This document shows, piece by piece, positions 1-64,000 of a DNA stretch of 64,000 nt. Source of the DNA: a virus. The translations under genes and the position numbers were made by a program. The notes under the pieces were generated by a model. The model worked only from the letters and a program-made list of their open reading frames with translations. It had not been told where the DNA came from and made no database searches. Position 1 is the first letter of the stretch; the number at the start of each line of letters is the position of its first letter. The DNA is taken from IMG/VR virus record IMGVR_UViG_3300042542_002916, positions 1-64,000 of that record, one strand, 5' to 3'.

Positions 1-1
1 C

Positions 2-586
2 AAAGACCTCTCACCTGAGGAAATTGACGCTCTAAAAGTAGAGAAAATGAATCGTGGAAAAGCACCAGTTGAATCAGGAAAATACACCCCTGATACTCAG
101 CCTAGAGATGCACAAGGAAAGTTCCGTTTAGTTCTAGCCCGTCTTAAGTCTGACTTAGGCACTGCTGGTCTTTCCCGTGTAGTTGAAAAGGTTGAAGAGG
201 CTGAAAACCTTGACAACGCTGGAGATTACAAGAAATCAGCTGAAGCAGCAGACGATTTGATGGGAATTATTGACCGATTGGACACAAAAGCATTGAATCC
301 TGAAGCTTTAGAGAACATTAGAAGCAGTTCCGCTGAGTTAGGAAAGGTTATTGCAAACCTTCCTTTTGCCTTCGGAGAGACTGCTACGAAGATTAGATTC
401 TCAGATGTTCCTCCAGCTCTTCAAAAGCTCATGGAAGACATGATTAAAAAGGTTGAAGACAAAATTGGTCAGGAAGATGCCGATATAGCAACTGAAGAAT
501 TGAAGAGCTTTATGTCTGGTGCTGATTACTACAACCAGTCAGAGATTTCCTCACAAATGGCGAAGCTTTTAAGGCTTCTTACCTAA
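2..586 (+). CDS. C-terminal part of a head-module protein (probably the prohead protease/head morphogenesis gene), truncated by the window start
   Basis: The frame is open from nt 2 (KDLSPEEIDALKVEK-M...), so the ATG at 47 is probably internal. Contains the YTPDTQPRDAQGKF motif seen in phage head-module proteins and lies directly upstream of the capsid gene. Confidence 0.5.
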   Translation, partial: KDLSPEEIDALKVEKMNRGKAPVESGKYTPDTQPRDAQGKFRLVLARLKSDLGTAGLSRVVEKVEEAENLDNAGDYKKSAEAADDLMGIIDRLDTKALNPEALENIRSSSAELGKVIANLPFAFGETATKIRFSDVPPALQKLMEDMIKKVEDKIGQEDADIATEELKSFMSGADYYNQSEISSQMAKLLRLLT

Positions 587-610
587 GAACCAGAAGTTGT
601 CTAAAAATCG

Positions 611-748
611 TACAATCACCTATTTAAATCCGATGTACTATTTAAATCAGGTGGAGTGCCTCCACGCGTTAAGCGTCTCGGAGTCCCTCGCCTCGACTGA
701 TCATAACTCACTAGAGCAACTTTGCTCTAACTAACTGCCCTAAGGAGG
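611..748 (+). promoter_or_regulatory. Capsid-gene leader: candidate -10 boxes (TACAAT 611-616, TACTAT 636-641), CTATTTAAATC direct repeat, hairpins and strong RBS TAAGGAGG
   Basis: Seen directly: CTATTTAAATC at 620-630 and 638-648; hairpin GTGGAG-tgc-CTCCAC at 651-665; hairpin TAGAGCAA-ct-TTGCTCTA at 712-729; TAAGGAGG at 741-748 before the GTG at 753. Confidence 0.5.
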
Positions 749-752
749 GACA

Positions 753-2885
753 GTGGACCGAATCAAAGAGATGATGGATCAGCTTGCTGAACTCGACGAC
801 AAACAAGTCGCTGAGCTCCAGAAGTCGATTATCAGCGAATTCGAAACGGTTGAGGGGGAGGACCCAACTCCACAATCAGTTGACGCGATGACGTCGCTTG
901 CCGACATGCTTGACTCCGTTCGTACAGAACTGAAGCAACGTGAGGCCGCAGTCACAGAGCTCGCCCAGCGGGCCGCTGAAGCTGCGACCCGTGTATACGG
1001 GCAAGATGGCGAAACCAAGGAAGATGGTTCTGATTCTTCCGAATCACCAAAAGAGATGCCTGCTGAAGAAGCAAAGCCAATGCCTGAAGCCGAAGCAGCA
1101 ATGCCTGCTGAGGATAAGAAGGAAGAAGCTCCTGCTGAAGAAGCAAAAGCAGCTCCAATGGAAGAGGAAATTCCAGTAGCGGATGCCCCAATGGCTGAAG
1201 CCCCAACACCTGCTGAAGAAGCTCCTAAAGTCGAAATGACTGAAGAAGAGAAAAAAGCAGAGGAAGAGAAGAAGAAGAACATGACCGAAGCGTCAACAGA
1301 GGTGGAAAAGACCGCCGAGCTCTCAACTGAAATCACAGCCGAGACAGTAACCGAGGCACCAGTTGCCGAAGTTCCAGTTACCGCATCAGCAGAAGACGAA
1401 GCAGCACCAGCTGCCGAAGCAGAAGCAGACGCACCCGCAGAAGCAGCAGAAGTAGCAGAAGATGCAGCAGAAGATTCAGCAGTAGCTGAAGACGATGCAG
1501 CAGCTGACGTTGCAGATGGTGCAGAAGCATCTATCAATGAAACACCAACAACAATTGAGCCAATGGCTCAGGAAACAATGGAGGCACCCGTGACCGCCGC
1601 TGCAAACAGCAACGACCTCACACCAGAGGTCCCAGCGGACCGCCGTCCTGTTGCTCAGGTATCAGCCGCTCCCGTGGCAATCACGGCAGGTGCAGATATT
1701 CCTGGCTATACAGCTGGCAGCCCACTGGATGACATGAGCGCCGTAGCAGAAGCTATGGCAAAACGCATTCATACGCTTCGTCGTGTGAATGGTGGAGATG
1801 GAGAACAACACATCGTTGCATCCGTATCCACATCATTCCCAGAAGCTCGCACCCTTACACAGGATGCAGAGTCCAACTGGGCTAAAGTCCAAGCCGTAAC
1901 AGGCCCAGAGGCACTTGTTGCTGCTGGTGGACATCAAGCACCATTTGAAGTCAAGTACGACATCTTTGGTCTAGGAACAACAGCTCGTCCAGTTCGTGAC
2001 GCGCTTCCTCGTTTCCAGGCTGATCGTGGCGGAATTCGCTTCATCACACCCCCTGTTCTTTCAGACTATGCAAACGCTGTTGGCGTATGGACTGCTGCTA
2101 ATGATGCAGCTACAACTCCAGACCCAGCTGCTAAGTCAAGCTTGACAGTGACAGCTGCAGCAGAAGTAACAGTAGCAACAGACGCTGTAACACTTCAAAT
2201 GCAGTTCGGTAACCTTGCAACTCGTGCATACCCTGAATTGATCGCTCGTCACAACGAGCTTGGTCTCATTCAGCACGCACGCGAAGCAGAGCAGAACCTT
2301 CTAGCGAAGATTGCAGCTGGTTCAACAGCTGTTACAACTACTTCACTAATCGGTTTCGGACGTGACTTCCTAGTACAGGTTGGTCGCGCTTCAGCTGCAT
2401 ACCGTTCACGTCACCGTCTAGAGGCAGATGCTCCACTACGCGTAATTATCCCAGCTTGGGTTAAAGACGCAATGGCAGCTGACCTTGCACTTGCAATGCC
2501 TGGCGACAACATGCTTAACGCATACGCAGAAATCGACGGCTACCTAGCTGCTCGTGGCGTAGTTGTGAGCTTCTCGCTTGACCAGAACGTTTACGGCTCA
2601 CAGGGTGCATCTGCACTTGTTGAGTTCGCAGACAGCTTCACTTGGTACCTCTTCGCTGAAGGAACATTCTTGTTCCTTGACGGTGGAAGCCTTGACCTTG
2701 GAATCATCCGTGATTCATCTCTAGTCGGAACTAACGACTACAAGATGTTCATTGAAACATTCGAAGGTGTTGCAAAGGTTGGTATCGAAGGTCTTGCAAT
2801 TACTTCAACCATCTCAGTGAACGGTGTAGCAGCAGCTCTCCGTGACACAACAGGTGGCGCAACAGCTGCAGCAGTCGAATACTAA
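753..2885 (+). CDS. Major capsid (hexamer) protein with a long acidic Ala/Glu/Pro-rich scaffold-like N-terminal region
   Basis: C-terminal ~430 aa (ITAGADIPG, LPRFQADRGG, FAEGTFLFLDGGSLDLGIIRDSSLVGTNDYKMFIETFEG) resembles cluster-B-type actinophage capsid hexamer proteins. Strong RBS and highly biased codon usage. Confidence 0.85.
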   Translation: MDRIKEMMDQLAELDDKQVAELQKSIISEFETVEGEDPTPQSVDAMTSLADMLDSVRTELKQREAAVTELAQRAAEAATRVYGQDGETKEDGSDSSESPKEMPAEEAKPMPEAEAAMPAEDKKEEAPAEEAKAAPMEEEIPVADAPMAEAPTPAEEAPKVEMTEEEKKAEEEKKKNMTEASTEVEKTAELSTEITAETVTEAPVAEVPVTASAEDEAAPAAEAEADAPAEAAEVAEDAAEDSAVAEDDAAADVADGAEASINETPTTIEPMAQETMEAPVTAAANSNDLTPEVPADRRPVAQVSAAPVAITAGADIPGYTAGSPLDDMSAVAEAMAKRIHTLRRVNGGDGEQHIVASVSTSFPEARTLTQDAESNWAKVQAVTGPEALVAAGGHQAPFEVKYDIFGLGTTARPVRDALPRFQADRGGIRFITPPVLSDYANAVGVWTAANDAATTPDPAAKSSLTVTAAAEVTVATDAVTLQMQFGNLATRAYPELIARHNELGLIQHAREAEQNLLAKIAAGSTAVTTTSLIGFGRDFLVQVGRASAAYRSRHRLEADAPLRVIIPAWVKDAMAADLALAMPGDNMLNAYAEIDGYLAARGVVVSFSLDQNVYGSQGASALVEFADSFTWYLFAEGTFLFLDGGSLDLGIIRDSSLVGTNDYKMFIETFEGVAKVGIEGLAITSTISVNGVAAALRDTTGGATAAAVEY

Positions 2886-2948
2886 GCCGACTAAACCGTA
2901 GTTAATTACTGAAGCAACGCTCAAGGTTCTAGGAAAGGAAGAGATAAG

Positions 2949-3836
2949 ATGGCATTCAAAGGAGTTTTTCCAGCGAGTGAGCTAATCCCTGCCCCCTGCG
3001 GAATCTTGAGCGTTGCTGATGTAACTAAGCACACAGCAAGAGAAACTGATGAGCGTTGGATTAGGAAGTTTTCAAAAGAATATCAAAGTCTTCCTTCTTA
3101 CGTTCGTTTGCTTACAGTAAACGATGAAACAGTAACTAACGGAACTCTTACAGATAATCAAACAAGACAAACTTACATTGATTACGTTCCTTTTAACATT
3201 GAAGTTGAAGATCTTAGTTCTACTTTTGGTCTTTTAGGTCAGGATCGAATTGCAGGCGTTAAAGCTGCATTAGAGGCTGTTACATCTAAAGGTTTAGAAA
3301 GAGAATTTTGGGAAGGTAAGGCTGCACAAGCTGAGGCAGGCGCCAATGGCAATATGTATCTCAGCAAAGCAAGCGCTGCAACTATCCCAGTTGATGCAGC
3401 AAAGAAGCCAGAAAATGCTTTGATGCTTTTAGAGCAAGCAATTTCTCTCTCACCAACAGGCCAAAACGGTGTCATTCATATGACCCGCGATGTGGCTTCT
3501 ATTTTAGGATCACGCCTTGTCTACAAAAAAGGCGATACAGAGAATTCTGGACGAGCAATGACTCGTCTAGGCACAGACGTCATTATTGGCTCTGGTTATA
3601 CAGGTAACGGTCCAATTGGACATGCGAACGCAACAGCGTCAGCAACCAACAAATGGATCTATGCAACTGGCCCAGTTGAAGTACATCTCGGTAAAATCGA
3701 GGTTGTAAACGATAACTTGGCTCAAGGAGCAGATGTTACAATTAACAACATGCGTATCAAGGCATTCCGCCCAGCGGCTGTCTACGCAGACCCAAGCATG
3801 CTTTACAGCATGCGAGTGACATTACCTAGCGACTAA
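2949..3836 (+). CDS. Probable major capsid pentamer protein
   Basis: Follows the hexamer gene. Motifs ALMLLEQA..GVIHM, TRLGTDVIIGSGYTG and WIYATGPVEV resemble the actinophage capsid pentamer family. Confidence 0.7.
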   Translation: MAFKGVFPASELIPAPCGILSVADVTKHTARETDERWIRKFSKEYQSLPSYVRLLTVNDETVTNGTLTDNQTRQTYIDYVPFNIEVEDLSSTFGLLGQDRIAGVKAALEAVTSKGLEREFWEGKAAQAEAGANGNMYLSKASAATIPVDAAKKPENALMLLEQAISLSPTGQNGVIHMTRDVASILGSRLVYKKGDTENSGRAMTRLGTDVIIGSGYTGNGPIGHANATASATNKWIYATGPVEVHLGKIEVVNDNLAQGADVTINNMRIKAFRPAAVYADPSMLYSMRVTLPSD

Positions 3837-3866
3837 TCCCAAACAAAGAAAAAGGAGAAAACTGGA

Positions 3867-4913
3867 ATGGCTACACAGGACTATGCGGCTAGCGTCCAAG
3901 GTGTGGCGATCCGAGTCACTAGACTGGACGCCTCAGGAACCTTGCTAAATGGAGCAGGGGATAGTTACACTACCTCGGCGTTCCTCCGTACATCATTTAC
4001 ACCCGAATATGAAGAGGGTGACGAAATCACAGAGAAGTCAGCTGACGGCACTGTATGCGTATCATACAAAGCCCCTGACACTCTAAAGCGCATTACTATG
4101 GAGATTGCAATTTGCGACCCAGACCCAGAGCTAACAGCTCTTATGTCTGGTGGTTTGCTTCTTCGTAAAAACTTTGGAAGCTATGCTTCCCCAGATAACA
4201 AGTCAATTGGTTGGGCCGCACCAGCCGTTGGCGACGACCCAGCAGGTAACGGCGTTGCCGTTGAAGTATGGTCATTCGCAGTTAAGGACGGAAAGCGTGC
4301 TTCAAGCCTTCCTTACTTCTACTGGGTATTCCCATACGTCAAGCTTCGTCAGTCAGGTGACCGTGTAATTGAAAACGGTCTTCTTGCTAACACCTTTGAA
4401 GGCTATGGTCTAGGAAACATTGAGTTTGATAGTGGTCTTGATGGTCGCTGGGAGTTCCCAGTTGCTACAGAGCGTCCATATGCATACTCACGCGCTTCAT
4501 GGGCACCACAAGGTCTTAAAGGCTTCTACCGCTGGTTTGCTGACTCAACTAAGACAGTTAACAACAAGTCTTTAACTTCAAACGTTGCAACACTTACAAC
4601 AGGTTCTGCACACGGATATGAAGTTGGTCAGAGCGTTACTGTATCTGGAGTGGACAGCACTTTCAACGGTACTTTCACAATCACAGCTGTTCCAACAACT
4701 ACAACCTTCCGCTATGCAAAGACTGCAACAGATGTTGCATCTGCAGCAGTTAGCCCAGTAGGAGCAGTTGTTCGTAACAAGGGTTACCTAGCTGTATCTG
4801 ATTTCACCTCACAAGGGTCAACATCTACATACAACGTTCCAGGTAGCGATACCTATAACCCAGATAACGCAATTGACTTCATCATCGCATCAGATGAGGA
4901 CCCAACAGCGTAA
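3867..4913 (+). CDS. Major tail protein with one inserted beta-rich 'HG..G..V.V.G...FNG' (FCCH-like) domain
   Basis: RVTRLDASG, YEEGDEITEKSADG and YFYWVFPY motifs of actinophage major tail proteins; followed by a terminator. Confidence 0.85.
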   Translation: MATQDYAASVQGVAIRVTRLDASGTLLNGAGDSYTTSAFLRTSFTPEYEEGDEITEKSADGTVCVSYKAPDTLKRITMEIAICDPDPELTALMSGGLLLRKNFGSYASPDNKSIGWAAPAVGDDPAGNGVAVEVWSFAVKDGKRASSLPYFYWVFPYVKLRQSGDRVIENGLLANTFEGYGLGNIEFDSGLDGRWEFPVATERPYAYSRASWAPQGLKGFYRWFADSTKTVNNKSLTSNVATLTTGSAHGYEVGQSVTVSGVDSTFNGTFTITAVPTTTTFRYAKTATDVASAAVSPVGAVVRNKGYLAVSDFTSQGSTSTYNVPGSDTYNPDNAIDFIIASDEDPTA

Positions 4914-4928
4914 CCAAGTAGTTAAGTT

Positions 4929-4988
4929 GGGGCGGGCAGTTGCCGAAAGTGTTTAACACTCGGTTGTCTGCCCGCCCCTTTTACTTTA
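4929..4988 (+). terminator. Intrinsic terminator after the major tail gene
   Basis: 11-bp stem GGGGCGGGCAG...CTGCCCGCCCC enclosing an inner stem, followed by TTTTACTTT. Confidence 0.8.
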
Positions 4989-5004
4989 TGTAAGGAAGGA
5001 CGGA

Positions 5005-6138
5005 ATGAGTAATCTTTGGACCGATGTCGAAGAGCTCGGCACATATGCTGATTCCGACTATGCCTATGAGGCAGTAAAAACAGCTTCCTACATGCTTTGG
5101 GCCCTATCAGGGCGCAAATTTAGTGGCGTTACAACAGTTACAGAGCGTTATGTGTCCGCTTATGACCCATACCTTCGCACAGGAGCTTCACGCTTAACCC
5201 ATACCCCTGTACTAATTGATGGAATGGTAGAAAACATCGTTAGTGGCGGTTCAGATTCAAGCCATGACTTTTTGGGAGACGGAACTTCATCATACTCTCG
5301 CGTACGCCTGCGTGGTCGCAAAGTAGTTGAGGTTCACTCTCTTCGTGACCAAAGCGGAAACATTATTGACCCTCAGACTTATTACTTGTCTGACCACTCA
5401 ACCATCTTTGGGACACCAAATGCAAAGTGGTCTTCATCAAACGTAGAAGTTACTTATACATACGGTTCCCCACCACCAACAGCAGGTCGTGCTGCTGCTC
5501 GTATCCTTGCACTTGAACTTGTAAAACTCTATGAAGGAGATGACACTTGTGCTCTTCCTCAGAGAGTCACATCTGTTGCTCGTCAAGGAGTTAGCTACAC
5601 AGTATTAGACAATCAGTCATTCATTGACGAACTTCGTACTGGTATCTACGCGATTGACCTTTTCCTCAAAACAGCCAACCCAGATAGAGCTCGCGCTCGT
5701 TCTAGAGTTTTCTCACCAGATACACCTCGTGCTCGCAGAATCATTGGCGCAAGTCCATCATTTGAGCTAAGCGCTTATGACCTTTACTTTAATACAGAGG
5801 GTGGATCAAATATCTATTATCTCAGTGAGTTTGGTGGAGACTTCTTAGAAGATGATGCAGCATGGACTGTCTATGCAGTCATATCTAATTTCACAAATAC
5901 AATCTCAAAAACTCTTACAAATGCAGCAGATTTAGACACTGTAGAGGGTACTATTAGACTTAGCGCTAGCTACGCAGACATTCTTTCTGTTCTAGGTCCT
6001 CGTGACCCAGGGACTTTAGATTTGTATGCATCTCGACCAAGCTTAGGTAACCCTGCTGTAAACGAAGTAATTAACCTTTTGAATAGCAACGTTATCTATC
6101 AGCTAGGAAATACTCAAAAGCCAATCGCGATAGTCTAA
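5005..6138 (+). CDS. Head-to-tail adaptor protein
   Basis: LWALSGRKF and CALPQRVTSVARQGVS motifs of cluster-B-type adaptors; gene position. Confidence 0.75.
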   Translation: MSNLWTDVEELGTYADSDYAYEAVKTASYMLWALSGRKFSGVTTVTERYVSAYDPYLRTGASRLTHTPVLIDGMVENIVSGGSDSSHDFLGDGTSSYSRVRLRGRKVVEVHSLRDQSGNIIDPQTYYLSDHSTIFGTPNAKWSSSNVEVTYTYGSPPPTAGRAAARILALELVKLYEGDDTCALPQRVTSVARQGVSYTVLDNQSFIDELRTGIYAIDLFLKTANPDRARARSRVFSPDTPRARRIIGASPSFELSAYDLYFNTEGGSNIYYLSEFGGDFLEDDAAWTVYAVISNFTNTISKTLTNAADLDTVEGTIRLSASYADILSVLGPRDPGTLDLYASRPSLGNPAVNEVINLLNSNVIYQLGNTQKPIAIV

Positions 6139-6157
6139 GACGAACGAAGGAAATGAC

Positions 6158-6664
6158 ATGCCAATAGTAGATGTATCTGGAGTAGATAACGGAGCTAAAA
6201 ACTTAGCCGAGTTTCTGCAAGAAGTTCTAGACCGAGTTATCACTTGTTACGGCTCATTTGATATGCCTCTACCTGCTCGTCGTTACTGGACTTTTGGTAC
6301 ACCAGCAGTAGATTGCGAACAACTTGTTGTCTCTATGATTCAAATGTATGTGGGAAGTCCAGGAGATGAAGCAACTGACCCTCGCAGATGTAATGACCCT
6401 CGTAGCGCTACTTTAAATATTTCTGTTTCTCGCGCAGTTCCTGTGTCTCAACAGAATGGTAATCCACCACCTGCAGATGACATTCAAGATGCTGCTGTCG
6501 TATCGGCATATGATGCTTGGGTATTAATGGAAAGCATTCAACAGCTAGATGCATGGGGCGATTTGGGTGGCTACGGTCTTGGGGTTATTGCAACTGTAGA
6601 CGCGGCTGAGCCAGAAGGCGGATTCTCAACTACTCGTATGACTATCACGATGGCGATTCCATAA
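6158..6664 (+). CDS. Head-tail connector/tail terminator-like protein
   Basis: Position in the connector module; PAVDCEQLVV and PEGG motifs. Confidence 0.55.
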   Translation: MPIVDVSGVDNGAKNLAEFLQEVLDRVITCYGSFDMPLPARRYWTFGTPAVDCEQLVVSMIQMYVGSPGDEATDPRRCNDPRSATLNISVSRAVPVSQQNGNPPPADDIQDAAVVSAYDAWVLMESIQQLDAWGDLGGYGLGVIATVDAAEPEGGFSTTRMTITMAIP

Positions 6665-7047
6665 TGGCAACTGTAGTCTTTCGTCAGCCAGCACTTACTA
6701 ACTATAAAAACTCACCTAGCAGCGATGTCGGTAGGTATTTAGCTAAAAAGGGTTTATTAATAACTGCTGCTGCTAAACGTCAAGTTGGGGTTAATACTGG
6801 AGCACTTCGTGCGTCTATCCATATGAGGCATTTTCGCGATACACGAGGACAATATGTTCGGATTGGGTCTTCTTTGCCATACGCAAGGCTCCATCACGAG
6901 GGAACTAGACCTCATTTAATTAGACCTAATACAAAACAAGTTCTGAAATTTGTCACTAGGGGGCAATTGGTTATTACACACTTGGTGAGACACCCAGGTA
7001 CAAGACCAAATCGCTACCTATCAGACAATCTCAGGTTGGTAAAATAA
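6664..7047 (+). CDS. HK97 gp10-like neck/tail completion protein
   Basis: VNTGALRASI...YARLHHEGTRPH..HPGTRPNRYL motif; TAATG translational coupling to the upstream gene. Confidence 0.75.
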   Translation: MATVVFRQPALTNYKNSPSSDVGRYLAKKGLLITAAAKRQVGVNTGALRASIHMRHFRDTRGQYVRIGSSLPYARLHHEGTRPHLIRPNTKQVLKFVTRGQLVITHLVRHPGTRPNRYLSDNLRLVK

Positions 7048-7103
7048 GCAGGAATGATTTATTACATTAGTAATAAGTCAAAGACACAAGATAAGGAAAA
7101 AAC

Positions 7104-7454
7104 ATGACAAATAGATTCAAGGACTTTGGGTCGGGTGGAGATGTAAATACCGCCCCCCTCTCGTTCAAAATTCATGGTGAGGAGTTTAATTGTCGTCCGA
7201 CAATTCAAGGTAAATCTCTCCTCAACATCGTTGCCAATACTGACATTAATGACGGTATGGGTATGGCTAAGGTAATTAATGACTTCTTCGAAGTTTGTTT
7301 ACTAGAAGAAAGCTTTACGCGTTTTGAATCCCTTCTAACAAATCCAGACAAAATTGTCTCGGTCGAGACCTTGGGTGAAATCACCGCATGGCTCGTAGAG
7401 GAGTATTCAAGCCGCCCTACGCCGCAGCCAGAGCCTTCCTTGAGTGGGCAGTAG
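7104..7454 (+). CDS. Tail assembly chaperone (gpG-like)
   Basis: Two genes before the tape measure gene; ends ...EEYSSRPT; overlaps a downstream -1 frame ORF. Confidence 0.75.
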   Translation: MTNRFKDFGSGGDVNTAPLSFKIHGEEFNCRPTIQGKSLLNIVANTDINDGMGMAKVINDFFEVCLLEESFTRFESLLTNPDKIVSVETLGEITAWLVEEYSSRPTPQPEPSLSGQ

Positions 7455-7855
7455 ATCTCTGGCCTTACGTTAATGGGAAAGCAATTATGAGTGGACTAAG
7501 ACTAGCTGAGATGGAGGCTTCAAACATGTGTGATGTTTTGCATTATTTCATGGAAGAAGACCTATCCGCATCTACTGCTGAACAAGCAGAAGCTAAGTCT
7601 GAAGCTCGTTCTGTGATCTATAGAACGTTGTATGGAAAAACTTATAAATATGCAATGAACAAGTCATCAAGTAGTGGAAGTTCTTCTTACACCGCTGATG
7701 GAAGTTCGCTCCCAGATGGTGGATTTTATGGTGACTTAGATGTTGAACCATTTGATCCAACAAGAAACGTACAAAAACCTTATGTCCCGCCAACAGAGTT
7801 GAACGAAGACAGTTATCTGCCTTTCGGTAAAACTCTAGACGCACCATTAAATTAA
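7388..7855 (+). CDS. Tail assembly chaperone extension (gpT-like), probably reached by a -1 frameshift
   Basis: In the -1 frame relative to 7104..7454 with a 67-nt overlap; no good RBS; directly precedes the tape measure gene. Confidence 0.65.
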   Translation: MARRGVFKPPYAAARAFLEWAVDLWPYVNGKAIMSGLRLAEMEASNMCDVLHYFMEEDLSASTAEQAEAKSEARSVIYRTLYGKTYKYAMNKSSSSGSSSYTADGSSLPDGGFYGDLDVEPFDPTRNVQKPYVPPTELNEDSYLPFGKTLDAPLN

Positions 7856-7882
7856 CTATAAATACGAAGGAGGTGAGAGCGC

Positions 7883-10800
7883 ATGGCTATTGTAGGTGAT
7901 GCTTATATTGTCGTTCGCGCTCTCACCAACCGTATTGATAATGATATTAGAAATGGTTTTAGGGGAACGGACAAAATTGGTGAAGATGAAGGAAAAAAGA
8001 TTGGTGATTCTTTTAGTAGAGGTTTAAGCTCTTCTGGAGGAAAATCAAGTCTATTTAGTTCCAAATTTCTTAATGAAGCAGAGCAAGCAAGACAAGGATT
8101 TAACAAGCTAATTCAGACTGGTTACTTCTTAGGACCAGCTTTAGCAGGTGTTGCTGGTGCAGTTGGTGCACTAGGTGCATCTCTTGTCACTCTTACATCT
8201 GTATTAGGAGCAGCTGCCCCCTCAGCAATTGTTCTTGTTGGAGCACTAACTGCTTTAGCTCAAGCTGCAATTGTAGCTAAAATAGCTTTTGCTGGCGTTG
8301 GCAAAGCTATCGGAGCTGGTCTAAAAGCTTCAAAAGGTTCTGCAAAAGATACAGATGCACTAGCAGATGCAATCCGACGTACTGAAGATGCTCAACGGAG
8401 ACTGTTTAGGCTTCAAAACGAAGGTAGACCAGAGCTTTTAATTAGACTTACCGAACAACAAAAAGATGCAGAAGACTCTCTTGCTAATTCAAAAATTTCA
8501 GCTACAAGAGCTGAGCGAACATATAAAGAGTCTCAAGAAAAAACTAAAAAGGCTCTTGAAAACCTTAACAAAGCTCGTGAAGAGGCAAAAGAAAAACTAC
8601 AACAACTTCGCTTTGAAGTTGAGGGCGGTGCTATTTCTGAGAAGAAAGCACGCCTTGAGTTTGAAAAAGCTCGTGACTCACTGCAGCGCGTTCAAGACCT
8701 TCCACCAAACTCTCGCGCTCGTCAAGAGGCAGAGCTTGCATTTGCTGAAGCTGACCTCAATCTTCGTAAGGCAATTGATAAAAACAAAGATCTTAAATCA
8801 GAAGAGAAAAAAGCTACTGCTGCTGGTATTGAAGGTGCTCAAGCAGTTAAAGATGCAGTGCTTTCACGGCGTGATGCAATTAACGCCGAGGCTGACGCAT
8901 TAATTAATAGCAAACAGGCTAAAAAAGGTGTACTTGATGCAGAAAAAGCTCTTCAAGAAGCAACAGCAGAAGCTGGCAAAAATCCAGACGTCCAAAGCAA
9001 AGCACTACGAGATTTTGACAGACAGATAGCTGACGCAAAGCGTGCTGTAGAAGATGCAAAGAGAGATGAAGCAAAGGCTCGAAAGGGTTCAGGATCTGAT
9101 GCTTATGCAGATGCCCTAAATGATTTATCACCTGAGGCTAGAAGTTTTGTTGAATATATTGTTAGTCTTAAAGATGCATTCAAAGGGTTAAAAGCTGCTG
9201 CTGGTCAAGAATTATTTCCTAAGCTAGAAACAGCCATAAAAAATCTTCTTACAGAAGGCAACCTAAAAGTATTTAGAGACCTTCTCAGAGGAACTGGGTC
9301 TGCTTTAGGTGATGTTGCAATTGAAATATCAAAAACAATTACTGAAACTAAAAACTTTGGCGCTCTTCAACGTGTTTGGAAAACTAACGACAGGCTTATT
9401 GGCAAGTTAGGAAAAGTAACTGGAAATCTTTATGAAGGGTTTATAAATCTTTTAGATGCTGCAGGACCGCTCATTGACCGCTTTGGTGATTGGCTTGTAA
9501 AAATCACGGATACATGGTCAATGACCATGAAAGCCAAAAACGAGACTGGCAAGCTTACAGAGAACTTTAATAAAGCAGGAGATGTAGCTGCTCGTATTGG
9601 TGGAATTTTAAAGACTTACTTCAAGGGTTTCCAACAAATTGGAAAAGCTGTAATGGAAGGTGGCGCTGGAGAGCGTCTGCTTAAGTACTTTGAAGATGCT
9701 AGCAAGCGCTTTGAAGATTTAATGACCTCGATGAATGCTGATGGTTCTCTCGGTGAATACTTCGATAAAGCTACAGAAAACGGTCTCAAGGTATTAGACC
9801 TTCTTGTAAACATTGTTGCAGAGCTCTTAAAACTTGGTGATGATGAGGGTGTTGGTCTTTTTACTGATTCACTCAGCAGAGCAGTAGATACATTTGGAGA
9901 AATTGGAGGAGTCCTAACTGGTGCTGCTCCATCATTAGGACTCTTTGTTGAAGAATTTGCCCTTCTTATTAAGAACCTTACAGAGAGTGGTTCTATAGAC
10001 ACATTCTTTAAAATCCTAACCGAGGCTTTAGAAGTTTTAAATAAGATATTTGGAAACGAACAAGTTCAAGCAGTTATTAAATTTGTTGCTCCAATTTTTG
10101 CTATAACACGAGCTTTTGGCCTTATGTTTAAAGTTAGCAAGTTTGTTACTTTAGGCATAGCTGGAAACTTTATGGCACCGTTTAGAGCAGTCGGTAAGTT
10201 TAGAAAAGCTCTAGCCCCAGGTGGTGCTTTTGATGGACTTCGCCTCAAGGCTATGTATGCCACGGATGCTATTAAATCTGGATTTGGAAAAGTAAGTAAA
10301 GCTGCAGGTACAGCAAAAACTGCTATTGGTAATGCACTAACAACAGCTGGACAAGGAATTAAAGCTGGCGCAACAAAAGGTTTTGACGCTCTTAAATCAG
10401 GATTCTCAACTTTAGGAACTGCTGCAAAGAACGCTGCTATAGCAGTTGGAAATGCCTTAAAGAGGATAGTAATTGCTGTAGGACGCGCTTTGATGGCTAT
10501 CGGTCGTGCTTTGATGGCTAACCCATGGATTCTTATTATTATTGCAATCGTCGCGCTCGTTATTATCATTGTTAAAAACTGGGACAAGATTAAAGAAGTT
10601 GTTGGAGCAGCTGTTGAATGGATTGGTCAGAAAGTAGGAGCAGCTTGGGATTGGATTAAAGAGAAAACCTCTGGAGTTCTCAGTGCAGTTGTCACCTTCT
10701 TTACTGAGCTTCCAGGAAAACTATTAACTGCTATTCAAGGTTTAGCTACTACGGTTCTAGGGTTTATTGCTAAATATCACCCACTTGCCATTATTTGGAG

Positions 10801-11596
10801 ACTTGTATCTGAAAACTGGGAAAGTATTAAAACTTGGTTTACATCTCTTCCAGGGAAGATAAAAGACGCTGTAGTTGGCCTATCCACAACTGTTCTTGAG
10901 TTTATTAATAAGTATCACCCAATTCTTGTGATTTGGAGACTTGTTAACGAAAATTGGGAAAAGATTAAGACTTGGTTTACAGGTCTTCCTGGAAAAATTA
11001 AAGATGCGCTCGTTGGGCTCTCCACGACTGTCTCGGAATTTATCACTAAATATCACCCGATAGCTTTGTTAAAGAAAGCTGTTGAGGCTGCATGGCCTGC
11101 CGTATCTTCTTTTATTACATCAAAGCTTGACTCTATTGTCACCTTTATTAAAGGTCTTCCTTCCAAAATTGCATCTGCTGCAAGTGGAATGTTTAATGGA
11201 TTAAAAGAAGCGTTTAGAGGTGCAATTAACTTCATCATTGACAAATGGAACTCCCTATCATTCACACTTCCAAGCGTTACAGTATTTGGTAAAAAAATTG
11301 GAGGGTTTACACTCTCAACTCCTGACATACCAAGACTTGCTGCAGGTGGAGTTATCCCTGCATCACCAAACGGAACGCTTGCCACAATCGGTGAAGCAGG
11401 TCGTCCAGAGCGTGTAGAACCTCTTGACCCAGATGGTTTGTCAAAGCGTGACAAGGCAATCATCTCTATGCTCTCTGGTAATGGTGCTGGTGGAGCAACT
11501 ATCAATGTCTATCCATCAGCAGGAATGAACGAGCGTGAGCTTGCAAATCTTGTCTCTAAGCAACTTGCTTACCAGTTAAGAAAAGGTGCTGCATAA
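7883..11596 (+). CDS. Tape measure protein
   Basis: 1237 aa, helical and Ala-rich, with Trp/Phe-periodic repeats (KYHP..IWRLV.ENWE.IKTWFT.LPGKIKDA) and C-terminal IPRLAAGG..IGEAGRPE; RBS GGAGG. Confidence 0.92.
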   Translation: MAIVGDAYIVVRALTNRIDNDIRNGFRGTDKIGEDEGKKIGDSFSRGLSSSGGKSSLFSSKFLNEAEQARQGFNKLIQTGYFLGPALAGVAGAVGALGASLVTLTSVLGAAAPSAIVLVGALTALAQAAIVAKIAFAGVGKAIGAGLKASKGSAKDTDALADAIRRTEDAQRRLFRLQNEGRPELLIRLTEQQKDAEDSLANSKISATRAERTYKESQEKTKKALENLNKAREEAKEKLQQLRFEVEGGAISEKKARLEFEKARDSLQRVQDLPPNSRARQEAELAFAEADLNLRKAIDKNKDLKSEEKKATAAGIEGAQAVKDAVLSRRDAINAEADALINSKQAKKGVLDAEKALQEATAEAGKNPDVQSKALRDFDRQIADAKRAVEDAKRDEAKARKGSGSDAYADALNDLSPEARSFVEYIVSLKDAFKGLKAAAGQELFPKLETAIKNLLTEGNLKVFRDLLRGTGSALGDVAIEISKTITETKNFGALQRVWKTNDRLIGKLGKVTGNLYEGFINLLDAAGPLIDRFGDWLVKITDTWSMTMKAKNETGKLTENFNKAGDVAARIGGILKTYFKGFQQIGKAVMEGGAGERLLKYFEDASKRFEDLMTSMNADGSLGEYFDKATENGLKVLDLLVNIVAELLKLGDDEGVGLFTDSLSRAVDTFGEIGGVLTGAAPSLGLFVEEFALLIKNLTESGSIDTFFKILTEALEVLNKIFGNEQVQAVIKFVAPIFAITRAFGLMFKVSKFVTLGIAGNFMAPFRAVGKFRKALAPGGAFDGLRLKAMYATDAIKSGFGKVSKAAGTAKTAIGNALTTAGQGIKAGATKGFDALKSGFSTLGTAAKNAAIAVGNALKRIVIAVGRALMAIGRALMANPWILIIIAIVALVIIIVKNWDKIKEVVGAAVEWIGQKVGAAWDWIKEKTSGVLSAVVTFFTELPGKLLTAIQGLATTVLGFIAKYHPLAIIWRLVSENWESIKTWFTSLPGKIKDAVVGLSTTVLEFINKYHPILVIWRLVNENWEKIKTWFTGLPGKIKDALVGLSTTVSEFITKYHPIALLKKAVEAAWPAVSSFITSKLDSIVTFIKGLPSKIASAASGMFNGLKEAFRGAINFIIDKWNSLSFTLPSVTVFGKKIGGFTLSTPDIPRLAAGGVIPASPNGTLATIGEAGRPERVEPLDPDGLSKRDKAIISMLSGNGAGGATINVYPSAGMNERELANLVSKQLAYQLRKGAA

Positions 11597-13924
11597 ATGG
11601 CTAATCAAGCTCAGGAAAATAATTTTGTAGACCGTGGGTTAATTCCGCTTCCACAGCCACATCTAACTGGCATGAAGCTTCAAGCCAATATTATTCTTGG
11701 CGAGTTTATTTTTAACACCATTGACGAATATGGCGTTACTTGGGTTATAACAAATATTGATGGCTGGTGGCGTCACCCATCCCCTGAAATGCCAGATATT
11801 CCTCGTGGTTTTGGTGACGGTTCTTATGATGTTCAAGGACGCTACAGCGCTAGAAACTTTACCCTTGAAGGTGTATTCCTAACCCCAAATCCTTCTCTTG
11901 TGGAAGCAGCTCGCGACCGTTTAATTGCTGCTACAAACCTTGTATATCGAGGTGTATGGCTAAAGACTGGCAATGACCCAATTCGTGCGTCTTTTGTCCG
12001 TCTTGGTGGAGATGTAAATATTGACACTGTTAACGCAAGAGGACGCACTGAGTTTTCTATCTCTCTTCGTGCTGCAGACCCAATTAAATACTCTTGGAAT
12101 GATACAAACGAAGATGGTTATGACACCGTTGATATTCCAGTTAAAAATTTAACTTTAGGCTATGCAGGCTCTGGAATTGTGACAAACGTTGGAAATTACA
12201 ACGTTCCTTGCTATCTAGAAGTAAGCGGTCCTTTTACTGGTCCAGGTAGAATTTTTAACAGAACAACAGAAGAACTTATTCTTATTACTCAAGGTCTAAA
12301 AGGAAGTATTGTTAGTTCTATTGTCAACAAGCAGTTGATCTTTAATGTGGAAACTCTTGAGGATATAGCAACTCTGACTACCACCACTGCTCATAGGTTT
12401 ACTGTAGGAAGTAGCATCTTTGTCTCTGGTTTAGGTTCTCCTTTTGATGGAGAGCAGATCATAACTTCAATCCCTACAGACACCACATTTACCTATGTTG
12501 CTGGTGCAGCATCAATCAGGTCTGTAACACACAAGGCTCTTGCTTCAAGCGTAGCTACATTAGAGACAACAGCTGCTCATGGTTTTACAACTGGTCAACA
12601 AATCCTAATTAATGGTGTAGATGCATTGTTTGACGGAACATATACGATTACCTCAACACCTACTTCTAGCAAGTTTACTTACGCAAAAACTCGCGTACCG
12701 CCCAGAACAATTACAGCTAAGGTACTTGTCTCAAACATTGCAACTTTAACTACTTCTGACGCTCATCAATTTATTATCGGTGAGCAGGTGACAATCGCTG
12801 ATGTAGATGTCAACTTTAATGGCGTGTACACAATTGTTGCTACACCATCTACAACCGAGTTTAGCTACGCTGCTACTCGTACAAACGCTCGTTTTGTGAA
12901 TAATAAATCTATGGCTGCAGATGTTGTTACATTGACAACCACGGTTCCACATGGCTTTGTGCCTAATGAAACAGTCAACATTTCTAATATTGACTTATCT
13001 CTCAATGGTGGCTACACCATTACAGCAACTCCAACCTCTACAACTTTCTCATACAAGCGTCCTCGCGCAACTCAGAGAAGTATTATAGTAAAAGCTATTT
13101 CCTCTAATACAGCAACTCTCACAACTTCAGAGCCTCATGGTTATGTAGTGGGGGAAAAAGTTGTTGTAGAAAACGTCGGTTCTCCATTTGATGGAACATA
13201 CACAATCACTAGCCTGCCAAGTAACTCAACATTTACTTATGCAAAAACAGCTTCTGATTTAATTGCTACAGCCGTCACAGACGCCACAGTAAGAGCTGGA
13301 AGTCGTAAGATTAAATCTCGTCAGTTGGTTGGTAACTCCGTGACTATCTCAACTATAAACACACACGGTGTAATCCTCGGGGAGCAAGTCACTATTGTAG
13401 GTGTCGGTTCTCCATTTGATGGAACATACACCGTTACATCAGTTCCAACTAATACCAGCTTTACTTACGCAAAAGTAGATACAAACGTTGCTTTAGCAAA
13501 TGTCGATACTGATGGTGTTGTAGAAATGCCAGGAACTATTACATCAACTGGTGTAACACCAGACGGTCTTGCTTCTGTTGCAGGTTCTCTTGTGTTTCAG
13601 GCAGCTACTGGAACAGCAAGCGTTTCTGACACAATTGCAAGAATTGTAGCTTCTGGAAAAGCAATCAAAACTAACAACGTAACCTTCACCCCAGGTATTA
13701 GTGGAGCAACAGCAGTTCTTCAAGCAGACATTCTTGAGATTGATACTCAAAACAGAGAAGTTGCTTTTAATGGTGAACTTGAAGGAGCTAGAGGACGCAT
13801 TGATGTTCTTGCTGACTTTATCAAGCTTGCTCCTGGAGATAATGAGATAGAATTTGAAGACACTGGTGCTCCAGAGGGAACAGCAAGTCTTCGGGTGTAT
13901 TACCGCTCTGGATGGCTTGGATAA
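11597..13924 (+). CDS. Distal tail (Dit-like) protein carrying six inserted FCCH-like beta domains
   Basis: Follows the tape measure gene. N-terminal IDGWW..P/LRAADPIKYS and C-terminal KLAPGDNEIEF..YRSGW; six HG..G repeats in between. Confidence 0.8.
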   Translation: MANQAQENNFVDRGLIPLPQPHLTGMKLQANIILGEFIFNTIDEYGVTWVITNIDGWWRHPSPEMPDIPRGFGDGSYDVQGRYSARNFTLEGVFLTPNPSLVEAARDRLIAATNLVYRGVWLKTGNDPIRASFVRLGGDVNIDTVNARGRTEFSISLRAADPIKYSWNDTNEDGYDTVDIPVKNLTLGYAGSGIVTNVGNYNVPCYLEVSGPFTGPGRIFNRTTEELILITQGLKGSIVSSIVNKQLIFNVETLEDIATLTTTTAHRFTVGSSIFVSGLGSPFDGEQIITSIPTDTTFTYVAGAASIRSVTHKALASSVATLETTAAHGFTTGQQILINGVDALFDGTYTITSTPTSSKFTYAKTRVPPRTITAKVLVSNIATLTTSDAHQFIIGEQVTIADVDVNFNGVYTIVATPSTTEFSYAATRTNARFVNNKSMAADVVTLTTTVPHGFVPNETVNISNIDLSLNGGYTITATPTSTTFSYKRPRATQRSIIVKAISSNTATLTTSEPHGYVVGEKVVVENVGSPFDGTYTITSLPSNSTFTYAKTASDLIATAVTDATVRAGSRKIKSRQLVGNSVTISTINTHGVILGEQVTIVGVGSPFDGTYTVTSVPTNTSFTYAKVDTNVALANVDTDGVVEMPGTITSTGVTPDGLASVAGSLVFQAATGTASVSDTIARIVASGKAIKTNNVTFTPGISGATAVLQADILEIDTQNREVAFNGELEGARGRIDVLADFIKLAPGDNEIEFEDTGAPEGTASLRVYYRSGWLG

Positions 13925-13951
13925 TGAAACGACATAGACAGGACGAAAAAC

Positions 13952-15967
13952 ATGGCTCTTCAGACATCTGTTGAATATAGATATTTTCTAACAGACCTCC
14001 TTACTAACTCTGTTATCTCTGAAATACCCTTTAAAGGGGTTTCTTATCAACGTGTGAATCGTCGTGCTGGAGAGTTTTCTGGGGACATACCTTTCATTGA
14101 GGCAACAAAAGGTTTAGATATTTACGAAGCAACAATGCCGGGAAGAACTGGCTTGTATGTAATGCGTAATCAAGTCTGTGTGTGGGGTGGGATTATTTGG
14201 TCACGTTCTTATAGCGTAGAAAGCAAAACTCTCTCTGTAAGCGCTTCAGAATTTACAAGCTATTTTTACCACCGAAATCTATGGCAAACTCTTCAATACG
14301 GTTCCGAGTTTGTTGGTATCTCTTCTTTTGCCGTATCTAGTGGAACAGGAACTATTACAACAGAAGTAACCCATGGGTTTGTTGTTGGTCAAAAAGTAAA
14401 AATTACTTTCACCAGTCCGCTTGTTGATGGTGTCCACACAGTTACGGCTGTTCCTGCAACAAACCAATATCAATTTACAACAACTTCTGCAAACGGTTCT
14501 GGACCAAGTACAAGTGGAGCTTGTAGAAGCTTGGTTGACACATACGATTTTGCACGAGATTTGGTTTATAGAGTTGCAACTGATTTAGGTGGAATTAACT
14601 TTGCCAATGAAGTTATTAAGCCAGCTAAAGAGCTACAAGGCTCTGTTATCTCTAAGCGTCGCTCGGCTGGTCTTGTAACTCTACGAACATCTTCACCGCA
14701 TGAGGCAATACCTGGTCAAGAGATTGAGGTTGTAGAAGTAGGCTCTGGTTTAGATGGTCTTCATGTTATTACAGAAGTCCCAAATTCTTCAACAATTGTT
14801 TATAGCTTAAGTGGTGCAGATTTGTCGGAGACTGCCATATCTGGTATCCGTTCTCTAAACGTAATTAGAAAAAAACTTGTAGACAATCTTGCAACTATTA
14901 CCTTAGATAGACCTCATGGAGCAGCGGTAGGGCAAACTGTAATTTTGGAAGGTATAGATGCTTTCTATACAAAAAAACTAGATTCAACATTTAACGGTCG
15001 ATTTACTATTACAGGTATTCCATCAGCTACAGAATTTACTTTTATCTCTGGAGGAATTTTAAATGTAATAGACCCTGCTACTGGCAATGGACTTGTTGTA
15101 GCTGGCGGTATTGCAACCTTTGGTTCAAAATTTATTTATGGAGACTTTGGAAGTTTTACATCTAACTCTGATATTGGAATTCTCTTTGAGAGTCTTGCAA
15201 AAAGTGGTGAATATCAAGATACCCAAATCTTTCGTGGTTTTGAGCAAAGAAGTGTTGGTGAAGTTCTAGAGACATATTCAAACATTGTTAAAGGTGGTTT
15301 TGAGTATCGAATCGACTGTGACTATGACTTTGATACTGCACAGTTCACAAGGACTTTTAGAATTCTACCAATTGAGAGGTCCCAGTCTCCTTTAGGTTTT
15401 GTGTACACAGCTGAGGAGCTAGGCGCAGATCAGATTGTTTTTGAGTATCCAGGCAATATCTCCACCTTTACCGTCGAAGAAAGCTCGGAAGATTCTGCAA
15501 CAAGATTTTTTGTTGTTGGAAATATAGAAGACTTATCAGACGCTGCAAGTCAGCCATATGCGGGTGCTTCAGCTAAAGACCTTCTTGATAATAAAACTGG
15601 AAGAAGTTGGCCTATTCTTGACCAAGTAGAGACTCTTGATAAAGTCCAAGATGAGCTAACTCTATATAACTACGCAGAAGATTATTTATACGAGTCAAGA
15701 CCTCCTATTGGTAAATACAGCATTACCGTAAATGGTTCTCTTGCTCCAATTATTGGTTCCTATTTCCCGGGGGATTGGTGCTCTGTCATCATTGATGATG
15801 AATATGTTCGTCAGCGTTTAGCAAATGACCAAGAGCCTAGAGATGACCTGTTGATTAGGAAAATTAACTCGTATACGGTTAATGTCCCAGACAGTCCTAC
15901 ATTTCCAGAATCAGTACAATTAGAACTAATTACAGACTGGAAAGTCGATAAAAGAGTGGATGCATAA
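13952..15967 (+). CDS. Minor tail/baseplate hub protein (Gp37-like) with three inserted FCCH-like domains
   Basis: YRYFLTDLLT, VWGGIIWSR, FEYPGNI and YFPGDWC motifs; follows the Dit gene. Confidence 0.75.
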   Translation: MALQTSVEYRYFLTDLLTNSVISEIPFKGVSYQRVNRRAGEFSGDIPFIEATKGLDIYEATMPGRTGLYVMRNQVCVWGGIIWSRSYSVESKTLSVSASEFTSYFYHRNLWQTLQYGSEFVGISSFAVSSGTGTITTEVTHGFVVGQKVKITFTSPLVDGVHTVTAVPATNQYQFTTTSANGSGPSTSGACRSLVDTYDFARDLVYRVATDLGGINFANEVIKPAKELQGSVISKRRSAGLVTLRTSSPHEAIPGQEIEVVEVGSGLDGLHVITEVPNSSTIVYSLSGADLSETAISGIRSLNVIRKKLVDNLATITLDRPHGAAVGQTVILEGIDAFYTKKLDSTFNGRFTITGIPSATEFTFISGGILNVIDPATGNGLVVAGGIATFGSKFIYGDFGSFTSNSDIGILFESLAKSGEYQDTQIFRGFEQRSVGEVLETYSNIVKGGFEYRIDCDYDFDTAQFTRTFRILPIERSQSPLGFVYTAEELGADQIVFEYPGNISTFTVEESSEDSATRFFVVGNIEDLSDAASQPYAGASAKDLLDNKTGRSWPILDQVETLDKVQDELTLYNYAEDYLYESRPPIGKYSITVNGSLAPIIGSYFPGDWCSVIIDDEYVRQRLANDQEPRDDLLIRKINSYTVNVPDSPTFPESVQLELITDWKVDKRVDA

Positions 15968-15969
15968 AA

Positions 15970-17571
15970 ATGGCAACTAGAAGAAGTGCAAGAAGTTCCT
16001 CTATTACTGGGTCTATTAGCGATGTTATGCGTCGTATTAAATATCTAGAATCCCGACCTGCTCCGTCAAAGCTTGCTAACCAAGTTGTGCGACGAGACAA
16101 CATTCAACCACGAGCTATAGCAACTGACCAAATTGCTCTTCAAGCTATTACAAACAGTCAAATGGCTGCAGACGCAATTGCTCAAGCGCAGTTGCAGGCT
16201 AACTCTGTTGGTAATGATGAGCTGGCTGACAACTCTGTTAACAGTGCTGAGATTGTAGATAATGCTGTTGGCAGTTCTGAAATTGCATCTGGTGCTGTTA
16301 AAGCAGATGAGATTGATGTAGATGCGGTTGGAAGCTCAGAAATTGGAACTAATGCTGTAGATAGCTCAGAGATAAATGCTAACGCTGTCGGTAATGATGA
16401 ATTGGGTACAGACTCGGTTCGCTCAGATGAGATTTTTGCTGATTCTGTTGGTAACTCAGAAATTGGATCTAACGCCGTAGATAGTGCTGAAATTACTACT
16501 AATGCCGTGGGTGCCGATGAAATCGCTACTAACGGTGTTGGTGCTGATGAAATTGCCTTAGATGGTGTTGGCAGTTCAGAGATTTCGACTAATGCTGTAG
16601 ATAGTGCAGAGATTAATGCTAATGCTGTTACTGCTGATGAAATCGCTACTAACGGTGTTGGCACTGATGAGATTGCTCTAGACGGTGTTGGAAGCTCTGA
16701 GATTGCAACAAACGCTGTAGATACTGCTGAGATTGCAACAAACGGTGTTGGTGCTGATGAAATTGCAACAAATGCTGTTGGTGTTGATGAAATTGGTTTA
16801 GATGCTGTAGGTAACAATGAGCTTGGTAACCTTGCTGTAGATACAGCAAACATTGTAGATTCGGCTGTTACTGCTAGCAAAATAGCTACAGGTTCTATTA
16901 ATGGATCTTTAATCACTCCAACTCACATTGCAACTAACTCTGTAGGTCAAGCAACCATTGGCCCAAACGCAGTTGGTTCTGGTGAAATTATTAACGGTGC
17001 AGTTGGTTCTGATGAAATTGCTGCAGGAGCAGTAACTTCAGGTAAAATCGGGGCTAATGCCGTAACTTACGATAAGCTTGGATCAAGCACCATCGGACCC
17101 GGAGCAAATCAAGTTGCTCGCGGAAGTCATACGCATAGTGATTTTTCTAGTAGCACGCACAATCACAACGTAACAATTCCATCTGGTGGAGCACACAGCC
17201 ACATTGGAGTTTCTGGAGCTCACGCTCACTCAGGATCAACAGGCGGACCTTCATCTCGAAGATTTAAAACTGAAATCTCTGACTACATGCCAGAAGATTT
17301 GCAAAAAATTCTTCAGTTAAATTTAGTTAAATATAAATACCACAAAAGATGGACGCCACTTAATAGAGGTCGTGAGTGGAGCTACGGCTATATCGCGGAA
17401 GACGTAGAAGATTTAGGCGTTCAAGAAATTATTGAGTATGATGATAAAAAACGACCTTCCGCAATTAATTACGGTCTTTTATCGACATTTGTCTTAGAGA
17501 TTGTAAAGGTTCAGCAAAATGAGATAGACTTACTCAAGCAGCAACTAGCAAAGTTGATGGAGACAAAATGA
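15970..17571 (+). CDS. Tail fibre with decapeptide repeats, HxH tip motifs and a C-terminal S74-type intramolecular chaperone
   Basis: Roughly 30 repeats of (N/D)(A/S/G)V(G/D)xxEIxx; HTH/HNH/HSH/HAH; SSRRFKTEI...YGYIAEDV...INYG followed by a coiled coil. Confidence 0.8.
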   Translation: MATRRSARSSSITGSISDVMRRIKYLESRPAPSKLANQVVRRDNIQPRAIATDQIALQAITNSQMAADAIAQAQLQANSVGNDELADNSVNSAEIVDNAVGSSEIASGAVKADEIDVDAVGSSEIGTNAVDSSEINANAVGNDELGTDSVRSDEIFADSVGNSEIGSNAVDSAEITTNAVGADEIATNGVGADEIALDGVGSSEISTNAVDSAEINANAVTADEIATNGVGTDEIALDGVGSSEIATNAVDTAEIATNGVGADEIATNAVGVDEIGLDAVGNNELGNLAVDTANIVDSAVTASKIATGSINGSLITPTHIATNSVGQATIGPNAVGSGEIINGAVGSDEIAAGAVTSGKIGANAVTYDKLGSSTIGPGANQVARGSHTHSDFSSSTHNHNVTIPSGGAHSHIGVSGAHAHSGSTGGPSSRRFKTEISDYMPEDLQKILQLNLVKYKYHKRWTPLNRGREWSYGYIAEDVEDLGVQEIIEYDDKKRPSAINYGLLSTFVLEIVKVQQNEIDLLKQQLAKLMETK

Positions 17572-18026
17572 TAGAATACAAAGCTAAATATGAAGCTGGA
17601 CAACAGCCTCATATCTGCAAGCTTATTACTGCATCTAGTGGTGAAGAGTTTTGCACAGAAATTAATCTTACAAATAAGTCTGAAGTCGAGAATGTTTCAG
17701 ACGAAACCATTAACGAGCATATTGATAATTTAATAAAGTACTTACATCATTTAACAGGTGAGTTAGAGCTCTATCCAGAACCAGAAGTGTGGAGCCAACC
17801 TTGGCCTTTTAAAAACTTAAAAGAGGTTTATGAAACTACAAAAGAAATGATGGATTGGTGGGGTCATTTAAATTACAATGACCAAGAGGGTAGAAATATA
17901 GTTATGACTGAAGCAGAGCACGAATTACTTCATCAGTTTGACGAACCGCACGAGCATGATCCAGTGACTGATGAACCTATCTATGGATTAGGCGTAAGAG
18001 GAGAACACGGGTCAACTAATGTATGA
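17568..18026 (+). CDS. Hypothetical protein
   Basis: ATGA-coupled to the tail fibre gene; GGAG RBS. Confidence 0.6.
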   Translation: MIEYKAKYEAGQQPHICKLITASSGEEFCTEINLTNKSEVENVSDETINEHIDNLIKYLHHLTGELELYPEPEVWSQPWPFKNLKEVYETTKEMMDWWGHLNYNDQEGRNIVMTEAEHELLHQFDEPHEHDPVTDEPIYGLGVRGEHGSTNV

Positions 18027-18489
18027 AGTAAAAGACGGTTCCCGTACTCTTCAATTTAATGGTCGTTTATTAGGAGAGTCTTCCTCATGGCGTCGTGGTT
18101 CTACTAGATGGATTGAGTTTAAGCTTTACAAGACAGAGAATGGTTCATACATTCTTTCTCGTGTAGGCGTGTCTCTTATGTTTCATGGAGCTGCCTGTCC
18201 ACTTGTCAAGCGTTACAACCTCACAGAGGCATCATCAGATGAGCTTAAGAGTGATGCACTTCCTTGTGAAGAGTGTTTCCCATCTCGCTCACTGCCTGTT
18301 GTCTTCCCTGAAAAAGACCGAACATGGGCTCAAGTAAGCGAAGACCCAACACCAGTTTTAGATGCTCTTTACAAATACGACCAAGGTGGGGCAAGATATT
18401 TAACTAATGTTGCTCAACGGTTGTTAGAACTAGCAGCAGATCAAGACGAAAAAATTGACAGTATCTATAGAGTGGAAATGATTCCATAA
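18019..18489 (+). CDS. Hypothetical protein, possible Zn-binding (HxxxC...CxxC)
   Basis: GGAG upstream; HGAAC and CEEC motifs. Confidence 0.6.
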   Translation: MYEVKDGSRTLQFNGRLLGESSSWRRGSTRWIEFKLYKTENGSYILSRVGVSLMFHGAACPLVKRYNLTEASSDELKSDALPCEECFPSRSLPVVFPEKDRTWAQVSEDPTPVLDALYKYDQGGARYLTNVAQRLLELAADQDEKIDSIYRVEMIP

Positions 18490-18528
18490 AAGAGATATAT
18501 TAGTTTTACCTTCAAGACAGAGGAAAAA

Positions 18529-20355
18529 ATGACCCAGCGACGAACGGACCTATCAGGTGTACAACTACACCTTGTCAACAATGTACAAGAAGCAAAAAAG
18601 TTCTTGCATTGGCTTGGTGAGCGACGCCCTCATAATGCTATTGCCATTGACACAGAAACTGGTGAGCATCTAGGACGCCCTCGTGCAGATGCGCTCTCTC
18701 CTTGGCATGGTGATTTACGTCTTGTTCAAGTAGGCGATGGCATGACTGGTTGGTCAATCCCTTGGGATGAATGGTCTGGTGTTTTCTACGAAGCAATGGA
18801 CCGATTTGATGGACCTATTGTGTGCCACAATATTGCATTCGAAGCCCGTTGGTTTGCTATTAAATCTCGCTGGCAGATGCCTTGGGAACGTGCACACGAC
18901 ACAATGATTATGGCTCACATTGTTGACCCACTTGGCTCTGGTGCATTGAAGAGTCTTGCATCAACTTATATTGACCCGATGGCTGCACACTTGCAAAGCA
19001 AACTTGATGAAAGCCTTGCAACTAATGGCTGGACTTGGGGCACTGTCCCAACATCATTTGAACCTTATTGGTCTTACGGAGCTCTTGACACTGTTATCAC
19101 AATGCGTCTGTGGGAGATGTATTGGGAGAAGTGTGGACCTGAAGGTCCGTATCACAAGGCTTATGAACTTGAGATGGCTACACGCAAGATTGTTACTCGT
19201 ATGGAAATTAACGGTGCTCGTGTAGATGTTGAGTACTCAAAGAAAAAGTATGAAGAGCTTCTTGACTACACCGAAAAAGTAAAGCTTTGGGCTTATAACA
19301 AATACGGGGCTTCAATTACAAGCAACGTCCAGCTTGTAAAAATTCTTGAAAACCTTGGTGCTGATATTACAGAGTTCACACCGTCTGGTCAGAAGTCTGC
19401 TGGTGCAGACCAACTTAAACAATTAGTAATTGCTGGGAATGAAGAAGTTAAAAACCTTGCAGAAACTGTTTTGCAGCAACGCAAAGCTGACAAACTTGCC
19501 AATACTTACTTCCTTAACTTTATGAATAAGCACGTCAATGGCTTTGTACATCCTTCTGTAAAAACTCTTGGCGCTCGTACCTCTCGTATGTCAATTACTG
19601 ACCCAGCGTTGCAGACTCTTCCTAAGGGCGATGCCACTGTGCGTCGTGCGTTTATTCCGAAGGATGAGGACCATGTATTGATTACCTCAGACCTTGACCA
19701 AGTTGAGTTTCGTATGTTTGCTTCTCTTTCTGCAGATGAGAATCTAATTAAACTTTTTCATATTGCAGACCAAACTGGCTCTGATCCATTTACCGAAATT
19801 GGTCGTCAGGTTTATCAAGACCCAACGATGCAGAAATCAGATAAGCGACGTAACCTCATCAAGGGTGTTGTCTACGGTCGTCTCTACGGTGCTGGAGTGG
19901 CTAAGCAAGCGCTTACTGCTGGAGTTCCAGAGCATCAGATGCGTGAAGTATCAGACTCGTTTGACCTCAACTATCCAGGAATGATGTCTTTCCAAAAACA
20001 GATTGACAATATTGGTCAGCAGAGATTCCGTAATGAAGGTCAGGGCTATGTCTACACATGGACTGGTCGTCGTATTCCTTGCGATGATGACCGTACTTAC
20101 ACACTTGTAAATTATCTAATTCAAGGTGGAGCAGCAGAGATTTTTAAGAGTAACTTAGTAAAACTTGATGCAGCAGATTTAACAGATTATTTAATCGTCC
20201 CAGTGCATGACGAAATTGTTCTACAAGCTCCTCGTAAAGAGGCAGAAGAGATTAAAAAGATTGTTCGTGAATGTATGACAACTACAGAAGGATGGGCCGT
20301 GCCACTTACAGCAGATGTAGATGGACCGTTAGAGAACTGGGGTCAGAAGTATTAA
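18529..20355 (+). CDS. polA: Family A DNA polymerase with 3'-5' exonuclease, lacking a 5'-3' exonuclease domain
   Basis: Exo motifs DTET, HNIAFE and YGALD; motif A DLDQVEFR, motif B KGVVYGRLYG, motif C VHDEI. Confidence 0.95.
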   Translation: MTQRRTDLSGVQLHLVNNVQEAKKFLHWLGERRPHNAIAIDTETGEHLGRPRADALSPWHGDLRLVQVGDGMTGWSIPWDEWSGVFYEAMDRFDGPIVCHNIAFEARWFAIKSRWQMPWERAHDTMIMAHIVDPLGSGALKSLASTYIDPMAAHLQSKLDESLATNGWTWGTVPTSFEPYWSYGALDTVITMRLWEMYWEKCGPEGPYHKAYELEMATRKIVTRMEINGARVDVEYSKKKYEELLDYTEKVKLWAYNKYGASITSNVQLVKILENLGADITEFTPSGQKSAGADQLKQLVIAGNEEVKNLAETVLQQRKADKLANTYFLNFMNKHVNGFVHPSVKTLGARTSRMSITDPALQTLPKGDATVRRAFIPKDEDHVLITSDLDQVEFRMFASLSADENLIKLFHIADQTGSDPFTEIGRQVYQDPTMQKSDKRRNLIKGVVYGRLYGAGVAKQALTAGVPEHQMREVSDSFDLNYPGMMSFQKQIDNIGQQRFRNEGQGYVYTWTGRRIPCDDDRTYTLVNYLIQGGAAEIFKSNLVKLDAADLTDYLIVPVHDEIVLQAPRKEAEEIKKIVRECMTTTEGWAVPLTADVDGPLENWGQKY

Positions 20356-20356
20356 T

Positions 20357-20836
20357 ATGAGTCATGTAGTTCTTGCGGTAGACCCAGGAAAAGCAACTGG
20401 TGTTGCTCTTCTATCTTGGTCAGGAAATCCTGACGAGACACCAGAACGTCTCTACTCAACTGAGTGTCAACCTGATGCTTTTGCTAATGATGTCCTTATT
20501 GGCTTAACTGATTGGAAAAAATATGAGAACTTTAAAGTCGTATGTGAGCGCTTTGTAATTAATGCTGCAACTGCTAGAAACTCTCAAGCTCCTTATAGCC
20601 TTGAGCAGATTGGTGTTCTCAAGCATCTATGCAGGGAAAATGGCTATCCAGTAGATGACATCATATTTCAAGCCCCTGTAGACGCTAAAAATATGTTCCC
20701 CAACAAAGCTCTCCAAACCATCGGCGTGTGGCATAAGGGGGGAGAAGGTCATGCTAATGATGCAATACGACATGGGCTTCTATCTCTAGTTCGCTCAAGA
20801 TGGATTCCTCGTGTACTCTTAGACAAAGAAAAATAA
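20357..20836 (+). CDS. RuvC-like Holliday junction resolvase
   Basis: LAVDPGKATG, VVCERF and HANDAIRH motifs of the RNase H fold. Confidence 0.75.
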   Translation: MSHVVLAVDPGKATGVALLSWSGNPDETPERLYSTECQPDAFANDVLIGLTDWKKYENFKVVCERFVINAATARNSQAPYSLEQIGVLKHLCRENGYPVDDIIFQAPVDAKNMFPNKALQTIGVWHKGGEGHANDAIRHGLLSLVRSRWIPRVLLDKEK

Positions 20837-20848
20837 CTAACAGATAAG

Positions 20849-20878
20849 TTGCAGTTTTTCATCAAATCGTGTTAGTAT
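20849..20878 (+). promoter_or_regulatory. Sigma70/SigA-type promoter for the helicase operon
   Basis: TTGCAG-18 nt-TAGTAT with an extended -10 TG. Confidence 0.55.
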
Positions 20879-20906
20879 GTGACATAGCGACGAAAGAAGG
20901 TAGCAA

Positions 20907-22706
20907 GTGCCAATAACAGTGGACCTCGACAAAGAGAAATCCCACATATTGATTACCGCAGAATGGCGGTACAAGGAACTCTGTAAATCCTTGCCCGGCT
21001 CCTCTTGGAGTCAAGATGAGCAGGTATGGAGAGTCCCTCTTAGTTGGTCCAGTTGCCTTGCTTTACGCTCCACTTTTCGTGATGATTTGACTATTGGCCC
21101 AGAGCTTACAGACTGGGCCAGTAACGAATTAAACACCCGTATAAGCCCCTCAATGGCCCTCAGAGAGCTTGAAACAGCCGAGGGGGACGAAGACCTATTC
21201 CCACATCAAAGAGCTGGCGTAGCCTTCCTAGCGACTGCTAAACGAGCCCTTTTGGCAGATGAGCCGGGTCTTGGTAAGACCGCTCAGGCTATCCGTGCCC
21301 TCAAGAAATTACAGGAGAATGGTGAGGAAGTCTTTCCTGCACTTATTGTCTGTCCTAATACCCTCAAGAAGAACTGGGCTCGTGAATTCAAGACTTGGTG
21401 GCCTGAAGTTACTACTCAGGTAATTAAGGGGACTTCTGCCCAGCGTAAGAAACAATTTGAATCAAACGCAGATGTCTACATCATCAACTGGGAGTCCTTG
21501 CGTACACATTCACGACTTGCCCCATACGGATCAGTTGCCTTAACACGCTGCTCCACATGCGGTGGTCACGATGAAGCAATAAGTGAAAACCGTTGTGAGG
21601 TTCACCTTCGTGAACTAAACAAGATTGATTTTAAAGCTGTTGTTGCAGACGAAATCCACCGCTCTAAGGAACCTAAGTCAAAGCAGACTCGTGCTCTTTG
21701 GTCAGCAACTGGAGACGCTCAGATTCGTTTTGCTCTTACTGGAACACCAATTGCAAATAACGTTGTTGACTTGTGGGCGATTCTTCACTGGCTATCCCCT
21801 AAAGACTGGCCTTCAAAGACAAAGTGGATTGACCGAATGATTGACACGATGCTTAATGCATTTGGTGGGATGCTTGTAATTGGGGTAAAGCCTCACATGC
21901 AGGATGAGTTTTATAAAGCAATTAATCCGCATATGCGCCGTATGCTTAAGTCCGTTGTGCTTCCATGGCTTCCAGAAATTATTAACGAACGCCGTGATGT
22001 TGAGATGTCGACTAAGCAAAAGAAAGCTTACGAGCAGATGCGTGACACCATGATTGCAGAGCTTGAATCTGGTGATGCACTTACTGCCCCAAGTATCTTG
22101 ACTCAAACAACACGACTTGTTCAGTTTGCTAGTTCTTACGCAACTATGGAAGTAAACGAAACAACAGGGGAGATGAAAGCAAGATTGTCAGACCCCTCCT
22201 GTAAAGTCGATGCTCTGATGGATGATATTTCTCATGGTGACTTTGGTGATGATTCAGTAGCGGTATGTGCTGTATCTCGTCAGTTGATTGAACTTCTTAG
22301 CGCCGCTATGACCAAGGCAAAGATTGACCACGGTCTTATTACTGGTGCTCAAGATGAAGATGAACGACAGAAAGCTATTGATGATTTCCAGTCTGGGAAG
22401 ATTAAATGGATTCTATTTACAGCACAGGCTGGCGGTGTGGGTGTGACCTTGACTGCTGCCCGTAGGCTGATTATGCTTCAGAGGCCGTGGTCATTAGTTG
22501 ACCATAAGCAAGCTTTGGATCGCGTTCATAGAATTGGTTCCGAAATTCACGATTCAGTGATTATCACTGATTACGTTACTGAAGGAACTATTGAAGAACG
22601 TGTATTGCAAGTGCTAGAAACAAAAGCAGATAACTTTGAGCAAATTGTCCGTGACAAAGACCAACTACTCAGGGTTCTAAAAGACGATAAGGCAGGAGTC
22701 CTATGA
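20907..22706 (+). CDS. SNF2-family (SF2) helicase
   Basis: LADEPGLGKT, DEIH, LTGTP and QALDRVHRIG motifs; Zn-finger insert CSTC..RCEVH. Confidence 0.92.
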   Translation: MPITVDLDKEKSHILITAEWRYKELCKSLPGSSWSQDEQVWRVPLSWSSCLALRSTFRDDLTIGPELTDWASNELNTRISPSMALRELETAEGDEDLFPHQRAGVAFLATAKRALLADEPGLGKTAQAIRALKKLQENGEEVFPALIVCPNTLKKNWAREFKTWWPEVTTQVIKGTSAQRKKQFESNADVYIINWESLRTHSRLAPYGSVALTRCSTCGGHDEAISENRCEVHLRELNKIDFKAVVADEIHRSKEPKSKQTRALWSATGDAQIRFALTGTPIANNVVDLWAILHWLSPKDWPSKTKWIDRMIDTMLNAFGGMLVIGVKPHMQDEFYKAINPHMRRMLKSVVLPWLPEIINERRDVEMSTKQKKAYEQMRDTMIAELESGDALTAPSILTQTTRLVQFASSYATMEVNETTGEMKARLSDPSCKVDALMDDISHGDFGDDSVAVCAVSRQLIELLSAAMTKAKIDHGLITGAQDEDERQKAIDDFQSGKIKWILFTAQAGGVGVTLTAARRLIMLQRPWSLVDHKQALDRVHRIGSEIHDSVIITDYVTEGTIEERVLQVLETKADNFEQIVRDKDQLLRVLKDDKAGVL

Positions 22707-23632
22707 GTGAAGTAGTTAGACTTTCAAACTCTGAAATTCAAACATTTAAAGATTGTCGCCGTCGTTGGTGGTTTAGTTACTACCGACGCTTGCAACCAAA
22801 GTACAAAGACTCTACTGGTGCTCTTGCATTAGGAACTCGTATCCACGCAGCACTTGACGATTATTATGCAAATGGAACTAACCTTCTGACTGCACACAAT
22901 AATCTTGTCAACACCGAGAAAGCTGTTTTGCTTGAGAAGTTTCTTGATGTATCTGAACTTGAAAAAGAAGCAGAGCTTGGTCACATCATGCTTGAGGGTT
23001 ATCTTCAGTGGGTTGAAGAGAACGGAATTGACGCAGAGCTTGAGATGATTTCAACTGAAGAAATTATTACTGCACCGCTCTTCAATGGTGAGGTTGAACT
23101 TACTGGAAAGCTTGACATGCGTGTTCGTCGCAAAGGTGACGGTGTTCGTATGTTCCGCGATTTCAAAACTGTAGGTGGGTCTCTTGGAGACTTTGCAAAT
23201 CTTGCACCTATGAATGAACAGATTCTTACCTACATGCTTCTTGAAGCAACAAAGGTGGATGAGACGGAGCGCTCAGACGGAGGTATCTTCACAATGTTGA
23301 AGAAGGTTCGTCGTTCTGCAGCAGCACGACCACCTTTCTATGACCAGATAGAGGTCAGACACAATATCTTCACCTTGCGTTCCTTCTGGGATCGCATTCA
23401 TGGGACGATTACGGACTTGATGAGAGTTCGTACTGCCCTTGATAAGGGGGAGAGCCCTGCATTCCATGCGTATCCGAGCCCGTCTCGTGATTGCAAATGG
23501 AAATGCAAGTTTTACTCTGTATGCACTCTCGTCGATGATGGAAGTGCATCAGAGCAAGCAATAAGTGAAATGTATGAAGTCGCAGACCCATACGCATATT
23601 ACGGAAACAACGAAACAAAAGGAAACGAGTGA
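22703..23632 (+). CDS. Cas4/RecB-like PD-(D/E)xK exonuclease
   Basis: FKDCRRRW, GKLDMR..RDFKT and C-terminal DCKWKC..VC Fe-S cysteines. Confidence 0.85.
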   Translation: MSEVVRLSNSEIQTFKDCRRRWWFSYYRRLQPKYKDSTGALALGTRIHAALDDYYANGTNLLTAHNNLVNTEKAVLLEKFLDVSELEKEAELGHIMLEGYLQWVEENGIDAELEMISTEEIITAPLFNGEVELTGKLDMRVRRKGDGVRMFRDFKTVGGSLGDFANLAPMNEQILTYMLLEATKVDETERSDGGIFTMLKKVRRSAAARPPFYDQIEVRHNIFTLRSFWDRIHGTITDLMRVRTALDKGESPAFHAYPSPSRDCKWKCKFYSVCTLVDDGSASEQAISEMYEVADPYAYYGNNETKGNE

Positions 23633-23635
23633 CAC

Positions 23636-24439
23636 ATGAGTGAGATACAACGGTCATTGACCGTAATGGTTTACGGAGAATCAAAAGTAGGTAAATCTTC
23701 TTTTGCCGTAACCGCGCCATATCCACGTCTTATGCTTGACGTTGAAGGTGGGCACAGATTCCTACCTATCATCGTTAAGTACTGGGACCCATTGAGAGAA
23801 GAACCACCTCTTGCAGATGGTACTTGGGACACCTGTGTTGTCACTGTCCGTGACTACGACACGGTTATCAAGACGTATCAGTGGTTGCAGTTAGGTAAGC
23901 ACCACTTCAAGAGCTTGATTATTGACTCTATTTCAGAGTTGCAAGTCAAGTGCATGGACAGCATTGCTGGAAACGAACAAATGAAGATGCAACAGTGGGG
24001 CGAACTTCTTCGTCACATGGGTGGTCTACTTCGTGACCTTCGTGACCTTACGATGCACCCAACTAATCCACTTGAGGCTGTCGTATTAACAGCGATGTCT
24101 CGTGTGACGCAGGATGGAAAGCATCGTCCATACTTGCAAGGACAACTTGCAATTCAAGCACCATATTTTTACGACATTCTTGGTGCTCTAACAATTGAGC
24201 AGTTCCCTAACCCAGACCCTCTTCAACCTCCTTATAAAGTTCGTCGTATGTATGTCGAACGAACAAATGAGTATGAAGCAGGGGAGCGTGTGCAAGGAAG
24301 ACTTGGCGCAATTGTAGAACAAGAAAAGCTTTCAATTGAGACAATGCTCAATGAGATTTTCGGTCCGAAACAAATAGTTTCGGCTGGGAAAACAACAACA
24401 ACAACAACAAACAAGAAAGAAACAGAGGTACCAGCGTGA
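23636..24439 (+). CDS. AAA_24/Sak4-like ATPase (recombinase)
   Basis: Walker A YGESKVGKS and Walker B LIIDSISE; lies between the exonuclease and SSB-like genes. Confidence 0.8.
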   Translation: MSEIQRSLTVMVYGESKVGKSSFAVTAPYPRLMLDVEGGHRFLPIIVKYWDPLREEPPLADGTWDTCVVTVRDYDTVIKTYQWLQLGKHHFKSLIIDSISELQVKCMDSIAGNEQMKMQQWGELLRHMGGLLRDLRDLTMHPTNPLEAVVLTAMSRVTQDGKHRPYLQGQLAIQAPYFYDILGALTIEQFPNPDPLQPPYKVRRMYVERTNEYEAGERVQGRLGAIVEQEKLSIETMLNEIFGPKQIVSAGKTTTTTTNKKETEVPA

Positions 24440-24945
24440 GTTCGCTAAATTGGTCAGACCTTATTAAAGATGCGGGAGAGACCGCATCATACGAAGCCCT
24501 TCCAGACGGAGATTACGATCTCGTTGTATTAGAAGGAACTGCAAAAGTAACACAGTCAGGTAAAACCATGTTTGCTCTTAAGGCGCAGGTTGAAACTGGT
24601 GCACACGCTAAGCGTCTTGTTTGGGATAACCTCGTTGTTTCTCCAGACAATCCGACAGCACTCGGAATTTTCTTCCGCAAAATGCACTCGCTTGGTCTTA
24701 GCAAAGATTTCTTTGACCGTGCACCAAGCAACGCTCAGATTGAGCAGGCAATGGTTGGTCGTAAGTTTCGTGGTCAAATTGGTTCACGAACCTATAACGG
24801 CAACAAAAAGAATGAAATTAAGAATTACTACCCAGCAAGCGGAGCAACAACTGCTGCTCCACAAACGGCTGCAGCAGCACCAGCTCCTGCACCAGCTCCA
24901 GCGCCTGCGCCAGCCCCAGCAGCAGCACCTTCATCACCGTTCTAA
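24436..24945 (+). CDS. DUF669-like ssDNA-binding protein with an Ala-Pro tail
   Basis: ALPDGDYD..VWDNLV..KKNEIKNY; (AP)n tail ending in PF. Confidence 0.75.
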   Translation: MSSLNWSDLIKDAGETASYEALPDGDYDLVVLEGTAKVTQSGKTMFALKAQVETGAHAKRLVWDNLVVSPDNPTALGIFFRKMHSLGLSKDFFDRAPSNAQIEQAMVGRKFRGQIGSRTYNGNKKNEIKNYYPASGATTAAPQTAAAAPAPAPAPAPAPAPAAAPSSPF

Positions 24946-24967
24946 TAAACGTTGTTGAGAAGTTTGG

Positions 24968-25003
24968 GAAACCGTCCAGTCGAAAGGCTGGGCGGTTTTC
25001 TAA
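24968..25003 (+). terminator. Hairpin terminator after the SSB-like gene
   Basis: GAAACCGTCCAGTC-GAAA-GGCTGGGCGGTTTTC stem with a GNRA tetraloop. Confidence 0.75.
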
Positions 25004-25032
25004 TTAATAGAAAGTTTTAGGAAGGTAACACA

Positions 25033-26061
25033 ATGAAAGTACTTATAACTGGATGTACGGCGCAACAAGCGTCTAGTAAAACAGCATTAAGGACTCCAAC
25101 ATTTTCTACTCTTATTGCTCAAGCCTTAAAAGATGGTGGAGCTTCTGTAGTAATTGCAGAGCCATCTATCTACATGAATAAAGAGGCTTTACAAGAGTAC
25201 GACACAGTTTTAGTCGGGATAGCACCGCCGACAAGTCTCTCTGCTAACAAGATTTACCCAGCTTTTTCTGTTGCCTCAAAGGCAAGGAAGATTGGGAATC
25301 TTGCTCTTTTCTTAGACGCTCCAGAGCAGTACAAACTTCAATCATCGTTAAAGTCATGCTATTTAAACATGTCTGACTTGCAGAAAGAGTTTTACAGCAG
25401 AAGAAAAAGTTATTCTGATCTTGTAAAAAATGATGAGCTAAAACGCGAAGTCTATGGCTTTATTGAATTTCTATATAATGAAGAATGGCCTACAACTCTC
25501 TATCCATCTTTTCCGTGGATGAGTCACGCTAAGGTCTCTCAGGCAATTCCAAATACAAACGCAAAGAACCTTGCCCCAATAAGTGTTGACGCATACCTGC
25601 TTAGGCAGCCTTATGTAGCCCCTGATTTCTCTATAACAAAAGAGTATTGGACATGCGATTCAATTAAATCAAGTTGGTCGCGCTCTATCTCTGGGACTCT
25701 TCGTTACGAAGTTGTTCCAACTAGAACAAACCGTTGGGAAAGCCTTGAAGATACTCAGCAGAGGATTAGAAGGTCCATAGGAACCTTGGTATCTGTATAC
25801 CGTTCTAACGAGCCTTGGTGGTCGCCAGCTCTTGCACAGAGCCTTGCAAACGGCGTTCCCGTTGTCACTGACTGGCGTCAAAGCTCTGCATTAGGTCTTG
25901 AGTGGACTCATCTAGCAAGCACAGTTGAAACCCTGACGGATTCAGAAAGATTCAATCTTTCTGCTGCTCAAAAAGAATCATATCTAAAAGCGATACCTAC
26001 ATGGAAAGAAACAGTTGAAGATCTATTACAAACTATTTCTCTAAAAGAAGTATCCATCTAA
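25033..26061 (+). CDS. Putative GT-B fold glycosyltransferase-like protein, possibly acting on DNA
   Basis: MKVLITG N-terminal strand, LFLDAP and C-terminal WWSPALAQSLANGVPVVTD resemble GT-B C-terminal motifs; located in the replication module. Confidence 0.45.
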   Translation: MKVLITGCTAQQASSKTALRTPTFSTLIAQALKDGGASVVIAEPSIYMNKEALQEYDTVLVGIAPPTSLSANKIYPAFSVASKARKIGNLALFLDAPEQYKLQSSLKSCYLNMSDLQKEFYSRRKSYSDLVKNDELKREVYGFIEFLYNEEWPTTLYPSFPWMSHAKVSQAIPNTNAKNLAPISVDAYLLRQPYVAPDFSITKEYWTCDSIKSSWSRSISGTLRYEVVPTRTNRWESLEDTQQRIRRSIGTLVSVYRSNEPWWSPALAQSLANGVPVVTDWRQSSALGLEWTHLASTVETLTDSERFNLSAAQKESYLKAIPTWKETVEDLLQTISLKEVSI

Positions 26062-26063
26062 TC

Positions 26064-26092
26064 TTTACTAAACAACTAAAACACACTAGAAT
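26064..26092 (+). promoter_or_regulatory. SigA-type promoter
   Basis: TTTACT-17 nt-TAGAAT upstream of AAAGGAG RBS. Confidence 0.55.
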
Positions 26093-26113
26093 CTATATCG
26101 AAAGGAGTCTTTC

Positions 26114-26539
26114 ATGGGAGAGCTCGATATGAACTGGGTTAAGTCTCAGTTGCAAGCAGCAAAAGTCCGAAAGCCAGTAGGCGATGCAACACTCAAACTT
26201 GTTGAACTGTTTGATTCTTTAGAGAATCTAACTCCAGAGTTCAAAAATACAACAATTGAGATGTTCTCAAAACTAGCTCTTGGTCATATTGTTATCAAAG
26301 AAAACAAGAATGAAAGCTGGAGCCAAGTACGCCCTGGCGATATAAAAGTAGCAGAAGAGGTTCGTGTAAAGGCAGATGCTTTTGATGGCGAACTTGGGAT
26401 GCTGCATAACGGTCGTCGTGGTGTTGTAGTTGGTGTTCGTTACGGAGATGTCATTGTAAAGATGACTGACGGAAAAGAACCAGCTCTTGAAGGGGCTCAC
26501 TATCCGCCTCAGAAACTTGAAAAACTAATCCTTACATGA
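26114..26539 (+). CDS. Hypothetical protein with a C-terminal SH3/KOW-like beta domain
   Basis: VRVKADA..NGRRGVVVGVRYGDVIVKMTDG pattern; strong RBS. Confidence 0.6.
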   Translation: MGELDMNWVKSQLQAAKVRKPVGDATLKLVELFDSLENLTPEFKNTTIEMFSKLALGHIVIKENKNESWSQVRPGDIKVAEEVRVKADAFDGELGMLHNGRRGVVVGVRYGDVIVKMTDGKEPALEGAHYPPQKLEKLILT

Positions 26540-26787
26540 GAACAACAACTTTAAAATTTGTTGTTTTTGGAGATAGCTACGAAGAGTTATCTGAAGCTGC
26601 TGACGCAGCTATCTCCAAGTTTTTAGGTGCTCATAGTGAAGACGAAGAAGACGAAGAGTTTGAACCTGAACCACCGAGTCACTCTATTAACTATGAATTA
26701 ATTGTCTCAGAGATTACTGAAATAACAAGTGAATATCAATATACAGCCGAAGTCATAGCGAGGATAAAAGATGTCAGACAACAATAA
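26536..26787 (+). CDS. Hypothetical acidic protein
   Basis: ATGA coupling to the upstream gene. Confidence 0.6.
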   Translation: MRTTTLKFVVFGDSYEELSEAADAAISKFLGAHSEDEEDEEFEPEPPSHSINYELIVSEITEITSEYQYTAEVIARIKDVRQQ

Positions 26788-27139
26788 CAAGACTGAAACA
26801 TCAAACCCAATTAACTCAACAAACGTAACTTATACAGTTAATACTGAAGAGACACCTACAAGAGTTGAAGCTCTTCGCGAGGCTGCTCGAATTATTAATG
26901 GAGACCGTAATAAACAATATGGTGGTCCAGAAGAAAACTTTACTAACATTGCAAAAGTATGGTCAGTACTTTTTCAACGTGAGTTCACAACAGAAGATGT
27001 AGCTATGGCAATGATTGGCGTTAAACTCGCTAGGTTTGTTGCTAACTCTGGATTCCAACCAGACACTTGGATTGATATTGCTGGCTATGCTGGCTGTGGT
27101 TATGAGGTTGCAAAGAAGCTATACAACGAGCCTAAGTAA
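26771..27139 (+). CDS. DUF6378-like protein
   Basis: EAARIINGDRNKQYG.PEENF..IA..WS...VKLAR...DTWIDIAGYA signature. Confidence 0.75.
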   Translation: MSDNNNKTETSNPINSTNVTYTVNTEETPTRVEALREAARIINGDRNKQYGGPEENFTNIAKVWSVLFQREFTTEDVAMAMIGVKLARFVANSGFQPDTWIDIAGYAGCGYEVAKKLYNEPK

Positions 27140-27150
27140 AGGACCTATAT

Positions 27151-27432
27151 ATGACCTTAAAAGGCCCGTGGGATTTCACAGAACCAGCTTGTGCTCAAGT
27201 TGGAACTACATTTTTTTATCTTAAAGATTTAGACGACCCAGACCAAGGTATGGAAGAAGGCAATTATTTAATTGCCAAAAAAATTTGTAACACTTGCATT
27301 CATAAAATTGAATGCGCTCGTTGGGGTATTGCTAATGAGGCGCATGGGGTGTGGGGCGGTCTGACACCAAAAGAACGTCGCTCTCTTAAACGCGGGAGAA
27401 GCTCTCATCTTTTAGAACCCCTACTCCAGTAG
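27151..27432 (+). CDS. whiB: WhiB-family transcription factor
   Basis: Four Cys (C..CNTC..C) plus the GVWGG turn and ERR. Confidence 0.9.
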   Translation: MTLKGPWDFTEPACAQVGTTFFYLKDLDDPDQGMEEGNYLIAKKICNTCIHKIECARWGIANEAHGVWGGLTPKERRSLKRGRSSHLLEPLLQ

Positions 27433-27448
27433 GGAGTAAACTAGGTAT

Positions 27449-27751
27449 ATGAGTGGTGAACAACTTCAAGCCCCTATGTCCCTCTGCGAGGTGTGCTGGT
27501 TAAAAGACCATGCCAGATGGGAACCAGAAAGTATGGACAGCAGTGGAGACATTCTTATGCGTCTAACTGGGGTCGATGTCCCAGTGAAGGTGAATACTGG
27601 AGCTGTAGAAGTCTGCACGAATTGCGGCAACATTACGGTGGCTGGCATCTTTGAGATGCAAGATCCAAAAGTTGTTTTCTTCACGACGGATAATCTTCCT
27701 ACTAGCTCATTAACCTCCCTAAGAGAAAAAGAAGAGGAAGGTGAGATATGA
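27449..27751 (+). CDS. Hypothetical protein with two CxxC motifs, probably leaderless
   Basis: CEVC and CTNC; TAAACT (27437-27442) lies 6 nt before the ATG. Confidence 0.6.
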   Translation: MSGEQLQAPMSLCEVCWLKDHARWEPESMDSSGDILMRLTGVDVPVKVNTGAVEVCTNCGNITVAGIFEMQDPKVVFFTTDNLPTSSLTSLREKEEEGEI

Positions 27752-28083
27752 AGGATGTAAGAATTGGTGAGTCTCTTTGGAATGAATGGAGCGGCTCTGG
27801 CTACTACGAAGTCACCGAAACAGATCTTATTTATTTCACTGAAGACCATGTAGATATGGACAATGAGATAGTCCGTAGAGCTCTTGCTTCTACCCTACAA
27901 AGAGACGGTATCTCAGACTCATTATCTGATGGGTTCAAACTTATTATTGATGGCTATGTTGAGTTTGGTTGGGCTGGCATCATAGAAGGTGAAAAAGAAT
28001 GGACAGTCTGCGATGAGCATGGCGAAACAAATTACGGTGATTTTGTAGAAGATATAATCGCTGTTACTTGGATAGAAATTTAG
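27748..28083 (+). CDS. Hypothetical acidic protein
   Basis: ATGA coupling; AGGTGA RBS. Confidence 0.6.
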   Translation: MKDVRIGESLWNEWSGSGYYEVTETDLIYFTEDHVDMDNEIVRRALASTLQRDGISDSLSDGFKLIIDGYVEFGWAGIIEGEKEWTVCDEHGETNYGDFVEDIIAVTWIEI

Positions 28084-28137
28084 TGTTTTAGTTCTATAGT
28101 TGATAACTTTTTATTAAAAGTAGGTTAGTATAGTTAT

Positions 28138-28653
28138 GTGTGGAAACCAGCTACTACCCTCAATTGGCAGATAAATGCCCTATGCTCCGACCCTAAAAAT
28201 AAATATGCAAGGGATTGGTTCTTCTCAAAGGAGCCAAGAGAGCGTTATGACGCAAAGAACCTCTGCTACGGATGTCCTGTAAGAAGCCAATGTCTTCAAT
28301 GGGCTTTAGAGCACCGTCAGATCTGGGGTATATGGGGCGGTAAAGACGAGGTAGAAATTCGTCGTGCACTCTCTGTCTCTTACAACGGTGAAGAAGCAAA
28401 GCGTAGAAGGTATCCGCATTGCCCTTACTGCAGTGCTCGTCCATCAAAACTAGAGACAAGTTCGCAAGAAGTCCCTGGTGGAGGACGATGGACAACAGCA
28501 AAGATTGTTACATGCACCGTCTGTGAGTTCTCATGGAGAAGCCGCACCAGCGTAAATGCTGTTGAAGCGTATAAGTCAGAACGAGCAGATAAACAACTAA
28601 AGAAACAAAAAGAAAAAGAAAAGAAGTCTAAGAAGCAGAAGTCTGCTTCATAA
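28138..28653 (+). CDS. whiB: WhiB-family factor fused to a Zn-ribbon and a Lys-rich tail
   Basis: WQINALC..FF..AKNLCYGCPVRSQC..GIWGG, then CPYC..CTVC and a K-rich C-terminus. Confidence 0.88.
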   Translation: MWKPATTLNWQINALCSDPKNKYARDWFFSKEPRERYDAKNLCYGCPVRSQCLQWALEHRQIWGIWGGKDEVEIRRALSVSYNGEEAKRRRYPHCPYCSARPSKLETSSQEVPGGGRWTTAKIVTCTVCEFSWRSRTSVNAVEAYKSERADKQLKKQKEKEKKSKKQKSAS

Positions 28654-29704
28654 ACGCTTCTTCACAAAACTTTACGTTGTTCTGAAGTCTTTGATCTGTA
28701 GGATCAACAATGACTGCCTCTTTCGCATAAGCCAAAGCTTCTGAATATATCCCTAAGTTATAACATGCAATAGCTGCATAGTCATAAGGTGCTGCTCCCC
28801 AAGCCTCTGCTTCACAAAGATACTCTAAAGGCTTCTCTTTAATAGCAAGAGCTTCCTTTGCGCAATCATATGAGTTAACCCAGTCTTTTCTTTCGTAATA
28901 CATTTTTGCCAAATCAACCCAAGGTTCTCTGCGACCTGGCGCTTGAGCAATTGCCTTACGCAACCAGTCTTCTGCTTCATCAGGTAAAGATTTTGCAATA
29001 AAGCGCATAGATGCCGCACGTTCTGGTGCCCAGTGGGCAGTTGGGAGTTCTAGGTGACGCTTAAGCTCTGCTGCTGCTTCAATGTATCTTCCGTAGAAGT
29101 AAAGCTCACGACCATAGTAAAAAGCGTTTCTGTCGTTATAAGGATCTTCTTTAACAGAAAGAGCAAGAAGAGGGAGATATTGCGAACGAGATTTTGTTGG
29201 GTCTGGGTGATGATGGGTTTCTAAACCTTCAACCCATTCTTGCTTCTCATCCATTCCATATGCATACAAACACTCATGCACTGGATGACGCCAACGGTAT
29301 CCCTTGCGTGTATGGATGTGGTCGTAACTAAATTCTAAACCCGGGGTTCCATCTTCATTCCAAGACCAAATGTGCTTATAGCGAGGACGAGTAACTCCTT
29401 TTGCATGCATTGGTTCAAGTAGCTCACGGTAGTTCTGAGTGATTACTTCATCCATATCAAGAGAAATGCAGTAGTCAATATCAAGAGGAAGAGCTGCCAT
29501 AGCGGCATTACGAGCATCATCAAAACGCCAAGGAGACACTCGAACATCTACAACATTAATACCAAGCTCTCGGGCACGTTCTATAGTGCCATCAGTTGAG
29601 CCAGTATCAGCAATTAAAAGATAGTCAGCGCCTTTGGCAGCTTCAAACCACTTATCAACAAACTGACGCTCATTAAGCGCAATGGTGTAGATAGCTATTT
29701 TCAT
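28628..29704 (-). CDS. GT2 glycosyltransferase with C-terminal TPR repeats
   Basis: IALNE, DTGSTDGT, WRFDDARN, DMDE (DxD) and HPVHE; TPR helices in the C-terminal half. Confidence 0.9.
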   Translation of the reverse strand: MKIAIYTIALNERQFVDKWFEAAKGADYLLIADTGSTDGTIERARELGINVVDVRVSPWRFDDARNAAMAALPLDIDYCISLDMDEVITQNYRELLEPMHAKGVTRPRYKHIWSWNEDGTPGLEFSYDHIHTRKGYRWRHPVHECLYAYGMDEKQEWVEGLETHHHPDPTKSRSQYLPLLALSVKEDPYNDRNAFYYGRELYFYGRYIEAAAELKRHLELPTAHWAPERAASMRFIAKSLPDEAEDWLRKAIAQAPGRREPWVDLAKMYYERKDWVNSYDCAKEALAIKEKPLEYLCEAEAWGAAPYDYAAIACYNLGIYSEALAYAKEAVIVDPTDQRLQNNVKFCEEAFMKQTSAS

Positions 29705-29740
29705 TTTTCTCCTAGTTTCATTAGCAGTACGATTTTAAAT

Positions 29741-30484
29741 TTATTTGTATTCTTTTTTAGTCCAGTGAATTTTTTTATATAAACCACCTAAAGACCGTCT
29801 GGTGTCATAAGACTGTTGAATAACTTCTTGTTCTTCAGCCGAGCTTCCTTCTGAAGAACTCCATGCGTCTCTTTTATATGGAAAAAGCTGAGCTATAGGA
29901 GTACCAGCTTTTATTATCCCTTCAAAGTCATCATTTAAAAAGAAGGGAAGCAATCCAGCTGCGTAATATGAATCGCTATCTACTATGCCCGAAAGAGTGG
30001 TAAAGGGTAGGTCATATCTATTCATAGGATGCGTTAACAAAACGCTATAACCCTTTGGAACTTTTATAGCAAACTGTCCTACCCAAGCGTAGTGAGTATC
30101 ACTGTGCCCAGCGGGTCTAGGTACAAGAGCACCTGATGACTGACTTCTAACAACTAAAGGATCTGGCTCAGAAAGCCAATTTAAATTTGTATTTCCATCG
30201 TATGTTTTAGTTACTTGTATGTCAGTCCAAAGTTCTATCATGTATCCAGAAGTAATAACTTCTAAAAAAGAGACGCAGTGTTTTAAACCTTGATTAGCTG
30301 AATAGTTAGATATGACTGGGCCATCAGAATCTACCCATCTTTCAGACTTTCTATACCAATCAGGAATATAGTTTGAAGCTGGCTTGGGTAGAGGAAGCTT
30401 CACTCTAGTTTTTTGATTCATATCTTTAATTAAAGAAGGGTCTGAACCAAAAGTTGCTTCTCTTATAAAAGTTATTTTTTTCAT
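29741..30484 (-). CDS. Hypothetical phage protein, possibly dUTPase-like beta fold
   Basis: IPDWY..C..F...SGY, PKGYS.L.THP.N and IKAGTPIAQ.FP motifs; canonical dUTPase catalytic motifs not recognised. Confidence 0.5.
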   Translation of the reverse strand: MKKITFIREATFGSDPSLIKDMNQKTRVKLPLPKPASNYIPDWYRKSERWVDSDGPVISNYSANQGLKHCVSFLEVITSGYMIELWTDIQVTKTYDGNTNLNWLSEPDPLVVRSQSSGALVPRPAGHSDTHYAWVGQFAIKVPKGYSVLLTHPMNRYDLPFTTLSGIVDSDSYYAAGLLPFFLNDDFEGIIKAGTPIAQLFPYKRDAWSSSEGSSAEEQEVIQQSYDTRRSLGGLYKKIHWTKKEYK

Positions 30485-30509
30485 GTCTTCACGTCTCTCT
30501 AATTAGTTT

Positions 30510-30788
30510 TTAAATGTAGTCTTCGTCTTCTTCTACAGATGCGCCGCCTTTGCCGCCTTTGCCATCTTTTTGTAGAAGAGCCTTTATATCTAAACCATCT
30601 TTATATAAAAGAGTTGAATCTTTAAAAACTACACTTCTCTTGCTTACATATCCGCCTTCTTGCTCTAGTTTAGCGTCAGCAAGTTCTTTAGTTGGGGCTA
30701 ATACTTGTACGACCATAGTTACTTCATATGTGTAGCAAGAAGTGTCTTTAAACATATCAGCAATGCTGTTTGCTTTTTTCTCTGTCAT
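30510..30788 (-). CDS. Hypothetical protein
   Basis: AAAGGA RBS; co-oriented in the operon. Confidence 0.6.
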   Translation of the reverse strand: MTEKKANSIADMFKDTSCYTYEVTMVVQVLAPTKELADAKLEQEGGYVSKRSVVFKDSTLLYKDGLDIKALLQKDGKGGKGGASVEEDEDYI

Positions 30789-30810
30789 TTTTTTCCTTTG
30801 CTTAGTGTTT

Positions 30811-31389
30811 TTATTGTATTTTTTTGAACCATTTTTGGTAGCCCTCTAAGACAGACTCTAGTCTATCTCGATAGACATTGTAAAAGGAGTCAATAGCTAC
30901 TTTTGGTTCTTTAAGAGGTCCAAGACCAGCACTCCATTGGTAGTCATCGAAGGCAATAATCCCGCCTATATTAAGACACTCATATGCCGCTACTGCATCC
31001 TTTAAGACTCCGTATGCGGTGTGGTCTCCATCAATATAGATAAAGTCATACATTTCTCTATTATTTCTAAAGAAATGATCGCTTGTCCCTTTATATTTGA
31101 CAATTTTTCTACTGTCTTGTCCATCTTTAGTTTTTGTATTGTAAAGCATCTCTACAGTAGACCAGTTCATTTGATGATGAGATGGCTCATCTGAGCCTTC
31201 CCAAGTGTCTACATCGATTAGAATAGAGTCTGGGTGGGTTAGTAGGTTCTCATATAGCCACACTGAAGCATCGCCAGTGTAAGCACCTATCTGAAGACAG
31301 CGAACAGGTTTACCTACAAAATTACGCAATAAATGCGTATAAAAATTTTTCTGTCCGTCATTGACGAACCAATTGACATACTCGTCCAT
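30811..31389 (-). CDS. Class I SAM-dependent methyltransferase (Methyltransf_24-like)
   Basis: LQIGAYTGDAS, DVDTW, YDFIYIDGDH and GGIIAFDDY. Confidence 0.88.
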   Translation of the reverse strand: MDEYVNWFVNDGQKNFYTHLLRNFVGKPVRCLQIGAYTGDASVWLYENLLTHPDSILIDVDTWEGSDEPSHHQMNWSTVEMLYNTKTKDGQDSRKIVKYKGTSDHFFRNNREMYDFIYIDGDHTAYGVLKDAVAAYECLNIGGIIAFDDYQWSAGLGPLKEPKVAIDSFYNVYRDRLESVLEGYQKWFKKIQ

Positions 31390-31423
31390 TTGTCTCTCCC
31401 TTGTCTAGAGGGAGTCTATCAGA

Positions 31424-32059
31424 TTAGTACGGAGTAGCTCCACTAAAACTTGCATGAGCTGTTCCAGCCCAGAAACCGCCGCTGGAGCCATCAAAATAAG
31501 AGTTTAAAGTAGTTGATTTTTCTAACATAACAGAGTCCACATAAAAAATCTCCCCTGCTACAGCTGAACCTGTAACTACTCTAATAATCATAAAATTTGC
31601 AGAACCTTGCTTTGTCACAGGAGCGCTTAAACGAACCCAGTTGCCTGTATATGATAAAGATTGAATACCAATGTTTGTTGCCGAAACTGTGCTACTAGAG
31701 TTTTGAGCCTCGTACTGTAACTGACGTAAAAAATAGTTTGCTGGTGAATTACCGCTGGCAAGTTTTACATATGCACTTAGGTAATAAGTGCCTTCTCCTG
31801 CTACAAGAGGAATCATAGATCCCTCGTTGCCAAACTGAGCACCTGACCCAGAGCCGTTAGTAACAGCTAGAGATGCAGAGCCAGTATTAAACTCACCTGT
31901 TGTTCTAGCAAGAGTTCCTCCTGCAGTTGCAGTCCAATTCGTTGTATTTACCTCAAAAGAAGGGTTAGTAATATAGTTAACTCTATATCCAAGTGCTGCA
32001 GGTTCTGCAGGGTTCTTTAAAAACCCAGCTCCGCTAGCTATTCCTAAACTTAATGGCAT
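31424..32059 (-). CDS. Carbohydrate-binding-module (CBM4/9-like) virion protein
   Basis: NYITNPSFE..W, YYLSAYVK, WVRLS, FYVDSVMLE and YFDG motifs. Confidence 0.7.
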   Translation of the reverse strand: MPLSLGIASGAGFLKNPAEPAALGYRVNYITNPSFEVNTTNWTATAGGTLARTTGEFNTGSASLAVTNGSGSGAQFGNEGSMIPLVAGEGTYYLSAYVKLASGNSPANYFLRQLQYEAQNSSSTVSATNIGIQSLSYTGNWVRLSAPVTKQGSANFMIIRVVTGSAVAGEIFYVDSVMLEKSTTLNSYFDGSSGGFWAGTAHASFSGATPY

Positions 32060-32071
32060 ACCTGCTCCTAA

Positions 32072-33342
<1,271 letters not shown>

Positions 33343-33352
<10 letters not shown>

Positions 33353-33492
33353 TTACAGCTCCTTTTCTTCCACATCCAAATATGATGAACTGCCATAATA
33401 GCCATAAGAACCCACATTAACTGCATCTCTGTAAGAGGAAATGACCAATCAGTAGAAGTAACTATTGTCTGATTATGGTTATCATGCTCCAT
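33343..33492 (-). CDS. 49-aa Met/His-rich membrane peptide (not in the ORF track)
   Basis: [49 protein letters not shown]; GAGGGGG RBS; fills the gap and overlaps both neighbours. Confidence 0.7.
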
Positions 33493-33733
33493 TAGTTTCC
33501 CCCTCTACTAAAGAAACTTTTCCTTGATAGCAACAGTGAGCTGCTCCATTTAAAGTCTCAACTGCTGTATTGTAAATACCTTCAAGAAAATCTTCACGTC
33601 CAGTAGCCCATACTACATCTGAAATTAGCACCGTCTTGTTATCAGAGGTGTTTTTAATAGTTAGGTTAAGCAGTGGAGTGTTTGCGCTTTCTTCTGCTTT
33701 CCATTCAAATTTTCCTACTATTTCCATTGTCAT
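33482..33733 (-). CDS. Hypothetical protein (HCC motif)
   Basis: ATGA coupling to the upstream collagen-cupredoxin gene. Confidence 0.65.
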
Positions 33734-35007
33734 ATTGCTGAGATATCCTTAATCGTGATAACTCCAAGCATTCCGCTATGGACTGAGCATTGATAAGCAT
33801 ATGCACCACTTATATTAGCTGGTACTTGCCAGTATAAAGTTCCTGTTACCTTACCTTGAGCATTTGAACCTGTAGTAATTGTTCCATCGGGTGTCACATG
33901 GATTAAACCTGTGTTGTAGTTTGCTGCGCCAAGTGCAGTTTTGATTAGGAAAGGATGCCCAGTTACGGCTAAATTAAAGGCAATGGTAGTTCCTGAAATT
34001 GCGTAAATAGTAGGATTATTTCCAGTGTATTGATTATCAAAAAGATATGCTGAAGATCCACTATTAGTTACAGATAATCTAGTAATTGCAGGATATGCAA
34101 CATCGTCAATAGTTGTTGATGCTGCAGTTGCGTCTGTAGTACCACTAAAAGTTGCAGCGCCAGTTGGACCCGTTGGTCCTGTAGGACCAGCACCAGTAGG
34201 ACCTGTAGGCCCAGCAGGTCCAGTTACCGTGCTTGCAGCACCAGTTGGTCCAGTCGCTCCAGTAGCCCCAGCTGCACCACTTGCACCAGTAGCACCCGTT
34301 GGTCCTGTTGGTCCACCCGATGGGCCAGTTGGGCCTTCAACACCTGTCGCACCTGTAGGACCAGTTGGTCCACCCGATGGACCTGTTGGACCTGTAGGTC
34401 CAGTCGGTCCCGCGCCAGTCGCACCTGTTGGACCAGTTACACCACTAGCTCCAGTTGGGCCCACCGGGCCAGTTACGCCACTACCTGTTCCAGTACCTAC
34501 TTCTTCCCAGCCAGCAGAAACTTTAACTTCTAAATTTTCTGTTTCAGTATTGAATCGTACATACCCTGTCTCAGCTGATGCAGGTCGTTGTCCTGTAGTC
34601 CCAGATTCTAAATACAAAGTATTGTTATCGCCACGAATAACTTTATTAGTTAAAGTTTGAGCAATATTTTCTGGTTGAACAGAGTCTTCTTGAGATACAC
34701 CATTAATACTAAAAGAGGTTTGTGCGACAGAAGTTCTGACATAAATTGTGTCACCACTATTTATAGCAAATCTAAATGTTTCAAAAGACTGCCCTACTTC
34801 TACAACTAAATTAGAAGCTATATAAGCATATTGAGAAGCTTGAACAGTATTTGGAGGTACTACCCAAATACTTACTTTTGTTACAGGAGTTGCATTAATT
34901 GCTTTATTTGCGACCACAACTGAAACAAGATAGTTTGCATTTGAATTGTAAAGTACCGAGTCTGTGTTAGCTGCAGGGTTGCTGAGTCCAAGTCGTAAAA
35001 TTGGCAC
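33730..35007 (-). CDS. Collagen-like fibre protein with a C-terminal cupredoxin-like domain
   Basis: GPT repeats; GHPF...YQCSVHSGM type-1 copper ligand pattern; AGGAGG RBS plus GTG. Confidence 0.8.
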
Positions 35008-35016
35008 CTGAGCCTC

Positions 35017-38000
35017 CTAAGCCTGAGCTTCAGACCATGAAAGTTTGGCTGATGCTAGTGTTGAGTTTCCTGATAAACGAGCTACTGCAATAGTAATAAT
35101 ATCAGGTCCGTCAGGGAAAATGCTGTCTCCACCGAGGATTGAGTTAGACATTTCAAACAAACTACTTACGTTTGCCACTGTAGTTCCTATAGCTCCGCGG
35201 AAGTTGTAAATTTGAACTCCACCAGAAACAGTATCTGCTGCGGTATGTTCAACAATCTGAGTCAATGAAGGTGAGTCAACTCCAACAAAGTTCAAGTTAT
35301 TTAGACGTGGGTTGAGAAGAACTTTAACGTCAACAAGCTGATCAGTTGAAACTGCAATTTCATTTAATCGAAGCTGCATTCGGTTAATAACATCTCTATC
35401 TCCAAGTTTACCTGTCAAACCTTCAGATACAGATGGGCTCAAACGAAGAGAGATAAGAGGCTGATAGTTTGGACCAGAAGTATTGTTTAGTGAGCCATCT
35501 GGATACAAGAAGTATGTAAACTGTGTGTTTCCTTGACCAGTGAAGTCAATTACTTCAGCAATAATTGAACCAGATTCAACCAAAATGGTTTGATTAGTTC
35601 CAACAGATGGATATGTGAAGGTATTAGTTCCAGTTACAGTAACTGTAAAGGCTCCGTTTGCAACTCCAGTTGGAGAAGTTGCTGGCTGATTTCCGTTTAG
35701 GACAGTGTTTGCTACTCCGTAAACTCCAACATACATACCAGTTGTTAGGTTATGAGGTGCAACTGTAGTAACTGTCATAACGTTAGATGTTCTTGCAAAT
35801 GATGCACCAGTGCTGATTGTTGATGCTAGAGGTGATAGATGTATCAAGTTTGCAGAGTTAGCAATTACCTTATACCGTTGACCGTTTGTTAGATTTGCAA
35901 GAGTATTAGATCCAACAATTCTAGTTGGAGGGTTTTGTGTATTTGCTCCTCGTACACCGCTTGATCCAATGGACTCAAACTGAACAATGTCACCGCTTCT
36001 AAAACCGTGAGTTTGTACAGTCATCAAATCATTTGTTAAGTTAGTACCAGTAGAAGCAAACGACTTAGCGGTTGTTCCACGAATATCCAAAGTCTGGCTG
36101 TTTTGGCTGAAGAGGTATGCATTGTCATCATCAAAACGACCATCCATCATTACCGAAGTTCCCCAGTGGAATAGGGAAGGAATGTATGTTGGGTTTTCAT
36201 ATGTTACAACTTCATAACGAGCTGGCATGTTACCAGAGCGCAAGTATGATTCAAACAAGTTGTTGTTGTGAACATATTCGTGAACATACTGAACTTGTCC
36301 ATCGGTTGTCTTAAATCCGTAGCGAATTTTACCTGCTCCGTACCAAGAGTAGTCAATGTAAGCCATCTGAATTCTTGACAAATCAAGATTGTAGCCAGTA
36401 ACACCAGTTCCATCACAAGGGTCAATTGACCAGTCTTCTTGTGGAGTTTTTGTGTTAACAGTCTTTGTCACAATGATGCCTGACTTAGCAGGTGTAAGTG
36501 AGTGAACTGTTGTAGTTCCAACACTTGAAAGGTTTACAAAACCTTCAGCATCTGGTGCAGATTTTAGTTTAAATGTGTTTCCATTGATAAGACTGATGTA
36601 GTAAGTTCTACCGTTTACCAATCCACCAATTGGTTCACCGTCAATTGAGTTATAAACAACTGGTAGTAGATCAGTTAAACCATGTCCATTAATTGTAAAG
36701 ACATCTGTTGATGTATTCACAACTGTTGCTGGATTAAATTCTTTCTCTGGTCCAGATGAGCCCTTATATTCAGGACGCACTGACATACGGGTTTCTGAGT
36801 CAATTTGTGTAATGCGATAGCTTTGACCGCGCATAACAACAAAATCGCCAACATCTAACTGCGCTTGGAAACTTGTTCCAGTTCCAAAGATAAGTTCTGA
36901 ACCTTGCAAAGCAGCAGCAGTTCCACCTATTTGCTGAGTTGAAGAACGACGCACTGCGTAGATTTTTTGTCCATCAAACTCAAAATACATACCGTTTTGG
37001 AAGTCATACATACCAGTACGGACAGCTCCACCTTGCCACTCACGGACGTAGAACTGAGGGAATCCATAAGCACGGTTTTCTGGAATACCGCCATCTCTGC
37101 TGATTCTAAAAGTTGTTAAATTGATTACTGTTACTTGGAAAGCTCCATTGTAAATAGTACTTGTATTTCCATAAGAATCCTTTGCTTCACTAATAAACAC
37201 AAAGAGGTCATTAATCAAACCATGAGGACGACGAGTCTTACATTCAATAGTTGTAGCACTAGTCTTAATCATGCTTTCAAGGTCGATAGATGGCTTGAAG
37301 TTGATACCGCAAGAAGTCTGAAGACCTTTACCTGACTGGTAGCGGAAGTACTTACGGGTTTGACGAACAATTGAACCCCAAGAAGTTCCACTTCCAACGG
37401 ACATTTCAACGCCGCCGTCGAATGGACGGTGAAGGCTGTAACCTTCTGGACGAACATAGATAAATGTTGGATAAGAGTATGAAACTGCGTTGTATGCAGT
37501 TGCATACGGGCGATCTACAGAAATCTGTGTATCAGAACCAATAGCTGCAATACGACGAATAATTGGTCCTACTGGGATTGTTTGTGTAAATGCAAACAGT
37601 GAACCAGTTCCTACTGTACTAAAATCTGCAGGGCTTGTATTAGTTGTTGCATCTGCTGCAGACCCATGTAATGTTATTTGAGTATCACTAATCTTACGAA
37701 CAAAGTAGTAATAACCGTCAACCAATGGGCTAGGAGATACTCCACCATTTGCACCAAATTTAACTGCATCACCCGTCGCAAAGTTGTGTGTGCGTGTAAT
37801 ACGGTTAGTTACAGTATCAACGTTTACTGCAGCAAAATCTGTTTGATCTGCATACAGTCTAAAGGCTAAACCAGTTCCAGCTGCAGTTATATCAACTGTG
37901 TTAGTTCCAGCATTAGCGTCTGCTTCTGTTGGGTGCAACGTTAAAGTTGTAGCACCTGTTCTACGAACAAAGTAAGAATCGTTATTTGTTAATCCAGTTG

Positions 38001-41000
38001 GAGAAGTTCCTCCACCATTGTTAAATATAACTTGACAACCTGTAGAAAAATTATGTGCTTTAGTGATTACATCTGTGCTTGTATTAATATCTGATGCTGC
38101 AAAAATTACAGACAGATTGACAGCATTTGCACTTATGGTAAATGCAGTGCCAGTTCCAGCAGTTGTTATGTCTATAGTGTTGGTTCCTGCAATAGCATCT
38201 GCAACAGTTGTATGAAGCGCAATTGTTGAGGAGGATGCGGCACGAACATAGTAAGTAGCTCCCTCAACTAGAGGTGCAGGAGCTGTTCCACCGCCTGCAG
38301 AGAAGACAACTTCTTGTCCTGTAGGTAACGTATGGGCTTTACCAATTAAATTAGTTGATGTGTTTACATCTGCTGCTGCAAATGTTAAAGTTCCATGACT
38401 TTTTGTTATGTTAGGTGGGAATAGACGGAATCTATCTCCCACTTTAAGGATTTTTGTAAACTGAGTACCAGTACCAGTCACAAGAACAGAGCCAGAGGCA
38501 ATAGTTACTGAACCAGCTCCAGTTACGTTACCATTAATTTGAGAAGAAGTGAATTGATGAGCAACACCTGTTCCAAAATCAGCAACAGTAACTACAACAC
38601 CTGTTGCTGCATTTGCAGCAGATGATGCAAGACGTATGTAGTCTTTATTAATTGCAACTACATAATAGTTTGTCAAATCTGTCAAACCTGAGATTGCAGT
38701 TGCTGCAGGTCCTTTATCGTATAGAACTTTTGTTCCAGTCAAGAAACCATGAGAAGGGATGAAAAAAGCGTTTTGAACAATATCAATTGTAGATCTTGGG
38801 TTAAATATTTTTTCAATTTCTGGAACTTGACCTTGTGCTGTAACCGTAAATGTATTTGGAGCACCGTTAGGCAGAGTAGTAATGTTGTAAATACCATCTG
38901 GAGTCTTTGACAAAGACTGTAAAGTGTGTCGCCCAACACCTGCTGGTGTATCAGTAATGTTCACTGCAGTTCCAGCAACAGCATTTTCAGGAGTTGTTGC
39001 AAGTTTAATATTATCTTGATCAACAAAGATAATGTAGTAAGGAGTTGCAGTTGTTAAACCATTAACAACAGTTTGACCCTTAGCATCATAAAGAACCAAT
39101 TCACCTTGTAAGAACCCGTGACTTGGGAGGGTAATTCTGTCATCTGCATAGTCAAGTGCAGTAATCAGCAATTGCTGAGTTCCAGTTCCTGCACCAGTGA
39201 TGTCAGCAAAAGATGTAAGAGCAGTAGATGTAGCCAGTCTTACAATGCTATTGTCGACTTTTTTAATGTAGTAAGTACCGTTATTGGATAAACCTGGAAT
39301 TGTTGTTCCACCGTTATTTGAATAACGAACAGTTTGACCATCTACTAATCCGTGGTTTGCAATATATAGAGTGTTTTCAGTAATATTAACTGTTGCAAAT
39401 ATAAAGCTATGAGCTGTTCCAGTTCCTGCAGCAGTAAGATTAATATAAGTATTAGAATTAAGAGCAAGTTTTAGTCTAATTCTGTTTGCATCAAGTACTT
39501 CTTGAACATAATATGTAGATCCGTTTACAAGCGGTACAATAGAAGTTCCTCCGCCATTGCTGTAAATTAAAGGCTGATCTACTTGGAAACCATGACTACT
39601 AATTGTCAAAGTGTCCTCAGCAACGTTTGCAACAACTCGACTGATAGTTGAGCTTGTTGTTGTTTCTCTTGTAGAAGGAAGAGTTAAGTTGATAGTTGTA
39701 AAAGTCGGGCTAGGAGTACTGCTTAAGCGATATGTAAAATTGTTTACAGTATTTACATAATATGTAGTTGCATTTGTAATACCTGCAGGAGCCGTACCAT
39801 TAAAGTTTACAACTACAGCTTCACCATTTACAAGGTTATGAGCTGCTGGAGAGTGAATTAAATCGTTTTGAGAATCATAGTTAATTGGAAGAAATGCATG
39901 ATATGAACTACCTGCAGGGGCAATTGCAATCTTATTTGTTCCAGCTTCAGAATCTGCAGCAGTTGGGTAAACTTCGTTACCAGTTGTAAACGAAGAAATA
40001 ATTGACATTACAACAGAGCCTTCACCAGTGTTAAAGGAAGCAAGGTTTGTAATAGCAGCACCGTTAAATGTGTTTTGTCCATCAAATAAACCTGTAGATG
40101 TTGCTACGTCTGTTGCTTTAGCTGTGATAAATGAACCACCGCCACCACCAGAATGACCTGCAGTAAGAGAACGAGCACCGCCACCACCTGAATAGCCTCC
40201 GCCACCACCAGACTGTCCTGTGATATCACCGTCTGATTGACCGCCACCACCAAAACCGCCATACCCACCTATGCGAGCGTTTGTTCCCATAGATAGTCCG
40301 TCAAGGAATGACCCTCCACCGAGGAATATGGTTCCGCTCACGTTACTGCTTTCACCGCGAGAGAAGAAACCTCCACCAGCAGCAGAGCGACCACCAGCAG
40401 AACGTCCACCAAAACCAATTGCTCCACCTGCAATAGTGTTATTTGTCGATGTTCCAGCTAGTTGATTAAGTACACCATCTCGACCTGCACCAGTATTTGA
40501 TTCACCAGAACCGCCACCTGCAACAAATAAAGGCTCGTTACCAGTTTTACGAACAACAAATGTTCCACCACCAGAGCCACCCCATACACCACCAGAGGAA
40601 GGTGCAGCGCCTCGCTGACCAACAACAATCGTGATAATTTCACCTTTAGTTAAAGCAACTCGGCCTCTAACAACTGCACCGCGTCCAACTCCACCTGTAC
40701 CAGAACCATCAAATCCAGCGGCTCCAGATGCAGTAAATTGGTAAATACCAGAAATTGGAACTACCCAGTCTTGATAGCCTTGAAAAGCACCTTGCGTAAG
40801 GTTTTGTCCATGCCAAGAAGTGCTATATCCAGCCAGTATTTGTGCGCTATTTGGACCAACTCGTCCTGTTTGACCGCATGTTGTGAATGTGTGAGTGTTT
40901 CCTGAAATTGTATATAAAGACTGGACTCCAGTAAATGTAGCTGTTACGTTCTTTAAAAAGTATGTGTTTCCAGAAGTCAAACCAGTGATAGGTGTCCCAG

Positions 41001-41364
41001 CTGTAAAGTACTTGACAGCTTGATTGCTAGGAGTAGAGCTACCAATATTAAGAACAGTATCGTTAATTACAGGAGCATTGAGAGTAACTCCTCCAGCAAC
41101 AGCTCCAGTAATGTTGATATCTACAGAACTGCTATTTAAAAATTTTAAAACTCTGTTAGATGCTTTTTGTGCATACACAAGGGAACCACTTGTTACACCT
41201 GTAACTTGACCTACTCCATCAGAATAGATGTAGCTAGTTCCTGTGTTGATTGCTGCAGGAATGTTAGAATCTCTAAAATAGATAAAGTTTTCTACATCAT
41301 TAACATTGGCTCTTCTGAATGAGTGAACACCAGCAGCGCCAACAGCAGATACATTTATAGCCAC
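35017..41364 (-). CDS. Giant repeat-rich virion structural protein (2115 aa)
   Basis: Many 'HG..G..V.Y...GL..G..YYV' beta repeats, one Gly-rich domain, HRPFDGGV and RQTRKYFRYQSGKG; GGAGG RBS plus GTG. Confidence 0.8.
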   Translation of the reverse strand: MAINVSAVGAAGVHSFRRANVNDVENFIYFRDSNIPAAINTGTSYIYSDGVGQVTGVTSGSLVYAQKASNRVLKFLNSSSVDINITGAVAGGVTLNAPVINDTVLNIGSSTPSNQAVKYFTAGTPITGLTSGNTYFLKNVTATFTGVQSLYTISGNTHTFTTCGQTGRVGPNSAQILAGYSTSWHGQNLTQGAFQGYQDWVVPISGIYQFTASGAAGFDGSGTGGVGRGAVVRGRVALTKGEIITIVVGQRGAAPSSGGVWGGSGGGTFVVRKTGNEPLFVAGGGSGESNTGAGRDGVLNQLAGTSTNNTIAGGAIGFGGRSAGGRSAAGGGFFSRGESSNVSGTIFLGGGSFLDGLSMGTNARIGGYGGFGGGGQSDGDITGQSGGGGGYSGGGGARSLTAGHSGGGGGSFITAKATDVATSTGLFDGQNTFNGAAITNLASFNTGEGSVVMSIISSFTTGNEVYPTAADSEAGTNKIAIAPAGSSYHAFLPINYDSQNDLIHSPAAHNLVNGEAVVVNFNGTAPAGITNATTYYVNTVNNFTYRLSSTPSPTFTTINLTLPSTRETTTSSTISRVVANVAEDTLTISSHGFQVDQPLIYSNGGGTSIVPLVNGSTYYVQEVLDANRIRLKLALNSNTYINLTAAGTGTAHSFIFATVNITENTLYIANHGLVDGQTVRYSNNGGTTIPGLSNNGTYYIKKVDNSIVRLATSTALTSFADITGAGTGTQQLLITALDYADDRITLPSHGFLQGELVLYDAKGQTVVNGLTTATPYYIIFVDQDNIKLATTPENAVAGTAVNITDTPAGVGRHTLQSLSKTPDGIYNITTLPNGAPNTFTVTAQGQVPEIEKIFNPRSTIDIVQNAFFIPSHGFLTGTKVLYDKGPAATAISGLTDLTNYYVVAINKDYIRLASSAANAATGVVVTVADFGTGVAHQFTSSQINGNVTGAGSVTIASGSVLVTGTGTQFTKILKVGDRFRLFPPNITKSHGTLTFAAADVNTSTNLIGKAHTLPTGQEVVFSAGGGTAPAPLVEGATYYVRAASSSTIALHTTVADAIAGTNTIDITTAGTGTAFTISANAVNLSVIFAASDINTSTDVITKAHNFSTGCQVIFNNGGGTSPTGLTNNDSYFVRRTGATTLTLHPTEADANAGTNTVDITAAGTGLAFRLYADQTDFAAVNVDTVTNRITRTHNFATGDAVKFGANGGVSPSPLVDGYYYFVRKISDTQITLHGSAADATTNTSPADFSTVGTGSLFAFTQTIPVGPIIRRIAAIGSDTQISVDRPYATAYNAVSYSYPTFIYVRPEGYSLHRPFDGGVEMSVGSGTSWGSIVRQTRKYFRYQSGKGLQTSCGINFKPSIDLESMIKTSATTIECKTRRPHGLINDLFVFISEAKDSYGNTSTIYNGAFQVTVINLTTFRISRDGGIPENRAYGFPQFYVREWQGGAVRTGMYDFQNGMYFEFDGQKIYAVRRSSTQQIGGTAAALQGSELIFGTGTSFQAQLDVGDFVVMRGQSYRITQIDSETRMSVRPEYKGSSGPEKEFNPATVVNTSTDVFTINGHGLTDLLPVVYNSIDGEPIGGLVNGRTYYISLINGNTFKLKSAPDAEGFVNLSSVGTTTVHSLTPAKSGIIVTKTVNTKTPQEDWSIDPCDGTGVTGYNLDLSRIQMAYIDYSWYGAGKIRYGFKTTDGQVQYVHEYVHNNNLFESYLRSGNMPARYEVVTYENPTYIPSLFHWGTSVMMDGRFDDDNAYLFSQNSQTLDIRGTTAKSFASTGTNLTNDLMTVQTHGFRSGDIVQFESIGSSGVRGANTQNPPTRIVGSNTLANLTNGQRYKVIANSANLIHLSPLASTISTGASFARTSNVMTVTTVAPHNLTTGMYVGVYGVANTVLNGNQPATSPTGVANGAFTVTVTGTNTFTYPSVGTNQTILVESGSIIAEVIDFTGQGNTQFTYFLYPDGSLNNTSGPNYQPLISLRLSPSVSEGLTGKLGDRDVINRMQLRLNEIAVSTDQLVDVKVLLNPRLNNLNFVGVDSPSLTQIVEHTAADTVSGGVQIYNFRGAIGTTVANVSSLFEMSNSILGGDSIFPDGPDIITIAVARLSGNSTLASAKLSWSEAQA

Positions 41365-41392
41365 TTAAAGACCTCCATACAAAAAGTTACCA

Positions 41393-44300
41393 TTAGGACA
41401 CAACTCCGATTTTGTAACGGACAACAACAATTCCTGAACCGCCAGAACCGCCATAGTTATTACTGCTGTAGTGAGAACCTCCACCACCACCAGAACCTGT
41501 GTTTTGTGCTGCGTCGCCACCTGGAACGTTTGTCTGAGAGTTAATGCTTCCGTATCCACCAGGGTTAGCAGTATTAATACCATCAACACCACGGTTATCA
41601 AAGTTGTTAGCAGCACCACCGCCACCGCCTCCGCGACCACCAGAGTTGTCTTGGTATGCGGAGTAGTTAGAACCACCACCACCAGCTGCCCAATAGAAGC
41701 TCGGGCCCAGAATAGTATTTAGTGTTCCAGCACCACCTCTAGGGGGATTGCTTTGACCAGCAGTAGCAGAACCACCACCACCAGCTGGGTACCAAAAACC
41801 TGAACCAGTTCCACCGTCTTTACCTTGCGAAGCAGTTGCTGTACCACGACGGCCTCCACCATATTCACCGTCAGTAGATCTGTTGCTTTGAGCGTTTCCG
41901 CCACCACCAGATGCACCACCACCAGAACCTACAGTCTGACCATTATTCAAACCACCAGCTGGGTTGTTACCACGGTCGTGGTTAGATGCACCACCACCAC
42001 CACCAAACGCTACTAAGTTAGCGTTAGTTCCAATAAGTGAAGAGCTTGCACCTTCAAAACCTCGACGGTTACCAACACCTGAGTTGTTACCGCTACCACC
42101 AGCACCTACCACTACTGCATAGTTTCCTGCTGCGGCTGTAAATGTGCCAGCTAGATAACCACCAGCTCCACCGCCGCCGCCCATATCTGAACCGCCGCTA
42201 CCGCCTCCACCAATTACCATGTATTCAATGGTGTTGCTTCCTGTAGTTGCGTTACCAGCTACTGAAACTGCAAGAGTTGCTGATCCAACGCTTGTAAATC
42301 TGTGAACAGCATAAATGTCGTTTCCTACTGTAAGGCTTGATACAGACCCTCCAGTTGCAACAGGGTAGTCACCGCTAGGACTTCCAGTAATTGCGTAACG
42401 AAGTACAACAATTCCTGAACCACCAGCACCACCAGCACCAGTGTAGTGAGAACCTCCACCACCACCAGAACCTGTGTTTGCTCCTGCGTTACCACCAGCA
42501 ACACTTGAGTTGGTGTTAATGTTACCGAAACCACCAGAAGTTGCTGCATTGATACCATCAAGACCAGGGTTGCTGAAGTTGTTATAAGCACCACCGCCAC
42601 CGCCTCCGCGACCACCACGGTTGTCTTGGTATGCGGAGTAGTTAGCACCACCACCGCCAGCTGCCCAGAAATAGTTAACGCCTAAAATAGCATTTGCAGT
42701 TCCTATACCACCTGTAGGTGGGTTGCTTCGACCAGCACCACCAGAACCGCCACCGCTACCTGGATACCATGTACCAGAACCAACTCCGCCGTCTGTACCC
42801 TGACCAGCAGTTCCTGTACCTCTACGGCTACCGCCATATGCACCATCTGGGCTGCGATTATCTTGTGCACCACCGCCACCACCTGATGAACCTCCACCAG
42901 AGGCAACAGTTTGACCGTTGTTCACACCACCAGCTGGGTTGTTACCACGGTCGTGGTTAGATGCACCACCACCACCACCAAGGGCGGTTATGTTTACACC
43001 AGTTCCAATAAGTGAAGATACGTCACCTTCAAAACCTCGACGAGCAACTTGAGGTCCTGGCGCTCCTGCACCACCAGCACCTACGACTACTGCATAATCT
43101 CCTACTGAAGGAGTAAATGTTCCAGCTCTATAGCCACCAGCTCCACCGCCGCCGCCCATATCTGAGCCACCGCCGCCTCCGCCACCTACTACTAGATACT
43201 CAACACTTGATCCACTTGGGACAGATGAAACAGAAAAAGTAGAAGAACCAACAGCGGTAAATGCGTGTACTCTAAAGAATCTTCCTTCGCTATATGCATT
43301 TGGAAGAATTGTTCCACCAGTTGCAGTGATAGGGATAAAAGTAGCTTCATTGACTGTAAAATTGTGAGCATCGTAGACTGTTTCTACAAAATAAAACTTT
43401 TGGTCGTAGTTTGATACAAAATTACCACCAACAGAAGGAGCTGCATATTGAAGCATCTCGTTTTTAACAAAATTGGAATTTTTAACATGAAAAATGTCTT
43501 TATCTATAGATACACCAATTTTTGTAAATGTTTGACTGCCAGAACCGCCAGATGGAGTCAAACTGGAAGCATCGGTAGGGAGGCCCTTCAACCTAATGTT
43601 ATATAAATTTGGACCAGCTTCGGTAATTTGAGAAATAAAATATGTAGTGTTATTTGCTAAACTAGTTGCAGCAGCGCCTGAAGTTGAATAGCGAACCATC
43701 GCTCCAACGTAGTAATCAAGACCCGCTCCAGCGGTTACTTGAACTAAAATATCTGTAGCTGTAAAACCAAGAATAGTGCAGTTACCGTTTGGTGCTGTAG
43801 CACTAGCACCAGCTGCTCCAACATAACCTTGATTACCGCCATCAAATTCTAGAGGGGTTTCAAGTAGAACTGTAATAGGGATTTCTGTAACAGGGTTACG
43901 GTTGTTTCCAGCAAAAGTACGAGCTTGATTAGCTAATTGCATTGTTCCAGACATAGTGGAAACAATGTCAATTACATCTCCGTCTGGAGTTGCGCTTACT
44001 TGAAAAGTAGATACACCTGAAACATTGAGAGAGTTAGTTGTTTTTAGAAAAACAATTCCTCTAGGATTATCAAAGAAATACCCAGTCGATGCTGGAACTG
44101 TTAAATTGTAATATAAAGGTGTTCCAAGAGGTTGATTAGCAAAATTTTCTGTTCCATGTGTAACAGCAATTGTGTCGTTTGTTGTATTTACTCCTGTAAT
44201 TGTGCTTGTTGCACCGCCAACTACTCCGCTGTTGGACCAATCAATATTAAAAGTTGAAAGAGTGTTAGAACCATCAAAAGTCTGAGCTGTTGCAGAGTTA

Positions 44301-44968
44301 GATGAGTCAAAAGATTTAGCTGAAGTGTTTGAAGCTTCAAACTCCTGAGAAATTGTTGAGTTAAGGTTGAGGAAGTAGAACGGGGTATTAAGACCAAAAC
44401 CGTGAGTAGAGTCTGTTTTTACAGTAAGGGTTGAGACTGGCTCTGCGTCTGTTGTAATACCTTCTGCATCTGCAATACGAATCTGAGAGCCCTGAAAGAA
44501 TTCTCCAGTAATAATCGACGTGTAAAGGTCTTCAATAGCATTATTACCATTTTGCTCGTCTTTACATAGATATGTAAAGGTAGTCCCGTTAGGGATAGAG
44601 TTAATAATGTAAGCACCGTCTGCGGTAACTGACTTAGTTCCAGTTACGTTAATTGGAATACCGACAGCTAAACCATGTTCTGTAGCTGTAACTACAGTGA
44701 TTTCACGAGTTCCAGTGTTCGTAGAGATAGATGTGATACCTGGAATTGTGGTATCACCGCTCTTAGAGAAGAACGAAGGGGTATTGTTAATAAGCTCAAC
44801 GGTTTCCCACTTAGTAGGCTGTAGACCATACTCAAAGTCGGTATCAATTAAGTTTTCTGGCTGGGAAATACGGAGCTTGGTTACTGGATCAATAAACTCT
44901 TTTGGAAAACGAATCTCTCCGCCTGTGCCGCTAGAGCTGCTGCCGCCGCCACCTAAGAAACCTGGCAT
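41393..44968 (-). CDS. Large virion structural protein with two C-terminal glycine-rich domains
   Basis: KLRISQPENLIDTDFEYGLQPTKWE N-terminal motif, HG repeats, and duplicated EYLVVGGGG...GGSGIVV.RY domains. Confidence 0.8.
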   Translation of the reverse strand: MPGFLGGGGSSSSGTGGEIRFPKEFIDPVTKLRISQPENLIDTDFEYGLQPTKWETVELINNTPSFFSKSGDTTIPGITSISTNTGTREITVVTATEHGLAVGIPINVTGTKSVTADGAYIINSIPNGTTFTYLCKDEQNGNNAIEDLYTSIITGEFFQGSQIRIADAEGITTDAEPVSTLTVKTDSTHGFGLNTPFYFLNLNSTISQEFEASNTSAKSFDSSNSATAQTFDGSNTLSTFNIDWSNSGVVGGATSTITGVNTTNDTIAVTHGTENFANQPLGTPLYYNLTVPASTGYFFDNPRGIVFLKTTNSLNVSGVSTFQVSATPDGDVIDIVSTMSGTMQLANQARTFAGNNRNPVTEIPITVLLETPLEFDGGNQGYVGAAGASATAPNGNCTILGFTATDILVQVTAGAGLDYYVGAMVRYSTSGAAATSLANNTTYFISQITEAGPNLYNIRLKGLPTDASSLTPSGGSGSQTFTKIGVSIDKDIFHVKNSNFVKNEMLQYAAPSVGGNFVSNYDQKFYFVETVYDAHNFTVNEATFIPITATGGTILPNAYSEGRFFRVHAFTAVGSSTFSVSSVPSGSSVEYLVVGGGGGGGSDMGGGGGAGGYRAGTFTPSVGDYAVVVGAGGAGAPGPQVARRGFEGDVSSLIGTGVNITALGGGGGASNHDRGNNPAGGVNNGQTVASGGGSSGGGGGAQDNRSPDGAYGGSRRGTGTAGQGTDGGVGSGTWYPGSGGGSGGAGRSNPPTGGIGTANAILGVNYFWAAGGGGANYSAYQDNRGGRGGGGGGAYNNFSNPGLDGINAATSGGFGNINTNSSVAGGNAGANTGSGGGGGSHYTGAGGAGGSGIVVLRYAITGSPSGDYPVATGGSVSSLTVGNDIYAVHRFTSVGSATLAVSVAGNATTGSNTIEYMVIGGGGSGGSDMGGGGGAGGYLAGTFTAAAGNYAVVVGAGGSGNNSGVGNRRGFEGASSSLIGTNANLVAFGGGGGASNHDRGNNPAGGLNNGQTVGSGGGASGGGGNAQSNRSTDGEYGGGRRGTATASQGKDGGTGSGFWYPAGGGGSATAGQSNPPRGGAGTLNTILGPSFYWAAGGGGSNYSAYQDNSGGRGGGGGGAANNFDNRGVDGINTANPGGYGSINSQTNVPGGDAAQNTGSGGGGGSHYSSNNYGGSGGSGIVVVRYKIGVVS
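41405..43325. repeat. Tandem duplication (~975-nt period) of the glycine-rich domain
   Basis: 56-nt perfect identity at 41951-42006 versus 42926-42981, plus several further identical blocks. Confidence 0.85.
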
Positions 44969-45052
44969 TAGTTACTACCTCTCTCGGGAGCTAAAAGATT
45001 TGTTAATAGAATAACAGTCTTTGTACATAATGATTTTGTAAGATTCATATAA

Positions 45053-45703
45053 TTATACACCCATCCACCACGACATAGATGTTGAAAATGAACCTTGAGG
45101 GCCAGTTGGTCCTGCAGATCCAGTTGAACCACCCTGTGTTTCAATAAATACACCATTACTATAAACATATGTTTTTGCAGTAGATGTGTTAAACCAAGCA
45201 TCACCGTTTACAGCATCTTCAATATCTGGTTGCACTGCTGATGCAGTGAATTTACCTACAGGACCTGTAGGACCCGTTGGTCCCGGAACCTCAGACTGTG
45301 CACCAACTGGACCCGTTGGTCCTGTTTGTCCACGAGGACCAGTAGGTCCTTGCGGTCCAGTTACGTTTGAGTCAGCACCTGTTGGACCAGTAAAACCACG
45401 AACACCTTGTGCACCAGTAGATCCTTGTGGACCAGTAATACCTTGAGGACCTGTTGGGCCCGTTACACCTTGTGGACCAGCAACAGTCGAATCAGGACCA
45501 GTTGGACCTTGAATACCTTGAGGACCTGTAGCACCAACGCCACCTGTAGGTCCTGTTACACCCTGAATACCTTGAGGACCAGTTGGACCAGTTGGGGTTA
45601 CACGAAGAACCTCCCAAACTGCCCCGGTCCATACCCAGGTGTTACCGCCACCAGTAAACTGTTCGCCTACTGCTGCTGGTGTTGGAAAATCAATCGCTGC
45701 CAC
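45053..45703 (-). CDS. Short collagen-like protein
   Basis: [16 protein letters not shown]-terminus, GPT repeats and a GDAWFN module. Confidence 0.8.
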
Positions 45704-45752
45704 TATGGTCCGTCCTTTCTCTGCTCAAATTACTATTCTACGTTATTAATGC

Positions 45753-45920
45753 TTATTCAATATATGGTTCTATAATTCCAACATTTTTTGCATTTACATA
45801 TGATGTTGCCCAATTTATTGCTGCTGTCAAAGACTCCCAAGGACCGCATTCGTCGATAATGGTGTCTCCTTGAAGAATCTGAACCAATGGTCCATCTTCT
45901 ATGATGATATAAGTAAACAT
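45753..45920 (-). CDS. 55-aa hypothetical protein (not in the ORF track)
   Basis: MFTYIIIEDGPLVQILQGDTIIDECGPWESLTAAINWATSYVNAKNVGIIEPYIE; AGGAG RBS 5 nt upstream. Confidence 0.7.
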   Translation of the reverse strand: MFTYIIIEDGPLVQILQGDTIIDECGPWESLTAAINWATSYVNAKNVGIIEPYIE

Positions 45921-45928
45921 TTCAGCTC

Positions 45929-46843
45929 CTAAACCGCGTACGCAATCTTGCCAGAGTTTCCTACAGCAAGTCCTAGAACTGTAGTCACATACAGACCATT
46001 GATATTACTCAAACCAAAACTTGACACCCTTTGAGCCCAGTTGACTCCATCAAAAGAAGTTCCAAGTTTTCCAGAAGCTCCTGCTGCAACGTAAGTATCT
46101 GCAGTCACATCAACTGTTCTCACCGCAGAGGCTCCAAATGAACTTGCTGGGAATGATTGAGTCCAAGCAGTTCCAGTTGCTGAAGTAGCAATCTTTCCAG
46201 AATCTCCTACAGCCACAAATTGACTTCCAGCTGGATTTGAAGAGACCGCGTAGATAATGCTTGTAATAAAAGAAGAGCTTCTTTGAGTCCAAGCAACACC
46301 ATTTGTTGATGTAGCCAATTTTCCATCATACCCAACTGCAACAATAAGACTGTTGGTTGCGTAGACACCATTAATAAAAGAAGTTCCAAACGAGGAGGTT
46401 CGTAGTGTCCAAGTAACACCGTCTACTGAGGTAGCAAGTTTTCCTGAACCTCCAACTGCAACCCACAGCGAGGCAGAGGGAGCATAAGTAACTCCCAAAA
46501 TTGTGCTTGCTCCAAAAGCAGAAGCTCTCATAGTCCAGTTAATTCCGTCAGGAGATGTAGCTAATTTTCCTGAACTTCCAGCAATTACATATCGACTATC
46601 GCCATATGCAACTGCATAGATATTGCTCCCAGAAAACTGAGAATCTCTTTGAGTCCAAGTATTAATATCTGTAGAAGTAGCTAATTTTCCAGAGCTACCA
46701 ACTGCTACAAACTGCCCAGCGCCACTAGATGCAACTGCATTGATGTTTGTTGTCCCAAATGAAGAGTTAGCAACTTGTTGCCATGCAACAGGAACAAACG
46801 GAACAGTAAGGGTTGCATGCATAGCATGCGTGGCAATTAACAT
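45929..46843 (-). CDS. Beta-propeller (BNR/Asp-box-like) protein
   Basis: About seven repeats of VAVGxxGKLATSxDGxxWTxRxSSFGxxxI. Confidence 0.8.
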   Translation of the reverse strand: MLIATHAMHATLTVPFVPVAWQQVANSSFGTTNINAVASSGAGQFVAVGSSGKLATSTDINTWTQRDSQFSGSNIYAVAYGDSRYVIAGSSGKLATSPDGINWTMRASAFGASTILGVTYAPSASLWVAVGGSGKLATSVDGVTWTLRTSSFGTSFINGVYATNSLIVAVGYDGKLATSTNGVAWTQRSSSFITSIIYAVSSNPAGSQFVAVGDSGKIATSATGTAWTQSFPASSFGASAVRTVDVTADTYVAAGASGKLGTSFDGVNWAQRVSSFGLSNINGLYVTTVLGLAVGNSGKIAYAV

Positions 46844-46845
46844 AA

Positions 46846-48750
46846 CTACACCGACAAGTTTCCGCTAAGTAGCCATGAGTTGTTTCCAAGCTTAATTAAG
46901 GAAGCAACCGCATAACGTGCCTTAGTTGTATATCGAGAACCTTCAGAAAGAACGTTAACTCCTGAGGCCCCAGTGATTGTTACTAATCCAATACCCAACT
47001 GAGTTAAAACAATTTGAGTTCCAACATCGAATGTATAGCCATCTGTCCCATCAAGAGGAACTGTCACAACGGTGGCACTAGAACTGTTGACTTTTACAAT
47101 TGTTGCTTTATCACCAGCAGTAAGAGTAATTGAGTTTAGATACTGAGCTCCAGTAAGGTTAAAGAACGCTGGACCTGTTGGACCAGCAGGACCAGTTACG
47201 CTAGGCCCAGTAATACCTTGTGGCCCAGTAATACCTTGTTCACCTTGTGGTCCAGTAATACCTTGAATACCTTGTGGTCCAGTAATACCTTGAATACCTT
47301 GTGCACCTTGTGGGCCAGTAGGACCAACAATTGGACCAGCGTTTACCCATGTAGAACCATTCCACACATAAAGGCTTCCGTTGGCAGTAACAATCCAAGC
47401 ATCGTTTACAGCATTTCCAACTGATGGAAGATTTCCTACAGCAGCAACGCTTCCTTTAACAGTAATAGATGTTCCTTGTGCACCTTGTGGACCTGTTGGT
47501 CCAATAGAGCCAGACCCAAGAACAAAGTTCCAAGAAGCGTAAGTATTACCATCACCATTGATAGCATCAACTGTCATTGTTACAGCTGTAACATTGATAA
47601 AAGTAATAATGCCTTCCATATAGTTAGATGGAAAAGCAGAGCTTGCAAGACGAGCTCTTGTGCCTACTGCAAATGCATCAATTTTATTAACTGTAAAGTT
47701 TTTACTTCCAAGACCAATTGTTACGGTTGAAGTAGAAGTAACTCCAGCAAAACTTGCACCAGAAGCACCTGTTGGGCCTGTAGCACCTTGAGCGCCTTGT
47801 GCACCAGTTGGTCCAATTGGTCCTTGAGGACCAGTTACTGTTGACGCAGCACCTGTCGCTCCAGTTGCACCTTGTGCACCAGTAGGACCTGCAATTGTTG
47901 AAGCAGCACCTGTTGCACCTGTAGCACCAGCTTCACCACGAAGACCTTGTGGACCAGTAATACCTTGAACACCTGTTGCACCAGTTGCACCTGTTGGTCC
48001 AGTTGGTCCACCAGATGGACCAGTCGGCCCAGTTACACCAGTAGGGCCAGTTACAGATGGACCAGTTGCACCTGTTGCTCCGTTAGGACCAGTCGCGCCA
48101 GCAAAACCACGAGGACCAGTAGGACCAGTAGGACCAGCATTACCTTGAGCTCCTGTTGCACCAGTTGGGCCTTCAGATCCAGTTGGACCAGTACCACCTA
48201 ATGGACCTGTTGCACCAGTTGGACCGCGTGCTCCTTCAGAACCTGTTGCGCCAACTGCACCAGTTGGACCATAAGGACCAGTTGGGCCAGCTACATATAA
48301 ACCTTGTGCTCCAGTTGCACCAGTGAGACCACGAGGTCCAGTTGCTCCCGTTGGGCCTGTCGCTCCCGTAGGACCTGTGACAGTTGAAGCTGCACCCTGT
48401 GCACCCGTTGCACCCGTTGGACCAGCAGGTCCAATGTTGCTTGATGCAGACTCAACCCAGTAAGAATCAAAGTAAACATAAACACGACCAGTTGAAGAGT
48501 TAAACCATGCGTCTCCTGTTACAGGAGTTGGACTTACAGGTGGTGAATCAGCAGCTACTGTAAAACGACCTGTTGGTCCAGTAGGACCTGCAACGCTTGA
48601 AGCGCTACCCTGTGGACCTGTAGGACCAGTAGCACCTACAACTGAAGAAATAACTAAGTTCCACGCTGTACCAGTCCAGATCCAAGTTTGAGATCCTGAG
48701 GTAAACGTACTATTTAAACTCGGTGAGTTTGGAAAATCAATAGCAGCCAT
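46846..48750 (-). CDS. Collagen-like fibre protein with a C-terminal knob domain
   Basis: MAAIDFP N-terminus, long GPT/GAT tract, LYVWNGS.W module, C-terminal knob. Confidence 0.82.
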
Positions 48751-48759
48751 TTTTTACTC

Positions 48760-49455
48760 CTAACCCAAAACCGACTCGTAGGTGAATTGAATTAGAATTT
48801 TGTCGTTTGCAGAAAACAAGAAAGGAGTACTTTCTGTTACAGCAACACCTTCATCATATGTTGCACTCTGAGAGTGTATATAAAGCTCAATTCTGGTGTT
48901 GACGTTGTTATTAAAAATTGCTGTACCAAAGTAAGTGATACCTGGTCCTTCGTCGCGCATAACAACTTGACCTACTGGCTGATAATTTTCAATAACTCCA
49001 GCAGCAGGAAGACTTACTGTATAAGTACCTAAACCACGGTTAAATCCAGCGGTTCCAGCAATAATACGAATTTCACCCATAATAGTTGCACCAAGATTTA
49101 CATAACGACCAGTGATACTTCCATTACCAAGTGTTGGGTTTGTTGTGCTTCCATAAAGAACTGGTGTGTATGTAGTCCATGGAGTAAGTGCAAAACTACC
49201 TGTTGGACCTGTTGCTCCCGCTGGTCCCGTTACTGTGCTAGCTGCACCTGTAGGTCCAGTCGGTCCCGCGCCACCTGTAGGACCTGTTGGTCCAATCGCA
49301 GTTGAGTTAGTTCCTGCAGGTCCTGTAGGGCCTGTTGGTCCAACTGCACTGGTACGAACTAGACGCCAAGAAGAGCCGTTCCAACGATATGTATTAATAC
49401 CGTTTGTGTATACATCATTGAGCGATGGGCTTGGTGGAAAATCGATTGCTGGCAT
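48760..49455 (-). CDS. Short collagen-like protein with a WTTYTP-type C-terminal head
   Basis: MPAIDFP, GPT tract, WTTYTPVL..NG..TGRY. Confidence 0.8.
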   Translation of the reverse strand: MPAIDFPPSPSLNDVYTNGINTYRWNGSSWRLVRTSAVGPTGPTGPAGTNSTAIGPTGPTGGAGPTGPTGAASTVTGPAGATGPTGSFALTPWTTYTPVLYGSTTNPTLGNGSITGRYVNLGATIMGEIRIIAGTAGFNRGLGTYTVSLPAAGVIENYQPVGQVVMRDEGPGITYFGTAIFNNNVNTRIELYIHSQSATYDEGVAVTESTPFLFSANDKILIQFTYESVLG

Positions 49456-49472
49456 TGTTATCTACCCCTTTC

Positions 49473-54989
<5,517 letters not shown>

Positions 54990-55094
54990 TGGCGGCACTC
55001 CAGGTCTAAGTGGCGTTTATATGAAGACTGCACAGGTAACAGACTTCTCGACCGTTTATATTCTACGCGGTTTTTGGAAGGGCTAATCTGAAAC

Positions 55095-56300
55095 TTACGC
55101 CTTGCGAGTCCCCGAAATGATACTTATATCCTTCCGAGGGTCGTAATCAGCACCTATAACCATAGTCAAAATCCCCGGTGGTGATTCCAAACCATGCCTA
55201 TCCCGAAACCATGCAGAACCGGGATCAGTTGTAGGTGCTTGAACCCAAAACCGACCACCTATGTCCATGCTTTTAAATGAGTGATAATGGCCCGAAATCC
55301 ATACATCACACATTCCTAATGCTGTTTGACCTGCTGATTGCTCAGACAGGTATTTCATAACGTTTGTGCCAGTTTGATGACCGTGAAACAGTCCAAGCAT
55401 TGTTCCACAAATATCAATTGCAAGTGTTTGATGTTGCTTATCTGGGAAACGAAATTCTACATGCCCTAATACATCATTCTCAGCGCATGCATCTTGCACT
55501 GCAGATGCTATTTCTACGTTCCAACCGTCTGAAGGATCCGCAGAAACCTGCCGTGTAACCTCATCGTGGTTACCATTAACTACAGGAACAATAATCCTGT
55601 CAGCTAGTGGAGCAAATGCTTTTATTTGCGCCATTAATAGCCTTCTAGCGACACGAGTCTGCTCTGTAAGCCCTAAATCTGAGGATGCAAGCCCTTGAAG
55701 TTTTCCATTTTGACTTACATTGCCTTCAACATGGTCACCTGGAAGAGGAATTACTATCGTGCCAATACTTCTTCCTATTTTTCTTAGTTCTTTAAGTCGC
55801 CAGACTGCTTGTTCAGTTATTTCAAGCAACCTACGAACAGTGTCTGCGCTACCTTCATCTCCCTGCTTTTTACCAATTTGTTGGTCGCTGGGGGCAAATA
55901 CGAACGCCAGTTCGCCAGATACTTTTTTATCTGTCTTGGATGGTCTCCACTTGGATACCTCTTCCATAAGCTGGTCTAGGTCTTTATCAGCTATTTTTCC
56001 CTTAGAAATAGGTGTAATAGTGATTCTTTGAGCTTCTAACCACTCTCCAGAGTAGGTTTGCCACTGGGATTTACGAACATTGGTCACAGACCAAGACATT
56101 GGGTCAAGCTTAAAATCAAGAAGGATTTCGCGAGCATCTGGCATCTCCCCAGCTGGGCGAGGGGTTGAGATGAGGTATCCACCCTCTTCATCAACCTCCA
56201 TACGAGGTCTCCACGATTCGGGCGTGTTTGTTGCCCGAGTATCAGAGCCGCTAGGTCCCGGTGATACTAAAGCTGCTAGCTTCTCTGTTAGCTCTGACAT
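55095..56300 (-). CDS. Metallophosphoesterase (MRE11-like nuclease)
   Basis: SDQQIG, GDHVEG, GNHDE, HGH and GHYH motifs. Start revised to ATG 56300 (TAATG coupling). Confidence 0.8.
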   Translation of the reverse strand: MSELTEKLAALVSPGPSGSDTRATNTPESWRPRMEVDEEGGYLISTPRPAGEMPDAREILLDFKLDPMSWSVTNVRKSQWQTYSGEWLEAQRITITPISKGKIADKDLDQLMEEVSKWRPSKTDKKVSGELAFVFAPSDQQIGKKQGDEGSADTVRRLLEITEQAVWRLKELRKIGRSIGTIVIPLPGDHVEGNVSQNGKLQGLASSDLGLTEQTRVARRLLMAQIKAFAPLADRIIVPVVNGNHDEVTRQVSADPSDGWNVEIASAVQDACAENDVLGHVEFRFPDKQHQTLAIDICGTMLGLFHGHQTGTNVMKYLSEQSAGQTALGMCDVWISGHYHSFKSMDIGGRFWVQAPTTDPGSAWFRDRHGLESPPGILTMVIGADYDPRKDISIISGTRKA

Positions 56301-56593
56301 TAAGAATCCTTGCGAGCGTTCTCTAAACGAATCTTGCTGTTCTTCCCAACAAAGCATCTGCACTGTTGTCGCCTGTGGAGATTGATTGAGGCAAAGGCAA
56401 TATCAAAACCTTCCCCTAAAAGAATCTCGTGGATTTGACGATTTGAGATCGTGCCAGATTTAGACCGTGTAGAAAACACGATTTGTAAAGCTTCTTTGTC
56501 GTCTCCCTGTAAATCATCAAGGAGTTTCCCTACTCCGCAGGGTAGTCCCGGTTCAGAACGTGTGGCTTCTTTTAATTTATCTGCAAGGCCCAA
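56300..56593 (-). CDS. Small hypothetical, HTH-like protein with HRR..CRC
   Basis: GGAG RBS plus TTG; coupled to the metallophosphoesterase. Confidence 0.6.
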   Translation of the reverse strand: MGLADKLKEATRSEPGLPCGVGKLLDDLQGDDKEALQIVFSTRSKSGTISNRQIHEILLGEGFDIAFASINLHRRQQCRCFVGKNSKIRLENARKDS

Positions 56594-56782
56594 GTTATTC
56601 TCCAGTTCTCATAGGCTGAGACTAACACCAAATCTGTTTATAAGATTTACTGTTACCCCACGAGTAACTCTAACACTAAAATGTGTCAGTGTGAAGCATT
56701 ACTAGAGAGTTGCGTGTCGGAAAATAAAGACACAAAAAAGTGCTTGAAAATTCTATTTTATTGTAAGTTTTATGATGAAAAC

Positions 56783-57190
56783 TTAAGATGCTTTTTTAGA
56801 GCGGGACCGAGCTGGCTTTGGGTCCGAAGGTGCGGTGTCTGGGATTATGACCGCTTGGGATAGGACTTTGATAATCAAATCCTTCGTTTCGTCATTCTGT
56901 TTTTCTATCCTGCACATCTGGGCTTCAAGCTGATTTGTCTTTCTAGCCACATCCGCTAGGCTAAGCCCACCATTTGCTGCAGGATGTATTGGAGCAGTTG
57001 CTTCAGTTATCTCTTCACGGATGATGGTGCGAAGTAGTTTCATCCAAACCTTACTAACAGTAAATAGCATTCCACAAGCTAAGGCAATCAAACCCAAGAT
57101 GGCTGAGACATCTCCGACATCTAAAGAGTTTGGGGTGCCAGGCTCCCACCATGAGCCAGCATCGGCAGCTAGTAGAGTAAGATTGTACAA
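56783..57190 (-). CDS. Single-TM membrane protein with a coiled coil
   Basis: Hydrophobic ILGLIALACGMLFTV, then NGGLSLAD and a coiled coil. Confidence 0.6.
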   Translation of the reverse strand: MYNLTLLAADAGSWWEPGTPNSLDVGDVSAILGLIALACGMLFTVSKVWMKLLRTIIREEITEATAPIHPAANGGLSLADVARKTNQLEAQMCRIEKQNDETKDLIIKVLSQAVIIPDTAPSDPKPARSRSKKAS

Positions 57191-57324
57191 GGATAGTTCC
57201 TATCAAAAGATGGTTGAACTTGACGACAAGTGTTATTAGTTTATATTAGATTACTAACGCCGATTTCTATACAAACGACGCGAGTGGCTGTATAGTCGTT
57301 CTACCAAATAAAAGTTTGAACTGC

Positions 57325-57354
57325 TTGACTCTCTAGGTGAATGTTGAGTAGCTT
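57325..57354 (+). promoter_or_regulatory. SigA-type promoter for the primase-helicase
   Basis: TTGACT-18 nt-TAGCTT upstream of AAGGAGG plus GTG. Confidence 0.55.
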
Positions 57355-57380
57355 TCCTATCTATCTTCAAGGAGGGTTCT

Positions 57381-59978
57381 GTGAGCAGCGAGAATACGAA
57401 TCGACTGGCGAAAGCCGCTTCGTTTTACTCCAGCATTGGCTGGAATATTCTTCCCTGTCATGGAATTGTCGGCGGTCGTTGTACATGCAATAGACCTCAT
57501 GGTGAACCAAAAGAAGTAGGAAAACACCCAGCTCTTAATGAGTGGAACATTCAATCAACTAATGACATAAACGTTATTAATCGTTGGTGGGAAGAGAACC
57601 CTAACTACAACACTGGTGTTCATTGTCAGAAGTCTGGCTTTTTTGTAATTGATATTGATCCACGTTCTGGTGGTCCAGAGTCTTTTGAAAAATTTGAAGA
57701 ACTTGTTGAAGGAGCATTACCTCCAACAATTGAAGCAATCACTGGCACATATACATCTGCAAATGGAAAAGCTCTTCGAGGTCGTCACATCTTTTATCGT
57801 TGTGATGATTCAGAAGGTCTTGTCGGAAACCTTAGCAAGATGGGTCTTAAGGGTATTGATATAAAACATAACGGTTATGTTTTGATTGCACCATCACGAC
57901 ACTTTTCTGGTGTTGATTACGAATGGGTTCCAGGAAAAGCTCCTTGGGAAATGCAAATGACAGAAGCCCCTGAAGAACTTCTTGCAGCACTTCGTAAAAG
58001 AAGTAAGCGCTCTAGCTTCACTCTTGGTGATAGTAGCTGGGAAGGTATTGAGTATGAGCGAGTAGAGATTGACAAAATTCTTGAAGAAGGAATTCAAGAA
58101 GGCTCTCGTGCTGTTGATATTTATAAATTAACTTGCGCTCTTGCAAATAAGTACGGAACAGATGACATGACTCGTCAAATGATTGAGTCTGAGATGTTGC
58201 GCTTTAATGCAACTAAGGTCAACCCGCCTCTTCATATTGAAGGAACTAACGGTCTTTTACATCACGTCCACCGCGCTATTGACTTTGTTGCTAACAATCC
58301 AAAAATTGGTTTGATGAGTCCAGAGACAGCCGAGTGGATGAAAAAGCAAGCAGATAAAATTTCATCAAGCACAAATCAGATTCAAGAACTTCAAGCTATG
58401 ACAGGTGTTGTTCGTCCTCACCCTACTTCAGAGACTCACTTTGCTGGAACCATTAGCGGATCTGTTATGTCTGCAATTGAAGACGGTGACTCAATCCATG
58501 AAGCTACATCTATTTCTAATATGGATGTTCCTAAAGACCCAGACTCATTAAATATTCAAGACGGTGGGGATGAAGGAAAGCGCTCGCTTTCAGACACGGG
58601 CAACGGTCGTCGTCTTGTTGACGTATTCGGTGCTGGTGTCCGCTACACAACTGGTCTTGGTTGGTTTGTTTGGAAAGAAGGATATTGGAAACCAGATAGA
58701 GAAGACCTTGAAGTACAAGAACTTGCAAAGAAGATTGCTCCAGTTATCTCTGCTGAAGTTACTCGTTACCCAGAATCACAGCAGACAGAGGTAATCAAAT
58801 GGGCTCACCAATCTCGTTCTAACTCTCGTCTTCGTGGAGCAATTGACTCTGCAAAATCTGACCCTCGTGTAGAAATCCCTGTTGAGATATGGGACCAAGA
58901 TGAAAATCTTTTAGGTGTTCTCAACGGTGTAATTGATTTGCGTACTGGCGAACTTCTAAAGGGTCGTCCAGATTTGCACATCACTCGTCGTGCACCTGTT
59001 GCATACACTCGTGGTCACACAAATGTTCGTTGGCAACAGTTCATCGATTTTGCTACTGGTGGAGATAAGGAATATCAAGACTGGCTACAGCGTGCAGCTG
59101 GTTACTCAATTACGGGTTCAAATAAATATGACTTGATGTTCTTGGTTTATGGTCCTGCTGGTTCTGGTAAGAACACTTTTGTTGAAGCGCTTGTTAAAGC
59201 TCTTGGAACTGCACAGTACGCATGGCCTCTTGATTCAAGCATTCTTGCTGCTAACGATGGTCAATCTAATGGAACAGATTTGTATCACTGGGCTCAGCTT
59301 CGTGGTCGTAGAGTTGTTTGGGTTGACGAACTTCCAGACTCAGAGCGTATGAAAGAGAACTCAGTTAAGAAGTTAACTGGTTCATCTGAAATCTCTGCTC
59401 GTTCTCCAGGTGAACAACCATTTACATTTCAATCACAAGCAAAGCTTTGGATTTCTACTAACCACCGTCCAGTAATTACTGATGATGCTATGTGGCGTCG
59501 TATTCGTCCAATTCCATTTACTCGTGTTCCAGAAGTTATGGACCCAGACTTGAAGGAATACATCTTTGACCCAGAGGGTGCTCTTCCAGCAGTTCTTTCA
59601 TGGGCTGTTGAAGGTGCAATCAAACTTCTAGGTTCATCATCTCGTGATGCTCTTGGTTGGTGTACTCAAGTTGCAGAAGCAGCTGAAATTTATCGTAAGA
59701 ACGAAGACCGTATTGGTATCTTCCTATCAGAAGAAACTAACGATAATGAAGGAGCAAGCATTGCATTCAAATCACTTTACGGTGTATACCGAGTGTGGTG
59801 TGAAGAACGCGGTGAGCGCCCAATGGCTCAAGGTAACTTGCAGAGAAAACTTACAGATAGAAGTGTTCAGATTGAAGGAACAGGTTCTCGCGCAGTTGTG
59901 TTAGGTCGATCATTGGTTCCACGACCAGTGCCTTCATCAGACATTGATTGGAATACAGCAGTTAGATTTGCTCGTTAA
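57381..59978 (+). CDS. Bifunctional primase-polymerase fused to a D5/P4-type SF3 helicase
   Basis: Prim-Pol motifs GKHP, DIDPRSGG, GRHIFY and GYVLIAPS; D5_N motif DTGNGRRL; Walker A GPAGSGKN and KKLTG. Confidence 0.92.
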   Translation: MSSENTNRLAKAASFYSSIGWNILPCHGIVGGRCTCNRPHGEPKEVGKHPALNEWNIQSTNDINVINRWWEENPNYNTGVHCQKSGFFVIDIDPRSGGPESFEKFEELVEGALPPTIEAITGTYTSANGKALRGRHIFYRCDDSEGLVGNLSKMGLKGIDIKHNGYVLIAPSRHFSGVDYEWVPGKAPWEMQMTEAPEELLAALRKRSKRSSFTLGDSSWEGIEYERVEIDKILEEGIQEGSRAVDIYKLTCALANKYGTDDMTRQMIESEMLRFNATKVNPPLHIEGTNGLLHHVHRAIDFVANNPKIGLMSPETAEWMKKQADKISSSTNQIQELQAMTGVVRPHPTSETHFAGTISGSVMSAIEDGDSIHEATSISNMDVPKDPDSLNIQDGGDEGKRSLSDTGNGRRLVDVFGAGVRYTTGLGWFVWKEGYWKPDREDLEVQELAKKIAPVISAEVTRYPESQQTEVIKWAHQSRSNSRLRGAIDSAKSDPRVEIPVEIWDQDENLLGVLNGVIDLRTGELLKGRPDLHITRRAPVAYTRGHTNVRWQQFIDFATGGDKEYQDWLQRAAGYSITGSNKYDLMFLVYGPAGSGKNTFVEALVKALGTAQYAWPLDSSILAANDGQSNGTDLYHWAQLRGRRVVWVDELPDSERMKENSVKKLTGSSEISARSPGEQPFTFQSQAKLWISTNHRPVITDDAMWRRIRPIPFTRVPEVMDPDLKEYIFDPEGALPAVLSWAVEGAIKLLGSSSRDALGWCTQVAEAAEIYRKNEDRIGIFLSEETNDNEGASIAFKSLYGVYRVWCEERGERPMAQGNLQRKLTDRSVQIEGTGSRAVVLGRSLVPRPVPSSDIDWNTAVRFAR

Positions 59979-61384
59979 CGAGGTGTAAAGATTCTTCCGC
60001 CAGAAGGACCACGATGTGGAGGAAGCCTTCTTGCAGCTGGAGACTTTGCAGTTAGTCGACCACCGATAAATCCTTGAGGTGGCTTAATCATAAGAGCAGT
60101 CATAGCGTGAACAAGTGCGTCAACGCGGTCTGGTGAGTTTTTAGACTCTCCTGGAATCCAAGAAAACATCTGAGACTCTAAGTCTGGAAGATAGTTAACG
60201 TGGTGAATACGATTCTGTTCGTAGGCAAGAACAATAGGTTCTGCACGAAGAGCTTTACCGTGCTTTGAGTGAACTTCAAATACCTTGATATTTGGATCAA
60301 TAGAGTTAATAGCATTACGCACAAGTGCTCCACCTTGGTTTACTTCAGCAACAACTGGAGCACCCCAACGACGAGCCATCTCTACAACTTTGTTTGCCCA
60401 CACTTCTGGTGAGCCTAAAATTGTTGCATCTTCTAAAACCCAAGCGTGGCGCTTATACAAATCTCTATCTGCTGTTGAGGCGCAAACAATAATTCCGCAC
60501 TCATCTCGTGGATTTTCTGCAACTGATGGGTCAACACCAATTACACGAAGTGGAGCATGAGGCGGAAGAATCAACTCTCGTGCTCTGTCAATCATTTCAA
60601 TAGTCCACAGTGCGCCTTCAATGTCATCCAACATTTCACCGTAAAGTTCTTGAGCAGCAAGACGAGTGCCTTCATACACTCCAGTAATTGCCTGCAAGTA
60701 TGCATCTGACAAGTTTCCTGCGTTATCAAGAGTAGAACCACGAGAAATATTTACTCGTCCTGTTTTCTTAGCTTCTTCAATTAAAGAGTAAAGAATCGGA
60801 ACACGTTTAGGTGTCGTGGTCGCAATAATTTGTGGATGTGGTCCAAGACGAGCTGAAACTCGAAGGTTGTCCCAAGAAGTCATTCCTGCAGCATCTGGTG
60901 TTTGACGCCATGCTGCAATTTCGTCAGCCCACGCGTAGTGACATTGAGGACCACGAAGTGAGTCTGGTTCATCAGCAGTAAAACAAGTTGCGGTATTTCC
61001 ATTAGGCCAAGTCAATCGGCGCTTTGATGGTTCGTAATGTGGACGCTCACTTGGAGGCGTCACATTCATAATCCCTGATTCACCTTCAACAATAACGTCA
61101 CGCACGTCTGCAGCAGTACGGGCGACAAGAGCGAAGCGAAGTTGTCCTTGATTTGTGTATTTTGCTTTTTCTCGGACCCACTCAGCGGCGCTTCTTGTCT
61201 TACCCGCACCACGACCTGCAAGGTAAAGCCAAATTGCCCAGTCAGTTGTATCAGGTGGACGTTGTTCTGGGCGTGCCCACATTTCCCAAGACCATTGAAC
61301 TTGTTCCATGTCCAAGTCTGCGAGGGCAGCTCTTTGTTCTTCTATGGGTAAGAGAGCAATGTGCTCCATCAGACTCTTACCCAT
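59975..61384 (-). CDS. terL: Terminase large subunit
   Basis: Walker A AGRGAGKT, Walker B WADE, TTTP; nuclease motifs GVDPS..DECG..EVNQGG..DRVDA. Confidence 0.9.
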   Translation of the reverse strand: MGKSLMEHIALLPIEEQRAALADLDMEQVQWSWEMWARPEQRPPDTTDWAIWLYLAGRGAGKTRSAAEWVREKAKYTNQGQLRFALVARTAADVRDVIVEGESGIMNVTPPSERPHYEPSKRRLTWPNGNTATCFTADEPDSLRGPQCHYAWADEIAAWRQTPDAAGMTSWDNLRVSARLGPHPQIIATTTPKRVPILYSLIEEAKKTGRVNISRGSTLDNAGNLSDAYLQAITGVYEGTRLAAQELYGEMLDDIEGALWTIEMIDRARELILPPHAPLRVIGVDPSVAENPRDECGIIVCASTADRDLYKRHAWVLEDATILGSPEVWANKVVEMARRWGAPVVAEVNQGGALVRNAINSIDPNIKVFEVHSKHGKALRAEPIVLAYEQNRIHHVNYLPDLESQMFSWIPGESKNSPDRVDALVHAMTALMIKPPQGFIGGRLTAKSPAARRLPPHRGPSGGRIFTPR

Positions 61385-61395
61385 TAGATACCCAC

Positions 61396-61854
61396 TTACT
61401 GACTACGCTGAAGACTTCTCTGGACTCCATAGTATAACGGGGCTGCAGAACTTAGGCCCAATTCCTTTGCCAGATTTGCAAGAGAAATTCCTAATTTATA
61501 TTCATGTGCAAGTTGGTCATGGTATGAATCAACATCTTTTGCTTTTGCAATTTTTACGCGCTCTGCTGAACCAGCAACATCTTGATCTTTAACTCGCAAT
61601 TTAGGACGAGCAATAGATACTGAAATATCATTCATTACAACACGACGACGCACGCCAGCATATGCAACACTTAAACGCTTAGCAAGAAGTGGAAGACTGC
61701 CACCACGACTATGAAATTCTGTTAGAAGTCGCGTGTATTCACGACTCGCTGTGTGGGCAGGAGTTTGTTGATCGCGGGGACCATACGCTTTCTTTGCAAT
61801 AGCAAGAAGCGGTTCAATCTGTGTTGCATACTCTTCTACAAGCTCTCGGCTCAT
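61396..61854 (-). CDS. Tandem-HTH protein (candidate small terminase or regulator)
   Basis: Two HTH-like units, GGSLPLLAKRLSVAYAGV and GISLANLAKELGLSSAAPL; directly upstream of terL. Confidence 0.5.
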   Translation of the reverse strand: MSRELVEEYATQIEPLLAIAKKAYGPRDQQTPAHTASREYTRLLTEFHSRGGSLPLLAKRLSVAYAGVRRRVVMNDISVSIARPKLRVKDQDVAGSAERVKIAKAKDVDSYHDQLAHEYKLGISLANLAKELGLSSAAPLYYGVQRSLQRSQ

Positions 61855-61898
61855 TATTTCTCTCCATTTATGTCGTTAGGTCCAGCGCGTCCAGATGT

Positions 61899-61927
61899 AG
61901 ATTATCATAGCGACACGCTGAAGTCAA
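61899..61927 (-). promoter_or_regulatory. SigA-type promoter for the HTH/terL operon
   Basis: On the minus strand, TTGACT-17 nt-TAATCT with an extended TG. Confidence 0.55.
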
Positions 61928-61942
61928 CGTTAAAGGAGGATA

Positions 61943-62116
61943 TTATTCTTCCTGATCTTTTGGATTTCTTAAAGGGTATGTAATTGCCCAAGCTAGAATG
62001 GTTCCAACTATGGCATAGCCAACAATGGTCTTTGCAGAACCATCAAGAACTACCCAAGCAATAAACATGCCTAGTAGTGTCCACAGTTGGTCAATCATGT
62101 CTCGAATTAGTTTCAT
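61943..62116 (-). CDS. 57-aa two-TM membrane protein (not in the ORF track)
   Basis: [57 protein letters not shown]; AGGAGGAG RBS; ATGA overlap with the upstream gene. Confidence 0.75.
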
Positions 62117-63999
62117 GGTTTTCTCCTCCTAACTCCTTTGCTATCTCCTGAAGGCGCACCGCCACCAGAACTTCCTCCGCCACTTGGGGCTCCGCCACCA
62201 GAACTTCCAGCGGCTCCAGCTGCTGCTGCACCAACTGCATTTATTGCTGCACCAGCAGCAATAACAGTTGCAACAACTGCCTCGGTAGATTCTTTTCGTT
62301 CTTCATCTGACATATCTGCCCCGATGCTCCCCAAAGCAAGCAGTGCTTGAGCAGGGTCGTCGAACATAGTAGACAATAATTCTACAGGACTTGCTAATAC
62401 CTCTAAAGCTGCTGCGACTTCGGCGGTAATGACTACTTCATTACCGTTCTCATCTGTTCTGACATCAACAGGAGTTTCAGCTGGAAGGTCCTCATAAGTA
62501 AGACCAGCAGCCTCTATGTTTTCTGATGAGATTGCTTCACCATCAGCTTGCTCAATAAGAACATCAGCAACGAACTCTTTTTCAGCCGCAGTGAGTTTTC
62601 CATCTTCAGTTAGCGAATCCACGAGATTTGCTACTTCGGAGTTACTAATTTCTCCGTCTGCGCTTATGGCATCAATAATTAGAGATTCTTCAGCGGTAGA
62701 TAGTTTTCCGTCTTCAGCTAAATTATCAGTTAAAGAATCAATTTCAGATTGAGTCACTTTTCCGTCTGCATTTATGGCATCAAAAATAAGCTCTGATTCT
62801 GCCTCTGTGATTCCACCCTTAGATAGAGCATCAGTTAAGTTTGCAACCTCTTCATTGGTCACAACACCGTCGGCATCTAAAGCATCTAAAATTTTGTCAG
62901 CATCAGCAGAAGAAAGCTTTCCGTCAGAAACTAAATCAGCTACTTCGGATTGAATTTCCTCAACAGTCATAGGCGCTGGCTCTGCTTCAGGTTCTGGCTC
63001 TGGTGCAGGTTCGGGTGCTGGTTCTGGTATTGGTTCTGGCTCGGGAGCTGGTTCAGGCGCAGGTTCAGCCTCAGGAATTGGAGTAACCTCTGGAGATGGT
63101 TCTGGTAAAGGTATTGGCTCTGGCTCTGGCGCTGGTTCTGGGGACGGCTCTGGTTGCGGTTCTGGTGCTGGCTCTGGTGTGGGCTCAGGTTGTGGCTCTG
63201 GTTCGGGTTGTGGAACAGGCTGAGGCTCTGGCTCAGGAGCAGGAACAGGAGTAGGCTCTGGCTGTGGTGAAGGTACTGGAGAAGGCTCTGGATTGGGTTC
63301 TGGCTGCGGCTGCGGCTGTGGGCTTGGCTCTGGTTGCGGCTGTGGTGTTGGCGCTGGTTCTGGGGACGGTGTTGGTGCAGGCTCTGGCGTTGGTTCTACT
63401 GGCGGTGCTGGCTCTGGCGTTGGTTCTACTGGCGGTGCTGGCGGTGCTTGAATCTCAGACTGTACAACGGATACGGCGTTAGCCATTGCAGTAATAGCTT
63501 CTGCAACTTTAGTTGTTGCAGTGTCAGCTAATTGATTTGCTGTTGTTACAGCGCTATTTTGCGCTGATTGGAGGTTACCTAATGTTTGAGTTTCTGTTGT
63601 TAGTGTGGTCTGAGCTGTTGCAAGCTCTGTCACTGCTACTGTTTTCACTTCTGTAAGAGTTGCTAAAACCGCTGTTTCTGTAGCAACAACTGCTGTTTGC
63701 TCAGTGATTTGAGCAGTTAAAGTCTCATTGGTTACATTGGTCATTGGCTTAATTTCTTGACCTGCTGCTTCACGAACACCAATACGAGGACCGTTATAAA
63801 GCTGGGTGGTGTTTCCTGCAACAGTTCCTACACCAGTCCATTCCCCTGTTGTTGGGTTGACTGTCATCTTCCAATTAACATTTGTAAGTGGGCCATTATG
63901 ATCTTGAAAACGTTTTAAGTTCCAATCAACCTCTAAAGTAGTTTCAGTTGTTGTGACTGTTGTAAATGATCCGTTTGCGTTTGAACTCATAAAGTCGCT
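62113..63999 (-). CDS. Large Pro/Glu-rich membrane-anchored protein, N-terminus beyond the window
   Basis: Frame open to the window end. Coiled coil, (PE/PQ/PA)n stalk, acidic DADG..T..E repeats, C-terminal hydrophobic helix and RRRKP. Confidence 0.75.
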
Positions 64000-64000
64000 G

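Follow-up and report, generated by a model that had tools for sequence, protein, structure and literature searches.

Predicted recursive nesting of FCCH-like barrels in one galectin loop of a distal tail protein from an actinobacterial-type siphophage

The distal tail protein (Dit) of an actinobacterial-type siphophage very probably carries a recursively nested stack of FCCH-like barrels in one loop of its galectin domain, as judged from sequence and predicted structure. The predicted topology is galectin > 1 > 2 > 3 > 4 > {5, 6}, and a two-stranded ribbon would run along the stalk. The nested topology as such was considered about equally probable, while the function proposed for the arm was graded much lower.

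The protein is encoded in a window of 64,000 nt (IMGVR_UViG_3300042542_002916), which is the whole stretch of DNA that was analysed and corresponds to the structural and replication region of a tailed phage. The genes along the window follow the order capsid, major tail protein, chaperone ORFs, tape measure, Dit, Tal-like, fibre and family A DNA polymerase. The capsid gene (753-2885) encodes a protein with an acidic N-terminal part, and the major tail protein gene (3867-4913) was assigned by phrog_792. The chaperone ORFs between the major tail protein and tape measure genes overlap each other. The tape measure gene (7883-11596) codes for 1237 aa, the centre of which is rich in transmembrane stretches. 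The Dit gene (11597..13924, + strand, 775 aa) was identified by PF22768, phrog_5577, a match to SPP1 Dit 2x8k and its position, which is the one expected of a Dit gene: directly downstream of the tape measure and upstream of the Tal-like gene (13952-15967; phrog_1885 minor tail protein match). The fibre gene carries a Peptidase_S74 chaperone at its end.

Sequence searches of solved structures with Dit and with the major tail protein gave no useful match. At the profile level, PF22768, the SPP1_Dit C-terminal domain, matched aa 689-773 with 35.4 bits against a cut-off of 25, and the phrog_5577 match (minor tail protein) covered aa 29-224. The AlphaFold2 model was compared with solved structures by VIA-align, giving Z 17.3 for SPP1 Dit 2x8k (rmsd 3.4, 237 residues aligned over 27..774) and Z 14-17 for six other solved Dits, including those of monocin, Douge, TP901-1, 80alpha and p2. 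Matches to Dit and tube-like folds covered 27..171. Both parts that characterize the Dit fold, the N-terminal belt and the galectin-like C-terminal domain, are present in the model.

The N-terminal belt domain and the first galectin strands (aa 1-235) are encoded by 11597..12301 (phrog_5577, VIA-align), and the rest of the galectin-like C-terminal domain (aa 709-775) together with the stop codon by 13721..13924 (PF22768, C-terminal HMM); these and all features of the Dit gene given below are on the + strand. One flanking strand ends near aa 231 and the next starts near aa 709. In relatives without repeats, the whole of aa 236-708 is absent, the profile HMM of the C-terminal part abuts the N-terminal HMM and only ~8 loop residues separate the two flanking galectin strands. 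Since the repeat-free relatives bridge both strands by such a short loop, aa 236-708 (473 aa) was interpreted as a single insertion into one galectin loop. A double-stranded arm projecting from one Dit loop had been proposed in a first-pass annotation of the sequence, and the insert indeed leaves and re-enters a single galectin loop both in the prediction and in the homologue comparison. An extra module in a loop of the galectin domain is the mark of an "evolved Dit". The inserted module is not BppA-type, its fold being an FCCH-like barrel, and no Pfam CBM was found in the Dit protein. On the basis of the model, we class the protein as a variant of the evolved Dit that was not described before in the literature searched.

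The insert contains six repeats with an invariant His at aa 266, 328, 390, 452, 514 and 590, that is, with spacings of 62, 62, 62, 62 and 76 aa. Repeat 1 (12302..12511, aa 236-305; REP HMM), repeat 2 (12512..12697, aa 306-367), repeat 3 (12698..12883, aa 368-429) and repeat 4 (12884..13069, aa 430-491) have no closing hairpin, and each runs directly into the next repeat; they are predicted to form open barrels at depths 1 to 4, respectively. Repeats 5 (13070..13297, aa 492-567) and 6 (13298..13528, aa 568-644) are assigned as closed barrels at depth 5, the latter being the tip barrel. Both contain 14-15 additional aa following the F-x-Y strand, and the 76-aa spacing marks the own closing hairpin of repeat 5. 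The same addition is found in the major tail protein, whose only copy of the barrel is closed (about aa 228-304; 4548..4778, + strand; REP HMM E 4.6e-26). Three further barrel copies, which are not contiguous, are present in the Tal-like protein (14318..15043, + strand; REP HMM E 1e-11 to 1e-15; phrog_9998).

Repeat 6 is followed by four segments that are 15-18 aa long (aa 645-708). Return segment 1 (13529..13576, aa 645-660), segment 2 (13577..13621, aa 661-675) and segment 3 (13622..13666, aa 676-690) are the predicted closers of repeats 4, 3 and 2, based on the model, the split-chain fold and covariation. Segment 4 (13667..13720, aa 691-708) is the predicted closer of repeat 1, based on the model and on homologues, as it is the positional counterpart of the lone closing piece in one-repeat Dits. 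The first-pass annotation had noticed this layout, namely repeats 1-4 without a closing segment, repeats 5 and 6 with one and four segments after them, and it was confirmed by the 62-aa spacing, the extra 14-15 aa and the location of the quoted segments at aa 646-705 (nt 13532-13711). Its reading of a closing segment after F-x-Y in the module of the major tail protein was also correct.

These segments had been called closing-like. In the model, each of them forms two short strands around a 3-residue turn, resembling the pieces that close repeats 5 and 6. An HMM built from the repeat 5 closing piece did not match any of the four segments, and a PSSM from the same piece gave negative scores on all four, the similarity being not significant. 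Nonetheless, two of the four rank 3rd-5th of about 760 windows by that PSSM. With no significant sequence similarity to the repeat 5 closing piece, the label is retained for the pattern, the predicted structure and the comparative counts.

AlphaFold2 was run on 119 homologues and gave a Dit model with a mean pLDDT of 90.3 and values of 88-94 for the return segments, with a pTM of only 0.51. Each repeat was modelled with five strands, to which repeats 5 and 6 add a two-strand piece after the F-x-Y strand; the closing strand of repeat 5 was modelled at 555-567. The extent of each barrel was taken from the first and last model residue of its VIA-align alignment. All single-barrel alignments were compact, with 68-79 residues and rmsd 1.9-3.2 A (68-76 residues and 2.4-3.2 A for repeats 1-4). 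Repeat 1 with segment 4 matched Tsr1 over 236..709 (Z 6.4, 75 aa), repeat 2 with segment 3 matched the FCCH of UBA1 and UBA6 over 304..693 (Z 9.4 and 9.1, 75-76 aa), repeat 3 with segment 2 matched domain II of EF-Tu and aIF2-gamma over 366..676 (Z about 7, 69-73 aa), and repeat 4 with segment 1 matched LumP over 429..662 (Z 7.0, 68 aa). Repeat 5 was contiguous at 490..569 (eEF1A domain, Z 6.6), and so was repeat 6 at 568..648, with the phi92 and K1F endosialidase beta-barrel as match (Z 9.7-10.3, rmsd 1.9, 78-79 aa). The two tip domains of the first-pass annotation correspond to these contiguous barrels.

Since an alignment of 75 residues at 2.4 A has no room for residues of a distant domain, each open repeat and a tail segment share one barrel in the model, in reverse order. 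Two of these pairings, repeat 1 with segment 4 and repeat 4 with segment 1, were deduced from the terminal residues of alignments with moderate Z (6.4 and 7.0). The nested A1-B1-C-B2-A2 order is present in the predicted model (236..709 > 304..693 > 366..676 > 429..662 > {490..569, 568..648}), and the contact register of the split-chain fold agrees with it. The six-stranded closed barrel superposes on E1 FCCH (9mcb_A residues 215-296, Z 9.4, rmsd 2.4, 75 aligned; 9qiv_B, Z 9.1). The corresponding Pfam family, PF16190, was assigned to a fraction of close homologues, and there was no Pfam match to it at E <= 0.1 on the Dit protein.

The association of the tail with the open repeats was also modelled with ESMFold2, which received aa 236-491 as one chain and aa 644-708 as the other in three runs; it used the same 119-row alignment as AlphaFold2, so that the two predictors are not independent. 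The ipSAE was 0.70-0.72 across the three runs, and 0.00 for the best control; in the ipSAE benchmark, 58 of 80 solved complexes attained the mark, as did 2 of 110 mismatched pairs. At least 97% of contacts (about 325 contacts) were common to the runs, with a partner pLDDT of at least 89, and all 64 tail residues were in contact with repeats 1-4. The lowest-error pairs were 307-314 with 690-682, antiparallel and involving the first strand of repeat 2, and 337-339 with 688-690, followed by 372 and 399-401 of repeat 3 with 672-674 of segment 2. Residues 237-249 and 272-279 of repeat 1 also contact the tail, and residues 430-442 and 458-465 of repeat 4 are part of the interface, which uses equal strand positions in all four open repeats, including the invariant His. 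As a model, the split-chain fold supports binding of the tail to the repeats.

The first-pass annotation had expected from a structure prediction that the terminal segments pair with repeats 4, 3, 2 and 1, which was observed in the single-barrel extents and in the antiparallel register of the split-chain fold. The contrary outcome that it named, a separate tail domain or a tail making no contact with the repeats, was seen neither in the AlphaFold2 model nor in the split-chain fold.

Homologue architectures were determined by profile HMMs over 388 collected proteins, about 310 of which were usable. In the relatives with no repeats (n = 40), there is no tail and the N- and C-terminal parts abut. 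The median tail after the last repeat is 15 aa with one repeat (n = 13), 27 aa with two repeats, always contiguous (n = 122), 79 aa with six (n = 106) and 86 aa with seven (n = 18), these large counts stemming from few, related lineages with few independent events. None of the usable proteins gave a clean count of exactly three or four repeats. The total length of the insert is ~76 aa per repeat, and one homologue, P0138, has a longer tail than its repeat count predicts. As the first-pass annotation had anticipated for homologues, the material after the repeats grows with the number of open repeats.

A duplicated pair with closing pieces was found in another homologue, P0303, which has two copies of a 146-aa unit, each consisting of a contiguous pair of repeats and about 30 further aa. 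Judged from its sequence, a nested pair and both closing pieces were duplicated as one unit. In the AlphaFold2 model of P0303, each inner barrel is contiguous and closed (310..387 and 458..535), with FCCH Z reaching 9.9 (7pvn_A: Z 9.9, rmsd 2.1, 77 aligned, 20% identity). Only these inner barrels are informative, since two-repeat relatives were mapped ambiguously and aa 277-313 and 371-419 are below pLDDT 50. In relatives of 851 aa, the seventh barrel is located between both strands of the closing piece of repeat 6, which points to growth of the arm at its tip.

The closest cultured relative of the Dit ORF is the minor tail protein of Actinomycetia phage DSL-LC01 (46% identity), and minor tail proteins with about 33% identity are encoded by Microbacterium phages of roughly 190 kb. 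Neither source provided a cultured multi-level nest: DSL-LC01 has one closed repeat, and gp98 of Microbacterium phage A3Wally has one loop repeat and a different C-terminal array. Metagenomic relatives are abundant: hundreds of clusters lie on contigs of 100-139 kb. The family can probably be assigned to large phages that infect freshwater Actinobacteria.

Covariation was calculated as MI with APC on the 119-row alignment, whose Neff of 47 gives low power, and block scores were centred by row and by column. This double-centring was adopted after the raw MI-APC table had been seen; the general variability of repeat 6 makes the raw block table noisy, and the predicted pairing emerges only after centring. 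After this treatment, matching segments 1-4 to repeats 4-1 in reverse order was the best of 24 assignments at the top-5, top-10 and top-20 pairs, and the full six-way pairing ranked 1st-6th of 720. Segment 1 has its covariation maximum with repeat 4. Conservation alternates along the protein. Among repeats 1-4, 1 and 3 are conserved whereas 2 and 4 vary; among the return segments, 4 and 2 are conserved whereas 3 and 1 vary. Repeat 6 is the most variable repeat. This alternation fits the nested pairing and runs opposite to a same-order pairing. The proposal in the first-pass annotation that each domain is inserted in the previous one, and that the domains are completed in the order 4, 3, 2, 1, is supported at the level of prediction by the AlphaFold2 barrel ranges, the split-chain fold and covariation.

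A simpler organization would be six tandem domains arranged as beads on a string, in which repeats 1-4 are a complete five-strand variant and aa 645-708 form a separate small beta domain or a linker. This was considered quite unlikely, even though the tail segments have no significant sequence similarity to the repeat 5 closing piece and the tail of P0138 exceeds the count prediction, since the single-barrel structural alignments extend from each open repeat into the tail, 64 out of 64 tail residues touch repeats 1-4 with an ipSAE of 0.72 compared with 0.00 for the best control, and tail length follows the number of open repeats, with no tail at zero repeats.

The return segments could also complete the barrels of the neighbouring Dit subunit in the hexamer. 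Strand swapping is common among phage tail proteins, and predictions on a monomer or on two chains cannot separate intra- from inter-chain contacts. Nevertheless, the intramolecular path is the simplest because both ends of the insert lie in one short galectin loop, and it was modelled in one chain at high confidence; moreover, arms radiating from the ring would diverge. Exchange between subunits was therefore regarded as very unlikely. A similarly small probability was given to a prediction artefact, with the nesting imposed via the homology between repeats and closing pieces and a real arm that is flexible and partly disordered. Whereas the pTM of 0.51 and the poor P0303 model where its alignment is ambiguous would agree with such an artefact, the comparative counts, the duplicated P0303 unit, the matched conservation and the covariation are all independent of the predictors. 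Nesting within one chain is the reading followed below.

Several known systems share features with the nested-barrel Dit. The evolved Dits of Lactobacillus phage J-1 and of lactococcal and streptococcal phages (PMC7291167) also have a Dit core with modules in a peripheral galectin loop, and there, as here, the same module decorates the tail tube and Tal proteins, with a presumed role in auxiliary adhesion. They contain one or two BppA-type CBMs side by side, whereas six FCCH-like barrels, four of them nested, are predicted here as putative binders. FCCH-type decoration domains facing outward have been described on the siphophage tail tube proteins gp13/gp39 (PMC13576161). The FCCH of E1 (PF16190) has the same six-stranded barrel as repeat 2 plus segment 3 and is also an insertion with adjacent termini. 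Unlike the barrels nested here, however, the domains of E1 and of gp13/gp39 are single and contiguous. The best Foldseek match of the protein was the Dit gp23 of Mycobacteriophage Bxb1 (PDB 9d93, chain M; E 1.8e-13), which likewise has a large multi-domain insert between the same Dit core elements. It was rejected as a precedent, as its insert is made from a different repeat of ~65 aa, has no match to the barrel profile and its units look contiguous rather than nested.

Recursive insertion is known from Si3 of the cyanobacterial RNA polymerase beta' subunit (RpoC2), which has been described as having six levels (PMC13114784). Like the insert described here, Si3 has a small beta domain placed recursively in itself (A1-B1-C-B2-A2) and forms an elongated arm from one loop of its host domain. 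It differs in having the hybrid/HABAS (SBHM) fold, in being part of a cellular enzyme and in contacting a sigma factor. The barrel matches do not indicate homology to Si3, the best being FCCH, the endosialidase barrel and EF-Tu domain II, while 8emb was found by Foldseek with E 1.2e-3 and probability 0.04. Si3 is the closest analogue, in the sense of an architectural analogy that implies neither family membership nor homology. In the first-pass annotation, a nested arm of this kind was taken as not known from any phage tail, and none was found described in the literature searched, the coverage of which is incomplete.

In the proposed mechanism, the chain would exit the galectin domain and make the first five strands of barrels 1, 2, 3 and 4 successively, with every child barrel inserted after strand 4 of its parent. 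The two complete barrels 5 and 6 would then be formed at the tip, and the returning chain would give one two-strand closing hairpin each to barrels 4, 3, 2 and 1 before completing the galectin domain. In each barrel, the first strand on the outward path is predicted to be antiparallel to the returning segment. Since the outgoing strand would pair with the returning segment, two hydrogen-bonded strands would cross every stalk junction. The hexameric Dit ring would bear six stiff arms, each four barrels long, in which the double connection stiffens the junctions and two freely folding barrels are kept away from the tail tip.

Like the carbohydrate-binding modules of evolved Dits, these tip barrels, which are the most variable part, may bind glycans on the cell surface; Dits that carry binding modules in their galectin loops are well documented and bind host cells (PMC7291167). 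The best structural match of the tip barrel (repeat 6) was the endosialidase beta-barrel, which in K1F holds a polysialic-acid site (PMC12632334). With one further copy on the tail tube protein and three on Tal, the barrel would be displayed by the whole tail.

During evolution, the arm may have lengthened through barrels newly inserted at its tip. Within this family, natural Dits can be ordered in a graded series of 0, 1, 2, 2+2, 6 or 7 barrels. A more speculative extension, considered possible but doubtful, is that recursive self-insertion is a general phage route to adhesin arms of adjustable length, with each new tip barrel entering the closing hairpin of the last barrel. If this were true, the arm would fold like a zipper from tip to base, its resistance to force would differ from that of tandem domains, since opening has to begin with the outer barrels, and its depth would set the reach of the tip barrels through the host envelope.

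Decoration of Dit with binding modules and deep nesting of one fold in itself, as in cyanobacterial RNA polymerase, are already known, whereas a five-level nest of one small barrel as a projecting arm of a virus tail was not found in the literature searched. If confirmed, annotators would be warned that repeats that look tandem may be discontinuous domains. The protein would also represent a second, independent and much more variable natural case of recursive insertion, in which 0 to 7 barrels across relatives would allow the origin and folding of such architectures to be studied, and it would suggest a compact, stiff scaffold for the display of binding domains.

Conservation along the Dit stalk (positions 12302-13720 of the window) is alternating: repeats 1 and 3 of the FCCH-like β-barrels are conserved, whereas repeats 2 and 4 are variable. 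The return segments, which follow repeat 6 and are predicted to close repeats 4 to 1, repeat this alternation of conserved and variable units in the reverse order.

Longer and duplicated versions of the insert were found among the collected Dit relatives. In four of them (P0042, P0055, P0059 and P0072; 851-866 aa), the two strands of the repeat 6 closing hairpin are separated by an inserted seventh barrel, which has a closing piece of its own. The insertion site aligns to 13487-13520 of the window, and none of the four return segments is altered. In another relative, P0303, a whole nested pair, in which two contiguous repeats are accompanied by closing material of about 30 aa, is tandemly duplicated (aa 257-548). 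This shows that the pair acts as a single evolutionary unit.

A different arrangement was observed in Microbacterium phage A3Wally gp98 (L002:994-4917), where 6-7 partial copies of the barrel profile, each confined to its first half (positions 2-34) and recurring with a period of about 36 aa, lie C-terminal to the Dit core. They are followed by one full repeat and then by 2 or 3 copies of the second half only. This type of half-copy array is common to many relatives, such as P0140, P0143 and P0150, and the numbers of first-half and second-half copies do not obviously match. It could represent a second type of nesting, in which the domain is interrupted midway by the insertion, or a different fibrous fold. 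In Bxb1 gp23 (L001:8928-10985), the Dit insert is built from a different α/β repeat, about 65 aa long and present in several copies, to which the barrel profile gave no match.

Dits with two repeats frequently bear a CBM_4_9 module (PF02018), as in P0272-P0285 and others. Their extra length is not located at the barrel tips; it comes either from about 170 aa added at the N-terminus or from sequence within the N-terminal domain, between profile positions of around 181 and 190.

Elsewhere in the window, the capsid-like ORF at 753-2885 (+) has a low-complexity N-terminal region of about 280 aa, rich in Ala, Glu and Pro, preceding the capsid fold. The fibre protein at 15970-17571 (+), matched by several tail fibre PHROGs, carries a C-terminal Peptidase_S74 intramolecular chaperone domain (aa 428-482). 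In addition, a 1192-aa ORF at 41396-44971 (−) gave a single partial hit with the barrel profile (E 9e-10); the domain family is therefore not confined to the tail tube, Dit and Tal genes.

Follow-up and report, generated by a model that had tools for sequence, protein, structure and literature searches.

In chaperone–usher pili (Fim, Pap), an incomplete beta domain that lacks its last strand receives this strand from an N-terminal extension on the following subunit. In the T5-like phages DT57C and DT571/2, the single Ltf protein of T5 is replaced by two proteins, LtfA and LtfB, which reportedly combine in a composite fibre that has at least two receptor-binding parts (PMC4728585). Here we describe two adjacent genes, A and B, that lie in a window of 64,000 nucleotides of viral DNA (IMGVR_UViG_3300042542_002916, positions 1–64000; 'the window' denotes this whole stretch). 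The two proteins arose when one virion structural protein was split in the distant past and, on the evidence of structure prediction, the first strand of B probably plugs into a truncated repeat of A, tying the two chains together.

The layout of the locus is given in Table 1. The A ORF ends with a TAA codon at 41393–41395 and B begins with GTG at 41364–41362, a further TAA being found immediately upstream of this GTG in B's own frame. The spacer sequence and the one-base offset between the two frames bear out the original prediction that B has its own GGAGG and GTG and is out of frame with A; A and B are separate cistrons. The motifs quoted in that prediction all lie where it had placed them, IDTDFEYG..TKWE at A 41–55 and HRPFDGGV and RQTRKYFRYQSGKG at about B 1300–1335. 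B matches PHROG 5838 (E 1.6e-123), as does the N-terminal part of A (A 24–193 against positions 100–273, E 3.9e-20); A matches PHROG 2295 as well. More than 1300 homologues of A were found, the best 120 of which are all 759–1198 aa in length, and 271 homologues of B share a common N-terminus. The genes flanking A and B match collagen-like tail-fibre families, neighbouring genes also match an exonuclease and a glycosyltransferase, and the source record is a phage genome fragment. The protein is probably a tail fibre.

Table 1 Features of the A–B locus (nucleotide positions are those of the window; residue numbers are those of the A and B proteins)
Feature	Position	Strand	Description and basis
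Gene A	41393..44968	minus	1191 aa; conserved core 1–541 and two glycine-rich cassettes (ORF, translation)
Gene B	35017..41364	minus	2115 aa (ORF, translation)
A–B spacer	41365..41392	minus	28 nt; GGAGG at 41372–41376, seven bases ahead of B's GTG
A 20–178	44435..44911	minus	Conserved base domain (IDTDFEYG..TKWE) and complete type-2 domain (91–136); profile positions 101–267 of the ~1100-aa forms
A 179–203	44360..44434	minus	Candidate orphan first half of a second type-2 (FCCH-like) domain; type-2 model positions 1–21
A 487–541	43346..43510	minus	Truncated SH3-like repeat, strands 1–4, without closing strand; repeat model, AF2 strands, end of conservation
A 542–866	42371..43345	minus	First glycine-rich cassette (Gly_rich_2); Pfam PF21722, E 7.3e-19
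A 867–1191	41396..42370	minus	Second glycine-rich cassette; repeat of the first
B 1–22	41299..41364	minus	Orphan closing strand (AINVSAVGAAGVHSF) and conserved NVN; conservation, closing-strand model, complex model
B 165–460	39985..40872	minus	ALK/LTK-type TNF-like/glycine-rich domain in the strand 4–5 loop of B's second repeat; Foldseek
B 818–845	38830..38913	minus	Candidate orphan second half of a type-2 (FCCH-like) domain; type-2 model positions 30–49, E 0.038
B 1291–2115	35020..37494	minus	Conserved C-terminal region (HRPFDGGV, RQTRKYFRYQSGKG ... SWSEAQA); profile positions 314–1100 of the ~1100-aa forms, four pieces

Single ORFs that join the N-terminal domain of A to the C-terminal region of B, in that order, are found in the cyanophages S-RSM4, S-PM2, Syn1, S-H9-2 and S-MbCM7 (1095–1109 aa), whilst longer ORFs with the same two regions are encoded by S-BM3 (2087 aa) and by a 40-kb podovirus-like genome (1736 aa). 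Both regions are also present on a single ORF of 1544–2260 aa in 19 IMG/VR contigs. Single-ORF homologues spanning A and B thus exist, at lengths of 1095–2260 aa, and the two sets of motifs do occur in one polypeptide in cyanophages, other phages and IMG/VR contigs, as the original prediction had supposed. A profile built from the five ~1100-aa cyanophage proteins splits cleanly between the two chains, A 24–193 aligning with positions 101–267 (E 4.3e-26) and B 1301–2115 with positions 314–1100 in four pieces. The B translation shows the motifs HR[PA]FDGGV, RQT[RK][RK]YFRYQSGKG and, at its end, SW.E[AS]QA, and its C-terminal region matched 98 phage records by tblastn. The base domain of A is the most conserved part of that protein (entropy 0.22–0.47) but has a pLDDT of 29–50 when A is folded alone; the complete type-2 domain beside it is recognised with E 2.5e-16. 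Jointly, A and B are one member of the PHROG 5838 family; the two regions are on two cistrons here and in 55 related loci.

The cyanophage single-ORF protein (PHROG 5838; T4-like gene cluster 863; S-PM2d173, SRSM4_036, Syn1_216) is homologous to A and B throughout, and in the long single-ORF forms (S-BM3 WDS61269, UOF81037) the same SH3-like repeat arrays are nested between the two half-domain positions. These relatives are one chain, however, whereas here the nested array is cut within a repeat. Unlike the single-ORF proteins, A ends in exchangeable cassettes, and it lacks the N-terminal extension of ~70–90 residues that they possess. The middle region of A (201–541) is lineage-specific and absent from the fused PHROG 5838 proteins, and among 1.84 billion representative proteins no fused protein containing A 201–560 was found, the longest match being 1534 aa.

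The same split is seen in 55 IMG/VR contigs and in the Actinomycetia phage DSL-LC01 (GenBank OQ999401), where the genes are annotated as two CDSs. Across the 55 loci the spacer ranges from 3 to 62 nt, a purine-rich GGAG-like motif is usually present just upstream of the B start, and the relative frames of A and B are 0, 1 and 2 in 23, 15 and 17 cases, respectively. In four lake-water metagenome runs, Logan contigs spanning positions 41000–41496 show zero differences or gaps, so that the junction at 41365–41395, which the original prediction proposed to verify in reads, is crossed unchanged in all four. These uncultured lake phages form a large group in which the split is both old and fixed; their hosts are predicted by the authors of the DSL-LC01 study to be Actinomycetia.

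The cut falls inside a domain. The incomplete domain at the end of the A core is an SH3/KOW/FCCH-like barrel repeat of ~74 aa, with weak Foldseek matches to Spt5 KOW, Agenet and E1 FCCH domains. A 491–541 aligns with positions 1 to about 51 of the 74-position repeat model, with strands at 492–494, 505–507, 525–531 and 536–540 in the AF2 model, and the last residues of the repeat, ...YFVETVYDAHNFTVNEAT, run to residue 541 (nt ~43346), where the Gly_rich_2 cassette begins. In ~160 distinct A homologues conservation of the core ceases at this same residue, after the fourth strand, and is followed by cassettes of unrelated classes, in agreement with the initial observation that A's last repeat lacks its closing strand and runs into the glycine-rich cassette. 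The missing strand has a counterpart at the start of B, also as first proposed: B 2–16 (AINVSAVGAAGVHSF) resembles B 640–654 (YINLTAAGTGTAHSF), and all B homologues start M-[PA]-I-[ND]-[IV]-T-x-x-G-x-x-G-x-H-[ST]-[FL], which is the closing segment of the repeat. G9, G12 and H14 are invariant, N20, V21 and N22 are at least 90% conserved, and the mean top-residue fraction is 0.69 at the B N-terminus versus 0.52 in the next 85 residues.

On a closing-strand model built from 201 closing segments of intact repeats, B-type N-termini have a median score of 6.3 bits (10.3 for the B protein of the window), far above 315 other ORF N-termini (~0, maximum 7.3), A's own next segment (~-0.3) and shuffled sequences (0.1); Mann–Whitney p values range from 2e-21 to 7e-12, although the B sequences are related and hence not independent. 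The window has 90 ORFs of 80 aa or more; among these, the B N-terminus is the sole scorer (9.2 bits versus 3.7 for the next best), and the repeat itself is present in A and B only.

When B 1–830 is modelled alone, residues 1–20 form a low-confidence coil (pLDDT 53–67). In the predicted complex of A 390–865 with B 1–110, a check suggested at the outset, ipSAE is 0.61 (0.55–0.63 between runs) and the best of three controls is 0.00; of 80 solved complexes 58 attain the ipSAE mark used, as do 2 of 110 mismatched pairs, a calibration that is only roughly valid here, our own alignments having been used. Contact agreement between runs is at least 83% and partner pLDDT at least 74. The predicted interface brings A 484–543 together with B 1–25, 29 and 31, the tightest pairs being A 505–511 with B 14–19, and A's own first cassette, which was included in the construct, did not occupy the site. 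The score is the model's own confidence, and strand insertion is a prediction rather than a measurement; the model may complete a truncated repeat by recognising the family's intact repeats, and the result thus speaks for a fit between the pieces but not for their assembly in the cell.

A second domain may be divided between the chains. The original prediction held that A contains the first half and B the second half of an FCCH-like domain (TLTVKTDSTHGFGLNTPFYF, A 180–199; PDGIYNITTLPNGAPNTFTVTA, B 822–843), and the two segments do match complementary parts of the 51-position type-2 model, co-linear with the intact copy in the ~1100-aa forms. The E values are weak, however: 0.29 for the A half (0.0044 in the DSL-LC01 homologue) and 0.038 for the B half. 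By hhalign the top match of the A half is the first half of an intact domain (S-RSM4 259–273), at a non-significant E of 0.11, and in profile–profile comparison the B half was not specifically assigned to the type-2 domain. The B half is highly conserved among B homologues and has a complete repeat on either side. Co-linearity makes it plausible that A 182–202 and B 823–844 are halves of one domain. 'FCCH-like' is used here to describe a type of fold, not to assign a family: E1_FCCH (PF16190) matches at B 1781–1812 only, with 28.7 bits against a cut-off of 29.5, and structure comparison with E1 gives a weak match (4p22_B, E 0.16 over 92 columns).

What follows the cut in A is variable. Gly_rich_2 (PF21722) matches two stretches of A at 69.1 bits (gathering cut-off 24.3), homologues of about 840–870 aa carry a single glycine-rich copy, and elsewhere the cassettes are fibrinogen-like or Ig-like. 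Cassette class has changed at least 8 times on a 91-row tree of the core, or 13 times if one and two glycine-rich copies are treated as separate classes. The fold of the A cassettes resembles the mycobacteriophage Bxb1 tail-tip chain (9d93), the cyanophage Pam3 fibre (7ypx), both polyglycine-II adhesin tips (E 9e-4 to 5e-3), and the ALK/LTK glycine-rich domain. The suggestion that fission freed the C-terminus of A for display fits with this repeated exchange. In B, an ALK/LTK-type domain interrupts a repeat, the flanking pieces of which (B 114–164 and B 465–490) align with model positions 13–67 and 47–73. Foldseek matches this domain to the LTK/ALK structures 7nx0, 7nx1 and 7mzy (E 2.3e-14 to 5e-14, target TM-score 0.68–0.74) and phmmer matches B to LTK (E 5.7e-5); ALK_LTK_GRD (PF12810) scores 21.8 bits at B 205–454, below its gathering cut-off of 24.5, and a precomputed PF12810 match is present in many B homologues. 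The ALK/LTK domain and the Pam3 and Bxb1 tips are likenesses of the displayed modules, not of the joint.

The fission could be real without the joint, an alternative that we consider unlikely though deserving of some weight. The B N-terminal motif would then be only a remnant, kept, for example, for folding of B's first repeat or for translation initiation; A would attach via its conserved N-terminal domain or never touch B, and its truncated repeat would be stable by itself or capped by the cassette. No other part of A is nearly as well conserved as A 1–200, which is modelled poorly alone, as a segment in need of a partner would be, so that the main attachment could lie in it. The residues of A in the predicted interface show no extra conservation (entropy 1.54 versus 1.28 in the neighbouring repeat) and, in a naive test, A 487–541 joined to the B peptide scored no better on the whole-repeat model than when joined to random B segments. 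Yet B 1–25 is more conserved than B 26–110, its invariant residues falling in the closing-strand pattern, and in the B-only model the N-terminus is disordered instead of being packed on B's first repeat; the complex model places it on A with a score that no control approached. Cassette starts differ by class, so there is no conserved cap in cis.

Closure of the truncated repeat by the first strand of A's own cassette (FIPITATGG here), which would leave the B N-terminus unneeded, is less probable still. This segment scores 7.1 bits on the closing-strand model, a little below the value for B, a short strand is predicted at 548–550 when A is modelled alone, and the whole-repeat model stretched A 491–551 to position 67. 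Over 44 distinct homologues, however, the corresponding segments have a median near -0.3 bits, and the opening residues of fibrinogen-like and Ig-like cassettes are quite unlike this one. All glycine-rich units open with the conserved ATGG..., even the second copy in A (at about 869), which follows no repeat. The complex model put the B peptide on the repeat even though the construct included the whole first cassette, A 544–550 lying outside the confidently placed interface. That A and B are in reality one polypeptide, divided by an assembly or sequencing error or joined by programmed frameshifting or stop-codon readthrough, we regard as next to impossible: the two genes do lie next to each other in one orientation, 28 nt apart, and derive from a single ancestral gene, but the coverage of the junction, the spread of frames and the stop codon that shuts B's frame already contradict this reading, and the fused form is absent from the representative proteins searched.

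We therefore consider it likely that the ancient fission was followed by re-closure of A's repeat by B's first strand, giving an exchangeable tip on a constant scaffold. The order of events that we infer begins with a family that grows by nesting domains in the loops of small SH3-like (FCCH/KOW-like) beta-barrel repeats. In the lake-phage ancestor an adhesin-like domain would have sat inside the strand 4–5 loop of one repeat, the loop that B's ALK/LTK-like domain still occupies in another. The return linker would then have been swapped for a stop codon, ribosome-binding site and start codon, leaving A to end with strands 1–4 and an adhesin-like cassette and B to open with the closing strand that A lacks. 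Once translated, the first ~20 residues of B would enter A's incomplete barrel by donor-strand-like fragment complementation, linking the chains. The type-2 halves, with the A base domain packing on the B C-terminal region, may provide a second tie. As only one in-frame junction is needed and its flanks are conserved, the cassette would be easily replaced, and could serve as a plug-in host-recognition tip.

A broader version of this scheme is put forward more tentatively, the balance being slightly against it. Two domains would be rebuilt at once (A 487–541 with B 1–20; A 182–202 with B 823–844), A 203–541 and B 1–822 would form a closed excursion from the conserved base, broken only where the variable cassette and B's ALK/LTK-like domain sit, and fission at a nested-domain loop would be a general evolutionary route to such exchangeable tips, itself one case of a widespread split-domain joint principle in the building of phage fibres.

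If the scheme is correct, a nested domain with two junctions has become a receptor-binding tip with one, freely exchangeable. The locus is a rare documented case of a protein that underwent fission in nature: the unsplit relatives, the precise within-domain cut and its consequence have all survived and can be read directly. It also offers a rule for how fibres can become modular, by which a domain is first nested in a loop and the chain is then cut behind it. The joint should be predictable from sequence, an orphan N-terminal strand and a truncated repeat in the gene upstream offering a possible means of pairing adaptor with scaffold proteins in metagenomic phages. The C-terminal cassettes of A are likely to be the variable host-recognition parts in these abundant lake phages, and the short peptide and barrel could be used as a natural split-domain tag.

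As in DT57C and DT571/2, what is a single fibre gene in relatives is represented by two genes, but the published abstract on those phages gives no sign of a cut within a small domain or of a joint re-formed by the other chain's strand (PMC4728585). The predicted joint would resemble donor-strand complementation in chaperone–usher pili, in that the strand would be lent by the N-terminus of the next chain. There, however, the incomplete domain is an Ig-like fold lacking its G strand, whereas that of A is an SH3-like barrel; and pili require a periplasmic chaperone and an outer-membrane usher, no gene for either being seen among the neighbours in view. Whilst chaperone–usher systems build a secreted pilus from a polymerising series of subunits, A and B form a phage virion protein with a single predicted link and an unsplit ancestor that can be traced.

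The products of gene A and of B, the gene directly downstream, correspond to two parts of a protein that many cyanophages encode as one. tblastn searches found the N-terminal ~170 residues of A and the C-terminal ~800 residues of B in a single ORF in many cyanophages, annotated as a 'virion structural protein'. Such single-ORF forms include S-RSM4 SRSM4_036 (1108 aa), S-PM2d173 (1095 aa), Syn1_216, S-H9-2 gp188, S-MbCM7_180 and S-BM3 WDS61269 (2087 aa), as well as UOF81037 (1736 aa), encoded by a 40-kb podovirus-like genome; 19 of 21 more distant IMG/VR loci likewise have a single ORF, of 1544-2260 aa. A profile built from five ~1100-aa single-ORF forms is divided between the two genes, A 24-193 matching its positions 101-267 and B 1301-2115 its positions 314-1100, and the profile of PHROG 5838, a family of cyanophage virion structural proteins, is divided in the same manner. 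The original prediction that motifs of A and B usually occur in one polypeptide is therefore correct. Matches to the C-terminal region of B in the ESM Atlas were viral clusters without names only. One otherwise single-ORF relative (L063:5486-7437) switches frame in its C-terminal region between ~5821 and 5926, which is either an erroneous frameshift or a separate break away from the A/B cut site.

Coordinates of A, B and associated features, with matches to the 51-position type-2 domain model
Feature	Window position	Protein position	Strand	Details
A	41393-44968		minus	1191 aa ORF, ends at TAA
B	35017-41364		minus	2115 aa ORF, starts at GTG
ALK/LTK-like domain	39985-40872	B 165-460	minus	Foldseek E 2e-14, target TM-score 0.70-0.74
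Apparently interrupted domain	37495-38542	B 941-985 + 1268-1290
Collagen-like tail-fibre genes	45053-54998 and 31424-35007			216, 634, 231, 1841, 425, 426 aa
Type-2 piece in A		A 182-202		positions 1-21, E 0.29 (0.0044 in DSL-LC01)
Type-2 piece in B		B 823-844		positions 30-49, E 0.038
Intact type-2 domain		S-RSM4 261-307		positions 1-50, E 6e-19
Intact type-2 domain		S-PM2 252-296		positions 2-49, E 1.3e-17
Type-2 piece		podovirus-like protein 253-282		positions 1-30, E 0.43
Type-2 piece		podovirus-like protein 783-808		positions 22-47, E 0.001

The sequences place the cut between strands 4 and 5 of a repeat, with an exchangeable cassette at the cut and the orphan closing strand at the start of B. 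The B repeat, modelled from eight copies with one iteration, is ~74 residues long (consensus tLtI..HGF..G..V.Y...GG..i.GL..g.tYYV..v....i.La ... i.lT.aGtG.aH.F). Modelled with AF2 (B 1-830, mean pLDDT 82), each intact copy has five strands (for example 585-587, 598-602, 617-623, 628-632 and 653-656), and weak Foldseek hits, to KOW and Agenet domains and to the FCCH domain of E1, suggest an SH3-like barrel. The last copy in A (487-541) has strands 1-4 only, and conservation ends at the same residue in ~160 distinct A-type cores (...Y[FY]V.T.YD.HN[FY].L..). B-type proteins start M-[PA]-I-[ND]-[IV]-T-x-x-G-x-x-G-x-H-[ST]-[FL]-x-[KR]-x-N-V-N; G9, G12 and H14 do not vary among 44 such sequences, some of them only 27-38% identical to the window overall. 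Adding the B peptide to the truncated A repeat improved the score on a whole-repeat model no more than random B 18-mers did, an uninformative control, since repeat fragments abound in B; scoring was therefore done on a model of the closing segment only, built from 201 intact copies. B-type N-termini score a median of 6.3 bits on this model (10.3 in this window), against about 0 for N-termini of other ORFs (maximum 7.3), 0.1 for shuffled B N-termini and about -0.3 for the A residues that follow the truncated repeat (7.1 in this window). Within the window, B alone has a scoring N-terminus, and the repeat is present in A and B only. Taken together with the unrelated cassette classes that follow the shared core end, these results make the proposal of a split repeat a sound one.

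All the peptides cited in the original observation were found where claimed, and the junction sequence bears out a separate start for B: the spacer is 28 nt, GGAGG lies seven bases 5' of the GTG, a TAA immediately 5' of the GTG closes the B frame, and the reading frames of A and B differ by one base. Could the two genes be an artefact of assembly? Four lake-water metagenome runs, one of which may be the window's own source, have Logan contigs that cover 41000-41496 with zero differences, and an error at the junction is rejected on this evidence. Programmed frameshifting or readthrough, by which A and B would still be made as one chain, is also rejected. In 55 IMG/VR loci with both genes the spacer ranges from 3 to 62 nt, B usually starts with ATG, usually behind a purine-rich GGAG-like motif, and relative frames 0, 1 and 2 occur 23, 15 and 17 times; spacers and frames this varied, usually with a ribosome-binding motif for B itself, exclude recoding.

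The split is genuine and ancient, and it is restricted to a single lineage. The closest named relative, Actinomycetia phage DSL-LC01 (129 kb, from a lake metagenome, its host assigned by prediction only), is annotated with separate CDSs, one of 824 aa and one of 2853 aa; the paper describing it does not discuss these genes. Searching with A 1-545 gave 1329 hits; throughout the best 120 clusters (69-96% identity) protein length is 759-1198 aa. B 1-190 found 271 proteins, nearly all 1873-2292 aa and nearly all starting where B does. A HMMER search of 1.84 billion representative proteins with A 201-560 returned 60 hits, the longest 1534 aa, hence no fused protein carrying this lineage-specific middle part of A. 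Megablast found nothing among GenBank phages that matched the 10-kb region, making protein-level searches necessary. The window belongs to a 76-kb IMG/VR virus record of estimated completeness ~58%, and the genes flanking A and B match collagen-like tail-fibre families. A and B sit within a run of such genes, all matching the same fibre PHROGs.

What follows the A core falls into unrelated cassette classes: glycine-rich with two units (76 distinct cores) or one (40), fibrinogen/COLFI-like (22), He_PIG/Ig-like (19, plus one probably misfiled as 'other' by the sorting rule) and other (2, so probably 1). In the window FIPITATGG... is the conserved start of a glycine-rich unit, and the second unit of A, which no repeat precedes, opens likewise (YPVATGG...). 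A quick LG+G4 maximum-likelihood tree of 91 A cores requires at least 8 changes of cassette class (13 when single and paired glycine-rich units count as separate classes), and fibrinogen-like and glycine-rich cassettes are both found in distant core clades. In fold, the cassettes resemble domains of phage virions, from the tail tip of Bxb1 (9d93) and the fibre of Pam3 (7ypx). This turnover and likeness fit an exchangeable tip, with a putative role in recognition, on a constant scaffold. Contigs of all four runs fragment within the second glycine-rich cassette (41467-41800), where two linked substitutions (41643 G>C, 41644 A>G) account for a third to over half of depth, indicating either a mixture of cassette variants or assembly breaks caused by the repeats.

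Insertion of domains into repeat loops is recurrent across the family. In one repeat of B, a 296-residue ALK/LTK-like domain separates B 114-164 from B 465-490; it occupies the strand 4-5 loop, the same loop as the cut in A. Its fold is that of the TNF-like/glycine-rich ectodomain of ALK/LTK receptors, and its sequence scores just under the Pfam cut-off. The B homologue of DSL-LC01, WJZ48558 (L001:4222-12783), has ~730 extra residues (~705-1434), about eight type-2 domains, splitting one SH3-like repeat (665-705 and 1434-1480); long B homologues of this type in the DSL-LC01 clade are 2843-2897 aa. In B, three complete repeats apparently interrupt a domain of the putative type G.v.v..GS..V.G.GT.F...l.vGD.f.l...y.I..I.sdT.i.v..pY, which is uninterrupted at B 1481-1535 and in the ~1100-aa cyanophage forms. 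In the simplest history, the A cassette would once have been nested in its repeat loop like the ALK/LTK-like domain of B, and a stop codon, a ribosome-binding site and a start codon would later have taken the place of its return linker.

Can the two chains re-join? Modelled alone, B 1-20 is coil (pLDDT 53-67), and the last A repeat has pLDDT 60-90 versus >90 for the preceding one. A complex was modelled from A 390-865 (the last two repeats and the whole first cassette, letting the cis candidate compete) and B 1-110, each with its own alignment. As originally proposed, the B N-terminal peptide is placed on the truncated A repeat, with ipSAE 0.61 (runs 0.55, 0.61, 0.63) against 0.00 for the best of three controls; this mark is reached by 58/80 solved complexes and 2/110 mismatched pairs, counts that apply here only approximately since custom alignments were supplied. 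Runs share at least 83% of contacts, with partner pLDDT of at least 74. The confident interface joins A 484-543 to B 1-25, 29 and 31, most tightly A 505-511 (strand 2) to B 14-19, with B F16 also contacting A 493 and A 526. A sequence search of solved structures with A, B and the ~1100-aa profile found LTK only, matching the nested domain of B, so the result is not a memory of a solved complex. The model speaks for a fit between the pieces rather than for binding, since analogy with intact repeats may drive the completion. Conservation of the A interface is no higher than that of the neighbouring repeat; within B, residues 1-25 are better conserved than 26-110.

A second split, of an FCCH-like (type-2) domain (tV.T...HG...G..i.i.g......nG.y.V..v....F.Y), had been proposed between A 182-202 and B 823-844. 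Its co-linearity stands: intact copies occupy the co-linear position, behind the first such domain, and the single-ORF podovirus-like protein has both pieces in one chain with a repeat array between them. The specific pairing is less clear. In profile-profile comparison with the ~1100-aa forms, the A half falls on the expected segment without significance (E 0.11) and the B half falls best on the second half, a hairpin, of a different repeat (E 0.0041), and is thus not specifically tied to A. The B half is strongly conserved and flanked by two complete repeats. One split domain is plausible from co-linearity, and if so, A 203-541 and B 1-822 would form one nested excursion, with the cut close to its distal end. 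No part of A is better conserved than residues 1-200 (1-250; window 44218-44968; column entropy 0.22-0.47), and none has lower confidence when A is folded alone (pLDDT 29-50), which suggests that this part may need the B C-terminal region or another partner. A lacks the ~70-90-residue N-terminal extension of single-ORF relatives and has a Gly/Ser-rich stretch at its start instead.

In the literature covered on gene fission and strand complementation in phage tail fibres, this arrangement was not found described. The predicted A/B strand joint would work like donor-strand complementation, although that family has a different fold and A and B have no chaperone or usher. DT57C LtfA/LtfB is a functional analogue, a fibre gene turned into two genes. 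What is new here is the SH3-like fold, the survival of single-ORF relatives, and a cut that falls within a nested array and at which the cassette sits.
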